NCBI GenBank assembly: GCA_025451755.1
Contig: JANWJT010000018.1
Location: 1 to 45,156 of the forward strand
Direction of reading: 5' to 3'
DNA from: Candidatus Microgenomates bacterium
Lineage (GTDB): Bacteria; Patescibacteriota; Microgenomatia; Levybacterales; UBA12049
Length of the DNA: 45,156 bases
Shown: one piece after another, positions 1 through 45,156 of the stretch
How the letters are laid out: every line of letters begins with the position of its first letter
Position numbering within the stretch: position 1 is the stretch's first letter
Made by a program: the position numbers and the translations under genes
Notes under the pieces: model-generated
Database searches by the model: none
Told to the model about the DNA's origin: nothing
What the model saw: the letters and a program-made list of their open reading frames with translations, nothing else

Positions 1-1
1 A

Positions 2-130
2 AATTCTCTTCGTATCGGAGGAAATACCATATGGGGAGAATACTTTAATGGACTTATCGATGAGTTAAGAGTCTACAACAGAGCACTGTCTGCCTCTGAG
101 ATACAGAGTGATATGAATAGTGGAATCTAA
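2..130 (+). CDS. C-terminal fragment of a LamG-like jellyroll (Laminin_G_3) domain protein, truncated by the window start
   Basis: Frame 2 reads NSLRIGGNTIWGEYFNGLIDELRVYNRALSASEIQSDMNSGI*, matching the typical LamG-like ending F-x-G-x-IDE-x-R-x-Y-x-RAL-S-x-x-EI. Not in the ORF track. Confidence 0.85.
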   Translation, partial: NSLRIGGNTIWGEYFNGLIDELRVYNRALSASEIQSDMNSGI

Positions 131-262
131 TATACTCTTAATTTTTAACTCTTAATTTATTGTATGAAAAAAAATAAAAATTATGCTGCAATAGCTGCAG
201 CTAGAGCTTGTAACAAAGTTATAAAAACAAAAAAAATAAATCTGAATAACTAAAAATGGATT

Positions 263-1816
263 ATGCATAAAAATTTATTTAGTACATTTTTATTATCCTT
301 GTTTTGTCTAATTGTGTTAGGATTGTCTCTTCGTGGAGCTGAAGGAAATCCTACAGATTCTTCCATAAATCAGGCACATTGGAAAAATAATGGACCATTT
401 GAATTGTCGCCAGAAAGAGGTAGGTTTGCTTTGACTTATTCACTGGTGGAAGATAAATCATTTCAATTTTCAGATAATATTGGTAAATTTGCAAGCCCAG
501 ATGTTGCTGTCCATAATGGTAAATTTGTATCTCTATTTGCTCCGCTTTTATCTTTTTTAACAATTCCAGGATATGTTTTTGGTAAGTATTTTGGAATATC
601 ACAGGTTGGAACTTTTGCAACTATTTCTTTTTTTGCAATACTTAACGTAATTCTCATAAAACTTATATCAATTCGACTTGGAGCGAATAGAATTACAGCG
701 GCAATTGCTTCTGCAGTTTTTTTATTTGCAACTCCTGCATTTGCTTATGCCGTAAATTTGTACCAGCATCATGCTTCAACCTTTTTGATACTTTTGAGTA
801 TTTATGCATTGCTAAAATCCAAGAAAGCGTGGCCTCTAGTAGTCGTGTTTTTCTCATGTGCTGCTGCAATTTCTCTTGATTATCCGAATCTTTTTTTTAT
901 GTTTCCTCTGGGAGCATACGCAATCAGTAGAATAATATCGATTGGTAAATTAAAAAAGAATTTTTTTGTGAAAATTAATTTATTTAAGGCTTTTACTCCT
1001 TTTGTTATGATTATCCCAATACTATTTTTTCTTTGGTTTAATCATGTTTCATATGGTAATTTCTTTCAATTATCTGGCACTCTTCAGACAGAAAAAAACT
1101 TAGATAAGCCCGAAGATTTGCCATCATTCTCTACTCTGCAAACGAGAGAAAAAGAAAAAGCAATTGCAAAAAAAACAGCTGTCGGATTTTTTAACGCAAG
1201 GAATATTTTGAATGGATTCTATGTGCATTTTGTAAGTTCCGGCAGAGGTTTAATTTATTATACCCCTGTAATTTTATTTGGAATTGCAGGGATGATTCTC
1301 GCAATCAAAAAAAAGGTTGCAATGATGCCGTTATTATCTGGAATAATTGGTGCAAATATTTTACTTTATTCGATGTGGGGGGATCCATGGGGAGGATGGG
1401 CCTTTGGTTCACGCTATCTTATTCCAAGCTATGCTATTCTGTCTATATTTATTGCTTTATTTCTAACATATTGGAATAAAAAAATACTGCTTCTTATTGT
1501 ATTTCTCATAGCAACATTTTATTCAATTGCAGTCAATGCCTTAGGGGCAATTACAACAAGCGCTATACCGCCTCAGCCTGAGGTATTAAATCTTGAAAAA
1601 ATATCTGGCGCTGTTCAAAAATATACTTATGTCAGAAATTGGGATTTTTTGCTTTCTGGAAATACTAAGTCTTTTATTTATGAAACATTTTTAAATAACT
1701 ACTTATCTTCTGTCGCCTTTTATTTAATATTAACTGTTTCAATATGTTTTTTTGTTGGAGCTATTATTATTTATTACTATCTAAATTTACATAGAAAAGG
1801 AGAAGAAAATGTTTAA
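263..1816 (+). CDS. Polytopic membrane protein, probable GT-C fold glycosyltransferase
   Basis: 517 aa with many hydrophobic segments, an N-terminal extracytoplasmic loop, and a late W-x-GG-W-x-FG-x-RY motif seen in GT-C-like proteins. Confidence 0.65.
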   Translation: MHKNLFSTFLLSLFCLIVLGLSLRGAEGNPTDSSINQAHWKNNGPFELSPERGRFALTYSLVEDKSFQFSDNIGKFASPDVAVHNGKFVSLFAPLLSFLTIPGYVFGKYFGISQVGTFATISFFAILNVILIKLISIRLGANRITAAIASAVFLFATPAFAYAVNLYQHHASTFLILLSIYALLKSKKAWPLVVVFFSCAAAISLDYPNLFFMFPLGAYAISRIISIGKLKKNFFVKINLFKAFTPFVMIIPILFFLWFNHVSYGNFFQLSGTLQTEKNLDKPEDLPSFSTLQTREKEKAIAKKTAVGFFNARNILNGFYVHFVSSGRGLIYYTPVILFGIAGMILAIKKKVAMMPLLSGIIGANILLYSMWGDPWGGWAFGSRYLIPSYAILSIFIALFLTYWNKKILLLIVFLIATFYSIAVNALGAITTSAIPPQPEVLNLEKISGAVQKYTYVRNWDFLLSGNTKSFIYETFLNNYLSSVAFYLILTVSICFFVGAIIIYYYLNLHRKGEENV

Positions 1817-3449
1817 TTTTAGAACAGGCGAATTATCAATAAATATTTCAGAAAATAACAGAGCCATAAGTTTTATTAGAAAGTTTTTAAGTAAGTATGT
1901 TATTCAAATTATTCTTTTCTTTTTAATTCTTGTTTCAAGCTTCTCCTTCTTTATCTTTTATCAGAATGGACTTGGTCTTTCTTATAACGATGCTAGGTCA
2001 CATTTAGATATTGGAAGACGTGTTGTTGAAGGGTTAAAACCTGGCATTGCACAGCTTGGTAGCGTATGGTTACCGCTTCCTCATATTTTAATGATTCCAA
2101 CTGTCTGGAATGATTTTATGTGGCATTCGGGACTTTCGGGAGCATTAGAGTCAATGATATCTTTTGTTGTCACAGCACTTATTATTTACTCCTTCCTAAA
2201 GGAACTTAAGGTTGGTTTTGTAGGACGTTTAACTGGGGTTGTAATATTTTCTGTCAATCTTAATGTCTTGTACCTTCAGTCGACTGCCATGACAGAGCTA
2301 TTGCTTGTTATGACTATGACAGCCGGAGTTTACTATCTTATGCTTTGGTCAAAAAATGAAAATATTTTAAATCTTATAAAGTCCGCATTCTTTGTAATGC
2401 TTTCGACTCTAGTCCGCTATGACGGTTGGTTTCTTTTTCTTTTCTCAGTTTTTTTAATAATAGTTGAAGTTTTACGAAAAAGAGGTTATAAGACAACGGA
2501 AGGAATAGTTATTCTATACTCAACTCTTGCGGGCTTTGGAGTAGTATTGTGGCTTTTGTGGAATCTTCTTATTTTCAAAGATCCCCTTTATTTTATTTTC
2601 GGTCCCTTTTCAGCATATATTCAGCAAGAGCAATTACAATTAGCAGGAAATCTTGCTACTAAAGGAAATCTCTTGCTTTCGATAAAAATTTACCTATATT
2701 CGGTCGCGTATAATTGCAATGCTTTTATTGCCATGCTTGGTCTCATAGGTGCAATTGTTTTATGCGTAGATCGTAAAATAAAAACATCTGTAAAAATTGC
2801 AGTATCAGCACTTCTAGCTCCTTTAATTTTTAATATATTGTCACTCTACTTAGGGCAATCGGTTTTATTCATTCAAGGTTTATCTGGAAATACCTGGTTT
2901 AACGTAAGATATGGTATTGTCATGATGCCTGCAATTGCGATCTTTGTTGGATATTTGCTGCATAAGATGAATCAGTTTAAGCTTGTCTTAATAGGACTTA
3001 TGGTTTTTGTTTTATTTTTTTCATTTGTCAATCTTGATGCAGTAACAATTGATGATGCAAGAGTAGGGTCAAGTCAAAAAAATGTTTCGGAGGTTTCCGG
3101 ATGGCTTCGCAGCAATGCAAAAAATAAGCCCGGTTTTGTATTAATTTCAGCCGCATCCCATGACGCAATAATATTTTCATCGGGTCTTCCAATGAGCAAA
3201 TTTATACATGAAGGAACAGGCGAATACTGGGATTTAGCAACTGCATCTCCTAATCTTTGGGCTCGATGGATTGTTATGCGTACAAACGATTTAAACGATT
3301 CGACATTTAAGTTGGTCAGAAAGACAAAAGCATATAGGGATGGAAACTACAAGCTTATAAATCATTATTCTTTTGCAGATATTTATGAAATAAAAGAAGA
3401 ATACGTGCAAAACCTTAATATGAAGCCCATCTTGGGAAAACAAAAATAA
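1809..3449 (+). CDS. Probable GT-C (PMT/ArnT-like) membrane glycosyltransferase
   Basis: 546 aa; loop YNDARSH after TM1, WLPLPH, MTE, RYDGW and NVRYG motifs; soluble C-terminal domain; overlaps the upstream stop. Confidence 0.7.
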   Translation: MFNFRTGELSINISENNRAISFIRKFLSKYVIQIILFFLILVSSFSFFIFYQNGLGLSYNDARSHLDIGRRVVEGLKPGIAQLGSVWLPLPHILMIPTVWNDFMWHSGLSGALESMISFVVTALIIYSFLKELKVGFVGRLTGVVIFSVNLNVLYLQSTAMTELLLVMTMTAGVYYLMLWSKNENILNLIKSAFFVMLSTLVRYDGWFLFLFSVFLIIVEVLRKRGYKTTEGIVILYSTLAGFGVVLWLLWNLLIFKDPLYFIFGPFSAYIQQEQLQLAGNLATKGNLLLSIKIYLYSVAYNCNAFIAMLGLIGAIVLCVDRKIKTSVKIAVSALLAPLIFNILSLYLGQSVLFIQGLSGNTWFNVRYGIVMMPAIAIFVGYLLHKMNQFKLVLIGLMVFVLFFSFVNLDAVTIDDARVGSSQKNVSEVSGWLRSNAKNKPGFVLISAASHDAIIFSSGLPMSKFIHEGTGEYWDLATASPNLWARWIVMRTNDLNDSTFKLVRKTKAYRDGNYKLINHYSFADIYEIKEEYVQNLNMKPILGKQK

Positions 3450-3450
3450 T

Positions 3451-4686
3451 ATGATTAAAAAAATCTTTATAGTTATTGCTGTTTTTATATTGCTTAAATT
3501 GCTATTTAGTTTTGGTAAGTCCGAATCAGAAAATAAGCGGGTTACTCTATGGGAATTTCAATCAATTGATACTATGAAATATTCGCGTGATGTAGCGCAG
3601 GAAAAACTTAATGATTTAACTTACGATGAGATAATTAAGCAGCAAGTCGAGGATATCGCAGCAACAGGGGCAACTCACATAGGTATTGCAACGCCTTATG
3701 ACGAAGAATTTTATCCTTTCTTAAAAAGATGGGTAAATGAGGCTAGAAGAAATAATTTAAACGTTTGGTTTAGGGGTAATTGGTCTGGATGGGAAAAGTG
3801 GTTTGAATATGAGAAGATCGACAGAAAAAAGCATATCGAAAAAACGCGAAATTTTATTCTTAATAACCCAGGATTATTTGTTGATGGAGACGTTTTTTCC
3901 GCCTGTCCCGAGTGTGAAAATGGCGGACCAGGAGATCCCCGCCAAAATGGCGACATTGAAGGTCACAGAAAATTTTTAGTAGATGAATATAAAGTTACGA
4001 AGAATGCATTCCAGGCAATTGGGAAAGATGTTGATTCAAACTATAATTCTATGAACGGTGATGTCGCGAGGATTATTATGGATTCTGCCACAACCCATGC
4101 TCTTGATGGAATAGTAACAATTGACCATTACGTTTCAAGCCCCGAAAAATTAGCTGATGATATTAAGTCTATTTCGAAAAGTTCGGGAGGAAAAATAGTT
4201 CTTGGGGAATTTGGAGTACCAATACCTGACATAAACGGCAAAATGAGCGAACAAGAGCAGTCAGATTGGATAAATAAAGCTCTTTTAAAGCTTTCCGAAA
4301 TGCCTGAAGTTGTTGGAATTAGTTACTGGGTTAATACAGGAAGTTCAACCGCTCTTTGGTCTGAGGATGGGGCGGAGAGAAAAGCTGTTGAAATTCTCAG
4401 ATCAGCATTCAAGGCTCCTATTGCTAGAGTTATTGTAAAAGATTCGTCCGGATCTATAGTAAAAAATGCTAATTTAAATTTAAACGGGAGGCATTATGTT
4501 TCGGATAACAATGGAGTTTTTAACATTCCTTACTTTAATAATTCAAAAAATGTAGAGATAAGAGCCGAAGGATATTTTTCTAAAAAAATTCTCTTAGCCA
4601 GGTCAGATGGTGTAATAGTAATTCTAAAAAAAGAAAATGAAGATTTAGTATTTAAATTAAATAAATTCATCCAAGATCTTTTCTAA
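3451..4686 (+). CDS. Secreted or membrane-anchored glycoside hydrolase-like TIM barrel (clan GH-A-like) with C-terminal beta-sandwich domain
   Basis: N-terminal signal/anchor; candidate acid/base Glu in CPECENG and nucleophile in IVLGEFG; C-terminal VIVKDSSG...A...SDNNGVF...AEGY resembles a carboxypeptidase-regulatory-like domain. Confidence 0.55.
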   Translation: MIKKIFIVIAVFILLKLLFSFGKSESENKRVTLWEFQSIDTMKYSRDVAQEKLNDLTYDEIIKQQVEDIAATGATHIGIATPYDEEFYPFLKRWVNEARRNNLNVWFRGNWSGWEKWFEYEKIDRKKHIEKTRNFILNNPGLFVDGDVFSACPECENGGPGDPRQNGDIEGHRKFLVDEYKVTKNAFQAIGKDVDSNYNSMNGDVARIIMDSATTHALDGIVTIDHYVSSPEKLADDIKSISKSSGGKIVLGEFGVPIPDINGKMSEQEQSDWINKALLKLSEMPEVVGISYWVNTGSSTALWSEDGAERKAVEILRSAFKAPIARVIVKDSSGSIVKNANLNLNGRHYVSDNNGVFNIPYFNNSKNVEIRAEGYFSKKILLARSDGVIVILKKENEDLVFKLNKFIQDLF

Positions 4687-4715
4687 CTTTCTTTCTATGT
4701 TATAGGATGTCTCTA

Positions 4716-4743
4716 TTGACTTTTTGATATAGTATGATATAAT
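4716..4743 (+). promoter_or_regulatory. Sigma70-type promoter for the sortase substrate/sortase pair
   Basis: TTGACT-16 nt-TATAAT with TG extension, 44 nt upstream of ATG 4788. Confidence 0.55.
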
Positions 4744-4787
4744 CCTATAACATTTTTATAATTAAAAAAACAGCCTTAATTTATTTT

Positions 4788-5366
4788 ATGCTAAGAAAAA
4801 ACCTATTGATAAAAGTATTATTAATAACGATTTTATTATCGGCCTTTATTGGAGAAGCATATGCAGTAACAGCTCCCACATTTCCGGTCTGCGCTAATCC
4901 TCAAGGTCAAGTTAAGGCTTCATATGATTCAGGAGCTCATGGAGTTGCCGGAAATACCTCAGCGTTTACAGGAAAGGATACTGTATATACATTAACTGAT
5001 GAAACTCTTACTCAGTGTTTGTGTACGACTGACGGAGAAGGTATTCAGACTAATTGGTGGAAGGTATCAAATCTTACGCAGGATGAAAAAAATATATTAA
5101 TTAGCCAGGGTTGGATTTCAATTCCCGACGGATCTGCGTGGGGTCTCGATCAAGGACCATATCTTGCAAAAAATTCAAATTATGCATGTGCATCTTCAGA
5201 CAGAATAGGTGGAACAGCAAATGCTGGATCTGTCTTGGGTACCTCAACAGAAACAGTACTTGGACTTGCAACAACCGGAAATATATTATTTATATTAACG
5301 GTTATTCTCACCGGATTTATCCTTCTTGGTAGCGGAGCTTCCCTTTCTCTTAAAAAGAAAAAATAA
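4788..5366 (+). CDS. Secreted Cys-containing protein with LPXTG-like sorting signal (LATTG)
   Basis: Signal peptide ending AYA; C-terminus VLGLATTG + hydrophobic helix + KKKK; directly upstream of a sortase. Confidence 0.75.
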   Translation: MLRKNLLIKVLLITILLSAFIGEAYAVTAPTFPVCANPQGQVKASYDSGAHGVAGNTSAFTGKDTVYTLTDETLTQCLCTTDGEGIQTNWWKVSNLTQDEKNILISQGWISIPDGSAWGLDQGPYLAKNSNYACASSDRIGGTANAGSVLGTSTETVLGLATTGNILFILTVILTGFILLGSGASLSLKKKK

Positions 5367-5380
5367 AATGGATAACGAAG

Positions 5381-5911
5381 ATGAGTTCTGCTTCTAAAAT
5401 ATTAATTTTCTCAGGTTTTTTGTTAATTTTTTTTGGAACATATTTATTTTTGGATCGCTATAGCTCGAGAAAACTAGAATTTCAAGATTTAAAAATAAGT
5501 AAAACTGTTTCTTCTAAGATAATTCCCGTAAGAATAATTATCTCAGCATTAAAGATAGATAGCGGAATATATCCTGCAAAAATTGATAATGGGAAATGGG
5601 AAGCAACTCAAAATGGGATTTCTTATCTTTCTTCTTCTCCCGTTCCGGGAAGTAAGGGAAACGCAATTTTGTACGGGCATAACTTTCCAAATCTTCTTGG
5701 GAATTTAAATAAAATAAAACCGGCAGATATAATAGAAGTCGTAATGAATACGGGGGAGAGAAAAAAATTCAAGGTCGAATTTACACATATAGTTACTCCA
5801 AGTCAAACTCATATTTTATCTCAGACAACTGACAGTAGGATAACTTTATATACATGCACAGGATTTCTAGATAGTAAGAGGTTTGTTGCAATAGCAAAAC
5901 TTCTAAAATAA
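5381..5911 (+). CDS. Sortase
   Basis: N-terminal TM; catalytic triad motifs ILYGHN (His), TLYTC (Cys), SKRF (Arg). Confidence 0.92.
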   Translation: MSSASKILIFSGFLLIFFGTYLFLDRYSSRKLEFQDLKISKTVSSKIIPVRIIISALKIDSGIYPAKIDNGKWEATQNGISYLSSSPVPGSKGNAILYGHNFPNLLGNLNKIKPADIIEVVMNTGERKKFKVEFTHIVTPSQTHILSQTTDSRITLYTCTGFLDSKRFVAIAKLLK

Positions 5912-5917
5912 TTTTTT

Positions 5918-7354
5918 TTATTTTCTTACAAAAACTCCGGAATAGTCATCCTCATACACTAATTTCCATTTTCCTTCTTTTGTAAGTTTTAAAAGTTTTT
6001 TGTAGACATGCTTTTCTGGTGACATCAAAACTGCATTGTAGTTAGATTCGTCTATATCCTTAAGGTTTTGCTCGTATTCGTAATAATCAACAAAACCACT
6101 ATATCCTTTTTTGTCTTTCCAAAGGTGCATTCTGCCATCTATGGTTGGTTTAATTTCGGGATAATTCCAGATAATCCAACCTCCCCAGTTATACATTGTA
6201 AGAAGTTCTCTTTGGTTTATCTTATTTCCAATAACAAAATCTGCCGCTTTCGTCGAGCAATAATTAATGCTGCAATATTTATTCCAGGAAAAATTATAAT
6301 ACTGCGAAAATGGAAATTTGGAAAAAACAACAAAAGTTATTGCAAGGAAAAGTATTATGCTACCTGATATATATTGGTATTTTTTTTGATTTGGCTCAAG
6401 GAATTGAACGATCGGTTTTAATAATGGAATCGAAAGATAGAACATCATCCATGAATATCTTCTTACAAAAAGAGAGAGTGTATATATAACCCAGAATATT
6501 GATGTTTCAGGAATTTTTTTAATAAATTTATTTCCTGCAAGTAGAATGATTATTCCCCAAAAGGCAAGAGTTGCAACAATAATAAGGTTCCACCATGGAG
6601 TTGAAAGATCGTTGAATGGAAGATATTCTGCAATCAATTTTAGATCCGGATTTATAAAATGATAGAGTGCATCTCTATATGTTTCTATTCCGAATGGATT
6701 AATAAGAGTAAAAAGAGTTGAAAGAAAAAGAATAAATCCTAAAAATTTTCCTTCTGATAATGTTTCTTTTAAATTAACTTTAAGAAAAAAATGGTTATTA
6801 AGTAGCTTAACGAAAGTCCATCCAAAAAAGAGCAATAGTCCTATTAGGAATTGTCCATGTATATTGGACCAAAATAAAAACAACAAAGGAATTATTAGAA
6901 TAGCTTTTTTCTTAGGATACGTGCTTAGGAGATAAAGTAAAATTCCAAGAAAAAGGAGACTTAATAACTGACCACGGAAAGAAATTGAATTTAGCGGATG
7001 CATAAAATATGTAATAATCGGAAAAATTAAAGATTCTTCAAAGAAAGAAAGCTTGGCTCCTTTTGAGAAAAAATAAAAAGTGAGAGTTATTGTTAATGCT
7101 CCCAAAATTGTGAGTCCAAAAAATCCAAAATTATTAAATGTAAAATAAGAAATAAGATCTGTTCCCCAAGAAGTATTTGCCCATTTAAAATCCGGCATAA
7201 GCTGGGAGAAAATGTTATTCCGAAGAACTTTCCCATACTTAAAAAAATATTCACCATATTTTAAGTGCCACCCCAAATCCGGATCTGTCGGAAAATGTAT
7301 TGATGCAAGAAATACAAATATATAGGGAAAAATTCTAAGTATTAAATTATTCAT
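5918..7354 (-). CDS. Polytopic membrane protein, probable GT-C-like glycosyltransferase
   Basis: 478 aa; DPDLGWHL first-loop motif, WSNIHG, NPFG, IDGR motifs; multiple TM segments. Confidence 0.6.
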   Translation of the reverse strand: MNNLILRIFPYIFVFLASIHFPTDPDLGWHLKYGEYFFKYGKVLRNNIFSQLMPDFKWANTSWGTDLISYFTFNNFGFFGLTILGALTITLTFYFFSKGAKLSFFEESLIFPIITYFMHPLNSISFRGQLLSLLFLGILLYLLSTYPKKKAILIIPLLFLFWSNIHGQFLIGLLLFFGWTFVKLLNNHFFLKVNLKETLSEGKFLGFILFLSTLFTLINPFGIETYRDALYHFINPDLKLIAEYLPFNDLSTPWWNLIIVATLAFWGIIILLAGNKFIKKIPETSIFWVIYTLSLFVRRYSWMMFYLSIPLLKPIVQFLEPNQKKYQYISGSIILFLAITFVVFSKFPFSQYYNFSWNKYCSINYCSTKAADFVIGNKINQRELLTMYNWGGWIIWNYPEIKPTIDGRMHLWKDKKGYSGFVDYYEYEQNLKDIDESNYNAVLMSPEKHVYKKLLKLTKEGKWKLVYEDDYSGVFVRK

Positions 7355-7437
7355 AACTTGTGGCTTGAAATTATATCACTAACCCATAAGATGTTCAATC
7401 GATTCAATTGACACTGCATATATAATAGTATATAGAA

Positions 7438-7923
7438 ATGAAAAATCTACAGCTTTTAATAATTTTAATAATAACTTTAATTGTTATATCTCTTATTCAA
7501 AGAGAAGGAGTAGATAATAGTAATCAGAAGAAAAATATTATAACTTTACCACCTACGAAATCACAAACACAAACCCCAATTCCCACCCAAGCTTCAGCTC
7601 CCACATTAGTATTACCTACTTTGATTCCGGAATCTTTTTCTCAAAAAAATATTAAGTCGTTTGTCTATCCCAATTCAATAGTTTTAAATAAATCGGAAAA
7701 AGAAATGGCTTTACAAAGTTCGGATGATCCCTCGTCTATTACTAATTGGTATAAAGAAAAAGTAATTAGCTTGGATATGAAAGCTCAATCTTTTGTTCAA
7801 ACAAATACAAATGGAAATATTCTAAATAAATTAGCTGGAGCAAGAACAGGATTTAAAGTTACTCTAAAAATAGAAAAAAATAACTCAAGCTCTAGTACCG
7901 CTATCAAGGTTTCGATAGAATAA
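7438..7923 (+). CDS. Hypothetical membrane-anchored protein with Pro/Thr linker
   Basis: N-terminal TM, PT-rich linker, small globular domain (YPNS...WYKEK). Confidence 0.6.
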   Translation: MKNLQLLIILIITLIVISLIQREGVDNSNQKKNIITLPPTKSQTQTPIPTQASAPTLVLPTLIPESFSQKNIKSFVYPNSIVLNKSEKEMALQSSDDPSSITNWYKEKVISLDMKAQSFVQTNTNGNILNKLAGARTGFKVTLKIEKNNSSSSTAIKVSIE

Positions 7924-7956
7924 TCTAGTTTAGATTTAGCCCATAAAGATAGGGTA

Positions 7957-7985
7957 TTGACAAGAAATTTTTAGTTTGGTATAGT
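7957..7985 (+). promoter_or_regulatory. Strong sigma70-type promoter upstream of the 8048 gene and the DUF2292 gene
   Basis: TTGACA-17 nt-TATAGT with TG extension. Confidence 0.75.
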
Positions 7986-8002
7986 CCCTTTACAAATATT
8001 CT

Positions 8003-8026
8003 GCCCCGATGAGGGGTTTTTTATTT
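8003..8026 (+). terminator. Short terminator-like hairpin in the 5' leader
   Basis: GCCCC-GATGA-GGGGT followed by TTTTTATTT, just downstream of the predicted transcription start. Confidence 0.35.
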
Positions 8027-8047
8027 GGAATAATATTTAATGCTATT

Positions 8048-8797
8048 ATGAATGAAGACATAAAAACAACTTCCATACCAACAGATTTTATATCTTCGAG
8101 AAATGCAAATAGAGGCATTTTAAAATTAGAAAAACTGGAAATAAATAAAATAATTAGTTTATTTTCAAGGGCATTTAGAGCTTCGCTGCAAGCAGTAAAG
8201 AATAAAATAAATGATGCAGTAGGCGTTGGAACATCTGGCGGAAATTTTGGAAAAAATAGAAATTCACGCTTATTTATTATTTTTATTGCAGTTGTTCTTT
8301 TAGGATTGTCTTTCTATCTTGGAAAATCGCTAAACCAGAATTCGACAAACTATAATGATGATAGACCTCTTCCATCGGCAACAAAAGCAAGACAGGATTT
8401 AAATAAAGAATTTAAATTTCCTCTAAAAGATGCTAGGGGCGAGGATTTAAGTGAAATAAAGTACGTGATTGAATCTGCAGAACTTCAGGATTCAATTATT
8501 GTAAAAGGACAAAGAGCAAGAGCAGTCAAGGGAAGAACCTTTCTTATCTTAAACATAAAAATATCGAACAACTTTACTCAGGGAATCGAAATTAATAGCA
8601 GGGATTATGTAAGACTTTTAGTCAATGATTCCAAGGAATTGATAGCAGCAGATGTCCATAACGACCCAGTTGCAGTTCAGGCAATATCTACAAAGTATAC
8701 AAGACTTGGATTTCCAATAAACGATTCGGACAAAAATTTAATGCTGAAAATAGGGGAGATAAAAGGTAGTAAGCAAACAATTCAGCTTAATTTCTAA
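8048..8797 (+). CDS. Hypothetical bitopic membrane protein with extracellular Ig-like (DUF4352-like) domain
   Basis: ORF track starts at 8009, but that ATG lies in the leader hairpin loop, so the in-frame ATG 8048 (MNEDIK) is preferred. Single TM, then a beta-rich domain (FLILNIKISN...TRLGFPI...LKIGE). Confidence 0.6.
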   Translation: MNEDIKTTSIPTDFISSRNANRGILKLEKLEINKIISLFSRAFRASLQAVKNKINDAVGVGTSGGNFGKNRNSRLFIIFIAVVLLGLSFYLGKSLNQNSTNYNDDRPLPSATKARQDLNKEFKFPLKDARGEDLSEIKYVIESAELQDSIIVKGQRARAVKGRTFLILNIKISNNFTQGIEINSRDYVRLLVNDSKELIAADVHNDPVAVQAISTKYTRLGFPINDSDKNLMLKIGEIKGSKQTIQLNF

Positions 8798-8802
8798 TAA
8801 AT

Positions 8803-9021
8803 ATGGTGGGTTCTCAAAAAGATAAAGTTGCCATAATCAGCGAAATAAAAAAGGCTCTTGATGATATGGTATTCGGAAGTGTTGAGCTCTATGTCCAAAA
8901 TCGCAAAGTTACTCAAATTACAGTCCGCCACATAAAAAAGACAAATGTCGAGATGGAAAAAATCCCACAAACTGATTCTCAAGATAAAATCAATTTAAAA
9001 ATAGGTATTGACAAACAATAG
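8803..9021 (+). CDS. DUF2292 / YezD-like small protein
   Basis: 72 aa; I-x-x-AL-x-x-x-x-FGSVELYVQNRKVTQI matches the DUF2292 pattern (helix, then FGSV-x-I-x-V-x-x-x-x-V-x-QI). Confidence 0.75.
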   Translation: MVGSQKDKVAIISEIKKALDDMVFGSVELYVQNRKVTQITVRHIKKTNVEMEKIPQTDSQDKINLKIGIDKQ

Positions 9022-9038
9022 CACAGCATTATATAAAT
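9008..9038 (+). promoter_or_regulatory. Candidate promoter for the repeat-protein operon
   Basis: TTGACA at 9008-9013 (inside the end of the DUF2292 gene), AT-rich TATATAAAT 16-18 nt downstream; -10 position ambiguous. Confidence 0.45.
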
Positions 9039-9065
9039 GGATTTAACAGTTTAATTTAAGTTTAT

Positions 9066-9088
9066 AAGCTGACCGCAAACGGAGGCTT
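9066..9088 (+). promoter_or_regulatory. Conserved leader RNA hairpin, copy 1 (candidate antiterminator element)
   Basis: AAGC-TGA-CCG-CAAA-CGG-AG-GCTT; the 17-nt core 9069-9085 is identical to 19462-19478 on the - strand. Confidence 0.7.
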
Positions 9089-9143
9089 TTCTACCTGAAA
9101 TCTTTAGAAGGATTTCGGATAGAGGAGCCTCCGTTTTCGTTTT
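9077..9143 (+). terminator. Long leader terminator hairpin overlapping the conserved hairpin
   Basis: 9077-9093 pairs with 9120-9136 (17 bp incl. G-U) and 9095-9104 with 9109-9118; T-rich tail TTTTCGTTTT; mutually exclusive with the 9066-9088 hairpin. Confidence 0.7.
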
Positions 9144-9156
9144 AAAACGAAAACGG
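9131..9156. repeat. Perfect 26-bp palindrome
   Basis: CCGTTTTCGTTTT|AAAACGAAAACGG. Confidence 0.85.
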
Positions 9157-9175
9157 TGCAAAGAAGTGCAATCCA

Positions 9176-9192
9176 TCCCGCCTTTGGCGGGA
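9176..9192. repeat. Short GC-rich REP-like palindrome
   Basis: TCCCGCC-TTT-GGCGGGA; single copy seen in this window. Confidence 0.55.
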
Positions 9193-9228
9193 AAAGGAAA
9201 TATATAAAAGAGAGGAGGTGAAACATAA

Positions 9229-10467
9229 ATGAATAATACAAAACAAAAATTAGGAGTAGCAATTGCAACCGGAGCGCTTTTACTTAATGCTTTTGCTCCA
9301 CTCGCAATGGCAGATAACACAATCCAAATTTCTGGAAACGGTTCAAACTCAAACAACACAGCTAATGTGAATGTGAGTCAATCAACAACTGTTGTTCAAA
9401 ACAACACAGCGCACGTTACTAATAATGTTGATGTTGATGCAGATACTGGAGACAATGACGCAAAGGACAATACTGGCGGAGAAGTTTCTATCGAAACCGG
9501 TGATGCCGATGTAGACGTTAATGTTTCTAATACTCTCAATAGCAATAGTGCAAATGTTGATTGTTGCCAAAACGGAGATACCGAAGTCTTAATTCAGGGA
9601 AACGGCACAAATTCTGATAACGATGCCAACTTGAATTTAACAACAAATACAAGTGTTTTCCAGGATAATTACGCACGCGTTAATAATGATATTGATGCAG
9701 ACGCAGATACTGGAGATAATGACGCAAAGGACAACACTGGCGGAGATGTTTCTATCGAAACCGGTGATGCTAGCGTGAAAGTTTCGACTTCCACAACGGC
9801 AAATGCTAACTGGGCAAAAGTTGGAAGCTCAGGGCAAAACGGTGGCGTCAGCCTTCGAATACTTGGCAATGGAAGCAACAGCGACAACACAATCAATCTA
9901 GATTTAGATAATTCTGTAGTATTGACCCAGAATAACGATGCAAACATCGATAACGATGTTGATGCAGACGCAGATACTGGAGATAATAACGCAGAAGACA
10001 ACACAGGCGGAGATGTAATTATCAAAACCGGTGATGCTGATGTAGATGTTGAAGTTGATAATGCTGTAAATTTCAATTGGGCAGACGTAAATTGCGGATG
10101 TCTTCTTGACGATTTGTTGGCAAAAATCGATGGAAACGGCACAGATTCTGACAATGAAATAAATGCTTCTCTCTCTTTCGACAAAGGAGAAGGTTCATTT
10201 CAGGATAATGCTATTTGTCTAAATAACGATTTAGACGATATAGATGCCGATACAGGCGATAACGACAACAAAGACAATACCGCAGAGGGAGATAGCGATC
10301 CATTAATTGAAACCGGCGATGCCGATGCAAAAGTGGACGTAAATAACTCTGGTAATGTCAATGTACTCGGTGGCGATTCAGACTCTGAATGGCCAGATTT
10401 TGACTTTGACGTAGATTTTAATCTAAGTTTAAGTGAACTTCTCGGACTTCTTAGTTTGTTAAGCTAA
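9229..10467 (+). CDS. Secreted acidic Asn/Asp-rich repeat protein (4 repeats of ~85-90 aa), candidate major fibre subunit
   Basis: Perfect SD GAGGAGGTGA at 9212-9221; signal peptide ending AMA; four GNGxxSxN...QxNxA...TGDN...NTGG...IxTGDA repeats; no sortase motif. Confidence 0.8.
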   Translation: MNNTKQKLGVAIATGALLLNAFAPLAMADNTIQISGNGSNSNNTANVNVSQSTTVVQNNTAHVTNNVDVDADTGDNDAKDNTGGEVSIETGDADVDVNVSNTLNSNSANVDCCQNGDTEVLIQGNGTNSDNDANLNLTTNTSVFQDNYARVNNDIDADADTGDNDAKDNTGGDVSIETGDASVKVSTSTTANANWAKVGSSGQNGGVSLRILGNGSNSDNTINLDLDNSVVLTQNNDANIDNDVDADADTGDNNAEDNTGGDVIIKTGDADVDVEVDNAVNFNWADVNCGCLLDDLLAKIDGNGTDSDNEINASLSFDKGEGSFQDNAICLNNDLDDIDADTGDNDNKDNTAEGDSDPLIETGDADAKVDVNNSGNVNVLGGDSDSEWPDFDFDVDFNLSLSELLGLLSLLS

Positions 10468-10477
10468 TCTTTGGTCC

Positions 10478-10515
10478 GTAGGGTGTCTTGTTGGCACTTC
10501 GACAAGATGCCCTAC
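10478..10515 (+). promoter_or_regulatory. 16-bp intergenic hairpin without U-tract (candidate mRNA stabiliser or processing signal)
   Basis: GTAGGGTGTCTTGTTG-GCACTT-CGACAAGATGCCCTAC, 16 bp including 3 G-U pairs; followed by AGCCAGG, not poly-T. Confidence 0.6.
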
Positions 10516-10569
10516 AGCCAGGACTTAAAATTTAAAACTTGGACTGCCCGCAGATTTTAGATTTTAAAA

Positions 10570-12720
10570 ATGAAAATTAAAAAATATATATCGATACTAT
10601 TAATAATATTACTAGTCCAGTTTCAGGGCAGTTCTGTTTTTGCTTTTGAAATACCAAGTGCGCCTACAGCTCCTTCAGCTCCTGAATCAACGGCTCAGGC
10701 ACCTACAGCTCCTTCAGCTCCCGAAGCACCAGAAGCTCCAACTCTTGAGGAAGTTTTAGCGGATTCAGATCCAATTCCTACTGAGATAGAAGAAGAGGAA
10801 GACGAAGAGGATAAAGACGATGTTCCACAAATTCAAGAAACAATATCTCAGAATCAAGAGCAAGAAGGAGTCAATGATTCCGGGAACGTTGGGGACACAG
10901 CTATAGATACTGGTAATGCAAATACCACAGGTGCATTAACAACCTTAGGGAATACAAATGTTAATAGCTCTGGTGTAGGAGAGGATGGAAATAGTGTGGG
11001 AGTTATAAATTCCGGAAATGGAACAGATTCTACAAATACTGGTTCGGTTTCTCTATCGGGAGAAAATAATACATTTCAGGATAACAGTGCTGTGGTTGGA
11101 AGCAATCTTAGCCTATCCGCTGCAAGCGGAGATAATACTTCGGATAATAATGTAGGGAATACAGCTATAGATACTGGTAATGCAAATACCACAGCAACAG
11201 TTATTACAGGAGTAAATACAAATGTTGATGGAATTATGGTTTCTGAATTTAATATAGCGGATGACCATATTGGGGATATTGTTCTGGATTTTGGTGCAGG
11301 TTGTGTTTTTGGATGTGGCCAGACAGATTCAATTTTAGCACAAAACTCTGATAACGGATCAAATTCTACGAATAACGCAGCTGTTTCCGATACGTCCAAT
11401 ACTAATACTTTTCAGACTAACGATGCATCAATTGAAAGCAATCTTACACTTGATTCGGATTCTGGCAATAACTCTACAAGTGCCAACACTGGAGGAAATT
11501 CAACGATCGAAACAGGAGATGCGAATGTAGGCGCCAACCTACTGACATTCGTAAATAATAATGTCGCAGGAAATGTTGTTTTTGGAGTTGTAAATATATT
11601 TGGGGAATTGGTAGGAGACATATTTTTCCCTGAAAGTGCCCTATCCTGTTCAACTTGTGGCGGAGATGCAACCGCTGTAAATTCTGGTAACGGCTCGGAT
11701 TCAACAAATAATACAACAGTAAGCCAGACAAATTCCGATTCAACATTTCAGTATAACGACGCAAATATAGAAAATAATTTAGTATTATCAACAGCAACCG
11801 GAGGAAATGAGGCATCTGGCAATACAAACGGAAATTCAACAATAGAAACTGGAGATTCTGAGGCTATAGCTCAAGTTTTAAATATTGCGAATATGAATGT
11901 AGTTGGAGGAGATATGTGGCTAGTTTTGGTTAACGAAGCAGGGCAGTGGATTGGAAAAATTTTGGGGGCATCCGACGGAGCAAATTACGCTGGATCAACT
12001 GGCACAGAGTTTGCAATAGATGAAAATGGTGAGATCACAGCAATAAATTCCGGAAATGGTTCGGGTTCGGATAATAACTCAAGCATCTCTCAGAATACAA
12101 ATAACACTGTTGTTCAAACAAATACTGCAAATGTTGTAAATAATTTAAATCTTTCTGCAAATACCGGCGGGAATACGGCAAGTAACAATACTGGAGGAGA
12201 CTCAAAGATTAAAACAGGAGACGCAAAAATAATTGCAAATGTAGTTAATTTTGTAAATAACAATATAGTCGGAAACGGAAGATTGTTTGTAACGGTAGTC
12301 AACGTGTTTGGAAGTTGGATGGGGGATTTCGTAACGCCAGAGTCTCACAAAGAAAATAACAATGCAGGAATTGGGGGAGAACAAGCAGCAAGCCCGTCAG
12401 CTTCGAGTAATAATCAGCCAAATAATAATTCTTCTGGCGGTAGCTCTAATTCGTCCAGCTCATCAAACAACTCTATACAATTAGTGAGTGGAATAATAAG
12501 TGGTCTTTCAAGAAATACTCACGTATTAGGAATTTCTGCGCAAAACGTAAACGAAAGTCAAATACTTGGAGCAAATAATACCGGAGAAGCAGCTAGTTCC
12601 CAAAATAAAAAAGTAACGATTAATTTGGCATGGGTGATTTTATTTGTTCCAATTCTATTAACATTTTTTCTTTTTAGAAAAAGATTTATTTCAGCAATAA
12701 GATTGGTGGCTCGAAAATGA
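10570..12720 (+). CDS. Secreted Asn-rich repeat protein of the same family (about 4.5 repeats) with C-terminal membrane anchor
   Basis: Signal peptide (VFA), APTAPSAPE repeats and acidic tract, same repeat motif, S/N linker, C-terminal TM + RKR. Confidence 0.8.
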   Translation: MKIKKYISILLIILLVQFQGSSVFAFEIPSAPTAPSAPESTAQAPTAPSAPEAPEAPTLEEVLADSDPIPTEIEEEEDEEDKDDVPQIQETISQNQEQEGVNDSGNVGDTAIDTGNANTTGALTTLGNTNVNSSGVGEDGNSVGVINSGNGTDSTNTGSVSLSGENNTFQDNSAVVGSNLSLSAASGDNTSDNNVGNTAIDTGNANTTATVITGVNTNVDGIMVSEFNIADDHIGDIVLDFGAGCVFGCGQTDSILAQNSDNGSNSTNNAAVSDTSNTNTFQTNDASIESNLTLDSDSGNNSTSANTGGNSTIETGDANVGANLLTFVNNNVAGNVVFGVVNIFGELVGDIFFPESALSCSTCGGDATAVNSGNGSDSTNNTTVSQTNSDSTFQYNDANIENNLVLSTATGGNEASGNTNGNSTIETGDSEAIAQVLNIANMNVVGGDMWLVLVNEAGQWIGKILGASDGANYAGSTGTEFAIDENGEITAINSGNGSGSDNNSSISQNTNNTVVQTNTANVVNNLNLSANTGGNTASNNTGGDSKIKTGDAKIIANVVNFVNNNIVGNGRLFVTVVNVFGSWMGDFVTPESHKENNNAGIGGEQAASPSASSNNQPNNNSSGGSSNSSSSSNNSIQLVSGIISGLSRNTHVLGISAQNVNESQILGANNTGEAASSQNKKVTINLAWVILFVPILLTFFLFRKRFISAIRLVARK
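10897..11194 (+). repeat. Identical 34-nt intragenic direct repeat (10897-10930 and 11161-11194)
   Basis: ACAGCTATAGATACTGGTAATGCAAATACCACAG twice, encoding TAIDTGNANTT. Confidence 0.85.
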
Positions 12721-13838
12721 TAAAGAAAATAATTACATTAATGGCTTTTTTTATAGTAAGTATATCTGTGGCGGCACCGGCTATTTTTGCAGACGAAATT
12801 TCTGTATCAAATAATGGTGCAGGATCAAGCAACACAATAGTGATCGATACCAGTTCTACTTCAACTGTTGAGCAGGCAAATAATGCAGATATACAAAATA
12901 ACGTAGATGTAACAGCAAATACGGGAGATAATTCTGTTTCCTCAAATAATGCAGACGCGCATATAATAACAGGATCTATAGATAGTACATCTTCTATTAA
13001 TAATGAAAATATAAACTCAAATTTTGCAGAAAATCAGGAATGTGGTTGTAGCGATGAAACATCGTCTGCAATAGATGGAAATGGATCCGACTCTATAAAT
13101 AATCTTAACTTATCGTTTATAAATGCTATGAATGTTTCTCAGGAAAACTCAGCACAAATTACGAATAATTTAACAACAAATGCAAGTACTGGTAATAATC
13201 AGGCAAACAATAATAATGGGAATGTTGGCATAGAAACCGGAAATATTACCTCATTAATTTCTATTATAAATAAAAATATAAATTTAAATTCTGACTTTCA
13301 GGGAAAGAATAATGGCTCAATATCAATTTCCATTAGCAATAATGGGAGCGGATCTATTAATAGTATAGTTATGTTTTTTGGCAATAGTAGTAATTATGTA
13401 AGTAACAATTTTACAGACATAAAAAACAATGTAGTACAGAATTTGAATACTGGAAATAACATTGCAAATGGTAATAATGGGGCAGTCTTAATAGTAACTG
13501 GAGATATTATGAGTGTTATAACAATTGGAAATGAAAATATAAATGGTTCATTCTTCAAAGAGCAATGCAACTGCTCCAATATTATTCCGCCTCCTGGTGG
13601 GGGAAATCCAATGCCAATAGGAGACCCGCCGGTAGGAGCGCAGCCTTCTTCAAGCGGAAGTGGATCTTCGATAGGTGGTCCTGGACAAATATTGGGAGCT
13701 GCAATCGGTCAGATTCTGCCCGCAACAGGAGCTTATTGGATATTGCTAATGACAATTCTTGCCATTACAATGTTCTTAGCGGGTGGGGTTTTGCGCTTTG
13801 GTTCGGATTCTTCTCCTCCCTTAGCATATGCAGTCTAA
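12717..13838 (+). CDS. Secreted Asn-rich repeat protein (3 repeats) with LPATG sortase signal
   Basis: Signal peptide (IFA), same repeat motif, Pro/Gly/Ser linker, ILPATG + hydrophobic helix; ATGA-coupled to the upstream gene. Confidence 0.85.
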   Translation: MIKKIITLMAFFIVSISVAAPAIFADEISVSNNGAGSSNTIVIDTSSTSTVEQANNADIQNNVDVTANTGDNSVSSNNADAHIITGSIDSTSSINNENINSNFAENQECGCSDETSSAIDGNGSDSINNLNLSFINAMNVSQENSAQITNNLTTNASTGNNQANNNNGNVGIETGNITSLISIINKNINLNSDFQGKNNGSISISISNNGSGSINSIVMFFGNSSNYVSNNFTDIKNNVVQNLNTGNNIANGNNGAVLIVTGDIMSVITIGNENINGSFFKEQCNCSNIIPPPGGGNPMPIGDPPVGAQPSSSGSGSSIGGPGQILGAAIGQILPATGAYWILLMTILAITMFLAGGVLRFGSDSSPPLAYAV

Positions 13839-14385
13839 AAGACTCAAGCACTTAATCGGAAACGCCTTAATGGCGTTTTCTCTTTTATTGCTGGTTTTTA
13901 TTTATTATCCGATTTTATCTTTATACATTTTTCCGCCTGCTATCGATAAAAAAATTTTAGATAAGTCATTCTATGTAGAAATTCCAAAAATAAATATTGC
14001 ATCGCAGATTATTCCAAATGTAGATCCTTTTATCGAAACAGAATACAGAAAAGCGCTTGAAAGAGGAATAGCTCATGCAAAGAATACACCTCTACCCGGA
14101 GAAAAAGGAACATCTTTTCTTTTTGCCCATTCATCAGATTCTCCGTGGAGAATTACAAGATACAACGTAGCTTTTTTTAGATTGCCCGAGCTTAAAAAAG
14201 GAGATAATATAAAAATAGTAAGAGATGGAAAAGTATACGAATATAGAGTTTCTGATACTAAAACTGTGTGGCCCAATGAAGTTAATTACTTGCTAGGCAA
14301 TAGGAAAGATCAGCTTATTCTTCAAACTTGTACGCCGATTGGCACTTCCTTGCAAAGACTTCTGGTCTTTGCAGTCCTCAAATAA
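13828..14385 (+). CDS. Sortase
   Basis: N-terminal TM; LFAHS (His), LILQTC (Cys), QRLLV (Arg). Confidence 0.92.
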   Translation: MQSKRLKHLIGNALMAFSLLLLVFIYYPILSLYIFPPAIDKKILDKSFYVEIPKINIASQIIPNVDPFIETEYRKALERGIAHAKNTPLPGEKGTSFLFAHSSDSPWRITRYNVAFFRLPELKKGDNIKIVRDGKVYEYRVSDTKTVWPNEVNYLLGNRKDQLILQTCTPIGTSLQRLLVFAVLK

Positions 14386-14414
14386 AAAGCCCCGCTTATT
14401 AGGGCAGGGCTTTT
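14385..14414. terminator. Bidirectional intrinsic terminator between the two convergent fibre operons
   Basis: AAAAGCCC...GGGCTTTT inverted repeat with A/T tracts on both sides. Confidence 0.75.
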
Positions 14415-14431
14415 AAAAACAACTAAAAACG

Positions 14432-15040
14432 CTACGGAGTAACGTTAAGTGTATTCGATGGGGCAGTAATATTTGCTGTTACGTTGGAAGTACTATTTCC
14501 AGTCGTTACATTTACTGTGCCATTGGTGTTGCTGTTGGCACTATTATTGCCGGTTCTTGCTCTAGATCTAGCTTTCTTTACTTTAACCTTTGTTGTGTTG
14601 TTCTGACCAACGGTTGTTGGATTGGTCGTATTCGACGTTACGTTGCTTGTCGAACCAACTCCATTGCCCGATACAGTAAGATTGACCGTACTGTTGCATG
14701 GGCAAGTCGTTACATTGGCCTCGTTAAAACTTCCATCTACGGTAATATTTACGATAGAGTTTGCATTTCCGGTGTTGATTGTAACATTTCCACCGGTATT
14801 ACTATTTGCATTATTGCCACCTGTTTTTGCCGAAGAAGATATATTTATTGATATATTGGTGTTGTTATTCTGCGTAATATTGGTTGAATTATTTGAGCTA
14901 ATATTTACGCTGTTGTTTGAATCGCTACCATTTCCTGAAATATCAACATTTACATCTGCGTATACGCCTCCGGGAAGAAGGGCAGAAAGCATAAGAGTAC
15001 CAATAGTGAGTGTTGTTACCAGTCTTTTTTTGTAATCCAT
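14432..15040 (-). CDS. Secreted Asn/Thr-rich repeat protein (2 repeats, second one basic), same family as 9229-13838
   Basis: The track GTG at 15049 is part of the SD AAGGAGGTGA, so ATG 15040 (MDYKKR) is preferred; signal peptide ending VYA; two SGNG...QNN...TGxN...NT...TGN repeats joined by CPC. Confidence 0.8.
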   Translation of the reverse strand: MDYKKRLVTTLTIGTLMLSALLPGGVYADVNVDISGNGSDSNNSVNISSNNSTNITQNNNTNISINISSSAKTGGNNANSNTGGNVTINTGNANSIVNITVDGSFNEANVTTCPCNSTVNLTVSGNGVGSTSNVTSNTTNPTTVGQNNTTKVKVKKARSRARTGNNSANSNTNGTVNVTTGNSTSNVTANITAPSNTLNVTP

Positions 15041-15081
15041 TTTATTCACCTCCTTTCATCGTTTATTTTAAAATTTGTTAT

Positions 15082-16116
15082 TTATAACTCGCAGTTTATT
15101 TCTGATTCCGCATTGCATGTGTCAGTATTAAATCCGCCGTCTGCGTTATCTATTCCAGATCCGCCTATTAAGTTATCATCGCCTGAATCACCATTTAGGG
15201 TGTCGGAGCTATCGTTTCCTTCAAGAAGATCATTGTCGTTGCCTCCCTCAAGAAGATCCGCGTTCTCATTACCAATAAGATGATCGTTTCCATCTCCTCC
15301 ACGCAAGGTATCTGCTCCCAGTCCTCCAATTATCAGATCATCGCCAGCCTCTCCATAGATAGAGTCGGCTCCATCGTTACCAAAGATAACATCATTACCT
15401 TCTCCTCCGTGAATCGAATTTTCGGCTCCGGGTCCTCCAAGAATGCAATCGTCTCCGCCATTTCCATTTATAATATCGGACCCCTCAAGTCCCATGATAA
15501 GGTCGTTTCCGCTAGTTCCGTTAAGTGTTTCTCCCTGAGCAGTTCCTACGATGGGATCAGGAGAAAAATTTATTCCTTCACACTCCGTAGGTATGTCTAC
15601 CGAAATACCTATAATAAGATCAAAAACTACTTTTGCTCCCTGGTACTCATTTCCTGAATCGGATGGGAAAGTAGCTTTAAAACTGTACGTAGTTGAGTTA
15701 CCATTATTAATTGTCGAAAGAAACAGCCCATTTGGTCCGCCACTGTCGTCAAAAAATTCCTGAAGTGTTTTTGGTCCAGTCGGACTTGTTCCGCCATAAA
15801 GATCATTTCCTCCTTCGGAAATTACAAAGTCTAAAATTGATGCAAAGCTTGCAATTTCTTCCGTTTTAATACCTCTTATGCCAACGTTTCTTGGAACAGT
15901 TCCGCCATTTGCCACATCAACACTCCTTTCCTCTACGTCGCCTGGCAACATATTTGAGACAACAAAAATCGGATCGCCGTCCGGAACTCCCCAGACAACA
16001 TTTAAATCTCCAACTGCCCTTACCGTTGAAGGGTTAAAAAGATTTGGGGCAAAAAATTTAACAATCGTTCCGAGGACCAAGACCAAAATAAAAATTTTCA
16101 ATAAAATTTTTTTCAT
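15082..16116 (-). CDS. Secreted TasA/camelysin-like domain protein with C-terminal RTX (hemolysin-type Ca-binding) repeats
   Basis: NMLPGD...R.V.V.N.G and FPSDSGNEYQG...F resemble TasA/CalY; many GGxGxDxLx nonapeptides; lacks the FSDTETS N-terminal strand. Confidence 0.75.
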   Translation of the reverse strand: MKKILLKIFILVLVLGTIVKFFAPNLFNPSTVRAVGDLNVVWGVPDGDPIFVVSNMLPGDVEERSVDVANGGTVPRNVGIRGIKTEEIASFASILDFVISEGGNDLYGGTSPTGPKTLQEFFDDSGGPNGLFLSTINNGNSTTYSFKATFPSDSGNEYQGAKVVFDLIIGISVDIPTECEGINFSPDPIVGTAQGETLNGTSGNDLIMGLEGSDIINGNGGDDCILGGPGAENSIHGGEGNDVIFGNDGADSIYGEAGDDLIIGGLGADTLRGGDGNDHLIGNENADLLEGGNDNDLLEGNDSSDTLNGDSGDDNLIGGSGIDNADGGFNTDTCNAESEINCEL

Positions 16117-16120
16117 AAAT

Positions 16121-16885
16121 TTACGGCGCCTCTGTTGGAGTTAGTGTTGCACTCGGAGTTGCTATAGAGAATACGTTTGATGCCTGGAAAACATTCTGAG
16201 CACTTGTCTCCGTATCGCTTTGAAGTGCAAGAGTAATCGGAATAATAAGTCCAACAGCAAGTAGAGAAACTATGACTTTAAGTCCTGTTGATCCCAATCC
16301 TGAATGAGGAGAGGGCATTAGATTAAAATCATCCTCACGTCTCTTATTACTTTTTTTAGCGTTTTTTACATGCTTTATGATGTTAAACATTTCCATTAAT
16401 ATTACGAGCACTGCTGGGAAAATAATAAGAAGCGAAAATCCAACTTTAGATTTTGCAAAAGCCAAAAGTTTTCCTACAGCAGGAATAGTAATAAAGGTTT
16501 TTCCTAATATATTTTTCTCGCTAACAGTCCAACCGTCAGGCTCATCATTTGCATCTCCTTTTGTCTTATAGGCAACACCATTATTATTTGTTTCAGCGCT
16601 TACGATTCTATGTGTGATTATTGTTTTTGAGTTCTTCTCGGACCTAAAAGCTATAACATCTCCCTTATTGTATAGAGGTGTTGTAAGAGGAACAGGAGAA
16701 TCTAATTGATTTGCTGAGCGAACTACAACAATTGAGCCAACATCAATTGTGGGAGTCATAGAGCCAGAACGGACAATAAGTGCCTGATTACCAAAATAGG
16801 GGATTGCAACGTAAGCAACTCCCACTGCAATAAAAACAAGTGCTATTGATAGTAGAATATTTATTGCTTTGAATACTTTTGCCAT
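16121..16885 (-). CDS. sipW: SipW-type (ER-like, S26B) signal peptidase I with C-terminal extension
   Basis: VRSGSMTP (catalytic Ser), ITHRI (His), TKGDAN...D motif; adjacent to SipW-cognate substrates. Confidence 0.9.
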   Translation of the reverse strand: MAKVFKAINILLSIALVFIAVGVAYVAIPYFGNQALIVRSGSMTPTIDVGSIVVVRSANQLDSPVPLTTPLYNKGDVIAFRSEKNSKTIITHRIVSAETNNNGVAYKTKGDANDEPDGWTVSEKNILGKTFITIPAVGKLLAFAKSKVGFSLLIIFPAVLVILMEMFNIIKHVKNAKKSNKRREDDFNLMPSPHSGLGSTGLKVIVSLLAVGLIIPITLALQSDTETSAQNVFQASNVFSIATPSATLTPTEAP

Positions 16886-16945
16886 ACATGCTTTTCTCTC
16901 CTTTTAATTGTTATTTAATATATTGCCTTGAACCTTTGGGCCCTT

Positions 16946-16976
16946 AGGGCGGGGAACTTATTCTCTCACCCGCCCT
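16946..16976 (-). promoter_or_regulatory. GC-rich intergenic hairpin without U-tract downstream of the TasA-like major subunit
   Basis: On the - strand AGGGCGGG...CCCGCCCT (8 bp), followed by AAGGGCCC rather than poly-T. Confidence 0.55.
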
Positions 16977-16996
16977 TAAACTGAATCCATTAAGGA

Positions 16997-17905
16997 TTAA
17001 ATGGATGGTGTTGGCGTAACTTCTGGCCAAACTGGTGTAAAGTTCTGAGCACATGTAAATGTGCCGTTATTTCTAGACTGTACTGCGTAGAACTGTAAAT
17101 CTCCTATTACAGAATCAGTCTGAGCAATATTATCAATTGCTTGTGCACCAGAACATGTAAATCCAGTTCCTCTGTTTATTGGATTATTTAGTGCTGGGTT
17201 TGGATCGTCTCTGTCAGGACGTGGATCCGGTGTCAGAGTTCCAAAGCACCATTGCTTTCCAATGTATTGAGTTGTAGCCCCCTCTACTGGTCCTGATCCT
17301 CCCCAAATATTGGTGGATGAATCTGCCAATGCAATCTGTCCAACTTGACCCATTCCACTGATTGGACCTTGTAGGAATACATTCTCGTTTACTTCAAAGA
17401 CATTATCTCCATCGTCACCCCAGAAGACAATATTAACTTGACTATCTAGGTCACCGTCTGTGGTGCCGTCATTATCATCATTGTTTAGACCAGACACTTC
17501 GTCTTCTGGTTCTGTAATATCATTGTCTTCGTCCTCGGTAATTTGAGCTGCTGCGCAAAGATATGCATCATTATTGTCAACAGTCAATGAGATTGTGTCT
17601 TCTCCAAAATCACCTGGCTTAATGTCTTCAAAGTTGAAGAACTTTTCGAGAACTAAATCCGTAGAATCCCATGAAGTTCCTTCATTTGCGACAAGAACTC
17701 CTGTTGGATTCAAAGTATCTGTCAAATAATCAATTACATAACTCTCGTTATCTATCTTAAGATCAATAGCTCCTGCTACCAATGTGTTTCCCGTTGATGT
17801 TTCGGTATCAGAAAAGAATGCAAATGTCGCTCCGATTATAAGAGCGGCAGCTGCAAGTACTACTGCAATCGAAAGTAATATTTTCGTATTTATTAAGTTT
17901 GTCAT
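16997..17905 (-). CDS. TasA-like protein with SipW-cognate signal peptide, candidate major subunit
   Basis: GATFA-FFSDTETSTGNTLVAGAIDL signal/N-strand; FNFEDIKPGD motif; perfect SD AAGGAGGTGA at 17913-17922. Confidence 0.85.
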   Translation of the reverse strand: MTNLINTKILLSIAVVLAAAALIIGATFAFFSDTETSTGNTLVAGAIDLKIDNESYVIDYLTDTLNPTGVLVANEGTSWDSTDLVLEKFFNFEDIKPGDFGEDTISLTVDNNDAYLCAAAQITEDEDNDITEPEDEVSGLNNDDNDGTTDGDLDSQVNIVFWGDDGDNVFEVNENVFLQGPISGMGQVGQIALADSSTNIWGGSGPVEGATTQYIGKQWCFGTLTPDPRPDRDDPNPALNNPINRGTGFTCSGAQAIDNIAQTDSVIGDLQFYAVQSRNNGTFTCAQNFTPVWPEVTPTPSI

Positions 17906-17935
17906 TTATTTTTCACCTCCTTTCGTCAATAGATT

Positions 17936-19369
17936 TTATTCGCAAAGGTCTAAGTTTTGTAAAGCTGTTTGTAAACCGCTGTAGTTACTAACCGAGAAAT
18001 AATGACTTGCGTCTGTGGCGATCCCCTGTAAATAAGATGTATTAACATCAGCTCCAACTCCGACTACGAAAACTTCACCACCGCCTGATTTAAACGATGT
18101 TGCAGAAGCCGCCGCAACATCATCGGCAGTTGAGGAGGGAAGTGGTCTGTTTGGCTGACCATCGGTTACTATAATCATCTTGTCCGGAGATGTTCCATCT
18201 GCTCTATCATTTACTCCGCTTAATTCTCCTGCTGCTAGGTCAATACCTGATTTAAGATTTGTGTAGCCTCCCGATACGAGTGCGTCAATTGTTGCCTTAA
18301 GCGTAACAATATTTGAGGTTAATCCGTGGTTTAAGTCTCCTGTAGTTGCAAAACTACTCTTGCCTGCATGAATTCCTAACGGCGTTAAGCCAAGATCATC
18401 AACGAACGCTTTAGCTGCTGTTTTAAGCTGTCCAAGCTCTGTTGAATTGATGCTTCCTGATTTATCCAAAACAAGCATTACATCAGCCTGGCTACAGGCA
18501 AGTGGCGTTGGCGTTGGAGTTAGCGTAACAGAAGGAGTAGGAGTAATTGAAGGCACAGTGCCGTTACAAGTAAAGCTTAAATTATTTCTTTGTTGTATTG
18601 CGCTAAAGCTTATGTCTCCCATAACAGAATCAGTCTGCGAAGCATTATTAACTGCTGAACCATCGCAAAGAATTCCTGAATTAACAATTGGATTTACCCC
18701 TAGACCTTCTGCTACCGGATTTTGCGTGAGTGTTCCAAAACACCACGCTTTGCCTATAAAGTATGTTTCACCGCCAATTAGAGGATCTCCGGGATTACCG
18801 CCGACATTATTTGTTACAGAATCCGCTAAAACCAAACTGCTGTCTAAAACGCTTGATGCAGATCCTGATGCAATAATAGGTTCATTAGTTTCTAAAACAT
18901 TATCTCCGTCATCTGTCCAGAAGGCAAAATTAAGTAATCCACCAAGCTCACCGTCGTTTAAGTCTTGATCAGGGTCATTGCAGGTAGGATCATCTGCCTG
19001 CTCCGGCTCTGTGCAGTCAACATCATCGTCTTTTGTAAGGGTCATATCCATGCACGCCCATGCATTATTGGTATCAACGTGAATGCTAATAGTATCTTCT
19101 CCCTCGTCACCGGGCTTTATGTCGGTAAAGTTAAAGAACAGATCATCTGAGGTAAGATTTTTAAGTTCCCATGTAGTTGCCGAAGATAGCTCGTGATTAA
19201 GATAACTTGTGTTATCAATCTTAAGATCTATTGCTCCTGCAGTTAAAACGTTGCCGGTTGATGTTTCTGTATCGGAAAAAAAAGCGAAGCTTGCTCCTAT
19301 TACTAAAACTGCTGCAACAAGTACTGTTGCTAGGCTAAGTAAAATTTTTGTATTTATTAAGTTCGACAT
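17936..19369 (-). CDS. TasA-like protein with SipW-cognate signal peptide, PT linker and C-terminal VWA domain
   Basis: GASFA-FFSDTETSTGNVLTAGAIDL; FNFTDIKPGD; MIDAS motif DKSGS...T...TDG. Confidence 0.88.
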   Translation of the reverse strand: MSNLINTKILLSLATVLVAAVLVIGASFAFFSDTETSTGNVLTAGAIDLKIDNTSYLNHELSSATTWELKNLTSDDLFFNFTDIKPGDEGEDTISIHVDTNNAWACMDMTLTKDDDVDCTEPEQADDPTCNDPDQDLNDGELGGLLNFAFWTDDGDNVLETNEPIIASGSASSVLDSSLVLADSVTNNVGGNPGDPLIGGETYFIGKAWCFGTLTQNPVAEGLGVNPIVNSGILCDGSAVNNASQTDSVMGDISFSAIQQRNNLSFTCNGTVPSITPTPSVTLTPTPTPLACSQADVMLVLDKSGSINSTELGQLKTAAKAFVDDLGLTPLGIHAGKSSFATTGDLNHGLTSNIVTLKATIDALVSGGYTNLKSGIDLAAGELSGVNDRADGTSPDKMIIVTDGQPNRPLPSSTADDVAAASATSFKSGGGEVFVVGVGADVNTSYLQGIATDASHYFSVSNYSGLQTALQNLDLCE

Positions 19370-19385
19370 TTAATTTTATTTCTTT

Positions 19386-19457
19386 TTAATCACAAAAAAA
19401 CCCGCATATTTCTATGCCGGGTTTTGTCTTTGTACAAATTAATTTGAGTAATTTCAT
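19386..19457 (-). CDS. Possible 23-aa leader peptide MKLLKLICTKTKPGIEICGFFCD spanning the leader terminator
   Basis: ATG lies 4 nt after the GGAGG of the conserved hairpin; the frame runs through the terminator and stops 16 nt before the first structural gene. Confidence 0.3.
   Translation of the reverse strand: MKLLKLICTKTKPGIEICGFFCD
19394..19425 (-). terminator. Intrinsic terminator in the 5' leader of the TasA/SipW operon
   Basis: - strand AAAACCC-G-GCATA-GAAA-TATGC-GGG-TTTTTTT. Confidence 0.75.
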
Positions 19458-19484
19458 ATTTCCTCCGTTTGCGGTCAGAAACAC
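19456..19484 (-). promoter_or_regulatory. Conserved leader RNA hairpin, copy 2
   Basis: - strand GTGTTTC-TGA-CCG-CAAA-CGG-AG-GAAATAT; core identical to copy 1, outer stem different in sequence but still paired. Confidence 0.7.
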
Positions 19485-19492
19485 TTTATTTT

Positions 19493-19515
19493 AAAAAACC
19501 AGCAAAGTGCTGGTT
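19493..19515 (-). terminator. Second terminator-like hairpin in the same leader
   Basis: - strand AACCAGCA-CTT-TGCTGGTT-TTTT. Confidence 0.55.
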
Positions 19516-19655
19516 ATTAAAACTTATAAATTATATTTTTAGTAAAACTGGCAGAGTTATTCATATGATTAAACTATTGAATTTTTCCCTCTGAGTGGGC
19601 AGTTCAAAGAGAGATCTTTTGCCGTTTTTGTAGATATCGTGACAAAAGTACGACC

Positions 19656-19686
19656 ATTATAAACAATCTTAATGAAGTCCTGTCAA
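19656..19686 (-). promoter_or_regulatory. Candidate promoter of the TasA/SipW operon
   Basis: - strand TTGACA-19 nt-TATAAT; both hexamers are consensus but the spacer is long. Confidence 0.5.
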
Positions 19687-19761
19687 GACGGACAAACTAG
19701 ATAAAACTAATACTAAATTGTATTTGAATATAAAGTCCATTCGGATGTATAATGTATTTCT

Positions 19762-20772
19762 ATGGCGCAAGTTTTGGGGCTTATGCTCCTTTCTCTTTTT
19801 ATAACTTTTATACTTCTTATCCCATTTATAGACTTTTTGTATAAATTAAAAGTAAGAAGGCAAAAACAAAAAACTGTTGATATTTTTGATAACCCTACTC
19901 CTGTTTTTGATAAATTCCACGGCTGGAAACAAGGGACGCCATTTGGCGGTGGCGTACTAATTATTGCCGTAGTATCGATTCTTACCCTTTGGTCCCTGGG
20001 AATATTGAGTGTCTCTGTGGATTTATGGGAAGTTTTTGTGCTTTTGTTTACATTTATATCTTTTGGTCTTTTAGGATTCTATGATGATATTAAAAAGCTT
20101 GCCAACGGTAAAGGATCTCCTTTTTTTGGTCTTAGATTCAGATATAAATTTTTACTTCAATGGATTTTAGCTCTTATTATTGGAACTATTTTGTATACTC
20201 AGTTAGGATATACCTTTATTTTTATAAAAGGTTTCGGACTTGCTAGTTTAGGTTTTTTATTTATTCCATTTGCGGCATTTGTTATTGTTTCTTTTTCAAA
20301 TGCATTTAATATTGCAGACGGTTTAGATGGTCTTGCATCTGGTCTTCTTTTAATTTGTCTCGGAGCTTTTTTAGCAATTTCTCAGGAGCAGTTTGATCAG
20401 ACTCTTAGGATTTTTATTGCTGTACTTATGGGGAGCATGGGAGCATTCTTATATTTTAATATTTATAAAGCAAGAATTTGGCTTGGAGACGTTGGCTCAT
20501 TATCCTTAGGTGCAGTACTTGCTGTTATAGGGCTTTTAACAGGAAAAATAATTGCCTTGGCTTTTATAGGAGGAGTCTTTGTAATTGAGGTCGGCTCTTC
20601 TTTAATACAAATCCTCAGTAAAAAATTTTTAGGAAGAAAGTTATTTCCTGCTTCACCATTTCATCTTTATCTTCAAAAGATTGGGTGGGATGAACCAAAA
20701 ATTGTTATGAGAGCCTGGCTTTTAGGATTTTTATTTGCAATTCTGGGACTATATATAGCTTACATCAGGTAA
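19762..20772 (+). CDS. mraY: Phospho-N-acetylmuramoyl-pentapeptide transferase
   Basis: GTPFGGG, GFYDD, NAFNIADGLDGL, LGDVGS, PFHL motifs; first gene of the dcw cluster. Confidence 0.93.
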   Translation: MAQVLGLMLLSLFITFILLIPFIDFLYKLKVRRQKQKTVDIFDNPTPVFDKFHGWKQGTPFGGGVLIIAVVSILTLWSLGILSVSVDLWEVFVLLFTFISFGLLGFYDDIKKLANGKGSPFFGLRFRYKFLLQWILALIIGTILYTQLGYTFIFIKGFGLASLGFLFIPFAAFVIVSFSNAFNIADGLDGLASGLLLICLGAFLAISQEQFDQTLRIFIAVLMGSMGAFLYFNIYKARIWLGDVGSLSLGAVLAVIGLLTGKIIALAFIGGVFVIEVGSSLIQILSKKFLGRKLFPASPFHLYLQKIGWDEPKIVMRAWLLGFLFAILGLYIAYIR

Positions 20773-20901
20773 TTCATTTTTCAAAATGACCCATCCTTCA
20801 CAAAGTTTCGGAAGGTCATGGTCTGAAGCTTATGAATCTTTTATCATTAAGAGTAGTAATTAATTCTCGAACAGATTATTTTCTATAGGTATGCTAAGTT
20901 C

Positions 20902-21984
20902 TTGCGAAAGACCATGAAGAAAATAGATATAATTCTTCTTATCTGCGTAATTTTTTTAACTTTTTTTGGGCTTTTTATGATATATGATGCCTCATCCTTT
21001 GCTGCGCACAGAGATTTTTTAGATAAATACCATTACTTAAAAGGGCAATTTTTTTGGGTTGTACTAGGCTTTATACTTCTTACTTTCTTTTCTTATTTTG
21101 ATTACCATAAGTTATATAACTTCTCACTTCCATTACTTCTTTTTGGTCTAATGCTTTTAACACTTGTATTTATTCCCGGAATTGGGGTTCATCTTTTGGG
21201 AGCAAGCAGATGGATAGATACAGGCTTTTTCTTATTTCAACCGTCTGAATTCATAAAGCTTGCTCTTGCAATTTATCTTGCGTCGTGGCTGTCTAGGAAA
21301 GAAAAAGGGAGGCTAGGAGCTTTTTTAATTATTTTAGGACTTATTATGATTCTTGTTATTTTGCAGCCCGATATGGGAACAGCAGTTGTAATTCTGGCAG
21401 AAGCATTTATTGTATATTTTCTCTCGGGAGGAAGGCTTTTATATTTTGCAGGTATTATTCCTGTAGCTTTAGTAATTGGATTTATTGCAATTAAAACATC
21501 CCCATATCGTTTAAAAAGACTGGAATCTTTTCTTAACATTAATCAGTCAATTGAATCGTCATCTTATCATGTTAAACAAATTTTAATTGCGCTCGGCTCA
21601 GGTGGTATTTTTGGTGTAGGTTTTTCAAATTCACTTCAGAAATATGCGTATTTACCGGAAACAACTACTGATTCTATTTTTGCAATTATTGCAGAAGAAA
21701 TTGGATTTGTTGGTGCAACCTTAATTATAATTGTTTTTATGATTCTTGTATGGAGAGGATTTCTTATAGCGATAAAAGCAAGAGATAACTTTGGAAAGCT
21801 TTTAGCCGGAGGAATTATTTCATTTTTAGCGATACAAATTATTATTAATTTATCTGCTCAAACAGTTCTCCTTCCTTTAACGGGCATTCCTCTCCCTTTT
21901 ATATCTTACGGAGGATCTGCTTTAATCGTAGATCTTTGCGCAGTCGGAATTCTTCTTAATATTTCAAAGCAGTCGTCTGTATGA
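20902..21984 (+). CDS. ftsW: SEDS family peptidoglycan polymerase FtsW (start TTG 20902 or ATG 20914)
   Basis: RWI...QPSEF, QPDMGT, LPETTTDSIF, LPFISYGGS; between mraY and murG. Confidence 0.92.
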   Translation: MRKTMKKIDIILLICVIFLTFFGLFMIYDASSFAAHRDFLDKYHYLKGQFFWVVLGFILLTFFSYFDYHKLYNFSLPLLLFGLMLLTLVFIPGIGVHLLGASRWIDTGFFLFQPSEFIKLALAIYLASWLSRKEKGRLGAFLIILGLIMILVILQPDMGTAVVILAEAFIVYFLSGGRLLYFAGIIPVALVIGFIAIKTSPYRLKRLESFLNINQSIESSSYHVKQILIALGSGGIFGVGFSNSLQKYAYLPETTTDSIFAIIAEEIGFVGATLIIIVFMILVWRGFLIAIKARDNFGKLLAGGIISFLAIQIIINLSAQTVLLPLTGIPLPFISYGGSALIVDLCAVGILLNISKQSSV

Positions 21985-23090
21985 AAATAATTATAGTCGG
22001 AGGACATTTGTCTCCTGCACTTTCTGTTATAGATTCGCTTCCAAAAGATGACGAGGTATTATTCGTTGGCAGAAAATATGTCTTTGAAGGGGAAAAATCA
22101 TTATCACTTGAATATAAAACAATTAATGATTTAAAAATTCCTTTTGAGGAAATCTCAACCGGCAGATTTCAGAGAAAATTTACAAAAAATACAATCCCTT
22201 CTCTTCTTAAGTTGCCTCCAGGATTTTTTAATGCTCTTAGAATTCTTAAAAAATTTCGACCAGATGTAGTATTAGGATTTGGAGGGTATTTACAAATTCC
22301 AATAGTTTTTGCATCTTTCTTTCTAAGAATTCCGGTTGTTCTGCATGAGCAAACACTAGAGTCAGGTTTTTCTAATAAAATATGCTCGCCTTTTGCTAGA
22401 AAAATATGCATATCCTGGGAATCTTCCAGTAAATTTTTCCCAAAAAATAAAACTATCTTAACGGGAATTCCTATAAGAAAAGAAATAGTAGAATCGTTTT
22501 CTAAATCTCAAGGTACAAAGTCAAAAATTCCGATTATTTATATAACAGGTGGGAGTTCGGGCTCGCACTTTATAAATAGTTTAATCGAGAATTTAATTCC
22601 TAGTCTTTTGGTAAATTTTAAGGTTATTCATCAGACCGGAGATTCTTTACGATATGGTGATTTTGAAAGACTTAAAAAATTACGGGAAACTTTGCCCAAA
22701 GACTTAAGAGAAAAATATTCAATAAATAAATTTACAGATCCACCGGATGTCGGAAATATTCTAAGACAGGCGGAATTTGTAATATCCAGAGCGGGAATGA
22801 ATACTGTTACCGAACTTATTTTTACAAAAAAACCTGCCATTTTAATTCCTCTCCCTTTTTCTGGCAGTAACGAACAGTTGGAAAATGCTCTTTTTCTAAA
22901 AAAAATTGGACTTGCTTCTGTAATTTTACAAAAAGAGGCAACCGACCAAGTTTTATTTTCTTGCATTCAGGCTATGCATAAATCAATTAATAAATATATA
23001 GAAAATTCTAAAAACCTTAAAGATCTAATAAAAGAAGATGCAGCAAATAAAATAATAAAAGTTATAAAACAATGCGTACCAGAAAATTAA
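21981..23090 (+). CDS. murG: Undecaprenyl-PP-MurNAc-pentapeptide GlcNAc transferase
   Basis: GGHLSP, GFGGY, HEQ, GGSSG, SRAG, EQLENA motifs. Confidence 0.93.
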   Translation: MKIIIVGGHLSPALSVIDSLPKDDEVLFVGRKYVFEGEKSLSLEYKTINDLKIPFEEISTGRFQRKFTKNTIPSLLKLPPGFFNALRILKKFRPDVVLGFGGYLQIPIVFASFFLRIPVVLHEQTLESGFSNKICSPFARKICISWESSSKFFPKNKTILTGIPIRKEIVESFSKSQGTKSKIPIIYITGGSSGSHFINSLIENLIPSLLVNFKVIHQTGDSLRYGDFERLKKLRETLPKDLREKYSINKFTDPPDVGNILRQAEFVISRAGMNTVTELIFTKKPAILIPLPFSGSNEQLENALFLKKIGLASVILQKEATDQVLFSCIQAMHKSINKYIENSKNLKDLIKEDAANKIIKVIKQCVPEN

Positions 23091-23476
23091 AAAGAAAAAG
23101 CAAGTCCTTTTTTATTAGAATTATTTTTCCTGTTTTTATTCTTTTAATTTTGTTAACGTTTCTTTTTTACAATCTTTCGACATTTTCGATCTTTAATCAA
23201 TCTATTGTAAGTCCACTAGGGCGCATTAAGCCGTCCCAGGCCTCAAGATTAGATGGGCTACTTAAAAAGGCTAACATACCTTTTTCTTCCATAACATCAT
23301 CAGCCGATTCTTATACTGTAGTACTTTCTGACGGAGGTCAGGTTATTGTATCTTCTAAAAAAGATTTGGGGGTTCAAATCAGCTCTTTACAACTCATGCT
23401 CAATCGGCTTACAATAGAAGGGAAAAGAATTAAAAGCCTTGATTTTAGGTTTGATAAACCTATTATTAATTTTTAA
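23072..23476 (+). CDS. Short FtsQ/DivIB-like cell division protein
   Basis: Basic N-terminus, single TM, C-terminal LDFRFDKPII resembling the FtsQ (I/L)DLR motif; located between murG and ftsA. Confidence 0.55.
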   Translation: MRTRKLKRKSKSFFIRIIFPVFILLILLTFLFYNLSTFSIFNQSIVSPLGRIKPSQASRLDGLLKKANIPFSSITSSADSYTVVLSDGGQVIVSSKKDLGVQISSLQLMLNRLTIEGKRIKSLDFRFDKPIINF

Positions 23477-23481
23477 GCTTT

Positions 23482-24768
23482 ATGAATGAAGGAAAAATAG
23501 TTGTCGGCATAGACGTTGGTACATCAAAAATTGTAACTGTTATTGCAAGACTTGATGAATCGACAGTTAATGTGCTGGGAGTTTCCGAAGTAAAATCCGC
23601 GGGTATTAAAAAAGGACAAATAGTCGATATAGAAGAGGCTGTGCGTTCTGTTAATTCGTCTCTTGAAGGGGCAGAAAGAATGGCAGGATACTCTGCTTCC
23701 CGTGTAGTTGCATCAATTGGGGGAAGTCATATTGAATCTTTAAATTCAAAAGGAGTAGTGGCGGTATCTGCTCCGGAGGGAGAAATGACCGACAATGACC
23801 TTGTAAGAGTAATTGACGCAGCAAAAGCAGTTTCGCTTCCTTCAAGCAGAGAAATAATTCATGTTTTACCTCGAGCGTATACAGTAGACGGACAGGAGGG
23901 AATAAAAGATCCAATTGGCATGAGCGGAATAAGACTTGAAGTCGATACGCATATTATTTCCGCAAACAGTACCGCAATAAGAAATCTAGAAAAAGCACTT
24001 GCGGATGTTGGCGTAGACATAGATGGAATTGTGTATAACGGTTATGCAAGCAGCCTCTCTGTTTTATCGGATACCGAAAAAGAATTAGGAGTAATTCTGG
24101 TAGACATTGGAGCCGGAACTACAGATATTTCAATATACACCGAAGGATCTGTTGCTTATTCATCGGTACTGGCAATTGGAGCAAGGCATATTACAAACGA
24201 CTTAGCTATAGGGCTTAGAATTTCTATTGAAAGTGCTGAAAAAATAAAACTTTTCCTGTCTAATCCTCAAAAAACTTCAAAAATAACAGAAGACGATAGT
24301 GAGCCAAAAGAAAAAACAGGAGACGAAGTTGATCTTTCAACGCTCCATCTTCCTGAAGAAGTTAGTAAGGTTTCTAAAAAAACATTAATCGAAGGAATAA
24401 TAAAACCAAGACTTAACGAAATTTTTACATTCGTAGGGCTAGAAATTAAAAAAAGCGGTTTTGGCGGACAAACTCCATCTGGTCTTGTAATAACAGGCGG
24501 AGGAGCACAGACAATAGGAGCAGTCGAAAGCGCAAAAAGAACTCTGGCAATGCCTGTTAGGATTGGCTTACCAACAAATATAAAAGGAATTATAGATGAA
24601 ATTCAATCTCCCTCTTTTGCTACGGTAATCGGTCTTTGTGAATATGGAGAGACAATTGAGGCGACTTCGAGTCTTCCTTTTGGAATATCGGTTCCTCAAA
24701 TATCTAATTTTAAAGCTAATAGAATCGTCTCCAAAGTGGTTGACTTAGTTAAGTCATTTATTCCATAA
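23482..24768 (+). CDS. ftsA: Cell division protein FtsA
   Basis: GIDVGTSK, VDIGAGTTD, ITGGGA; amphipathic C-terminal helix. Confidence 0.96.
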   Translation: MNEGKIVVGIDVGTSKIVTVIARLDESTVNVLGVSEVKSAGIKKGQIVDIEEAVRSVNSSLEGAERMAGYSASRVVASIGGSHIESLNSKGVVAVSAPEGEMTDNDLVRVIDAAKAVSLPSSREIIHVLPRAYTVDGQEGIKDPIGMSGIRLEVDTHIISANSTAIRNLEKALADVGVDIDGIVYNGYASSLSVLSDTEKELGVILVDIGAGTTDISIYTEGSVAYSSVLAIGARHITNDLAIGLRISIESAEKIKLFLSNPQKTSKITEDDSEPKEKTGDEVDLSTLHLPEEVSKVSKKTLIEGIIKPRLNEIFTFVGLEIKKSGFGGQTPSGLVITGGGAQTIGAVESAKRTLAMPVRIGLPTNIKGIIDEIQSPSFATVIGLCEYGETIEATSSLPFGISVPQISNFKANRIVSKVVDLVKSFIP

Positions 24769-24818
24769 TTTTGGGCTTGCAAAACGAAATTTTATTTGTT
24801 ACCATGAGTTCATAAACC

Positions 24819-25910
24819 ATGCTAATTAAGCCTCAAACTACAAATTTTGCAAAAATAAGAGTAATGGGAATTGGTGGAGGTGGCAACAATGCTCTTTCTT
24901 CTATGATAGTTCAGGGGCAAATTCAGGGAGTAGATTTTGTTGCTGTAAATACAGATGTACAAGCTCTTCTTCTGTCTCAATCGGCAACAAAACTTCAAAT
25001 TGGAGAAAATTTAACAAAAGGTCTTGGCTCCGGAGGCGATCCAGAAATAGGGAAGAAGTCAGCAGAAGAATCAAAAGAAAAAATAAAAGAAATTCTCGAA
25101 GGGTCAGATATGGTTTTTTTGGCCGCTGGAATGGGAGGAGGAACAGGGACAGGCGCAACTCCAATAATTGCTGAAGCTGCAAAAGAATCGGGAGCATTAA
25201 CTATTGCGGTTATAACAAAGCCTTTTGCTTTTGAGGGAACAAGGCGAATGGTTGCAGCAGAAGACGGAATTGAAAATTTAAAAGACAAAGTAGATACGCT
25301 TATTGTTATTCCAAATCAGAGGATCTTAGATGTAGTCGATAAAAAACTTTCTCTTCTTGAGGCGTTTAAGGTTGCAGATTCCGTATTAACACAAGGAGTT
25401 CAGGGAATTTCCGATCTTATAACAATGCCCGGTCTTATTAATGTTGATTTTGCAGATGTTAGAACAATTATGTCCGAAGCGGGTTCTGCTTTAATGGGAA
25501 TTGGGACCGGGGTTGGAGAAAATAGAGCGCAGGCTGCTGCCAGGTCGGCAATTGCATCGCCTCTTCTTGAAATTTCTATGGATGGAGCGCGCGGAGTTTT
25601 GTTCAATATTACAGGAGGACCCGATATTACAATGAGCGAAGTAGACGAGGCGGCAAAAATTATTGCAGCAGCCGCAGATCCTGACGCGAATATAATTTTT
25701 GGAGCAACGGTTGATGAGAGCATGCATGACCAAATAAAAATCACAGTTATTGCAACAGGATTTGATCAGACTCGTCAAAGACTTACGCAGTTTATTATTC
25801 CAGAGAAAAAAACCGAAGAAGTTGCAGCAACTCAAGCTCCTCAAAAAGAACCGGTGGAAAACGAGGAAGACGTTTTCGAAATCCCCGCCTTTTTACGCAA
25901 CCGCAATTAG
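24819..25910 (+). CDS. ftsZ: Cell division protein FtsZ
   Basis: [27 protein letters not shown]-terminal EIPAFLR. Confidence 0.98.
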
Positions 25911-26006
25911 CTTCAACAGTTTTATATAAAAAGAATCATACAAGCTCTTAATTTATTTATAACGAATTGCTTGATTTTTTAGGATAATAAGCTATAATCA
26001 ACAATT

Positions 26007-26504
26007 ATGAGTAACGGAGAAAGAGGCGTATGGCCGCAACATATAGGTGAAAAGCTAAAGAAGGTAACAGTCATTCGGACCATGGATAATGCAGTTAATA
26101 GAGTAGTAAGGCGTATTCCTCTGGGCAATCCATTTGAAGTAAATTCTGAGCTAGAACAGACTGTTTATATGGGCGTTGAAAGAATTGCGAGATTACCTGA
26201 CGGAGTTAATCATTTATATTGGACATTAGTCGCATTTAAAGATGTGTCTATCCTCCTTTCATTTTCTAAAAGTGGTCAAGAACTTAGGGAAAAAGTAAGG
26301 ACAATTAAAGGTGCCGTTCCTCAATCAATTCTTGATGCAGCTTTTAGAAGACAAAAGGATTATGAAATTAGAATGCACGAAGCAATTGATCAAGGCCTTG
26401 ATAACGTTATTACCAATCCACAAGATTTTCCAAATGAGAATGTAAGAAAGATAATCCAGGAATACTTGCGTGCAAGAGAACTAGCAAAGAGCACAAGCGT
26501 TTAA
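26007..26504 (+). CDS. Hypothetical protein
   Basis: 165-aa ORF with TATAAT 8 nt before the ATG; no motif recognised. Confidence 0.55.
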   Translation: MSNGERGVWPQHIGEKLKKVTVIRTMDNAVNRVVRRIPLGNPFEVNSELEQTVYMGVERIARLPDGVNHLYWTLVAFKDVSILLSFSKSGQELREKVRTIKGAVPQSILDAAFRRQKDYEIRMHEAIDQGLDNVITNPQDFPNENVRKIIQEYLRARELAKSTSV

Positions 26505-26579
26505 TGGCTTCTTCTTAAGAAATTCTTTCTCCTTTTTCTCATCCTTGCAAAAGGATTAGAATAGGACTATTCTATTAAT

Positions 26580-26921
26580 GTGTTTGCTTTAATTGTTTTA
26601 GTAGTTTTTGGAATTGGGGTTGCTTTTTTTGCAACACAAAATACGCAAACTATTTCTATAACTCTTGGCAGTTATCATTTATCTGGGGTTCCTTTATATC
26701 TTATTGTTCTGGTATCTTTGCTTTTGGGGTTTGTAGTAAGTTGGATTATAAGCCTTGTTGATGTTATCTCTTCGGCTTTTAAAATTCATGGTAAAGAAAG
26801 TACTATTAAGGATGCAAATAAGCAAATCTCTGATCTTACCAAAAACGTTCACCAACTTGAATTAGAAAACGAAAGATTAAAAGCCGAATCAGGCCACCCA
26901 TCGGATGAAAAGTCTTTATAG
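26580..26921 (+). CDS. LapA/DUF1049-like membrane protein with C-terminal coiled coil
   Basis: TM-FATQN-x-PL-TM-coiled coil pattern; GTG start. Confidence 0.7.
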   Translation: MFALIVLVVFGIGVAFFATQNTQTISITLGSYHLSGVPLYLIVLVSLLLGFVVSWIISLVDVISSAFKIHGKESTIKDANKQISDLTKNVHQLELENERLKAESGHPSDEKSL

Positions 26922-26923
26922 CA

Positions 26924-27397
26924 ATGGAAATCCTCGCTAAAATCTGGCGAATGCTTCGTTTACCCAAATCAATACAGCTTTTCATTATGAGAATTTTTGA
27001 GGACCAATTTTTAATTGGAGTAACTGGAATTATTCTAAATAGCAAAAATGAAATTTTACTTTTTAAATACAACTACAGACAAACTAAATGGGGATTACCA
27101 GGTGGTTATATTAAGGCAAAGGAGCACCCACAAGAAGCGCTAGAACGGGAGATAGAAGAAGAATCAGGGTTTGTTGTAAGTGCCGATAAAGAGTTAAAAA
27201 TAAGAACCGACAGGGAATCGGCGCGCGTAGACATATGCTTTGTCGGTAAATTAATGGGTGGTGAGTTTAGAAAAAGTTCAGAAGTTACAGAGGCGAATTT
27301 TTTTTCTTTTAACGATTTGCCAATGCTCATGTCAAAACAGCAGCTGTTTATAATTGAACAAGCACTTTCTCAGAAAAAACTTCTAACAAAATCTTAA
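26924..27397 (+). CDS. NUDIX hydrolase
   Basis: Nudix box PGGYIKAKEHPQEALEREIEEESG. Confidence 0.9.
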   Translation: MEILAKIWRMLRLPKSIQLFIMRIFEDQFLIGVTGIILNSKNEILLFKYNYRQTKWGLPGGYIKAKEHPQEALEREIEEESGFVVSADKELKIRTDRESARVDICFVGKLMGGEFRKSSEVTEANFFSFNDLPMLMSKQQLFIIEQALSQKKLLTKS

Positions 27398-27421
27398 GAT
27401 ATAAATAATATAGCTCTTTCT

Positions 27422-28363
27422 TTATGAAGATGGAGATTGTGATTGGTTGCGACGTCGATATAAATATGCCCCCAGAATACTTAAGCAAATGACCGCTCCG
27501 ACCATCAGTGAGTACAATATCCATGAATAAGAAGGTTTCTTTGCGCCTACACCAAATGTCAGATTCTTATTGTTTCCCGAAACATTTACTATTTGCTTCG
27601 AAAGAACTTTTTCGTCGTGGAGAGTAGATATGGTATGTACTCCTTCTGGGACTTTCTCAAAAGTTGCAACAGCAGAATTAGAATTTTCTGGGCTTAAAAC
27701 AGGAGTAACGACCATTTCCTCGGGAAGTTTAGAATCCAAAACTACTTTAAGCGCAGGCACTTCAATGTTTTTTGGAAGTGGAAAAGTAAAATGAATATCG
27801 TATAATTTAGCCCCGTTCGAATTTAAAGTTGGTTCTTCAATCGGCGAAGGACTAGCAGAAATAGCAGTTGCAGTTCCAGTAATAGTATACCTTCCGTACC
27901 CTACGGATAGCAGTATTTTTTCTGCTCCTTTGTAAGTTGTTGCCGCTGTGTCAACAAGAGTAATGCTTGCTGTTCCCGAGCTTATTGCTTTTAATTCTAG
28001 CTCGTATACAGTGCAGGCCTTGGAAGATCCTCCTAAAATAACTCCGGCAAAAGATGGATCTGTTTGAGTTGGTGTTTTTACAAAAGCAAAGTCACAGTTT
28101 CCAATAGTTAAGTCTTGGACGCTTAGCTCTTTAGAAATTGCTACCGTTGCTTTGGCTGCATTAAATGGAGTTCCACCTCCGTCTATACCAATTGAAATAT
28201 TAAATGTCTGGCCATTTGTATAATTTCCTGTTTGCGGAGACAGCGTAATTGCCCCATCTGCGGCAAGAGTTTTCTGGGAAAAAAACAGTGAAATTAAACA
28301 TACTGCTAGAAAAATAATAAATTGTCTAAAATAAGCTATTTTAATTTCCATATTCTTTTGCAA
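27422..28363 (-). CDS. Secreted cohesin-like domain protein with C-terminal membrane anchor
   Basis: Signal peptide (TLA); LSP...GQTFNISI...LKAISSGTASITL cohesin-like pattern; TM + RRR at the C-terminus. Confidence 0.65.
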   Translation of the reverse strand: MQKNMEIKIAYFRQFIIFLAVCLISLFFSQKTLAADGAITLSPQTGNYTNGQTFNISIGIDGGGTPFNAAKATVAISKELSVQDLTIGNCDFAFVKTPTQTDPSFAGVILGGSSKACTVYELELKAISSGTASITLVDTAATTYKGAEKILLSVGYGRYTITGTATAISASPSPIEEPTLNSNGAKLYDIHFTFPLPKNIEVPALKVVLDSKLPEEMVVTPVLSPENSNSAVATFEKVPEGVHTISTLHDEKVLSKQIVNVSGNNKNLTFGVGAKKPSYSWILYSLMVGAVICLSILGAYLYRRRNQSQSPSS

Positions 28364-29522
28364 TGATTGAAAAATCAGTTAAATCAATAATACCATCGTT
28401 GTTCATATCCGAAAGGGGAGAATTAAGTGTCCCTGTATTATCCCAGTCACTTCCAAAGATTGAAAGATCGATTAAGTCAATAACGCTGTCGCCATTAATA
28501 TCTGCGAGCCTATGAAGAGAAATGTTCGTGCTCGTACTGGTACTTATATTCCCAGTAGTATCTTGTCCATGAATGGTAAAGGTATTTAATCCAAGAGTAA
28601 GCGAAGCAAGAAATTGCCACGTCGAGGCGCTAGAGTAAATAACATTAGCAGAAGAATTATTTACAAAAACTGTTATAACTGTTGGCAATCTTGAACCGCT
28701 AAGTAGTATTGAGTTTTGGTAGGTTTCAGATGGCATAGCATTAATTGTTGGTGGCTCTAATGGAATGGTAGTTGGTGTAACTGTTGGGATTGGAGTAGGT
28801 GTTGCTGTTAGAATTGGCGTAGGGCTAGTCGTTGGAATTGGAGTAGGCGATGATGTAGGGATTGGTGTTGGTGTATTTGTTGGAACTGGAGTTGGTGTAG
28901 ATGTTGGGGTAGGCGTTACTGGCATGGCTATAGAATATGATCCGTCTTGCATGGAAAGTAAAATTTCATTGTGATCTGCATATGATTTAACTGATCCGCT
29001 TTTTAGCATAATTGTATCGTTGCCTGTTGCCGTTGTTTGTAATGTAAGAGTATATAAATTGCAATGAAGAGATGAGCCATTAAGAATAGCTCCAGCAAAA
29101 GAAGGATCGCTTGTCTTTGGAGTTTTGTTTGCATTTATAAAGACAAAATTACAGCCCCCGGAAGAAATAGGAGTAATTGTAAGGCTTTTTACAGTCAAAT
29201 TGCTCGAAACAGTAACGTCGGCCTTAGCGGCATTAAATGCCTCTCCTCCTCCGTCAATAACAAGGTCAACTGTAAACTCTTGGCCTACAGAAAATGTTCC
29301 AGATGGTGGGTCTATGTTAATGGTCGCTGTTTTATTTGATGCTGCTTGCTGAATAAGACTAAGTAGCTCACCAGTAATAAATGGAGTGCTAATAATAATA
29401 AGTAGCATCGTAATTAAAGAGAGTTTGCCAAATTTATCTAATGATTCAAATCTGTCCCAAAAATGTACAATAGTGTTGCGCTTGGAAGAATTATATTTTC
29501 CAAAAGAGAGAAACTTTGGCAT
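28341..29522 (-). CDS. Cohesin-like domain + PT linker + Ig-like domain + C-terminal dockerin-like domain
   Basis: N-terminal TM; domain paralogous to the 27422 gene; long PT repeat; duplicated DINGDSVIDLIDL / DMNNDGIIDLTDF Ca-binding loops. Confidence 0.75.
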   Translation of the reverse strand: MPKFLSFGKYNSSKRNTIVHFWDRFESLDKFGKLSLITMLLIIISTPFITGELLSLIQQAASNKTATINIDPPSGTFSVGQEFTVDLVIDGGGEAFNAAKADVTVSSNLTVKSLTITPISSGGCNFVFINANKTPKTSDPSFAGAILNGSSLHCNLYTLTLQTTATGNDTIMLKSGSVKSYADHNEILLSMQDGSYSIAMPVTPTPTSTPTPVPTNTPTPIPTSSPTPIPTTSPTPILTATPTPIPTVTPTTIPLEPPTINAMPSETYQNSILLSGSRLPTVITVFVNNSSANVIYSSASTWQFLASLTLGLNTFTIHGQDTTGNISTSTSTNISLHRLADINGDSVIDLIDLSIFGSDWDNTGTLNSPLSDMNNDGIIDLTDFSIIAKEYGN

Positions 29523-29612
29523 AAATGCTAACTACTTCTTATATCGTATAGTACAACAGATTCACAGTGCTATTGTCAATAGCAGGAGATTATTTAAGAA
29601 ACATTACTTTCC

Positions 29613-29641
29613 TTGAAGTCAATTCCGTTTTAAGATAGAAT
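29613..29641 (+). promoter_or_regulatory. Promoter of ileS (probably leaderless transcript)
   Basis: TTGAAG-17 nt-TAGAAT ending 7 nt before the ATG. Confidence 0.55.
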
Positions 29642-29648
29642 TAAGTTT

Positions 29649-32534
29649 ATGTTTAAGCCTGTAAGTCCTAATGTAGATTTTCCAAAACTAGAAGAAGAAA
29701 TATCAAGTTATTGGAAAAAAAATAAAATATTTGAAAAGTCCATAGAATCACGTCCAAAAAATAAAAAATGGACATTTTTAGACGGTCCACCTTTTGTAAC
29801 AGGCCTTCCTCATTACGGCTCGCTTCTTTCCAGTATTCCTAAAGATGTTTTTAGTAGATATTGGACCATGACGGGTTACAGAGTAAGAAGAGTTTGGGGG
29901 TGGGATGGGCATGGGCTTCCAATCGAAAATAAAGTTGAAGAAAAGCTTGAAGTAAAACGAAAAAAAGATATAGAAGAAAAAATAGGGGTAGGGAAGTTTA
30001 TTGAAGAATGCAAGAAATACGTGAACCAAGTTTCCCAGGATTGGGAATGGTACGTGGATAGGATAGGAAGATGGGTTGACTTTAAGAAAGCCTATAAAAC
30101 CTGGGATTTGGATTATATGGAGTCAGTCATGTGGGTTTTTAAGCAAATGCATGACAAGGGATACATATATAAAGGTCTTCGCGTAACTCTTTATTGCCCT
30201 CACTGTTCAACTCCAATATCTAACTTTGAAGTTGCCATGGATAGCGATAATTATAAAGAAGTTGAAGATCCGGCAACGGTTTATAAGTATAAATTAAATG
30301 ACGAGCAAAACACTTACATTCTAGCTTGGTCTACAACTCCTTGGAATAAAATAGTAACTCCAGCTCTTGCTGTAAATCCAAATCTAATTTATGTCAAAGT
30401 AAAGCAAGGAGAAGAAAATTATATTATTGCTAAATCAAGAACCGAAATTCTAAAAGAAAAAGGGCAATACAAAATTATCTCCGAGCTTAAAGGAAAAGAC
30501 CTGCTCGGTAGAAAATTTGAACCTCATTACGATTATTACTCGGCAAAACCTGGTGAAAAAATATTCGAAATTATAAGCGGAGATTTCGTTTTAGAAGATG
30601 AGGGAACTGGTGTTGTAACAATCGCAGCATATGGAGAAGAAGACTTAAAAGTAATGAATGAACAAAATATTCATATAGAAATTCATTTGGACGAAGAAGG
30701 AAATGTACTTCCAAATGTTCCAAAATTTGGCGGAATGTATTATCTTAAGGCAAATAAAGCAGTAAATGAAGATCTTAAAGAACGTGGATTAATTTATAGC
30801 GATAAGAATGAAAGACATAGCATTCCGCTTTGCTGGAGGTGTCATACAAGACTTTATTATGCGCCTATTTCAGCATGGTATGTTAATGTTCAAAAGTTAA
30901 AACCGCTTCTTAAAAAAACAAATGAAAATATAAATTGGTTTCCTGAGCATTTTAAGCTTGGACGGTTTTTAAAAAGCCTGGAGAATGCCCCTGATTGGAA
31001 TATTTCTCGAAATAGATATTGGGGTTCGCCCATTCCCGTTTGGGAATGTAAATGCGGAGAGCAATTTGTTCCAGGATCTATAAAAGAACTTGAAGAAGAA
31101 TCAGGACAAAAAATAACAGATCTGCATAAGCCTTTAGTTGATGAGATTACTGTAGTTTGTAAAAAATGCGGAGAAAAAGTACATAGAGTAATGGAGGTTT
31201 TAGACAGTTGGATAGAAGCAGGATCTGCATCTTTTGCAGAAAGGCACTTTCCTTTTAACAAAGAAGAAAAGCTTGAAGATTTTTTTCCGCCGGATTTTAT
31301 TGCCGAATATACGGGGCAAATAAGAGCATGGTTTTATGTACTTCATGTAATAGGTGGAGCAATTTATAAATCTAATGCGTTTAAAAATGTTGTAGTTGAG
31401 GGAGTTATTCTTGGAACAGATGGAAGAAAGATGAGTAAAAATTACGGAAATTATCCGGATCCGAAGGAGTTATTGCAAAAATACGGTGGAGATGCTTTAA
31501 GACTTTATCTAATGGGAAGTCCTATTATGCACGGAGAAGATATATTAATTTCGGAAGAGCATTACAGAAATCAGGTAAAAGGAATGATGCTAGTTCTTTG
31601 GAATATTTACAATTTTTTTGTAACATACGCAAACATCGATAAATTCGAAATTCGAAATTCGAAATTCGAAATTTCAGAAAATGTATTAGATCAGTGGATT
31701 ATTTCGCTCCTTAACCAGTTAATTCTTAATGTAGCAAGAAGTTTGGATGGTTACAATACGGTTGTTGCTATTGATGCATTCAAAGTTTTTGTTGATGAAT
31801 TTTCTACATGGTATATTCGCCGCAGTCGCGACAGAGTTGGCCCATCTGCAGAAAATGAAGAAGACAAAAACGCATTTTACAAAACTACATATCATACACT
31901 CGTAACTGTTTCTAAATTAATTGCGCCAATTATTCCATTTTTGGCAGAGTCAATGTATCGAAACTTGACCGGAGAAGAGTCAGTTCATTTAACCGATTGG
32001 CCGAAAGTGAATTCAGAATTCAGAATTCAGAATTCAGAATTAATTTCCTCAATGAATCATGTCCGTAGTTTAGTTGAGCAAGCGCATTCTTTTAGAAAAA
32101 GTCGTGGCATAAAAGTTCGTCAACCCTTAAAGAGACTTGGGATTTTCGGTAACAGGATCAAGGAAGAAGAGTATTGGAAGAAGTTTGAATCAATAATAAA
32201 AGATGAATTAAATATTAAAATAATTGAATATTTAAATTACATAGATGTTCCCAAAGGTAAAAGTATTATTGACGGAACTATTGAGGGAACATGGAAAAAA
32301 GAATCAAGTTTTTTTGTAGATTTTGAAATTACACCGCAGCTTAAAGCAGAAGGGCAAGCAAGAGATATTATTAGAATGATTCAGGAAGAAAGAAAAAAAA
32401 TGGGATCTAGAATCGATGAAAAAATCAACGTAATATTGCCGGACTGGCCAGTTGATTTTGAAGAATACATAAAGAGAAGAGCTCTTATAATTAATATCAA
32501 AAAAGGAGAAAAGCTTGAGGTACAAAAAACGTGA
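29649..32534 (+). CDS. ileS: Isoleucine--tRNA ligase, type 2 (archaeal/eukaryote-like)
   Basis: DGPPF..GLPHYG, WSTTPW, DWNISRNRYWG, KMSKN, CP1 editing motif GTGVV. Confidence 0.95.
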   Translation: MFKPVSPNVDFPKLEEEISSYWKKNKIFEKSIESRPKNKKWTFLDGPPFVTGLPHYGSLLSSIPKDVFSRYWTMTGYRVRRVWGWDGHGLPIENKVEEKLEVKRKKDIEEKIGVGKFIEECKKYVNQVSQDWEWYVDRIGRWVDFKKAYKTWDLDYMESVMWVFKQMHDKGYIYKGLRVTLYCPHCSTPISNFEVAMDSDNYKEVEDPATVYKYKLNDEQNTYILAWSTTPWNKIVTPALAVNPNLIYVKVKQGEENYIIAKSRTEILKEKGQYKIISELKGKDLLGRKFEPHYDYYSAKPGEKIFEIISGDFVLEDEGTGVVTIAAYGEEDLKVMNEQNIHIEIHLDEEGNVLPNVPKFGGMYYLKANKAVNEDLKERGLIYSDKNERHSIPLCWRCHTRLYYAPISAWYVNVQKLKPLLKKTNENINWFPEHFKLGRFLKSLENAPDWNISRNRYWGSPIPVWECKCGEQFVPGSIKELEEESGQKITDLHKPLVDEITVVCKKCGEKVHRVMEVLDSWIEAGSASFAERHFPFNKEEKLEDFFPPDFIAEYTGQIRAWFYVLHVIGGAIYKSNAFKNVVVEGVILGTDGRKMSKNYGNYPDPKELLQKYGGDALRLYLMGSPIMHGEDILISEEHYRNQVKGMMLVLWNIYNFFVTYANIDKFEIRNSKFEISENVLDQWIISLLNQLILNVARSLDGYNTVVAIDAFKVFVDEFSTWYIRRSRDRVGPSAENEEDKNAFYKTTYHTLVTVSKLIAPIIPFLAESMYRNLTGEESVHLTDWPKVNSEFRIQNSELISSMNHVRSLVEQAHSFRKSRGIKVRQPLKRLGIFGNRIKEEEYWKKFESIIKDELNIKIIEYLNYIDVPKGKSIIDGTIEGTWKKESSFFVDFEITPQLKAEGQARDIIRMIQEERKKMGSRIDEKINVILPDWPVDFEEYIKRRALIINIKKGEKLEVQKT
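31641..31673 (+). repeat. Heptamer tandem repeat (AAATTCG)x4+ inside ileS
   Basis: Encodes KFEIRNSKFEI in frame. Confidence 0.9.
32009..32041 (+). repeat. Heptamer tandem repeat (GAATTCA)x4+ inside ileS
   Basis: Encodes NSEFRIQNSEL in frame. Confidence 0.9.
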
Positions 32535-33610
32535 ACAGGCAATTTCTAAGAATTGATATCGGACTTTTTGTTCCGGCATTTTTTCTTTTGGTAATAGGGC
32601 TTGCAGGAATTTTTTCTTTAAACCCCGACTTATTCAGAGCTCAGTTGTTGTTCTCTGTTTTGGCTATTTTTGCATTTATTTTTTTTTCCCAGGCTAATTT
32701 TCAGTCTCTTAAAGAAAGTAGTGTTTTAATTTATATTGCTTCAATAATAATTCTAGTCATAGTACTTCTAGTTGGAGTTGAAGCCAGAGGATCTGTTAGG
32801 TGGCTAGAGTTTTTTGGTTTTAGGATTCAATTTTCGGAACTTCTTAAGCCATTTCTTTCTTTATCCCTGGCATCGTTTTTAGCTACCAGAAATAATTATT
32901 CTTTAAAATTATTCTTTTTAGTTTTGGCACTTCTATTTCCTATTTGGTTTTTAATTTTTCTTCAGCCCGATTTAGGAAATTCTGTCATCTATTTTTTAGT
33001 AGCTGTTTTTGTTATGTTTATTTTTGGTTTTCCCTTACGCTATTTTCTACTATCTTTATTTTTAATGATAGTTTCTTTTCCGATTTTCTGGAGATTCTTA
33101 AGAGAGTACCAGAAAGAAAGACTTCTTACTTTTTTTCATTTTAGAGTTGATTCACTTGGTACTTCTTATAACGCAATTCAGTCAGTTATTGCAGTTGGAT
33201 CGGGAATGTTTATGGGAAGAGGGCTTGGTCAAGGAACTCAATCTACCCTGAGGTTCTTACCCGAAAGACACACAGATTTTATATTTGCGACCCTTTCCGA
33301 AGAACTGGGATTCATTGGATCTTTATTAATACTTCTTGCTTTTGGCTTTCTTTTCTACCGGATTTTTTTAATTTATAAAAATTCGGATTCATTATTCTCT
33401 AAAATATTTGCTCAAATGACTTTTTTTCTCTTTTTAATACAGTTTTTTATAAATATTGGAATGAATATTGGGATTATGCCTATTGTTGGTGTTTCTTTGC
33501 CTTTCGTATCTTATGGTGGAAGTTCCCTTCTTTCAAGTTTTATTTTTTTAGGCTTTCTTTCTTCCATGAGTAGGACTACTCATTCAAAAGAAGTTCTGGA
33601 AATTAAGTAA
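32531..33610 (+). CDS. rodA: SEDS family rod shape-determining protein RodA
   Basis: QPDLG, YQKERL, SYNAIQSVIAVGSG, LPERHTDFIF, LPFVSYGGSS; second SEDS gene, outside the dcw cluster. Confidence 0.88.
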   Translation: MNRQFLRIDIGLFVPAFFLLVIGLAGIFSLNPDLFRAQLLFSVLAIFAFIFFSQANFQSLKESSVLIYIASIIILVIVLLVGVEARGSVRWLEFFGFRIQFSELLKPFLSLSLASFLATRNNYSLKLFFLVLALLFPIWFLIFLQPDLGNSVIYFLVAVFVMFIFGFPLRYFLLSLFLMIVSFPIFWRFLREYQKERLLTFFHFRVDSLGTSYNAIQSVIAVGSGMFMGRGLGQGTQSTLRFLPERHTDFIFATLSEELGFIGSLLILLAFGFLFYRIFLIYKNSDSLFSKIFAQMTFFLFLIQFFINIGMNIGIMPIVGVSLPFVSYGGSSLLSSFIFLGFLSSMSRTTHSKEVLEIK

Positions 33611-33633
33611 AAGGTTTGGTATAATCTAAGGCT

Positions 33634-33996
33634 ATGGAGTATGTAGTAATAAGAACAGGAGGAAAACAGTACAAAGTGTCTACTGGTTCAGTCATAGATG
33701 TAGATAGGATAAATAGCGAAAAAGATAAAGAAATAATTTTAGACGATGTTCTCTTGTGGGTTAATGATGAGAAGGTTAAAATTGGAAAACCAAATCTTCC
33801 CGATGTTAAAATTAAAGCAAAGGTAATAGACAATATAAAGGGAGAAAAGATAAAAGTTGCAAAGTTTAAGGCAAAAGCAAGGCACAGAAGAATGACAGGT
33901 TTTAGAGCGTATCTAACCAGACTTGAAATTAAAAGTATCGATAGTGGTAAAACTGAAGTCAAAGCAAGTAAGAAGGCATCAAAGCCCTCTGTTTAA
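33634..33996 (+). CDS. rplU: 50S ribosomal protein bL21
   Basis: YVVIRTGGKQYKV, IGKP, G-x-R-x-x-x-T motifs. Confidence 0.96.
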   Translation: MEYVVIRTGGKQYKVSTGSVIDVDRINSEKDKEIILDDVLLWVNDEKVKIGKPNLPDVKIKAKVIDNIKGEKIKVAKFKAKARHRRMTGFRAYLTRLEIKSIDSGKTEVKASKKASKPSV

Positions 33997-34007
33997 AGAA
34001 TTACTAC

Positions 34008-34036
34008 TTGACTTATGTGAAAACTGGCAATAGAAT
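34008..34036 (+). promoter_or_regulatory. Promoter between rplU and rpmA
   Basis: TTGACT-17 nt-TAGAAT. Confidence 0.6.
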
Positions 34037-34063
34037 AATTCTAGTTTTCACACTATTTAAGAT

Positions 34064-34318
34064 ATGGCACATACAAAAGCACAGGGAGCAGTAAGAGGAA
34101 ATAGGGACTCAGTCGCAAAGCGTTTGGGCATTAAACTATATGCCGGTCAAAAAGTTTCCCCAGGCAATATTATTGTTAGGCAAAAAGGTACAAAATTTTT
34201 TCCCGGAAACGGAGTAGAAATGGGAAAGGATTTTACGCTGTTTGCAGTTGATGGCGGAACAGTGTCTTTTAAGAAGTCCAGAGGTAAGAAAATCGTTGAA
34301 ATTATTAAGTTAAATTAA
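34064..34318 (+). CDS. rpmA: 50S ribosomal protein bL27
   Basis: MAHTK...RDS..KRLGIK...[10 protein letters not shown]...GKDFTLFA. Confidence 0.97.
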
Positions 34319-34325
34319 ATAATTT

Positions 34326-35165
34326 ATGGATGACCAAACGCAGGAAAGAATTTTCGAACTTGATATAACTTTACTTCAGACAAACCCTCTCCAGCCACGT
34401 GGTGTTATTGCACCAGAATCCTTAAATGAATTAGTAGAATCAATAAGAGAACAGGGGATACTGGAGCCTTTGGTTATTGCAAAAACTCCGGCAGGATATC
34501 AGATAATCGCAGGAGAAAGAAGATGGAGAGCGGCAAAAATTTTAGGATTTCCTAAAGTCCCTGTAGTTATAAAAGAAGCAACGCCTCAGGGAATGCTTGA
34601 AATGTCTATTGTCGAAAATGTGCAAAGGGAGGACTTAAACCCTATAGAAAAAGCACTTGCATACAAAAGATTGATAGATGAATTTAATCTTGGAACAAAC
34701 GAAGTTGCAAAAAGAGTTGGAAAAAGCGCACCTGCTGTATCAAACACAATAAGACTTCTAACTCTCCCAGATGCAATAAAGGACGCTTTGGTTGCGGGTG
34801 TTATTACAGAAGGACATGTTAGGCCGCTTATTTCTGTAGGCGATCAGAAATTAATGATAGAGCTATTTAAAAAGATATTGCGGGAAAATAGCACGGTTAG
34901 ACAAACGGAAGATATGGCAAGAAGAGCAAAATCTGAAGTTGAAAAAAAAGAACCTCGTACAGCAAGCGACAGACTTTGGGTGCCCGAAATGGATGAAATG
35001 GAAAAAGGACTTGAAAAAAAACACGGATTTGCTAAGGTAACAATGTACCAGTCAAGAAGTCTTGCCAGAATTGTTATTGCAATTAGGGGAGACATTGACG
35101 AAACAACCCCAAAAGTAAAAGAAATTTACGAAACATTAATGGGGGAAAAACCTAAGGAGTCTTAA
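34326..35165 (+). CDS. parB: ParB/Spo0J chromosome partitioning protein
   Basis: NPLQPR, IIAGERRWRAA, ENVQREDLNPIE, HTH region. Confidence 0.94.
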   Translation: MDDQTQERIFELDITLLQTNPLQPRGVIAPESLNELVESIREQGILEPLVIAKTPAGYQIIAGERRWRAAKILGFPKVPVVIKEATPQGMLEMSIVENVQREDLNPIEKALAYKRLIDEFNLGTNEVAKRVGKSAPAVSNTIRLLTLPDAIKDALVAGVITEGHVRPLISVGDQKLMIELFKKILRENSTVRQTEDMARRAKSEVEKKEPRTASDRLWVPEMDEMEKGLEKKHGFAKVTMYQSRSLARIVIAIRGDIDETTPKVKEIYETLMGEKPKES

Positions 35166-35709
35166 CGACCCTCATCTCTCCTAGCGGCCAATACACAAAA
35201 AAAGATTTCCCAATAACAGATTTTAGCGGAACAAACGACCATTCTCTTGAATCTGAACTATATGATCTGTTGTCTCCCATAACAAAATAATTTTCCAGAG
35301 GAACTTCTACTTCTTTTCCTTCTTTTAAGAATGAACCACCGTAAGTTCTAACATCGGATTTAAGATATTTACTCTCATCAAGCATGTGCCCGTTTAAAAA
35401 AACTGATCCGTCTTTTATGTAAATTTTGTCTCCCGGAACAGCAATGACTCTTTTTATAAAATCTTTCTCTTCATCTTGAGGAGATTTAAAAACTATAACT
35501 TCTCCTTTTTTTGGTTTTTCAAAATTCAGAGAAATTATGTTTGTGAGTATATATTCTCTGTCGGTAAAATTTGGGTACATTGAAGCACCATTAACCTGGA
35601 AAGGGCGAAACAAAAAAACATAAATTACAAGAAAAGCAGCTGCGGCCAAAAGAAGGGTCTCGACAATATCTACTAAGAAAGTATAAATTTTACGCAGAAT
35701 GAACATCAT
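35152..35709 (-). CDS. lepB: Signal peptidase I (bacterial P-type)
   Basis: GASMYP (Ser), FIKRVI (Lys), GDNR..SSDSR. Confidence 0.93.
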   Translation of the reverse strand: MMFILRKIYTFLVDIVETLLLAAAAFLVIYVFLFRPFQVNGASMYPNFTDREYILTNIISLNFEKPKKGEVIVFKSPQDEEKDFIKRVIAVPGDKIYIKDGSVFLNGHMLDESKYLKSDVRTYGGSFLKEGKEVEVPLENYFVMGDNRSYSSDSREWSFVPLKSVIGKSFFVYWPLGEMRVVKTP

Positions 35710-35737
35710 TCTTTAATTGTCCTTGATTTAGCTTCTT

Positions 35738-35766
35738 TTGTCAACGATAATACTTTGTGATAACAT
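35738..35766 (+). promoter_or_regulatory. tRNA promoter, overlapping a divergent lepB promoter
   Basis: + strand TTGTCA-17 nt-TAACAT with TG extension; the - strand reads TTGACA-17 nt-GACAAT from the same -35 region towards lepB. Confidence 0.5.
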
Positions 35767-35772
35767 GTTGTG

Positions 35773-35846
35773 GGGCGCATAGCTCAGCTGGTTAGAGCGT
35801 TGCATTCACATTGCAAAAGTCTCAGGTTCGAATCCTGATGCGCCCA
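35773..35846 (+). tRNA. tRNA-Val (anticodon CAC), CCA not encoded
   Basis: Acceptor GGGCGCA/TGCGCCC + A73; D arm GCTC/GAGC; anticodon arm TTGCA-TTCACAT-TGCAA; T arm TCAGG-TTCGAAT-CCTGA; followed by CTA. Confidence 0.95.
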
Positions 35847-35859
35847 CTACCACTTAAAT

Positions 35860-36912
35860 ATGACCATTCTTTTCTTTTCCCGTTTATTTTATCCTCATAT
35901 TGGAGGGGTAGAAAAACATGTTTTGGAAGTTTCAAAACATCTAATAAAAAAAGGACATTTTGTAACTGTTTTAACAGAAAAATTCGAAAGAGATCTTTTG
36001 CATACCGATGAAATTAATGGCATTAAAATCTTAAGAATTGATGTTGGTAATGATAACTTTTTTAAAAAGTTTAGAATTTGGAAAAATCTATTTAAATACA
36101 GAGAGTTAATTAAAAAATCAGACATAGTTCATGCGCATGATGTATTTTTTTGGTACTTTCCATTTAGATTTTTATATCCTTCGAAAAAAATATTTACAAC
36201 ATTCCATGGATACGAAGGAAACAAAATTCCCGGATTTAAACCAAAATTAATGCATAAGATTGCAGAAAAACTTTCAAAAGGGAATATATGCGTTGGGGAT
36301 TTTCTAAAAAAATGGTACGGGACAAAACCGGATTACGTCACCTGTGGTGCCGTAGAAGTATCGAGTATTAAGTATCGAGTATTAAGTATTAACAGAAATA
36401 AGATAAAATTTTTATTTCTGGGAAGACTCGAAGAAGAGACTGGAATAATGGAATATTTGAAATCTCTAAAAATACTAACAGAAAAAGGATATAAATTCAG
36501 TCTAGTTGTGCTAGGGGATGGTAGCTCAAGAAAAAAAGCAGAAATATTTACTAAGAATAATAAAATTAATGCAAAATTTAAAGGATTTGTAGAAAATATT
36601 GATAAATACTTGCAAGATTGCGATTTTGTGTTTACATCTAGATATCTTGGAATACTAGAAGCTCTCTCGTTTAAAAAATTTATTTTTGCACACTACAATA
36701 ATTTAATAAAAAAAGATTATTTAGAAATGGCACCTTTTGAAAAGTTTATATCTATCTCTGCAGGCTATAAACAACTATCATTAAGTTTTGAATATCTTTT
36801 AAAAGATATTCAAAAAAGAGAAAATATGATTAATAATGGGTTCGATTGGGTAAAAAATCAGACGTGGGACAAGGTAGCTACGACTTATTTAAAACTTTGG
36901 GAAATTGACTGA
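35860..36912 (+). CDS. Glycosyltransferase family 4 (GT-B)
   Basis: FYPHIGGVEKH, VHAHD, TFHG, FLGRL, LEAL motifs. Confidence 0.88.
   Translation: MTILFFSRLFYPHIGGVEKHVLEVSKHLIKKGHFVTVLTEKFERDLLHTDEINGIKILRIDVGNDNFFKKFRIWKNLFKYRELIKKSDIVHAHDVFFWYFPFRFLYPSKKIFTTFHGYEGNKIPGFKPKLMHKIAEKLSKGNICVGDFLKKWYGTKPDYVTCGAVEVSSIKYRVLSINRNKIKFLFLGRLEEETGIMEYLKSLKILTEKGYKFSLVVLGDGSSRKKAEIFTKNNKINAKFKGFVENIDKYLQDCDFVFTSRYLGILEALSFKKFIFAHYNNLIKKDYLEMAPFEKFISISAGYKQLSLSFEYLLKDIQKRENMINNGFDWVKNQTWDKVATTYLKLWEID
36357..36391 (+). repeat. Heptamer tandem repeat (AGTATCG/AGTATTA)x5 inside the GT4 gene
   Basis: Encodes VSSIKYRVLSI at the predicted interdomain linker. Confidence 0.85.
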
Positions 36913-36958
36913 TTTAATGCGACAGTTCTATCTAATTTGTGTATAATTTATCATCACT

Positions 36959-37645
36959 ATGAATAAAAAAGTTGTAACAGGAGAAGAAAAAAAGTGGAAT
37001 AATTACTGGGCAAAGAAAAAGACAAGAACTCAAGCATTTTATAAAAGTACTGCAAGTTTTTATAGAAAATTTATTATTAAAAAAGCATTAAATAAAATTA
37101 TTGAGGAGGAATTTAAAAAAGGATCAAAACTTTTGCATGCAGGTAGTGGAACGGGACAAGTTGACGAAGATATAATTCAAAAATATGATATAACCGCACT
37201 TGATATTTCGAAAGAAGCTTTAAAGTTATATAAGTTAAATAACGGAGATAAAGCCAAGCTTATTCACGCAGATATTTTTCATATTCCAGTAAAATCCTCG
37301 GTCTTCAATGGAGTTTATAACATGGGTGTTATGGAACATTTTACAAATGAAGAAAATATAGAAATACTTAAAGAATTAAAAAGAGTTTTAAAAAAAGACG
37401 GTAAGATTGTTCTTTTTTGGCCTCCAAGATTTGGAATTTCAGTATTCTTTTTAAACTCTACCCATTTTATTTTAAATGATATTCTAAGAAGAAACATCCG
37501 TCTTCATCCGGAAGAAATATCTCTTGTTCAATCAAAAAAGCAAACAAATGTGATATTAAGAAAGTCGGGGTTTAAATTAACAAAATTTTATTTTGGTCCA
37601 TTGGATTTTTTTACCCACTGTATAATTGTTGCTAAAATAGTTTAA
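36959..37645 (+). CDS. Class I SAM-dependent methyltransferase
   Basis: LLHAGSGTG, ALDIS, GVMEHF, RVLKKDG. Confidence 0.85.
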   Translation: MNKKVVTGEEKKWNNYWAKKKTRTQAFYKSTASFYRKFIIKKALNKIIEEEFKKGSKLLHAGSGTGQVDEDIIQKYDITALDISKEALKLYKLNNGDKAKLIHADIFHIPVKSSVFNGVYNMGVMEHFTNEENIEILKELKRVLKKDGKIVLFWPPRFGISVFFLNSTHFILNDILRRNIRLHPEEISLVQSKKQTNVILRKSGFKLTKFYFGPLDFFTHCIIVAKIV

Positions 37646-37769
37646 AGTAATTTTATTTTTCACTAATTATTATTTAAATAATTTATATCGTATATAAGAA
37701 TTTCATAAACATTTTCGTGTATCAGAAATTCTTTAGGAACTTTATGAAAAGCCAGAAAAAGAAAATTTT

Positions 37770-38561
37770 ATGAAAAAGTTTCACAACCCTTTCACAGTAG
37801 AGAAGTTTAGAGACAATCTTGCATCAAAGCTGAAATATGAAGAATTAGAAAAAAGTTACGTAAAACAGTACCCTGAGATAAAAGATCTTAATTCTCCAAG
37901 TTTTTGGGATTATTTGAATATTGATTCAAGGCAAACAAATACAAAGAATCCTATGGAAGAGGATAGGATAAATTCTGTAATAGACTTGATAAAAGGAGAG
38001 GACATCGTAGTATTAAATGTTGGATTTGGGTCAGCAAGTTTGGAGAGAAAATATTTTAAAACTCAAGATCCAGTAAAATTTCAGTGGGAAGGTATAGAAA
38101 TTTCTCCTAAGTCAATAAGGCAAGCGAACGAAGATTTACCAATGGGGAGGTTTAGAATGGGTAATATATCAAAGATGAATTTTCCCAACAGCCATTTCGA
38201 TTACGTTATTGCATTGGAGGTTTTAGAACATATTGTACCGAGCAAGATACTAGATTCGTTGCGAGAATTATTTAGGCTTGTTAAGCCTGGAAAGTTTCTC
38301 ATTGTTTCTGTGCCATTAAATGAAGGATTAGAGAAAATGGTTGCCCTAGGTCAAAATCCGAATGCACATGTTCGCGTATACACGTCGAATTTAATAAAGG
38401 CGGAGTTAATCATAGTAGGATTTAAGGTTTTAAAAGAAAAAAAACTTTTTGCATTTAACAACTTATATAAGTTAAAAACTTATGCGGCGAGATATGTATT
38501 TAGGGAGAGCTTTAAACATAACAATATCATACTTTATGCTCAGAAGCCTTTAGGCGATTAA
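37770..38561 (+). CDS. Class I SAM-dependent methyltransferase
   Basis: VLNVGFG, GIEIS, FDYVIALEVLEHI, LVKPG, SVP. Confidence 0.85.
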   Translation: MKKFHNPFTVEKFRDNLASKLKYEELEKSYVKQYPEIKDLNSPSFWDYLNIDSRQTNTKNPMEEDRINSVIDLIKGEDIVVLNVGFGSASLERKYFKTQDPVKFQWEGIEISPKSIRQANEDLPMGRFRMGNISKMNFPNSHFDYVIALEVLEHIVPSKILDSLRELFRLVKPGKFLIVSVPLNEGLEKMVALGQNPNAHVRVYTSNLIKAELIIVGFKVLKEKKLFAFNNLYKLKTYAARYVFRESFKHNNIILYAQKPLGD

Positions 38562-39505
38562 TTTTTTGGATTTTTATATATACTCTTTACCACGTATTTA
38601 GGCCGCTGCTTAACTTCTTCAAAAATTTTTCCTATATATTCTCCCAAAACGCTAATACCCAAAAGCTGAATTGAGCCAATAAACAATACAACAATAAGAA
38701 CAGTTGTAATTCCGGCTGGAGTATTTGGAACTAGAAAGCGAAGTATAATTTGCATTACTATTCCGAGTAATGCTAAAAAGAATACAAGCACAGATAGAAG
38801 TGTCATTAATTGAAGCGGAACATAGGAAAAGGAAAGAATTCCCTTTGTAGCCCACTGAAAATTCTTAAGAAAATTATTTGTAGTTTTTCCAAACATCCTT
38901 TCAGGTCTTACATAAGGAATTCCTGTTTGTTTAAAACCAACCCAAGCCCTTAAGCCTCGTAAAAATCTGTCTCGTTCGGGAAATTGTTTTAAGATATTAA
39001 ATACCTTTTTATCTATGAGAGAAAAATCTCCTGCGTCAAGGGGAATTTGTAAATAAGACATTTTGTGAAAAACCCTATAAAATAGTTTATAAGCAAATGC
39101 CGTTAGCATTGGTGCTTCTCTTTTTATCCTTACTCCGTATACAACGTCATAACCACTAATCCATTTTTTATAAAATTTTGTTATTATCTCTGGGGGATCC
39201 TGTAAGTCACCATCCAAAAAAACAATCGCATCTCCTGTTGCAATATCCATGCCGCTTGTAAAAGCCATTTGAGAACTAAAGTTTCTCGAATGGTTAACTC
39301 CTATAACTTTATGGTCTTTTTTAACTATCTCCTTAATGATATTTTCGGAATTATCCGGACTCCCATCATTTACAAAAATTATTTCGTAGTTTATATCTAT
39401 TTCCTTTAAGGTTTTTGTCAACCTTTTATACATGATTGGTATCGCTTGGGCATCTTTATAGCAAGCGATGATAGCAGAGATTTTTTTCTTGTTATTTTTT
39501 TTCAT
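38558..39505 (-). CDS. GT2 polyprenol-phosphate glycosyltransferase (GtrB/DPM-like)
   Basis: FVNDGSPD, SRNF, DGDLQDPP, GDFSLID, RFLRGL; two C-terminal TMs; GEYIGKIFEEVKQRPKY. Confidence 0.9.
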   Translation of the reverse strand: MKKNNKKKISAIIACYKDAQAIPIMYKRLTKTLKEIDINYEIIFVNDGSPDNSENIIKEIVKKDHKVIGVNHSRNFSSQMAFTSGMDIATGDAIVFLDGDLQDPPEIITKFYKKWISGYDVVYGVRIKREAPMLTAFAYKLFYRVFHKMSYLQIPLDAGDFSLIDKKVFNILKQFPERDRFLRGLRAWVGFKQTGIPYVRPERMFGKTTNNFLKNFQWATKGILSFSYVPLQLMTLLSVLVFFLALLGIVMQIILRFLVPNTPAGITTVLIVVLFIGSIQLLGISVLGEYIGKIFEEVKQRPKYVVKSIYKNPKN

Positions 39506-40002
39506 CTTTTTAAATTGATGTAATATGGCTTATCGTTTTTAAGCATTTTATTGACTAATTTGGGAATTTCTTTTGTGTTTTCGGGCCAATATGACTTAAT
39601 ATTTTTAAATACAGTCATTATTTCTTTATCTTCTTCCGCCCAATGAGAAATACCATCGTGAATGTAGTCTTTATTTCTCCCAGAGCCTATTAGCTTTACG
39701 GGTATCTCTTCGTAATTGAGGTAATTTCGTATTGTCTCAAAAGGTCGGTAAAGCAAAAAGGTCGTTATGGAATAAACAATAGGAATCTTTTTGCTTAAAG
39801 CAAGTCCCACTCCAATGCCAATAAGTGCTTGTTCAGCTGCACCAACATTAATAAATCGATCTGGAAAATCTTTCCTTACTCTATCCCACATTTTATATCC
39901 CAAGTCATTTACGATCACATAAATATTTTTATTTTTCTGCATTTTTTTATGTATGCAATCTGCAAAATAAGCTCTCATTAGGACTGTTTGCTGTTTTTTC
40001 AT
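39502..40002 (-). CDS. Transketolase-like pyrimidine-binding subunit (short, no C-terminal domain)
   Basis: DLG, FPDRFINVGAAEQ, RPFETIR, GISHW; only 166 aa. Confidence 0.82.
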   Translation of the reverse strand: MKKQQTVLMRAYFADCIHKKMQKNKNIYVIVNDLGYKMWDRVRKDFPDRFINVGAAEQALIGIGVGLALSKKIPIVYSITTFLLYRPFETIRNYLNYEEIPVKLIGSGRNKDYIHDGISHWAEEDKEIMTVFKNIKSYWPENTKEIPKLVNKMLKNDKPYYINLKR

Positions 40003-40757
40003 ATTAAAGATCCTCTCGCTTTCTCAAAATCCTTCTCTTTTAAAACATAATAATGAGCGTCCTGTCCTATTAAAAATGAAAATTGTTCAACTGATGTATA
40101 GGCAAACAAAACACTTAAGTTGCTATTATTCTCTTTTTTAAATGCTTTTATTATTGCTTTACTGTTATGGCCATCAACTTTTTTTATTTTATATCCAAAT
40201 GCTTTAATTCTTTTGACTAAATAGGGCAGATCTACGGTATTATAAGCTGACCAACCGTTTGCATTAATGATAATTTTTAGATTGTAAACTTTTTTTTCCC
40301 ATCCAATACGTAATGCTTCCCAAATACTTCCTTCGGTACATTCTCCATCGGAAAGCATGCAGTAAACATTCCTTTTTCTATCTGCAAGGGCTATCCCAAG
40401 TGCGATTGGTAGGCCTTGCCCAAGGCTTCCGGTGGACACATGAATGTCGTGAGCTATGTTTCTATCGGGATGGATATTAAGTTTTCTTATCGTACGTGTG
40501 TCATGAAAATATCCGTATTTTTCCAAAACTGCATACCATGCAATACCAGCATGTCCATTTGAAAGAATAAATTTCTCATCGCTCCTTTTTATTTTATAAA
40601 CAGCATTTATAAGATCTACGGCACTCAGACATGATCCCAGGTGGGAAAGATTAGAATCGAAAGATAGTTCCAGTATTCTCTTCCTGAGTTTTTTTTGTTC
40701 GCTTGTTAACTTTTTAGTAGAAAATTTATACACAGCTTTATAATTTGTAGAATTCAA
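39999..40757 (-). CDS. Transketolase-like N-terminal thiamine-diphosphate-binding subunit
   Basis: HLGSCLS, LSNGHA, TGSLGQG, SDGECTEGSIWEA...N, VDGHN. Confidence 0.88.
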   Translation of the reverse strand: MNSTNYKAVYKFSTKKLTSEQKKLRKRILELSFDSNLSHLGSCLSAVDLINAVYKIKRSDEKFILSNGHAGIAWYAVLEKYGYFHDTRTIRKLNIHPDRNIAHDIHVSTGSLGQGLPIALGIALADRKRNVYCMLSDGECTEGSIWEALRIGWEKKVYNLKIIINANGWSAYNTVDLPYLVKRIKAFGYKIKKVDGHNSKAIIKAFKKENNSNLSVLFAYTSVEQFSFLIGQDAHYYVLKEKDFEKARGSLI

Positions 40758-41694
40758 TGTTTTTTTTAAACCAAGAATAAGTGCTTTTTAATCCTTTGTC
40801 AATAGTATGGGTCGGTTCCCACCCAAGTGCTTTTTTTGCATGTGAAATGTCAGCTAACCAATGAGATGTATCCCAAGTTCTTTTAGGATATTCTCCTTTT
40901 TTAATTACTGTTTTTTCGTTTGTTACTTTAAATAATTTGCTTACTATCTCGTCATTTGTATGCTCGTTCCCGGCCCCGATGTTAAATATCTCTCCCCGTA
41001 TTTTTGATCCCAGACGGAGTGTTCGGAGGTATGCGTTACATACGTCATCAATGTAGATAAAATCTCTTCTTTGATTTCCAGGCGTGAGTTTTATGGGGTT
41101 TTTCAACAGAAGAGATATCATGATGCTTGGGATGAAGCGGGTTGGCTCTTCATAAGGTCCATACACAGAAAATGGCCGGAGCGTAACAATAGGTTTTTTA
41201 TTAAGCTGAGCAAATATTTTACAGATGTATGTTGTTGCGAGTTTTGTAGCCGCATAATAACTTGCTGGATTACATGAATCTGTTTCTGTCATTGGCAAAC
41301 TTTTATATCCATATTCTGAAGAACTTCCAGTATTTATAAAACACTTATATGAAATATTCCTAGATGCCTCAAGAAGATTTCTTGTTCCTTCGATATTTAC
41401 TTCAATAATTTTTTTAAAATCAGTTTGATAATAATATGCGCCAAAAGTTGCAAGATGAATAATATAATCCGGTTTTATTCTCAATAATAGACTCCGCAAT
41501 GGTCTTAATTTGGTAATATCTTCCTTGTGGATCGTGATAGAATGCGAAATAGCTTTTAGTCTCCATGGAAGATCATTGTCTCGGTTTAAAACATGAATAG
41601 AGTAATTGTTTTTCAAAAGAGCTCTTGTTAAATTTGCCCCTATGAATCCACTTGCGCCGGTTATAAAAACTCTTCTTTCATTTTTTTTATTCAT
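40738..41694 (-). CDS. NAD-dependent nucleotide-sugar epimerase/reductase (extended SDR)
   Basis: ITGASGFIG, GSSSEYG, YAATK, RPFSVYGP, RDFIYIDD; ATG 41694 preferred because the track start 41769 overlaps the divergent gene. Confidence 0.9.
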   Translation of the reverse strand: MNKKNERRVFITGASGFIGANLTRALLKNNYSIHVLNRDNDLPWRLKAISHSITIHKEDITKLRPLRSLLLRIKPDYIIHLATFGAYYYQTDFKKIIEVNIEGTRNLLEASRNISYKCFINTGSSSEYGYKSLPMTETDSCNPASYYAATKLATTYICKIFAQLNKKPIVTLRPFSVYGPYEEPTRFIPSIMISLLLKNPIKLTPGNQRRDFIYIDDVCNAYLRTLRLGSKIRGEIFNIGAGNEHTNDEIVSKLFKVTNEKTVIKKGEYPKRTWDTSHWLADISHAKKALGWEPTHTIDKGLKSTYSWFKKNIEFYKL

Positions 41695-41730
41695 ATAGTA
41701 AACTCTCTTGTAAGCTATTATATAATTGCT

Positions 41731-42627
41731 ATGAATCCAATACAATGCGCTCTGTGTGGTAAAGAGCAAAAAATAAAAGAACTTTATAGAAAAAATTTTA
41801 ACTTAAATAAAATAAACCCCTATATTTTTTCAGCAAGAAGACTGCCTGACAAAATACATTATCGTTTGGTGAGATGTAATAATTGCGGATTGATTTTTTC
41901 AAACCCAATATTACCATTTAAAAAAATTTCCAAACTTTACGCAAGAAGCACATTTGATTATAATATTGAATCGGAGTTTTTAAAAAAAACCTATAGTCAT
42001 TATCTTGAAAGCGTATTAGCAGGAAAAAGAAAACAAGAAATTAAACTGTTGGATATTGGCTGTGGGAATGGATTTTTTCTCGAGAAGGCAAAAGATATGG
42101 GGATAGGGCATGTGCAGGGAGTAGAGCCCGGAAAAGCTTCCCTGAGGAACGCTAGAGCAGATATAAAAAAAGTAATTAAAGTTAGTAATTTTCATGAAAG
42201 GCTATTTCCAAAAGAAAGTTTCGACATTATTTGTTGTTTTCATACTCTTGATCATGTTGTGGACCCAAACATTTTTCTTAAGAGCGCGTATGGAATGTTA
42301 AAAAAAAAAGGTAAAATATTTTTTATTGTTCACAACACAAATGCATTTTCTGTTAAGTTATTCGGCGAGAATTCTCCAATTTTTGATATAGAGCACATAT
42401 TCTTGTTCAACCCTAAAAGTTTAAAAAAATTATTTTACAAGAATGGATTGACAGATTTGAAAATATTTAACATTAAAAATACTTATCCTTTAAATTACTG
42501 GTTCAAGCTTTTCCCGATGCCCAGCTTATTTAAAGAAAATTTAATTAAGTTATTAAATTTTACGAAAATAGGCTTGCTTCCAATTAGCTTAAACGCAGGA
42601 AATATAGGAATTGTCGGAAGTAAGTAA
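41731..42627 (+). CDS. Class I SAM-dependent methyltransferase with N-terminal Cys pairs (putative Zn site)
   Basis: CALC...CNNC, LLDIGCGNG, GVEP, HTLDHVVDP. Confidence 0.85.
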   Translation: MNPIQCALCGKEQKIKELYRKNFNLNKINPYIFSARRLPDKIHYRLVRCNNCGLIFSNPILPFKKISKLYARSTFDYNIESEFLKKTYSHYLESVLAGKRKQEIKLLDIGCGNGFFLEKAKDMGIGHVQGVEPGKASLRNARADIKKVIKVSNFHERLFPKESFDIICCFHTLDHVVDPNIFLKSAYGMLKKKGKIFFIVHNTNAFSVKLFGENSPIFDIEHIFLFNPKSLKKLFYKNGLTDLKIFNIKNTYPLNYWFKLFPMPSLFKENLIKLLNFTKIGLLPISLNAGNIGIVGSK

Positions 42628-44362
42628 GATGTGTTTTAATGAAATAAATAACAAGTAAAGCAGCAGTTGTTAAGCTTAAAAAATTAGAAAATTTTGTTAT
42701 CTTGCTGTCAACGAAAGATACTTCTATTTTGTGTGTCCCCTTTTTCAGCTCGAATGTAATAATCCCCATGTGGTCTTGAGATTTATATTCAATATTTTTT
42801 TGATTTCCATCAATTTTAAGTATCCACTCAGGGAAATAGAAAGTATTTTCTTTTATCCTTGCATATTCTGATTTCACATCAGCAACATACATATGGCTAG
42901 TCGAAGTCCTTGATAGTAGTTTTATTTCTGCATTTCCATAGAGAATTTCTATATCGGCTGTTCGTTTCTTCATAGATATATTTTTATTTAAATTTGACCA
43001 AATTGGCGAAGAAGGTTCAAGGCCTACCGAAGGTCCTAATGGAGGCCATGTTTTGTTCTCTTTTATCAATGTAGCATCATTAATGCTTGGAATTGTTGTT
43101 CTATTTCCCCAATTTAGAATTGTGTAAAGAACAGTAATGGAGCAGAGTATGATAAAAAACGCTTTAATTTTCACAACTCTTACTACTATTGCAGAAAGAA
43201 CTGATATGCATAAAGATAAGGGAACCAACAGTCGAGCTGAAAACTGAAAAAATTTAAGAAAAGGCAATGAGTACCATAATGGTTTTGACAGGGATAATAT
43301 AAAGAATAGTAAAATAGCTAACACACAAGTAAAGAATAGAAACATTTTTCTTGTTCTTTTGTCATAAGATTTTCTAAAAAATAGAAAGAGACTGAAAATA
43401 ACTACAAATATCTGAGTGTAGCCGATGACATATGATAGTTCTCCCATATGTCCCTGAAAAAGAAATCCACTTCGCCATGGGGAATATAAAAGATCAACTA
43501 TTGAGGGAAATATTATAAATTGTTTATTTAAAGCTTGGGCGGTGAATTGTGACTCCGAAACAATGGGCAGCCAATAAAAACTTGAGAGCATAAGGCCAAT
43601 TAGTATCGAAACAGAATATTTTGCTAAATTAATAGCCGGAACTTTTATATTGGATCTAAACAAAAATAGCGCATACGATATCATGATGGGAAGAAATATC
43701 ATTGAAATAACTTGATGTGACATAATAAATAACGCTTCTACTATTGATAAGATAATTAGTAAGCTTGATCTGGGGGAAGAGATAATCTTTTTAGTTAAGT
43801 ATAGGCATAGGGGTAAAAAAAGATACGAAAGAGTTTGGGCTATAGTTACTTGAAAATGCATGTTTACTAGATGGAAAGGGGAAAAAAGGTAAAAAATTGC
43901 AGCTGTAAACCCTGCTTTCTCACCGAGCTCATCTTTAATAAAGAAATACATGAAAATACCCGATAAGATATAAGACACAGCCATTAAAAGCTTAAGACTT
44001 GCTAGGAATGAAAAACCGACAAGATGAAATAAAGAGCCTATAAAATAAGGTAAAAAATAAGAAAACATAAAATAAGGATCACCATACCCGGCATAAAATT
44101 CGGGTGCCCACCGGGGAATTATGTGTTCGTGAAATAAAATTTTAAAAAATGACATAGTCCTAACAGCATGTAAGGATAAATCTCCGCTTTGATATGTTCC
44201 AGCTCTTAACATGCTTAATAAAGGAAGGAGGGAAATCAGTATTAAAAGCATTAATAAATTTATTTTCTTTTTTGGGTATACAAATCTGTAAATTAATACT
44301 CCGGCAAGAAGAATAAAGCAGAATATAGTGTTTACAGCGACCAATTTGTAAGGCTCTAGCAT
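42584..44362 (-). CDS. Polytopic membrane protein, GT-C/YfhO-like (PTPS-related domain family)
   Basis: GDLSLH, PRW...GYGDP.F, SSFYWLP, FQF..R, C-terminal YFPEW...G.H.I.V.F. Confidence 0.7.
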   Translation of the reverse strand: MLEPYKLVAVNTIFCFILLAGVLIYRFVYPKKKINLLMLLILISLLPLLSMLRAGTYQSGDLSLHAVRTMSFFKILFHEHIIPRWAPEFYAGYGDPYFMFSYFLPYFIGSLFHLVGFSFLASLKLLMAVSYILSGIFMYFFIKDELGEKAGFTAAIFYLFSPFHLVNMHFQVTIAQTLSYLFLPLCLYLTKKIISSPRSSLLIILSIVEALFIMSHQVISMIFLPIMISYALFLFRSNIKVPAINLAKYSVSILIGLMLSSFYWLPIVSESQFTAQALNKQFIIFPSIVDLLYSPWRSGFLFQGHMGELSYVIGYTQIFVVIFSLFLFFRKSYDKRTRKMFLFFTCVLAILLFFILSLSKPLWYSLPFLKFFQFSARLLVPLSLCISVLSAIVVRVVKIKAFFIILCSITVLYTILNWGNRTTIPSINDATLIKENKTWPPLGPSVGLEPSSPIWSNLNKNISMKKRTADIEILYGNAEIKLLSRTSTSHMYVADVKSEYARIKENTFYFPEWILKIDGNQKNIEYKSQDHMGIITFELKKGTHKIEVSFVDSKITKFSNFLSLTTAALLVIYFIKTHLTYFRQFLYFLRLS

Positions 44363-44376
44363 GCTGATAGTCTAAG

Positions 44377-45156
44377 TTATTTAATTAGATAAAGATATAT
44401 AGGTTTGTCCGGATATACGGCAAGTAGTAAATAATTTTTGGGATCACACTCCTTAATTTTAAACTCGTTACAGAACCAATTGATATCTCCACCTTTTATA
44501 ATAAATTTTGTAAATCCTCTTAATCTTAGCTCACTAAGCGATCGTTCTTGTTTTAAGAAAATATAGTTGGTGTCCGCATATGAAAAATCTGCATATAGAA
44601 ACCCAGTTAAATTATGCACTGCAACGTAGTCAGTCTTATTTATATGTCTTTTAAATAAGTGATTAAAATCATAGTATGATGAGTTGTCCCGAGACAGAAC
44701 TCTAGTTAAGTATTTATTTTGATCAGCCCATCCAAGGCCATAAGGAACATTAAGAATCGCATTTAATAGGTAATAAGTTGCTAAAATAACCGATAAACCT
44801 ACAGTTAAATATTTAAATATTTTACTTTTTTTTATTCCAAACGCTAAGCCGCCTGATGCTACTAGAATTAATAAAGGATAAAGACCCAGCAGGTATCTTC
44901 CTAGGTAATATTGAATAAAAACGTACTCGATCAATAAGATCAGAGTGAATAGAATAATATCTTTGCTCTTAAATTTTTTTATGAAATATTTTATATTTAA
45001 GAGTACTACAAATAATCCCGCAAAAAACAAAGGACTTAGCTCTTTGAGATTATTAAAATCAAGAGCACGATAATTAAGTCCAACATAATTCTGCAGTCCT
45101 CCATTTGCATAGGTGTTAACCAAATTTGTGTCATTGGAAAACGCGGGATAAAATGG
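44377..45156 (-). CDS. C-terminal part of a polytopic membrane protein, probable GT-C glycosyltransferase (truncated by the window end)
   Basis: Frame is open to the window edge; TM segments, GRYLLGLYP motif, soluble C-terminal domain. Confidence 0.55.
   Translation of the reverse strand, partial: PFYPAFSNDTNLVNTYANGGLQNYVGLNYRALDFNNLKELSPLFFAGLFVVLLNIKYFIKKFKSKDIILFTLILLIEYVFIQYYLGRYLLGLYPLLILVASGGLAFGIKKSKIFKYLTVGLSVILATYYLLNAILNVPYGLGWADQNKYLTRVLSRDNSSYYDFNHLFKRHINKTDYVAVHNLTGFLYADFSYADTNYIFLKQERSLSELRLRGFTKFIIKGGDINWFCNEFKIKECDPKNYLLLAVYPDKPIYLYLIK

Follow-up and report, generated by a model that had tools for sequence, protein, structure and literature searches.

A conserved hairpin in the leaders of surface-fibre operons of Microgenomatia: an apparently undescribed cis-regulatory RNA with DUF2292 as candidate partner

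Background

The window studied here, by which we mean the whole analysed stretch of 45,156 nt from a Candidatus Microgenomates bacterium, contains two surface-fibre operons on opposite strands, each with the same short sequence in its 5' leader. This raises the question of what the shared sequence does, and whether a small DUF2292 gene next to one of its copies takes part. The original prediction was that the sequence forms an RNA hairpin followed by a terminator, and that the DUF2292 protein binds it and co-regulates both operons.

The plus-strand fibre operon (9229-14385, +) holds the main target gene 9229-10467, which codes for a 412-aa secreted Asn/Thr/Val-rich repeat protein, then 10570-12720, 12717-13838 with an LPATG sorting signal and, last, a sortase gene (13828-14385). 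The minus-strand fibre operon (14432-19369, -) starts with 17936-19369 (camelysin/TasA-type N-terminus plus VWA) and continues with genes for a camelysin-type protein (16997-17905), an S26 signal peptidase (16121-16885), an RTX-repeat protein (15082-16116) and a protein whose N-terminus resembles the plus-strand fibre protein (14432-15049). Upstream of the first leader lies the DUF2292 gene (8803-9021, +; 72 aa; PF10055 at 32.2 bits with a cut-off of 22). It is preceded by a gene for a single-pass membrane protein (8009-8797, +), whose short and basic N-terminus is cytoplasmic and is joined by a TM helix to an extracytoplasmic domain; this gene ends 6 nt before the DUF2292 start, and hence the two are probably co-transcribed. 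The membrane protein had no match in Pfam or NCBIfam, and its atlas look-alikes were partly DUF4352-like, which we take as a lead only.

The shared 17-mer is the core of an RNA hairpin

The 17-mer CTGACCGCAAACGGAGG occurs as two exact copies, at 9069-9085 (+) and 19462-19478 (-), confirming the predicted coordinates and the sense orientation in both surface-protein leaders. No further match was found in the window at up to three mismatches, and two matches were reached in none of 100 shuffles of the sequence. These are also the sole copies in the genome (536,454 bases, 89.5% complete), both by pattern search and by a covariance model, which scored copy 1 at 43.8 bits and copy 2 at 40.6 bits, with the next best hit at 14.5 bits (E 1.3).

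An RNA hairpin of 21 nt is built around the 17-mer, located at 9067-9087 (+) for copy 1 and at 19460-19480 (-; core 19478-19462) for copy 2. Copy 1 has a 4-bp outer stem, a GA/A internal loop, a CCG/CGG stem and a 4-nt loop, and the outer stem of copy 2 can be extended to 19484-19456 (GUGUUUC/GAAAUAU). The outer stem and the CCG/CGG stem are those proposed initially, but the proposed UGA/AG internal loop has to be redrawn: the second and second-last bases of the motif pair with each other (pair 14-28; U.G in 74, U-A in 13, C-G in 9 and A-U in 3 of 99 leaders, unpaired in none), so that the loop is GA opposite A.

Covariation was computed on 99 distinct leaders. Pair 12-30 was GC in 81, UA in 15, GU in 1 and other in 2, and pair 11-31 was UA in 43, AU in 20, GU/UG in 6, CG in 2 and other in 28. 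The covariation score was 0.215 versus 0.104 in shuffles, none of 500 of which reached this value, and 0.06-0.14 in slid registers. Further, in other lineages the closing pair, which is elsewhere invariant, can be U-A, and pair 12-30 can be A-U. Both C17-G26 and C18-G25 pair in Watson-Crick fashion, and a double change from C-G to U-A was seen. In related leaders the tetraloop sequence is free, the internal loop is invariant and base identity is kept in the stems. Sequence covariation supports the outer stem plus the U.G/U-A/C-G/A-U pair. Together with the majority U.G pair and the strand-specific placement in leaders, it bears out the earlier view of an RNA structure whose pairing is kept despite outer-stem changes.

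The same observations bear on a site acting at the DNA level, either an operator or a pair of inverted recombination sites around an invertible 10.4-kb two-operon segment. High sequence conservation would suit such a site, as would 11 genomes in which two copies lie 6-10 kb apart in inverted orientation, facing each other. However, the majority U.G pair would read C.A on the other strand, compensatory changes preserve pairing at three positions, and among the motif instances with a downstream ORF the orientation is always sense relative to that gene, downstream of a promoter. Many family genomes have a single motif copy, the overlap with an RNA terminator described below is systematic, and the annotated genes in 3451-21984 included none recognised as a recombinase. 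We disfavour the DNA-level explanation as most improbable and treat the element as an RNA.

Distribution of the hairpin

At up to two mismatches the motif was detected in 82 of 194 genomes of the window's family, representing 44 of 89 genera, with 110 matches versus 9 for a reversed-pattern control. The covariance model found the hairpin in 44 of 151 sampled Microgenomatia genomes, spread over many families, and outside the window's family in none of the 149 genomes of a phylum-wide sample (143 from other classes). The covariance-model search suggested with the original prediction thus recovered a motif that is kept and covaries in homologues and that is, within the sample, confined to Microgenomatia.

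The earlier statement that the hairpin fits no named RNA family also held. A scan of the whole window against Rfam 15 gave only tRNA at the gathering threshold, permissive scans of both leaders gave chance-level matches only, and the 18 related loci gave no match. Leu_leader reached 22.6 bits in the permissive scan, with a cut-off of 50, and the resemblance is to the layout of copy 2 only. We consider the hairpin a real, apparently undescribed cis-regulatory RNA in 5' leaders of surface operons.

Hairpin and terminator in the copy 1 leader

A putative sigma-70-type promoter can be read upstream of copy 1 (9008-9037, +; -35 TTGACA at 9008-9013, within the last DUF2292 codons; -10 TATATA/TATAAA at 9030-9037), and from it we infer the transcription start of this leader. 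Related loci show a like arrangement: of 98 leaders, 63 have a promoter match of at least 10/12 in the 130 nt upstream, versus 7 of 98 shuffled, with a median distance of 43 nt from the end of the match to the motif. Transcription would reach the hairpin some 25-45 nt after the start of the 5' leader in surface operons.

Each copy had been described as followed by an intrinsic terminator. A terminator-like hairpin with a U-tract is indeed present at both, though neither was listed by a simple consensus scanner since the copy 1 stem is long and branched and the copy 2 stem is bulged; at copy 1, however, the terminator does not follow the hairpin but overlaps it. This terminator (9077-9143, +) consists of a stem CGGAGGC...GCCUCCG (9080-9133) with an AAA/UUU extension and a U-tract at 9134-9143. 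The leader 9043-9146 has a minimum free energy of -45.0 kcal/mol in the terminator fold, from which the hairpin is absent, its 3' half serving as the 5' arm of the terminator. With the hairpin enforced the energy is -23.3 kcal/mol and no real helix abuts the U-tract. The copy 1 hairpin and terminator are alternatives and not successive elements, and given the gap of 21.7 kcal/mol any rescue must be kinetic. Further downstream elements (9154-9191, +), namely a box CGG-N-GAAGUGC at 9154-9169 and a small GC hairpin at 9177-9191, recur in related leaders of several genera; the Shine-Dalgarno sequence GGAGG (9214-9218, +) lies 3' of both.

The overlap is general among copy-1-type leaders, of which 73 of 84 show a first terminator whose 5' arm begins at motif position 12-17 or at +1/+2. 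The median energy was -6.4 kcal/mol for the hairpin versus -19.0 kcal/mol for the terminator, the hairpin being the weaker in 92 of 95 leaders. The hairpin would not win unaided against the terminator, and the layout is that of a RAT-like antiterminator that would need a trans factor.

In the RAT elements of the BglG, SacY and LicT systems, as here, some bases of a short imperfect hairpin early in the leader also belong to the 5' arm of a far stabler intrinsic terminator. The originally drawn comparison with BglG/LicT therefore applies in layout to copy-1-type leaders, and not to copy 2 of the window. We propose that a hairpin held by DUF2292 antiterminates the fibre-operon terminator by RAT/LicT logic, a mechanism to which we give about an even chance. 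The 3' strand of the hairpin (CGGAGG plus 1-2 nt) is at once the beginning of the terminator's 5' arm, which makes the two structures mutually exclusive, and as the hairpin is far weaker, termination would be the default. A trans-acting factor that keeps the hairpin closed during the passage of RNA polymerase over the U-tract would switch the fibre operon on. The factor would most likely be the 55-85-aa DUF2292 protein encoded directly upstream. It would recognise the GA/A internal loop, which is invariant, together with the C-G pairs on either side, and not the variable terminal loop, rescuing transcription much as LicT does. We infer, then, that termination is regulated, that the effector is a protein and not a ligand, and that this protein is DUF2292. 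There are also differences: RAT, with some 29 nt and two internal loops, would be set apart from the present hairpin of 21 nt with one GA/A loop. The candidate protein is unrelated, with a predicted fold of one helix and a beta-hairpin and without PTS regulation domains, and the targets are surface fibres instead of sugar catabolism.

A second leader architecture

At copy 2 the terminator (19394-19421, -; stem 19421-19401, U7 at 19400-19394; -8.7 kcal/mol) is separate from the hairpin, about 40 nt downstream. In 12 of 15 copy-2-type leaders, which have a U-A outer pair, the terminator starts 39-44 nt past the motif without overlapping the hairpin. Directly upstream of copy 2 there is another hairpin that looks like a terminator, with a run of U6 (19493-19513, -). 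Many DUF2292-adjacent leaders have a second terminator further downstream, without a hairpin of its own. The separate and the second terminators are unexplained by purely local competition, and both would fit processive antitermination, where hairpin and factor load on RNA polymerase, several downstream terminators are resisted, as with lambda N-boxB or put-like RNA, and the first-terminator overlap is secondary. A small leader element upstream of terminators in long surface-structure operons is likewise found in the lambda N-boxB, RfaH-ops, LoaP and EAR systems, and surface-structure operons are the usual clientele of RfaH, LoaP and EAR. We find this explanation doubtful, though, as the systematic overlap with the first terminator is a feature of the present leaders and not of the processive systems, and a terminator arm at fixed positions inside the hairpin argues for selected mutual exclusion. 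The loop, which is the recognised part of boxB, is not conserved here. Nor is there a NusG paralog as for RfaH, LoaP and UpxY: PF02357 was matched in 171 of 194 family genomes, mostly once (twice in about 5) and irrespective of the motif. For copy-2-type leaders, a leader ORF offers another explanation.

This short predicted ORF (19386-19457, -; 23 codons plus stop) has the motif's GGAGG as Shine-Dalgarno sequence and traverses the downstream terminator. A counterpart of this ORF was found in 14 of 16 copy-2-type leaders versus 1 of 95 others; in those 14 the AUG comes 2-6 nt after GGAGG, and the ORF runs in a conserved frame for 11-31 codons, with its stop in or near the terminator. At copy 2 the hairpin would thus sequester the ribosome-binding site of an ORF that enters a separate terminator. 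Such an ORF with its own Shine-Dalgarno sequence running into an intrinsic terminator resembles a leader-peptide attenuator in layout. It differs in that copy 2 has no evident regulatory codon run and no identified alternative antiterminator pairing, and in that the Shine-Dalgarno sequence sits in a conserved hairpin common to leaders without the ORF.

The ORF, along with the position of GGAGG in the paired 3' strand, might also suggest that the hairpin mainly governs translation or RNA stability, by masking an SD-like GGAGG, which at copy 2 would control the leader ORF, or as a 5' stabiliser or processing signal of very abundant fibre mRNAs, with terminators that serve as ordinary attenuators or simply end the DUF2292 transcript. 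In fact DUF2292 and the hairpin have no terminator between them, and transcripts of DUF2292 would therefore end at that of the leader as well. We judge this rather improbable: the ORF is almost confined to copy-2-type leaders, changes of G28 to A or U are compensated at position 14, so pairing outweighs Shine-Dalgarno identity, and a pure stabiliser needs no bases in common with a terminator. As for the 3' end of DUF2292, unlinked copies of the motif have no upstream gene to terminate.

For the antitermination model, the two architectures mean that the predicted co-regulation through like leaders stands only in part. The motif is common to both operons; one architecture is not, copy 2 having its separate terminator and leader ORF. 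Because the architectures differ, regulation of the two operons in the window could even be reciprocal.

Linkage to DUF2292

The DUF2292 stop codon (9019-9021) lies 47 nt before motif copy 1. Among 194 family genomes, 86 carry the gene, each once, and in 70 of these 86 the motif is found 48-324 nt downstream on the same strand; the remaining 16 comprise 13 with a variant of the motif at 3-4 mismatches, 2 at contig ends and 1 without the motif. DUF2292 is directly upstream of the motif in 83 of 84 assessable family genomes. When loci were fetched independently, via the DUF2292 protein alone, the hairpin was found within 400 nt at 75 of 80, so the anticipated enrichment near DUF2292 genes extends well beyond this genome. 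In the class sample of 151 genomes, motif and DUF2292 occurred together in 41, the motif alone in 3, DUF2292 alone in 6 and neither in 101, and outside the window's family the corresponding numbers were 36, 3, 6 and 100; it should be noted that such a table overstates significance, since related genomes are not independent. Unlinked extra copies, at TasA-type operons and a sugar dehydrogenase gene, occur in DUF2292-bearing genomes or incomplete assemblies. Judging from this linkage, DUF2292 is the best-supported candidate partner of the hairpin, though unproven.

The neighbourhood is conserved as well. Among the 97 ORFs downstream of motif instances, 79 are homologues of 9229-10467, and such homologues follow 70 of 80 DUF2292-adjacent instances; a homologue of the membrane protein is directly upstream on the same strand at 79 of the 80 independently fetched loci. 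As membrane gene, DUF2292 and fibre gene travel together, the linkage is not specific to DUF2292. Consequently the same RNA switch may have another effector, be it a small ligand or ion that stabilises the hairpin or a different protein, perhaps one that works with the membrane protein 8009-8797 or takes its signal from it, and DUF2292 would then be a co-inherited component of fibre biogenesis. We see this as possible if unlikely. Inheritance as a block cannot single out DUF2292, and there are the 3 motif-bearing genomes without detectable DUF2292, 2 of which have CsrA. Further, the DUF2292 fold carries no RNA-binding signal. The AF2 model has a helix (5-20), two strands (25-32 and 35-43) and a disordered tail, its structural matches (best Foldseek E 2.6; best Z 3.1) did not include any RNA-binding fold, and among the conserved residues acidic or polar ones (E28, Q38, Q32) are as numerous as basic ones (K46). 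The protein scored 31.8 bits with the NCBIfam OscA equivalog, below the cut-off of 85, and its context is surface-fibre operons and not the sulfur uptake of OscA. In the papers found, OscA relatives are, going by name, associated with sulfur starvation and not RNA, and no molecular function is described for any DUF2292, YezD or OscA member.

On the other hand, conserved stem bases, an invariant internal loop and a free loop form the pattern of a protein site and not of a ligand pocket, and 21 nt is below the size of any riboswitch aptamer known to us. The cytoplasmic tail of the membrane protein is short and poorly conserved. Besides NusG, the candidates CsrA, CAT domain and L7Ae failed too. 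CsrA was found in 7 of 151 class genomes, and 37 of the 44 motif-bearing genomes are without it. As a separate observation, the window's genome has a tandem CsrA. For CAT-domain antiterminators, PF03123 had no match in this 89.5%-complete genome, with a control that matched in 4 of 14 genomes. A kink-turn read by L7Ae, which has tandem sheared G.A pairs beside a 3-nt bulge, does not agree with the Watson-Crick pairs C17-G26 and C18-G25, which leave GA opposite A, and no PF01248 was found in the genome. A search for ANTAR proteins gave no matches, its control also matching in no genome; ANTAR needs two tandem hexaloop hairpins, whereas the element here is a single tetraloop hairpin.

Conclusions

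With DUF2292 as its candidate reader, the hairpin appears to be a new switch by which one class of ultrasmall (CPR) bacteria turns its surface structures on and off.

Motif copies and their surroundings

A scan of the window with the 17-mer CTGACCGCAAACGGAGG gave two copies, at 9069-9085 on the plus strand (copy 1) and at 19462-19478 on the minus strand (copy 2), with no further match in the window at up to three mismatches; two matches to the 17-mer pattern were reached in 0 of 100 dinucleotide-preserving shuffles of the window. The source genome comprises 536,454 bases in 22 contigs and is 89.5% complete, the window being contig 18. In this genome as sequenced, both the pattern and a covariance model return only these two copies, the latter with 43.8 and 40.6 bits as against 14.5 bits (E 1.3) for the next best match, and both methods thereby confirm the two copies of the original prediction.

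Copy 1 lies 3' of a gene at 8803-9021 whose assignment as DUF2292/YezD-like was upheld by PF10055 (32.2 bits, above the cut-off of 22). Gene calls and family scans place a plus-strand operon after it, starting with a 412-aa secreted repeat protein (9229-10467, +) and continuing with two more secreted proteins, one of them with an LPATG sorting signal, and then a sortase. Copy 2 stands in the leader of the convergent minus-strand operon, which by the same scans encodes two proteins of the camelysin/TasA type, of which one also has a VWA domain, together with an S26 signal peptidase and an RTX-repeat protein. Given this content of secreted, sortase, LPATG and TasA/camelysin-type genes, the earlier label of fibre operons is a fair one. 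The N-terminus of the last minus-strand operon gene (14432-15049, -; …VDISGNGSDSN…) resembles that of the plus-strand gene 9229-10467 (…IQISGNGSNSNN…), and therefore the convergent operons share a paralogous repeat protein.

Structure and distribution of the hairpin

To describe the structure we aligned 99 distinct leaders in a fixed register, with 12 nt on either side of the motif (alignment A1, whose columns number the pairs below). They were selected from 131 fuzzy matches on the conditions that the inner stem pairs and that the site lies outside a long open frame; because inner-stem pairing was required for entry, the data are free of bias only for the outer pairs and for pair 14-28. It should be noted that the open-frame filter was crude and dropped 30 of the 131 matches, about nine of them evident leaders (L005, L009, L014, L019, L045, L049, L052, L065 and L069), so that A1 under-samples.

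The closing pair C13-G29 is invariant in A1. Pair 12-30 is G-C in 81 leaders, U-A in 15, G-U in one and unpaired in two, while pair 14-28 is U.G in 74, U-A in 13, C-G in nine, A-U in three and unpaired in none. Pair 11-31 forms in 71 of the 99 with five pair types, and pairing further outward is poor. The covariation score of 0.215, as against 0.104 for shuffled alignments, was reached by 0 of 500 shuffles, and slid registers gave 0.06-0.14. In other lineages the closing pair can also be U-A and pair 12-30 can be A-U, a change from C-G to U-A occurs at 18-25, and the loop consists of four bases in every case with freely variable sequence. From these pairing and covariation data we derive a 21-nt hairpin with a 4-bp stem, a GA-opposite-A internal loop, a CCG/CGG stem and a tetraloop. 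The fold first proposed was right in treating the motif as an RNA structure with kept pairing, but its UGA/AG internal loop was one pair too large, as 14-28 pairs in 99 of 99 leaders.

In 63 of 98 leaders, compared with 7 of 98 shuffled ones, the 130 nt upstream hold a promoter match of at least 10/12 to TTGACA-N16-18-TATAAT, with a median distance of 43 nt from its end to the motif. For copy 1 the sequence reads as a -35 hexamer at 9008-9013, within the last codons of DUF2292, and a -10 at 9030-9037. As far as sequence can indicate, the prevalence of U.G at 14-28, an orientation that is always sense and the place 3' of a promoter argue for the motif acting as RNA and not as a DNA site, and we have little doubt that the hairpin is a real RNA structure. 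At L049, L052 and L125 the hairpin is also found 5' of a gene of nucleotide-sugar dehydrogenase-like type (MNYKKIL...VGIIGIGYVG), and the inner stem is a compensatory CUG/CAG in two of the three copies.

Within the family of the window the motif occurs at up to two mismatches in 82 of 194 species genomes and 44 of 89 genera, with 110 matches compared with nine for the reversed-pattern control. The covariance-model search suggested along with the original prediction detects the hairpin in 44 of 151 genomes of an even sample of the class, with matches in many families (43 of 150 without G402, a genome flagged as unpublished); the motif is not confined to this genome. Across an even sample of the whole phylum the model found no hairpin outside the window's family (0 of 149 genomes, 143 of them from other classes). 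No Rfam 15 family matched either window leader, and the hairpin is a class-wide, structured element absent from Rfam 15. By their record titles, loci fetched by the DUF2292 protein come from Levy-, Gottesman-, Woese-, Chisholm- and Roizmanbacteria of the Microgenomates group. Among L130-L206, many public MAG records with this Microgenomates-type locus bear the title 'uncultured Gammaproteobacteria' or 'Pseudomonadales', and these are probably mislabelled submissions.

Probable competition between hairpin and terminator

Both window leader terminators were missed by a simple consensus scanner, whose stem and loop limits exclude them, and we used folding instead. The small hairpin of copy 1 is absent from the minimum-energy fold. 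Its CGGAGGC (9080-9086) and GCCUCCG (9127-9133) form the basal pairs of a long hairpin with UUUUCGUUUU after it, i.e. a terminator. The stretch 9043-9146 folds at -45.0 kcal/mol as the terminator and at -23.3 kcal/mol with the small hairpin enforced, in which case no substantial structure adjoins the U-tract. The prediction of a terminator after each copy hence stands as to the presence of terminators; their succession holds for copy 2, where the two are separate, and not for copy 1, where hairpin and terminator share bases.

We defined the first terminator of each leader as the first hairpin that adjoins a U-run and folds at -7 kcal/mol or better. Its 5' arm starts at positions 12-17 of the motif, or 1-2 nt after it, in 73 of 84 leaders of the copy-1 kind. 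The terminator is apart from the hairpin in five (in two of them by one base), five have no terminator within 200 nt and a different downstream element instead, and one contains N. By itself the hairpin folds at a median of -6.4 kcal/mol, as against -19.0 for the terminators, and is the weaker in 92 of 95. Because of this, termination should be the default, and read-through should need a factor holding the hairpin shut. A hairpin sharing bases with a stronger terminator is also the layout of RAT-type antiterminators. We consider competition between hairpin and terminator probable, and the hairpin most likely serves the main fibre operon as an antiterminator dependent on a factor; the class of mechanism is a known one, the components are not.

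In two metatranscriptome runs, contigs from relatives (90-97% alike to the window) cover 9174-10402 only, that is the fibre gene body, leaving DUF2292 and the leader uncovered, and ends cannot be read from contigs. At 9131-9156 a perfect 26-nt palindrome, CCGTTTTCGTTTTAAAACGAAAACGG, overlaps the 3' arm of the terminator and the U-tract, and could fold into an alternative hairpin if the terminator stem is kept from forming.

Leaders of the copy-2 kind and further modules

Purely local competition does not fit all leaders. Among those with a U-A outer pair (15-16, window copy 2 included) the terminator stands separate, 39-44 nt after the motif, in 12 of 15. In 14 of 16 U-A leaders, as against 1 of 95 others, an AUG 2-6 nt after the GGAGG of the motif starts an ORF that is 11-31 codons long; the peptides are partly conserved, and the ORF stops in or near the terminator. 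For copy 2 the ORF runs from 19457 to 19386 (-) and crosses the terminator at 19421-19394. Judged by its position, the copy-2 hairpin would mask the ribosome-binding site of the leader ORF, and read-through would be shifted either up or down.

Directly upstream of copy 2 there is a terminator-like hairpin with a U6 run (19493-19513, -), with no gene upstream on the minus strand, and the nearest TTGACA/TATAAT pair is at 19686-19656 with a 19-nt spacer. In three genomes (L008, L051 and L065) a small GIY-YIG-like ORF of 84-92 aa, possibly a mobile insertion, separates a copy-2-type leader from the surface-protein gene expected next.

Nor does purely local competition fit the second conserved terminator (AAAACGGAAAC...CUUCCGUUUUUUU) that many DUF2292-adjacent leaders carry about 100 nt further on, without a hairpin of its own. 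After it come a CGGA-N-GAAGUGC box and a small GC hairpin, both ahead of the fibre gene's SD. We saw this module about 100-190 nt after the hairpin at L033, L034, L037, L038 and L040-L043, and in the window at 9077-9143 and 9154-9191. In some lineages this module is free-standing, about 100 nt beyond the terminator that belongs to the hairpin, and in the lineage of the window the hairpin is fused with the second-type terminator, with the box at 9154-9169.

A third architecture, with no overlapping terminator, was noted at L111, L114 and L121 (also L064, L106, L022 and L074). Directly after the hairpin it has a stem with conserved CGC(A/U)(A/U)C...AUCCUA in its large loop, or a CUGCCC box; CUGCCC is also found upstream of window copy 2 (19602-19597, -) in a hairpin-like stretch.

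Linkage to DUF2292 and candidate partners

DUF2292 is single-copy and present in 86 of 194 family genomes. In 70 of these 86 the motif (up to two mismatches) lies 48-324 nt (median 150) 3' of it on the same strand; among the other 16, 13 have a variant with three or four mismatches 22-104 nt after the stop, two are at contig ends and one has the terminator only. The enrichment near DUF2292 genes that the original prediction implied is thus seen in 83 of 84 assessable family genomes, and again in 75 of 80 loci fetched from a species-level genome collection by the DUF2292 protein alone, where the hairpin was within 400 nt; that scan demanded both closing pairs to be kept, and one miss is a contig end. 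The class sample of 151 genomes divides into 41 with both, three with the motif only, six with DUF2292 only and 101 with neither (40 with both without G402), or 36, 3, 6 and 100 outside the family of the window, and a covariance-model match lies within 700 nt downstream of 36 of 49 DUF2292 matches. These counts show a pattern and not a probability, since genomes related to each other do not count independently. Within families the distribution is patchy, and it is striking that motif and DUF2292 fall in the same genomes.

Forty motif matches lie away from DUF2292, some being chance matches in coding regions. Real unlinked copies precede TasA-type genes, other secreted proteins and the nucleotide-sugar dehydrogenase-like gene, and sit in genomes that also have DUF2292 or at contig ends of assemblies.

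Linkage alone cannot pick the partner of the hairpin, because genes on both sides are conserved too. The gene 5' of DUF2292 (8009-8797) is conserved in 79 of 80 loci; its product has a single TM helix between a cytoplasmic tail and an outside domain with DUF4352-like look-alikes, and among the loci the cytoplasmic tails are short, basic and poorly conserved. The downstream fibre gene is conserved in 70 of 80 DUF2292-adjacent instances. The predicted structure of DUF2292 (pLDDT 77) has a helix at 5-20, a beta-hairpin at 25-43 and a disordered tail; a self-association prediction scored 0.38 against a mark of 0.42, which tells neither for nor against it. Searching PDB by sequence gave no match at E<=10, and by fold nothing informative (best Foldseek E 2.6, best Z 3.1), which does not imply a novel fold. 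Mutual information over 130 protein-RNA pairs gave its top columns in the variable protein tail, with the RNA core varying in only 2-8 pairs. OscA, a named DUF2292 relative, is tied to sulfur starvation according to its model name and paper listings. We regard DUF2292 as a possible trans factor of the hairpin, at somewhat less than even chance.

Other candidates were considered and rejected. NusG is single-copy whatever the motif status, CsrA occurs in 7 of 151 class genomes and is missing from 37 of 44 motif genomes, and CAT_RBD and L7Ae proteins have no match in the window's own genome; Watson-Crick pairs on both sides of the internal loop exclude a kink-turn. Outside the window, contig 6 of the same genome encodes two CsrA domains in one open frame of 132 aa (1996-2316, +), apparently a single-chain tandem CsrA. 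All seven CsrA-bearing class genomes carry the hairpin, and two of them, G367 and G435, belong to the three with the hairpin but without detectable DUF2292.

A text search of the literature for described functions or elements gave incidental mentions of DUF2292 and, among those listed, unrelated YezD matches. Nothing was found on antitermination in Microgenomates, and the titles and abstracts of the listed papers on Patescibacteria and riboswitches describe no native RNA element. No published description of the hairpin was found by text search, although supplements might list such a motif.

Implications

A bolder reading goes further. In the sortase-dependent fibre operon the protein-hairpin pair would block the terminator and switch the operon on; in the TasA/camelysin-type operon it would mask the ribosome-binding site of the leader ORF, keep translation of this ORF from melting the terminator, and so switch the operon off. 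That DUF2292 founds a new family of very small RNA-binding antiterminators and acts oppositely on the convergent operons is, taken together, unlikely. If true, ultrasmall CPR cells would have a reciprocal switch, one kind of surface fibre being turned on as the other is turned off, and by extension the sulfur-linked YezD/OscA relatives elsewhere would be RNA-binding regulators too.

In the parts consulted, a 2024 perspective calls cell-cycle regulation in CPR/Patescibacteria virtually unknown and the mechanisms by which host-attached and free cell states differentiate completely unknown (PMC11665869). The hairpin would be a rare native cis-regulatory RNA defined in the CPR radiation, none having been found described for the class, and would supply a compact native switch in a field where inducible-expression tools are wanting. 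DUF2292, a small family with no described molecular function, becomes a directly testable hypothesis: binding of a 21-nt hairpin and suppression of a terminator. To our knowledge, almost nothing is known of gene regulation in CPR/Patescibacteria. A class-wide leader RNA supported by covariation and preceding the main surface-fibre operons, the structures most likely mediating cell contact, is of clear interest for RNA regulation and CPR biology.

Follow-up and report, generated by a model that had tools for sequence, protein, structure and literature searches.

A putative antiterminator/terminator-type attenuator beside a DUF2292 gene in the leader of a secreted repeat-protein operon of Patescibacteria

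In the RAT systems governed by BglG, LicT and SacY, binding of the regulatory protein to a leader hairpin prevents termination. In the hut operon of Bacillus subtilis the regulator gene comes first, followed by a terminator and then by the controlled genes, and a small protein permits passage; this protein, HutP, binds UAG repeats as a hexamer, and not a hairpin. PyrR-type antitermination likewise combines a regulator gene, a hairpin that shares bases with the terminator, and the controlled genes, and the targets of ANTAR proteins consist of two tandem hexaloop hairpins. The RAT, a system treated in PMC3575810, is a small 5'-leader hairpin with one or more internal loops, the 3' side of which is the start of the terminator.

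This paper describes a leader of comparable design in the window, by which is meant the whole stretch of 45,156 nucleotides that was analyzed. Judged by its sequence, this leader (9038-9228) attenuates transcription through competing antiterminator and terminator folds with a probability of about 0.8, and it represents a candidate for a known switch type in a new form, with a candidate new family of antiterminator proteins. The sequence-only reading that preceded this work had proposed a RAT-like geometry and had seen no BglG-family gene in the window; the geometry was borne out, as the putative antiterminator hairpin (P1) overlaps the 5' arm of an intrinsic-type terminator (T), and the absence extends to the 536-kb genome (89.5% complete), in which the best match to the CAT RNA-binding domain (PF03123) reached 13 bits against a cut-off of 25, and in which neither ANTAR (PF03861) nor HutP (PF09021) was matched at E ≤ 0.1. 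The locus differs from RAT systems in that its RNA has no Rfam RAT match, its genome has no CAT_RBD/PRD protein, and an extra downstream helix (H3) re-pairs the terminator tail. Moreover, the candidate protein family (55-90 aa, a helix plus a beta-hairpin) lacks the PTS-regulated domains of the BglG family, a separate promoter lies between regulator gene and terminator, unlike in the hut operon, and P1 is a single hairpin with a tetraloop, unlike the ANTAR targets. Rfam 15 gave no match at gathering score in the window except a tRNA, and cmscan of 8900-9400 at E values up to 10 returned 13 weak matches (miRNA/TLS-like noise), none of them to the RAT family. No Rfam family, solved structure or paper describing a hairpin-plus-DUF2292 switch was found, the literature search covering the main texts of journals open without subscription; the literature retrieved held nothing on antiterminators in Patescibacteria and no stated mechanism for DUF2292/yezD/OscA, the OscA papers being represented by their titles and abstracts.

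The coordinates of the leader, its operon and a second leader are collected in Table 1. A spacer of 207 nt separates the 72-aa gene from the gene of the 412-aa secreted repeat protein (9229-10467), the -35 box of the leader promoter lies inside the 3' end of the DUF2292 gene, and 31 nt lie between the end of the -10 box and the P1 core. This promoter was absent from the list of a promoter scan because the last base of its -10 box is A and not T. The 412-aa protein clusters with 71 of the proteins encoded downstream of P1 sites. Farther upstream, a terminator-like GC hairpin with a T-run (8003-8017) overlaps the start codon of a 262-aa gene, and a near-consensus promoter (7957-7985) lies just before it. 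In metatranscriptomes, 2 runs contained 8-9% of the sampled words, and nine short contigs of 90-97% identity, derived from relatives, covered only 9174-10402.

Table 1. Features of the putative attenuator, the operon downstream of it and the second leader (window coordinates)
Feature	Position	Strand	Description or basis
Candidate factor gene, DUF2292/YezD/OscA family, 72 aa	8803-9021	+	Pfam PF10055 match
Sigma-70-like promoter	9008-9037	+	TTGACA-18 nt-TATAAA, read from the sequence
P1, putative antiterminator hairpin	9066-9088	+	AAGC-UGA-CCG-CAAA-CGG-AG-GCUU; 17-nt core at 9069-9085
T, intrinsic-terminator-like hairpin with U-rich tail	9077-9146	+	Hairpin 9077-9136, tail 9134-9146; folding, inverted repeat, RNAalifold
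H3, perfect palindrome, 26 nt	9131-9156	+	CCG and U-tract pair with downstream AAAACGAAAACGG
Rest of leader	9163-9218	+	GAAGUGC box 9163-9169; GC hairpin CCCGCC-UUU-GGCGGG 9177-9191; Shine-Dalgarno AGGAGG 9213-9218
Putatively controlled operon	9229-14385	+	Genes for three secreted repeat proteins rich in Asn, Gly and Thr (412, 716 and 373 aa) and for a sortase (Sortase PF04203)
Second leader, type B	19386-19500	-	P1 copy, core 19462-19478; AUG 19455-19457; 23-codon ORF; terminator stem ~19401-19421 with U7

P1 by itself folds at -8.5 kcal/mol and consists of an outer stem, a GA/A internal loop, a CCG/CGG stem and a CAAA loop. The internal loop had initially been taken for UGA/AG; it is reduced here to GA/A because U pairs with the last G of AG, and this pair covaries: among 83 distinct alignment rows it is UG in 67, UA in 8, CG in 6, AU in 2 and unpaired in none. 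Neither the core-flanking pair (GC 67, UA 15, GU 1) nor the inner-stem pair (CG 81, UA 2) is unpaired in any of these rows. The earlier description of the hairpin as conserved proved well founded: with at most 2 mismatches, the 17-nt core occurs in 82 of the 194 genomes and 44 of the 89 genera of the window's family, in 1-3 copies each, compared with 9 matches in all for a reversed control pattern, and the window itself holds a second copy on the minus strand. The copies frequently form a convergent pair 6-10 kb apart. Among 110 core places that were fetched, 12 were set aside as chance matches (6 lying inside long ORFs according to a script, 6 judged by eye from their context), which left 98 curated copies; the types of the copies (see below) and the 12 chance matches were assigned by hand. 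When the P1 structure was imposed on the 29-nt windows of the 98 copies (83 distinct rows), 91% of the cells were paired, compared with 81.7% in shuffles, a value equaled by 0 of 500 shuffles, and 5 of the 8 pairs were changed on both sides. Since the copies were found by means of a sequence pattern, conservation of the core is in part given by construction, and the free evidence for P1 is confined to core variants and flanks.

It is confirmed that the 3' strand of P1 doubles as the 5' arm of a long hairpin (9077-9136) with a U-rich tail. An inverted repeat (9074-9105 and 9108-9139) is 81% complementary, and the minimum free energy (MFE) fold pairs approximately 9077-9136, followed by UUUUCGUUUU, which amounts to a stable hairpin plus a U-rich tract on the sense strand; the 5' arm includes the loop AAA of P1 in addition to its 3' strand. 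The 196-nt leader folds at -68.3 kcal/mol compared with -39.2 +/- 4.4 for 200 shuffles (z = -6.6), none of which folded as well. A simple terminator scan did not list the long hairpin, because its stem is bulged and longer than the scan counts. The stem of ~27 bp is unusually long for a terminator, the efficiency of which is assumed here.

In the curated copies, terminators were searched with a script for the best hairpin ending at a U-run, and 4 copies (L099, L061, L023 and L098) were reassigned by eye. Type A, to which the window's leader belongs, comprises 29 copies in which T starts at core position 12; type C comprises 44 copies with a shorter terminator that starts from core positions 14-18; in the 17 type B copies, which resemble the second leader of the window, the terminator lies ~40 nt downstream and does not overlap P1; and 8 other copies have no terminator. 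P1 and terminator thus overlap in 73 of 98 copies, in which the two folds are mutually exclusive because the terminator starts inside the 3' strand of P1. The RNAalifold consensus of the 29 type A leaders is T itself, with 21 pairs, 7 of them carrying compensatory changes; the base of T, AAACGGAGG/CCUCCGUUU, is invariant among these leaders, and the U-tract is present in 29 of 29. The share of copies with a TTGAC-N16-19-TAnnnn box ahead of P1 is 22/29 for type A, 39/44 for type C, 13/17 for type B and 5/8 for the others, compared with 1/12 for the chance core matches.

Several further elements were observed around these leaders. In the part that corresponds to 9163-9218 of the window, type A leaders keep the GAAGUGC box and have a near-invariant ribosome site, AGAGGRGGUGA, and in their alignment a GC-rich hairpin differs in sequence between genera with its pairing maintained. 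In type C leaders, which are 200-300 nt long, the terminator is followed by UGUAAG..CUUACA-like hairpins or by a GUCUUAC motif, and the GUCUUAC motif is also found in leaders of relatives without the DUF2292 cassette (loci of these observations: L024-L032, L055, L088-L090, L105, L116, L118; L248-L252). This motif may belong to an older and separate control of the repeat-protein gene. A second conserved motif consists of hairpins with the loop ..ACUGCCCA.., which occur near type B leaders (approximately 19585-19612 on the minus strand of the window) and directly after P1 in the 8 terminator-less copies (loci with this hairpin: L023, L049, L059, L091, L095, L096, L099 and L106).

Folding of successively longer transcripts, for which the energies are equilibrium predictions and not kinetics, indicated that P1 remains the MFE structure of the growing RNA up to a 3' end at ~9126, and that T wins once 9130-9137 have been made. 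For an RNA ending at 9143 the T fold is predicted at -45.0 kcal/mol and the fold with P1 enforced at -23.3 kcal/mol, a gap of 21.7, and for an RNA ending at 9160, with H3 available, the values are -49.1 and -39.2 kcal/mol and the gap is 9.9. Over the 29 type A leaders the median gap decreases from 15.8 to 9.3 with H3, and it is smaller in 28 of 29. Termination as the default, which had been suggested before, is therefore what these predictions lead one to expect, the T fold being far stabler than the P1 fold at the decision point (gap 21.7 in the window, median 15.8). The palindrome of Table 1 does reuse the base and tail of T, as proposed, with arms (9131-9143 and 9144-9156) that are 100% complementary and have no spacer. 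A role of this palindrome as a lock on the ON fold, also put forward in the sequence-only reading, fits the smaller gap in 28 of 29 leaders. The palindrome is the local form of an H3-like helix, in which CCG plus U-tract pairs with an A-rich stretch farther downstream that closes with CGG; all 29 type A leaders have such a helix, and in 23 of the 29 its MFE lies in the lowest 5% of shuffles. That its sequence, loop size and insertions vary among type A leaders with the pairing kept speaks for a helix in RNA and against an operator in DNA.

A mechanism can be proposed on these grounds. Transcription would start from the promoter in the end of the DUF2292 gene, and P1 would be the first structure of the RNA. 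If P1 were left unheld, the 3' arm of the long hairpin would invade it at AAACGGAGGCUU and T would form, upon which RNA polymerase would stop in the U-tract (~9137-9146) and leave an RNA of ~100 nt. A factor clamping P1 in response to a signal would block the lower 12-14 pairs of T, the upper hairpin would then be parted from the U-tract by unpaired bases, and the polymerase would read on. Pairing of the CCG and U-tract with newly made AAAACGAAAACGG would finally remove the 3' strand of T and preserve the ON fold in the complete mRNA. As the factor, which the sequence-only reading had left unnamed, the 72-aa DUF2292 protein encoded directly upstream would be the most likely candidate. We consider it rather probable that the full model holds, with default termination that is relieved when a factor, probably the DUF2292 protein, stabilizes P1, and with H3 then steadying the read-through fold.

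The 72-aa protein matches Pfam PF10055 with 32.2 bits, over the cut-off of 22, and the related NCBIfam model, named 'sulfur starvation response protein OscA' (NF033785), with 31.8 bits, below the cut-off of 85; it is a relative of OscA and not an OscA orthologue. In an alignment of 58 orthologues, G25, S26, E28, Q32, Q38, I44 and K46 are invariant. The AF2 model (pLDDT 75) contains a helix (5-20), a beta-hairpin (25-43) and a disordered basic tail; it matched no solved RNA-binding fold (best Foldseek E = 2.1), and the protein had no sequence match in the PDB. Since the model resembles no solved structure, it is only from the genetics that we infer binding of P1 by the protein. A homologous-protein search returned 1413 matches, of which the 120 listed were all of the Patescibacteria type, and a control search matched the family in Bacillus subtilis; tblastn against plasmids and phages gave no match.

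A PF10055 ORF ends at most 180 nt upstream of 66 of the 73 P1 sites of the overlapping types (A and C), and of 0 of the 6 type B sites that were given. From the other side, 79 small ORFs precede a P1 copy within 180 nt, and 66 of them match PF10055 at E ≤ 0.01, 65 with scores over the cut-off. Three of the seven misses (L058, L076 and L108) belong to genomes whose DUF2292 match lies 138-160 nt upstream of P1. PF10055 is present in 86 of the 194 family genomes, and a cross-tabulation made by eye counted 74 genomes with P1 and DUF2292, 8 with P1 only (at least 4 of them by chance), 12 with DUF2292 only and 100 with neither. In 8 of the 12 DUF2292-only genomes the best whole-genome match of a P1 covariance model lies ~100-170 nt downstream of the DUF2292 gene, and the other 4 gave no match to this model. 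Among 151 sampled genomes of the phylum, the P1 model was found in 3 and PF10055 in 4, both being essentially confined to the window's family; a single DUF2292-like gene seen in a different family (G252) is not accompanied by P1. Repeat protein and DUF2292 occur together in 74 genomes, and P1, DUF2292 and target genes are largely co-inherited as one island; kinship between the genomes makes the co-occurrence counts look like stronger support than they are.

Relatives without the DUF2292 gene delimit the unit that is gained or lost. The repeat protein is encoded in 91 of the 194 family genomes, 17 of which have no DUF2292, and 14 of these 17 are also without a P1 pattern match. The region upstream of the repeat gene was fetched in 6, of which G014, a different paralogue at a contig end, was left out. 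In the remaining five (G057, G071, G077, G171 and G190) a homologue of the 262-aa gene, with 38-45% identity and aligned to its last residues, directly precedes the leader and the repeat gene, and the 262-aa gene is also found upstream in all 29 type A loci. Between these two genes, DUF2292 (HMM, E ≤ 1), P1 (model with filters off, E ≤ 1) and any hairpin plus U-run visible by eye were absent in 5 of 5 relatives. Gene, promoter, P1 and T thus behave as one cassette that is present or absent as a whole between two conserved genes.

A counterpart was found in a sample of 251 genomes of Bacillota, the phylum of [Clostridium] aminophilum, which had been reached via a chance pattern match. PF10055 occurs in 37 of these genomes. 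Out of 30 DUF2292 loci, 13 show, right behind the stop codon of DUF2292, a hairpin of the form YUGA-stem-loop-stem-A-GGC that a terminator overlaps, for example CUGACCAG-ACAA-CUGGAGGC with a terminator beginning at GGC (P1 model and direct reading); two variant loci come in addition to the 13 clear ones, and 17 of the 30 show no clear hairpin. A looser structural scan, which demanded only GA after two paired bases, was positive in 16/30 downstream windows, 6/30 reverse-complement windows and 4/30 upstream windows, and a stricter scan of whole loci placed 15 of 39 same-strand matches in a stretch of 235 nt that follows the stop codon and makes up 7.8% of the sequence. The letters YUGAYC...GRAGGC of the Bacillota hairpins match P1 of the window, which ties one RNA class to one protein family. 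The two versions share the DUF2292 family, the hairpin design, YUGAYC...GGAGGC and a terminator that starts from the 3' strand. They differ in the inner stem, of 3 bp with a CAAA-type loop in the window's family and of 4 bp in Bacillota; in the extra elements of type A leaders (H3, GAAGUGC box and a further hairpin); and in the controlled genes, which in the window's family encode surface repeat and camelysin-like proteins, whereas in Bacillota they serve sulfur assimilation. The genes downstream in Bacillota encode PAPS reductase (3), ATP sulfurylase (4) and PLP-dependent enzymes (2), besides a B12-binding protein, an ABC ATPase, a solute-binding protein and a radical-SAM enzyme. One Bacillota locus (L404) has a 39-aa DUF2292 remnant 36 nt before an ORF that was read by eye as PAPS-reductase-like, without hairpin or terminator, and looks like a decayed cassette. 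The part of PMC4342826 that covers cysH of B. methanolicus lists a SAM riboswitch before this gene and no DUF2292-type hairpin there. In the repeat proteins, a cysteine content of 0.6-1.2%, compared with a background of 0.58%, gave no clear signal of sulfur economy.

The second leader of the window, in which P1 has a compensated outer stem (UUUC/GAAA), precedes a camelysin-like/VWA gene (17936-19369). Its GGAGG lies 4 nt before the AUG, its terminator is canonical, and in type B leaders generally an AUG follows GGAGG by 1-6 nt in 16 of 17 copies, the 17th having an in-frame AUG inside GGAUG. In 11 of 16 the leader ORF has its stop codon within the stem of the terminator, and the leader peptides are not conserved between genera. 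This suggests leader-peptide attenuation in type B, with P1 masking the ribosome site, and, by way of speculation, formation of P1 could there favor termination, the opposite of type A. The convergent operon (14432-19369, minus strand) has genes for a pair of Peptidase_M73 (camelysin/TasA-like) proteins, of which one carries a fused VWA domain, as well as for an S26 signal peptidase and an RTX-repeat protein, and looks like a TasA/SipW-like fiber locus in an ultra-small bacterium.

A pattern scan of viral contigs yielded 80 listed loci that were read, of which 78 are chance matches in GC-rich coding DNA and 2 look real; these two (L141 and L173, IMG/VR, 7 kb each) carry the P1 core and an overlapping terminator, with no DUF2292 in the record. 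Among 80 listed loci from a corresponding scan of genome contigs, 79 are chance matches and one is real (L280), on a 104-kb contig of a MAG labeled Gammaproteobacteria, with a type A P1 and T and a DUF2292 gene (E = 1.2e-21). Its GC content is 0.37 over the 819-nt fetched locus, and it is probably a mis-binned Patescibacteria contig.

Other explanations of the leader have to be weighed against attenuation by a P1-binding factor. P1 could be a very small riboswitch or RNA-only sensor (of a metabolite, an ion or temperature), with DUF2292 as a mere neighbor; the almost invariant core with its conserved asymmetric internal loop would suit a sensor, as would a DUF2292 fold that gives no hint of RNA binding and two viral fragments with P1 and T but no DUF2292 gene. 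P1 has only ~23 nt and 7 pairs, however, it matches no Rfam family, its linkage to the upstream gene is kept in two phyla with completely different downstream genes, and gene and element are lost together, all of which makes a protein-independent sensor improbable. It is similarly unlikely that T is the plain terminator of an operon of the 262-aa gene and DUF2292, with P1 and H3 as stability or processing elements and the repeat operon driven independently. A conserved competing hairpin would be superfluous for a plain terminator, most copies have a promoter-like box after the DUF2292 coding body and ahead of P1, type A leaders have only ~90 nt from T to the start codon with no promoter-like box listed, and P1 is also found at the head of the convergent operon, a long way from DUF2292; on the other hand, there is no other terminator between the DUF2292 stop codon and T, and the 200-300 nt with further motifs between T and the gene in type C leave room for a second promoter.

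The GGAGG in P1 might also be a Shine-Dalgarno or standby site, such that T is blocked by a bound 30S subunit or by translation of a short leader ORF, the role of P1 being only to mask the site. The type B leaders, with their AUG after GGAGG (16/17) and stop codon in the terminator stem (11/16), speak for ribosome-dependent attenuation of this kind, but an AUG within 14 nt is absent from the leader in the window and from 77 of the 81 further curated copies outside type B, GGAGG is also present in Bacillota copies without an ORF, and leader peptides are unconserved between genera, and we accordingly hold it to have little likelihood. Finally, P1 and the 26-bp palindrome might act as DNA operators at which a transcription factor, possibly DUF2292, blocks elongation or initiation. 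The palindrome is perfect in DNA, and DNA-binding proteins (AbrB, MazE and HU-like) are among the Foldseek rows, which are weak and non-significant; yet one P1 pair is dominated by G-U wobble (67/83), the conserved GA/A asymmetry is meaningless in duplex DNA, the H3 pairing is kept while sequence, loop size and insertions vary, and P1 shares bases with the hairpin and U-tract on the sense strand only (73/98 copies), so that operators of this kind appear very improbable indeed. Attenuation by competition between P1 and T remains the preferred reading; comparative and thermodynamic evidence supports it, and the computable parts of the sequence-only reading all turned out as that reading had it.

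A wider view can be offered tentatively, at somewhat less than even odds. DUF2292/YezD/OscA could constitute an unrecognized cross-phylum family of tiny RNA-binding antiterminators, each encoded beside its own hairpin-plus-terminator as a portable cassette, which would gate sulfur assimilation in Bacillota and would have moved before major surface-fiber genes, with the H3 lock, in the Patescibacteria family; the second copy may set the convergent camelysin-like operon oppositely via its leader peptide. The mechanism can be tested at the bench because the Bacillota version sits in cultivable organisms. If true, it would provide a function and a testable RNA target for DUF2292/YezD/OscA, would enlarge the small set of known hairpin-versus-terminator switches by a new protein-RNA pair, and would offer one of the rare ways into the regulation of genes, here those that build the cell surface, in ultra-small bacteria that are uncultivated.

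Follow-up and report, generated by a model that had tools for sequence, protein, structure and literature searches.

Donor-strand fibres of Bacillus and archaea

The tapA-sipW-tasA system of Bacillus subtilis offers a precedent for the locus described here, in the TasA strand 28–38 and the TapA model (PMC9674648; statements from PMC papers refer to the accessible parts of their text). TapA is a strand-donating initiator, and the stop and start codons of tapA and sipW overlap (PMC10151520). The four genes of our locus encode two TasA-like subunits, one of them with a VWA domain and the other plain, together with an archaeal-type SipW peptidase and a protein with RTX repeats. The locus has in common with the Bacillus system a dedicated ER-type SipW in the operon, a donor strand at the mature N-terminus and a jelly-roll body, as well as a putative strand-donating, non-polymerising minor protein and tight coupling of initiator and peptidase (PMC10151520). 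The likeness of TapA to the tail of SipW is one of function: each has a strand at the N-terminus and lacks a pilin body. The putative initiator here is fused behind SipW and belongs to a group with LTD, RTX, other or no cargo, whereas TapA has an Ig-like domain. The subunits, with 273 mature residues, are larger than TasA and contain a DDGDN motif and four conserved Cys. In addition, the locus has a subunit that bears a VWA domain and a dedicated, predicted acceptor without a strand, neither of which is described for Bacillus in the accessible text of PMC9674648 and PMC10151520.

The haloarchaeal Tafi fibre follows the same plan, with an initiator that joins a donor strand to a non-pilin domain, subunits for the shaft, a terminator that accepts a strand and a dedicated peptidase in the locus (PMC11821415). 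TafC is assigned as initiator and tip, TafE as adapter, TafA/E as shaft, TafF as terminator and anchor, and TafD as peptidase (PMC11821415, PMC12337348); that plan, too, is based largely on AlphaFold models (PMC11821415). By the published description, our locus differs from Tafi in its host, a CPR bacterium, in its leaders (SipW/Sec-type by TIGR04088, as against Tat), in the fusion of peptidase and putative initiator, and in that no TafG-like helper was identified in it; its candidate terminator, the RTX protein, carries a beta-roll and lacks a C-terminal membrane span. The initiator/shaft/terminator logic is not new, having been proposed earlier for Tafi and for TapA-TasA. New here are the SipW tail as a gene fusion, the cleavage site retained in that tail, and the predicted docking of a strand in the groove of the RTX N-domain. 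A preliminary description knew of no such filament in CPR bacteria; a literature search agrees with this to the extent that its sole result was one sentence on PF12389 in Patescibacteria (accessible text of PMC9245690), but the general plan was already known.

Archaeal bundling pili (AbpA/AbpB) share the TasA-like jelly roll. AbpB has been proposed to supply the first strand, and the loci, unlike the SipW operon here, have no dedicated peptidase in the accessible description (PMC9245690). Their likeness to our proteins is weaker than that of TasA, with 7UEG_A reaching Z 6.9 for the RTX N-domain and Z 6.1 for the plain subunit. Chaperone-usher pili (Fim/Pap) also use donor-strand exchange; their FimH tip adhesin is a strand-less acceptor, and a special subunit ends growth. 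The system here has no usher, chaperone or outer membrane, and the folds are only generically alike (FimH-containing 3JWN_H and 7SZO_H, Z 6.2).

The operon and its two TasA-like subunits

The window, the whole stretch of 45,156 nucleotides that was analysed, comes from a Levybacteria-like CPR host with a tiny genome. A SipW/TasA-like operon had been reported in it from the sequence alone, and all four elements were recovered where they had been placed, on the minus strand (Table 1). A survey of gene neighbourhoods found the identical four-gene order again in genomes G001 and G025, so the arrangement is not due to chance. SipW is present in 14 of the 41 genomes searched (including G000, that of the window) and the RTX N-domain in 8 of the same 41; in all eight, the gene for this domain lies 3’ of SipW on the same strand, no more than about 1.5 kb away. 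The evidence, all of it computational, makes it probable that the operon encodes an extracellular fibre of the TasA type, assembled by donor-strand exchange with a four-part division of labour.

Table 1. Positions of the operon and its parts within the window
Feature	Position	Strand	Basis
Four-gene operon, putatively for a TasA-type fibre	15082–19369	minus	gene calls, profile matches
TasA-like subunit with C-terminal VWA domain, 477 aa	17936–19369	minus	PF12389, TIGR04088, PF00092
Shine-Dalgarno AGGAGGTG, perfect, 8 nt 5’ of plain subunit ATG	17914–17921	minus	read from sequence
Plain TasA-like subunit, 302 aa	16997–17905	minus	PF12389, TIGR04088, AF2/Foldseek
Plain subunit signal peptide, residues 1–29	17819–17905	minus	
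Plain subunit mature N-terminal donor strand, residues 30–47	17765–17818	minus	
G+C-rich hairpin between plain subunit gene and sipW, no U-run	16946–16976	minus	folding of 97-nt stretch
SipW, 254 aa	16121–16885	minus	TIGR02228 98 bits (cut-off 51.85)
SipW catalytic part, residues 1–175: TM1, ER/archaeal-type signal peptidase I domain, TM2	16361–16885	minus	TIGR02228, PF10502, hydropathy
SipW third hydrophobic helix, after K/R-rich loop, ending T-L-A	16226–16297	minus	hydropathy, tail comparison
Strand-only tail LQSDTETSAQNVF..., 34 residues, PT-rich end	16124–16225	minus	sequence comparison
RTX-repeat protein, 344 aa	15082–16116	minus	HemolysinCabind 84.3 bits
RTX N-terminal hydrophobic leader, residues 1–34, ending P-S-T-V-R-A	16015–16116	minus	
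RTX strand-less TasA-like body, residues 35–176, predicted donor-strand acceptor	15589–16014	minus	
RTX beta-roll, about residues 190–344, ending in conserved C-x-A-E-x-E-I-x-C-E-L	15085–15549	minus	PF00353, structure match

Two proteins had been described as combining a donor strand with a TasA-like body, and this reading holds for both. The VWA and plain subunits match PF12389 (26.2 and 30.1 bits; cut-off 22.5), though only over their own N-terminal part and over profile positions 3–54 and 4–100 of 196, and TIGR04088 (22.8 and 30.5 bits; cut-off 19), to which they are the only matches in a scan of the whole G000 genome. They are 54% identical and have ...FAFFSDTETSTGN in common. The AF2 model of the plain subunit (pLDDT 87.6) has the TasA fibre 8AUR_A as its best Foldseek match (E 8.3e-5); VIA aligned the two over 150 residues with an rmsd of 3.2 and a Z of 8.5, barely above the level that the tool calls common. 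The family of the plain subunit comprises 2026 clusters at E ≤ 1e-3.

The other subunit consists of a SipW-type signal peptide (residues 1–29), the FFSDTETSTGN donor strand, the body, a PT linker and a VWA domain (296–469; PF00092 69.6 bits, cut-off 23.8) with the MIDAS motif DKSGS at residue 302. Its orthologues are the first operon genes in G001 and G025. No Shine-Dalgarno sequence is seen before its ATG. The 97-nt stretch with the hairpin folds at −25.8 kcal/mol (z −2.0), a value equalled by 7 of 200 shuffles, and the hairpin was not listed by a simple terminator scan; its role may be that of a partial terminator or of an mRNA stabiliser that would fix the major:minor ratio. The plain protein is probably the major shaft subunit and the VWA protein probably a minor, adhesive one, roles already proposed for them that we infer and that fit the perfect Shine-Dalgarno sequence of the plain gene and the hairpin that follows it. 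SipW would cut the leaders of both subunits after T-F-A, exposing the N-terminal FFSDTETSTGN... strand. The plain subunit, with its strong Shine-Dalgarno sequence, would then form the shaft, and the VWA subunit, since it has both strand and body, could be built in anywhere along the fibre, displaying a metal-dependent adhesin domain.

The same proteins could be read without any fibre, as separate SipW-dependent surface proteins (VWA/RTX adhesins or camelysin-like proteases) for which SDTETS is a recognition or sorting signal. The name of PF12389, putative metalloprotease, and the description of the TIGR04088 motif as a signal-peptide feature fit such a reading, but it is very improbable: the motif lies past the cleavage site, in the mature protein, and among solved structures the plain subunit is matched best by TasA in its fibre form. 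Furthermore, in 8 of the 41 genomes a strand-only protein is encoded next to a strand-less body; this pairing is expected from strand exchange, whereas a sorting signal leaves it unexplained. The predicted complex described below also inserts exactly subunit residues 30–47 as a beta-strand.

The SipW peptidase and its tail

The peptidase scores 27.7 bits against PF10502 and has SGSM at residue 40 and THR at residue 91, which we take to be the catalytic Ser and His motifs. Its score against NF046067, the Bacillus SipW equivalog, is 114.5 bits, under the cut-off of 190; judged by these profiles the enzyme is SipW-like and outside that equivalog. It has three hydrophobic segments (10–28, 152–170 and 204–222), after which the sequence continues ITLA↓LQSDTETSAQNVF..., the arrow marking the putative cleavage site. 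The third helix represents a SipW-type signal peptide within the peptidase, and the T-x-A site is followed by an SDTETS strand.

The tail thus carries a strand and no body, as the preliminary description had it. It is identical to the subunit donor strand at 8 of 18 positions. Scanned alone against TIGR04088 it reaches 17.2 bits (E 0.0042), slightly below the cut-off of 19 that the tails of three SipW homologues exceed (19.6, 19.7 and 22.2 bits); the whole-genome scan, run to E ≤ 1, did not pick it up. A regular-expression search found the tail motif in at least 85 of 120 SipW homologues among the matches listed. What follows the strand in these 85 tails, classed in the same way, is LTD-like cargo in 25, RTX-like in 3, other cargo in 31 and none in 26.

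Five genomes (G002, G006, G023, G037 and G039) have a short SipW and, between it and the RTX gene, a separate gene that encodes a leader, a strand of the FF(T/S) type directly after A, a PT linker and cargo, which is LTD in four of the five. The fused form is found in G000, G001 and G025. Gene comparison indicates that the SipW tail is a fusion of this otherwise separate strand-only gene. Position −1 is A in 83 of the 85 tails and 115 of 125 subunits, and position −3 is T, A or S in 82 of the 85. Since the fused forms hold the site as strictly as the subunits, release is at least as likely as a membrane tether, and the retained site makes a cleavable, TapA-like initiator without cargo more likely than a fixed base. 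SipW probably cuts the tail off; that the tail stays tethered is rather doubtful.

These data bear on the placement of the tail at the base of the fibre, an element of the preliminary description that did not find support in that form. In that arrangement, the uncleaved, membrane-tethered tail fills the groove of the first subunit, and the secreted RTX protein forms the cap at the distal tip. The topology is suitable, with a K/R-rich loop ahead of TM3 that places the strand outside, the tails that lack cargo are more readily understood as a tether than as a peptide of 30 residues set free, and an RTX body that takes up a strand, as predicted, would fit. TapA, too, reportedly colocalises with the membrane (PMC10151520). 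However, the tail element is a free-standing gene for a normal secreted pre-protein in five related genomes, an uncleaved tether would need neither conserved position of the cleavage site, and a tethered strand with cargo behind it would be pinned between membrane and cargo. We consider this arrangement unlikely.

The separate gene encodes a signal peptide with its cleavage site, then the donor strand, a PT linker and, in most relatives, LTD or other cargo; its fused copy, once released, would act like TapA or TafC. The cargo would have been lost in G000, leaving a minimal initiator of 34 residues. Its strand would fill the groove of the first subunit and free that subunit’s own strand, and polymerisation would start.

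The RTX protein and its predicted groove

The ATG of the RTX gene lies 4 nt past the sipW stop, which suggests translational coupling of the two. The nonapeptide repeats match PF00353 in four stretches, and the beta-roll has 3P4G_C as its best solved match (Z 16.0), with the CyaA RTX blocks next. The full-length protein scores 66.7 bits against the RTX toxin family model NF033943, under its cut-off of 1000. RTX toxins and T1SS substrates usually have a C-terminal signal, whereas this protein has an N-terminal hydrophobic leader.

No Pfam family matches the N-domain, but its best solved match is TasA (5OF1_B, Z 10.0, rmsd 2.7, 123 aligned), followed by 8AUR_A (Z 9.8) and 5OF2 (Z 9.6), with all others at Z ≤ 7.9. 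Residues 1–163 are 27% identical to a PF12389 protein of a Clostridiaceae MAG (pairwise BLASTP, E 1e-10), and hhalign related the N-domain family to the TasA-like family with a probability of 83% (E 9.1e-6). The body lacks the segment of about 30 residues that aligns with the self-complementing strand of TasA. No DTETS motif was found in the protein, where a variable leader takes the place of the DTETS-type segment; it is therefore called acceptor-only, in agreement with its earlier description as a body with RTX repeats and no strand.

An ESMFold2 complex of subunit residues 30–302 with RTX residues 35–176 had a median ipSAE of 0.76, while the best of three controls had 0.00. In the calibration, 58 of 80 solved complexes reached the ipSAE mark, as did 2 of 110 mismatched pairs; these counts apply only roughly here, since we used our own alignments. 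At least 96% of contacts agreed between runs, and partner pLDDT was 91. Subunit residues 30–47 were modelled as a beta-strand in the groove between RTX residues 46–60 and 158–173. The score may be due to a resemblance to the TasA fibre solved as 8AUR and not be independent evidence. Conserved positions of the RTX family are enriched at the interface (24 of 40, versus 30 of 102 elsewhere; Fisher p 8e-4), part of which may be due to core strands that are conserved in any case.

Because the RTX body would accept a strand and has none to pass on, it would terminate or cap the strand end: it would take up the last free donor strand and display a Ca-dependent beta-roll. The proposal that an acceptor-only RTX protein caps the tip is thus favoured in its first part, but the sequence does not separate base from tip, and the cell-facing end can be assigned only conditionally.

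The leader may be a signal peptide, or it may stay uncleaved as an anchor. In the latter case it would give the polarity of Tafi, with the released initiator at the distal tip and the RTX N-terminal helix holding and terminating the fibre at the cell, as in the model in which TafC is initiator at the tip and TafF terminator and anchor (PMC11821415, PMC12337348). This is quite improbable, although in the AF2 model residues 2–27 form a single long helix, with a low-confidence linker after it. The GDL landmark is present in 105 of 108 family members, and all 105 have A at −1 and A, V, T or I at −3, small residues as at a cleavage site, and by eye many leaders have proline at −6, like a signal-peptidase c-region. 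The same positions are part of the TasA ‘FxAG’ motif, which could explain the A before VGDL as structural, so their conservation does not settle cleavage. An anchored protein would have its beta-roll at the membrane, which is harder to reconcile with an adhesive or Ca-binding role at the tip. A general SPase I that could cut the RTX leader is encoded in the window at 35182–35661.

Operon layout and TasA-like bodies

The operon finding is real and coherent. All of the elements listed in the preliminary description were found in four genes on the minus strand (15082–19369; see table), including the perfect SD sequence (AGGAGGTG) before the plain subunit. The other three genes, read by eye, have no evident SD. 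The SD and the hairpin at the plain gene may reflect a major:minor arrangement of subunits. A scan of 14900–19800 for promoters and terminators was uninformative for the operon: promoter-like sites numbered 8 (12.2 expected) and terminator-like sites 2 (3.6 expected), and both of the hairpins that were folded separately were missed. The source genome has 536,454 bases (0.54 Mb) in 22 contigs, with a completeness of 89.5%. The named homologues belong to Candidatus Levybacteria, Woykebacteria and Curtissbacteria, so the CPR setting is right.

Features of the operon and its surroundings
Feature	Position	Strand	Details
Gene 1, VWA subunit, 477 aa	17936–19369	-	PF12389; TIGR04088 signal peptide; VWA domain with intact DKSGS
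Gene 2, plain subunit, 302 aa	16997–17905	-	PF12389 and TIGR04088; AGGAGGTG upstream; G+C-rich hairpin downstream
Gene 3, SipW, 254 aa	16121–16885	-	archaeal/ER-type signal peptidase I (TIGR02228, 98 bits)
Gene 4, RTX protein, 344 aa	15082–16116	-	RTX repeats; no DTETS motif
23-codon ORF	19386–19457	-	MKLLKLICTKTKPGIEICGFFCD; behind GGAGG, just upstream of the operon
Hairpin followed by U7	19392–19433	-	overlaps the 23-codon ORF
Secreted repeat protein, 205 aa	14432–15049	-	32 nt downstream of the RTX gene; GNGSDS.../TGGN.A..NTGG.V.I.TG.A repeats
373-aa repeat protein and overlapping sortase gene	12717–14385	+	LPATG plus hydrophobic tail; sortase PF04203, 82.6 bits
General bacterial-type signal peptidase I	35182–35661	-	TIGR02227, 157 bits

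The TasA-like bodies that had been claimed were borne out for the plain subunit and for the N-domain of the RTX protein. The model of the plain subunit (pLDDT 87.6, built with 93 aligned relatives) has the TasA fibre, 8AUR_A, as its best solved match (Foldseek E 8.3e-5; VIA Z 8.5, rmsd 3.2, 150 residues aligned), with monomeric TasA (Z 6.8), the Sulfolobus thread (Z 6.4) and AbpA (Z 6.1) lower in the VIA list. Both subunits have a cleavage-site region of the form T/S-F-A↓FFSDTETSTGN (↓, expected cleavage position). Residues 33–48 of the plain subunit, right after this site, have low model confidence, consistent with their being a free strand.

The RTX protein was modelled with 108 relatives (pLDDT 92.4) as a beta-sandwich (36–175) and a beta-roll. 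The best matches of the sandwich are all TasA – 5OF1_B (Z 10.0), 8AUR_A (Z 9.8) and 5OF2 (Z 9.6) – and the remaining N-domain matches have Z of at most 7.9. In Foldseek 8AUR_A was second overall (E 3.3e-4). The alignments of the RTX N-domain family and the subunit family match each other in hhalign (83%, E 9.1e-6), and the N-domain aligns over residues 1–163 with an ordinary PF12389 protein of 170 residues from a Clostridiaceae MAG (27% identity, E 1e-10), the gene for which adjoins a SipW.

The SipW tail

In SipW, the usual two membrane segments are followed by a K/R-rich loop and a third hydrophobic helix, and then by ITLA↓LQSDTETSAQNVF..., a strand-motif tail of 34 residues in all; the protein does carry the strand without a body, as first described. 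A search of 5.8 billion proteins (E ≤ 1e-5) gave 197 matches to SipW, and the third helix and strand motif were present in at least 85 of the best 120 of these 197 clusters. This recurrent fusion of the peptidase to a candidate initiator is genetic evidence that processing is coupled to nucleation, and is the most interesting part of the finding. Sorted by regular expressions, the 85 tailed homologues have after the motif and a PT linker either nothing (26), an LTD-like domain (25), RTX repeats (3) or other sequence (31). Pfam confirms the LTD or RTX class for three of the clusters (P0002, P0035 and P0067).

The nearest homologue among the matches listed (86% identity) carries an LTD. A recently decayed LTD in the window was considered and rejected: the RTX gene starts 4 nt past the sipW stop, and 26 of the 85 tailed homologues are equally short. 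The one LTD protein encoded elsewhere in the source genome, on another contig, is unrelated to the system, with an ordinary leader, a C-terminal anchor and no strand motif.

Gene neighbourhoods were surveyed in 41 related genomes. SipW was found in 14 and the RTX N-domain in eight, and in each of these eight SipW is closely followed by the RTX gene. A tailed SipW is present in three (the source genome, G000, as well as G001 and G025). The other five have a short SipW and, between it and the RTX gene, a separate gene whose product starts with a leader and A↓FF(T/S)xxxxSxxNxF and continues with a PT linker and cargo (an LTD in four of the five). As the same element is a gene of its own in these five, the tail represents SipW fused to the substrate encoded next to it.

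The tails keep the cleavage positions as strictly (−1 is A in 83 of 85 and −3 is T/A/S in 82 of 85) as the subunits do (−1 is A in 115 of 125 and −3 is T/S in 123 of 125). Three homologues have tails that pass the TIGR04088 cut-off; the tail of the window falls just short (17.2 vs 19 bits). Because positions −3 and −1 are kept and the model recognises homologous tails, the tail may be read as still a cleavable pre-protein, which is evidence rather than proof. Release of the tail by cleavage seems somewhat probable; that it stays tethered is rather unlikely.

Several observations on the wider distribution of these genes were made. A search of genome contigs with the RTX N-domain gave at least four loci, with no CPR relatives among the matches listed. 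By eye, at least nine SipW-tail and RTX N-domain clusters share longest-contig values (6200, 4226, 17249, 238547, 6184, 3647, 4638, 51357 and 3692), which suggests that the linkage of the two genes on metagenomic contigs extends far outside the 41 genomes. One locus, L022, labelled an uncultured Gammaproteobacteria MAG, encodes a TasA-like subunit with cargo, a SipW-LTD fusion and a strand-less RTX protein that shares 35% identity with that of the window; its label suggests a mis-binned contig or transfer outside the CPR. In G025, a second RTX protein of 408 aa (L020:4196–5422) directly follows the RTX acceptor gene, with a different N-domain and the same C-terminal ending, C-D-A-E-F-E-I-S-C-E-L. 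A beta-roll with this type of ending is also fused behind SipW in five clusters (P0067, P0080, P0082, P0084 and P0092), and looks like a shuffled cargo module.

The RTX protein as a predicted strand acceptor

Family alignments show that the 'AVGDL' and 'FVVxNMLPGD' strands are kept in the RTX family, with a variable leader at the position of the subunits' A↓FFSDTETS. The family is also without the stretch of ~30 residues that comes after 'IDL' in the subunits. This stretch matches in position TasA 48–61, the strand that complements the monomer's own groove according to PMC9674648. The RTX protein is thus a body without a donor strand, as had been claimed: it has the TasA-like fold and a variable leader in place of the DTETS motif.

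The further proposal that this body accepts a strand agrees with the predicted complex of the mature plain subunit (30–302) and the RTX N-domain (35–176), both with alignments. Median ipSAE was 0.76 (runs 0.79, 0.74 and 0.76), against 0.00 for the best of three controls. Of 80 solved complexes, 58 had reached the ipSAE mark, as had 2 of 110 mismatched pairs; this calibration is rough here since our own alignments were supplied. Contacts agree by at least 96% between runs, with a partner pLDDT of 91. The confident interface comprises residues 30–47, and also 111–112, 276 and 278–279, of the subunit; the main segments on the RTX side are 46–60 and 158–173. In the model, subunit residues 37–44 run antiparallel to RTX 162–168, alongside 48–53, so that the subunit strand is inserted between two edges of the RTX sheet, as in donor-strand complementation. 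The ipSAE pass may stem from likeness to the solved TasA fibre complex. The interface is enriched in positions that the RTX family conserves (24 of 40 conserved vs 30 of 102 others, p 8e-4); core strands, too, tend to be conserved in any case.

RTX residues 2–27 form one long helix in the AF2 model. The leader has A at −1 and A/V/T/I at −3 in all 105 members with the GDL landmark (108 in the family), often with proline at −6. The invariant A was rejected as proof of leader cleavage, as positions −3 and −1 coincide with the TasA 'FxAG' motif. A second copy of the general signal peptidase I, on another contig of the source genome (G000:C17:56550–56846), is interrupted by an in-frame TAA.

Proposed assembly, known systems and flanking genes

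By analogy with TasA/TapA, a strand-only protein would nucleate the fibre. Its strand would displace the self-complementing strand of a monomer, whose own N-terminal strand would be freed to invade the next monomer; nucleation and strand displacement are taken from the TasA/TapA work (PMC9674648 and PMC10151520). A strand-less body would take up the final strand, and the chain would stop there. On this logic, the operon would provide an initiator, shaft and decorated subunits, and a terminator. The arrangement first proposed, with the SipW tail at the base, a plain shaft, interspersed VWA adhesins and an RTX cap at the tip, is one of three compatible with the data. SipW might also be an assembly platform: at the membrane, its tethered or cis-cut strand would occupy the groove of whichever subunit was added last until displaced by the next cleaved N-terminus, with growth from the base. 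We regard this as quite improbable. If true, SipW would be a functional counterpart of the chaperone-usher machine made of a single protein, in a cell that has no outer membrane, and the fusion would be a 'Rosetta stone' marking TapA-like initiators and SipW as one unit, also in Bacillus.

The nearest systems are tapA-sipW-tasA of B. subtilis and the haloarchaeal Tafi. For Tafi, a plan with an initiator (TafC), an adapter, a shaft, a terminator/anchor (TafF) and a dedicated peptidase was put forward in 2025, largely from AlphaFold models (PMC11821415, PMC12337348). A 2026 preprint on AbpX mentions peptidases with predicted tip and minor components next to them (10.64898/2026.01.04.697558). The main text of open-access articles and bioRxiv preprints gave no description of SipW fused to a strand-only initiator, or of a strand-less, RTX-bearing TasA-like protein. 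The claim that no such filament is described in CPR bacteria stands in part: the four-gene operon was not found in CPR in the same main texts (the supplementary TasA homologue list of PMC9245690, outside this search, may include its proteins), but the general plan was already proposed for Tafi, and PF12389 in Patescibacteria has a one-sentence mention in PMC9245690. A strand-less acceptor would give the TasA field a defined terminator; none is described for Bacillus in the portions of the sources available.

A life attached to other cells is assumed for Levybacteria and other CPR bacteria, whose genomes are tiny. To our knowledge, the mechanism of attachment is largely obscure. A conserved kit for a fibre that would bear VWA and RTX domains, and in relatives also an LTD, offers a concrete and testable candidate for a structure used in attachment or as matrix.

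Several features lie beside the operon or within its subunits. A 96-nt stretch containing the upstream hairpin folds at −18.7 kcal/mol (z −3.7), and none of 200 shuffles folds as well; the ORF and hairpin might act in attenuation or specify a leader peptide, or else a small Cys-rich peptide. The 205-aa repeat protein has no Pfam or NCBIfam match, and falls among Atlas clusters of hypothetical proteins, mostly from Saccharimonadota (score 0.93). Its gene may be co-transcribed with the operon. The operon of G025 is flanked by repeat proteins resembling it. The 373-aa protein and the sortase appear from their sequences to be a separate sortase-anchored surface pair beside the fibre operon. In the subunit family (93 sequences), a D-D-G-D-N motif at 164–168 has invariant D164 and N168, with the rest at least 90% conserved, and four cysteines (117, 220, 251 and 285) are nearly invariant. 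Together these suggest a putative Ca-binding site and two disulfides; calcium is also important for the RTX roll and for the published AbpX fibrils.
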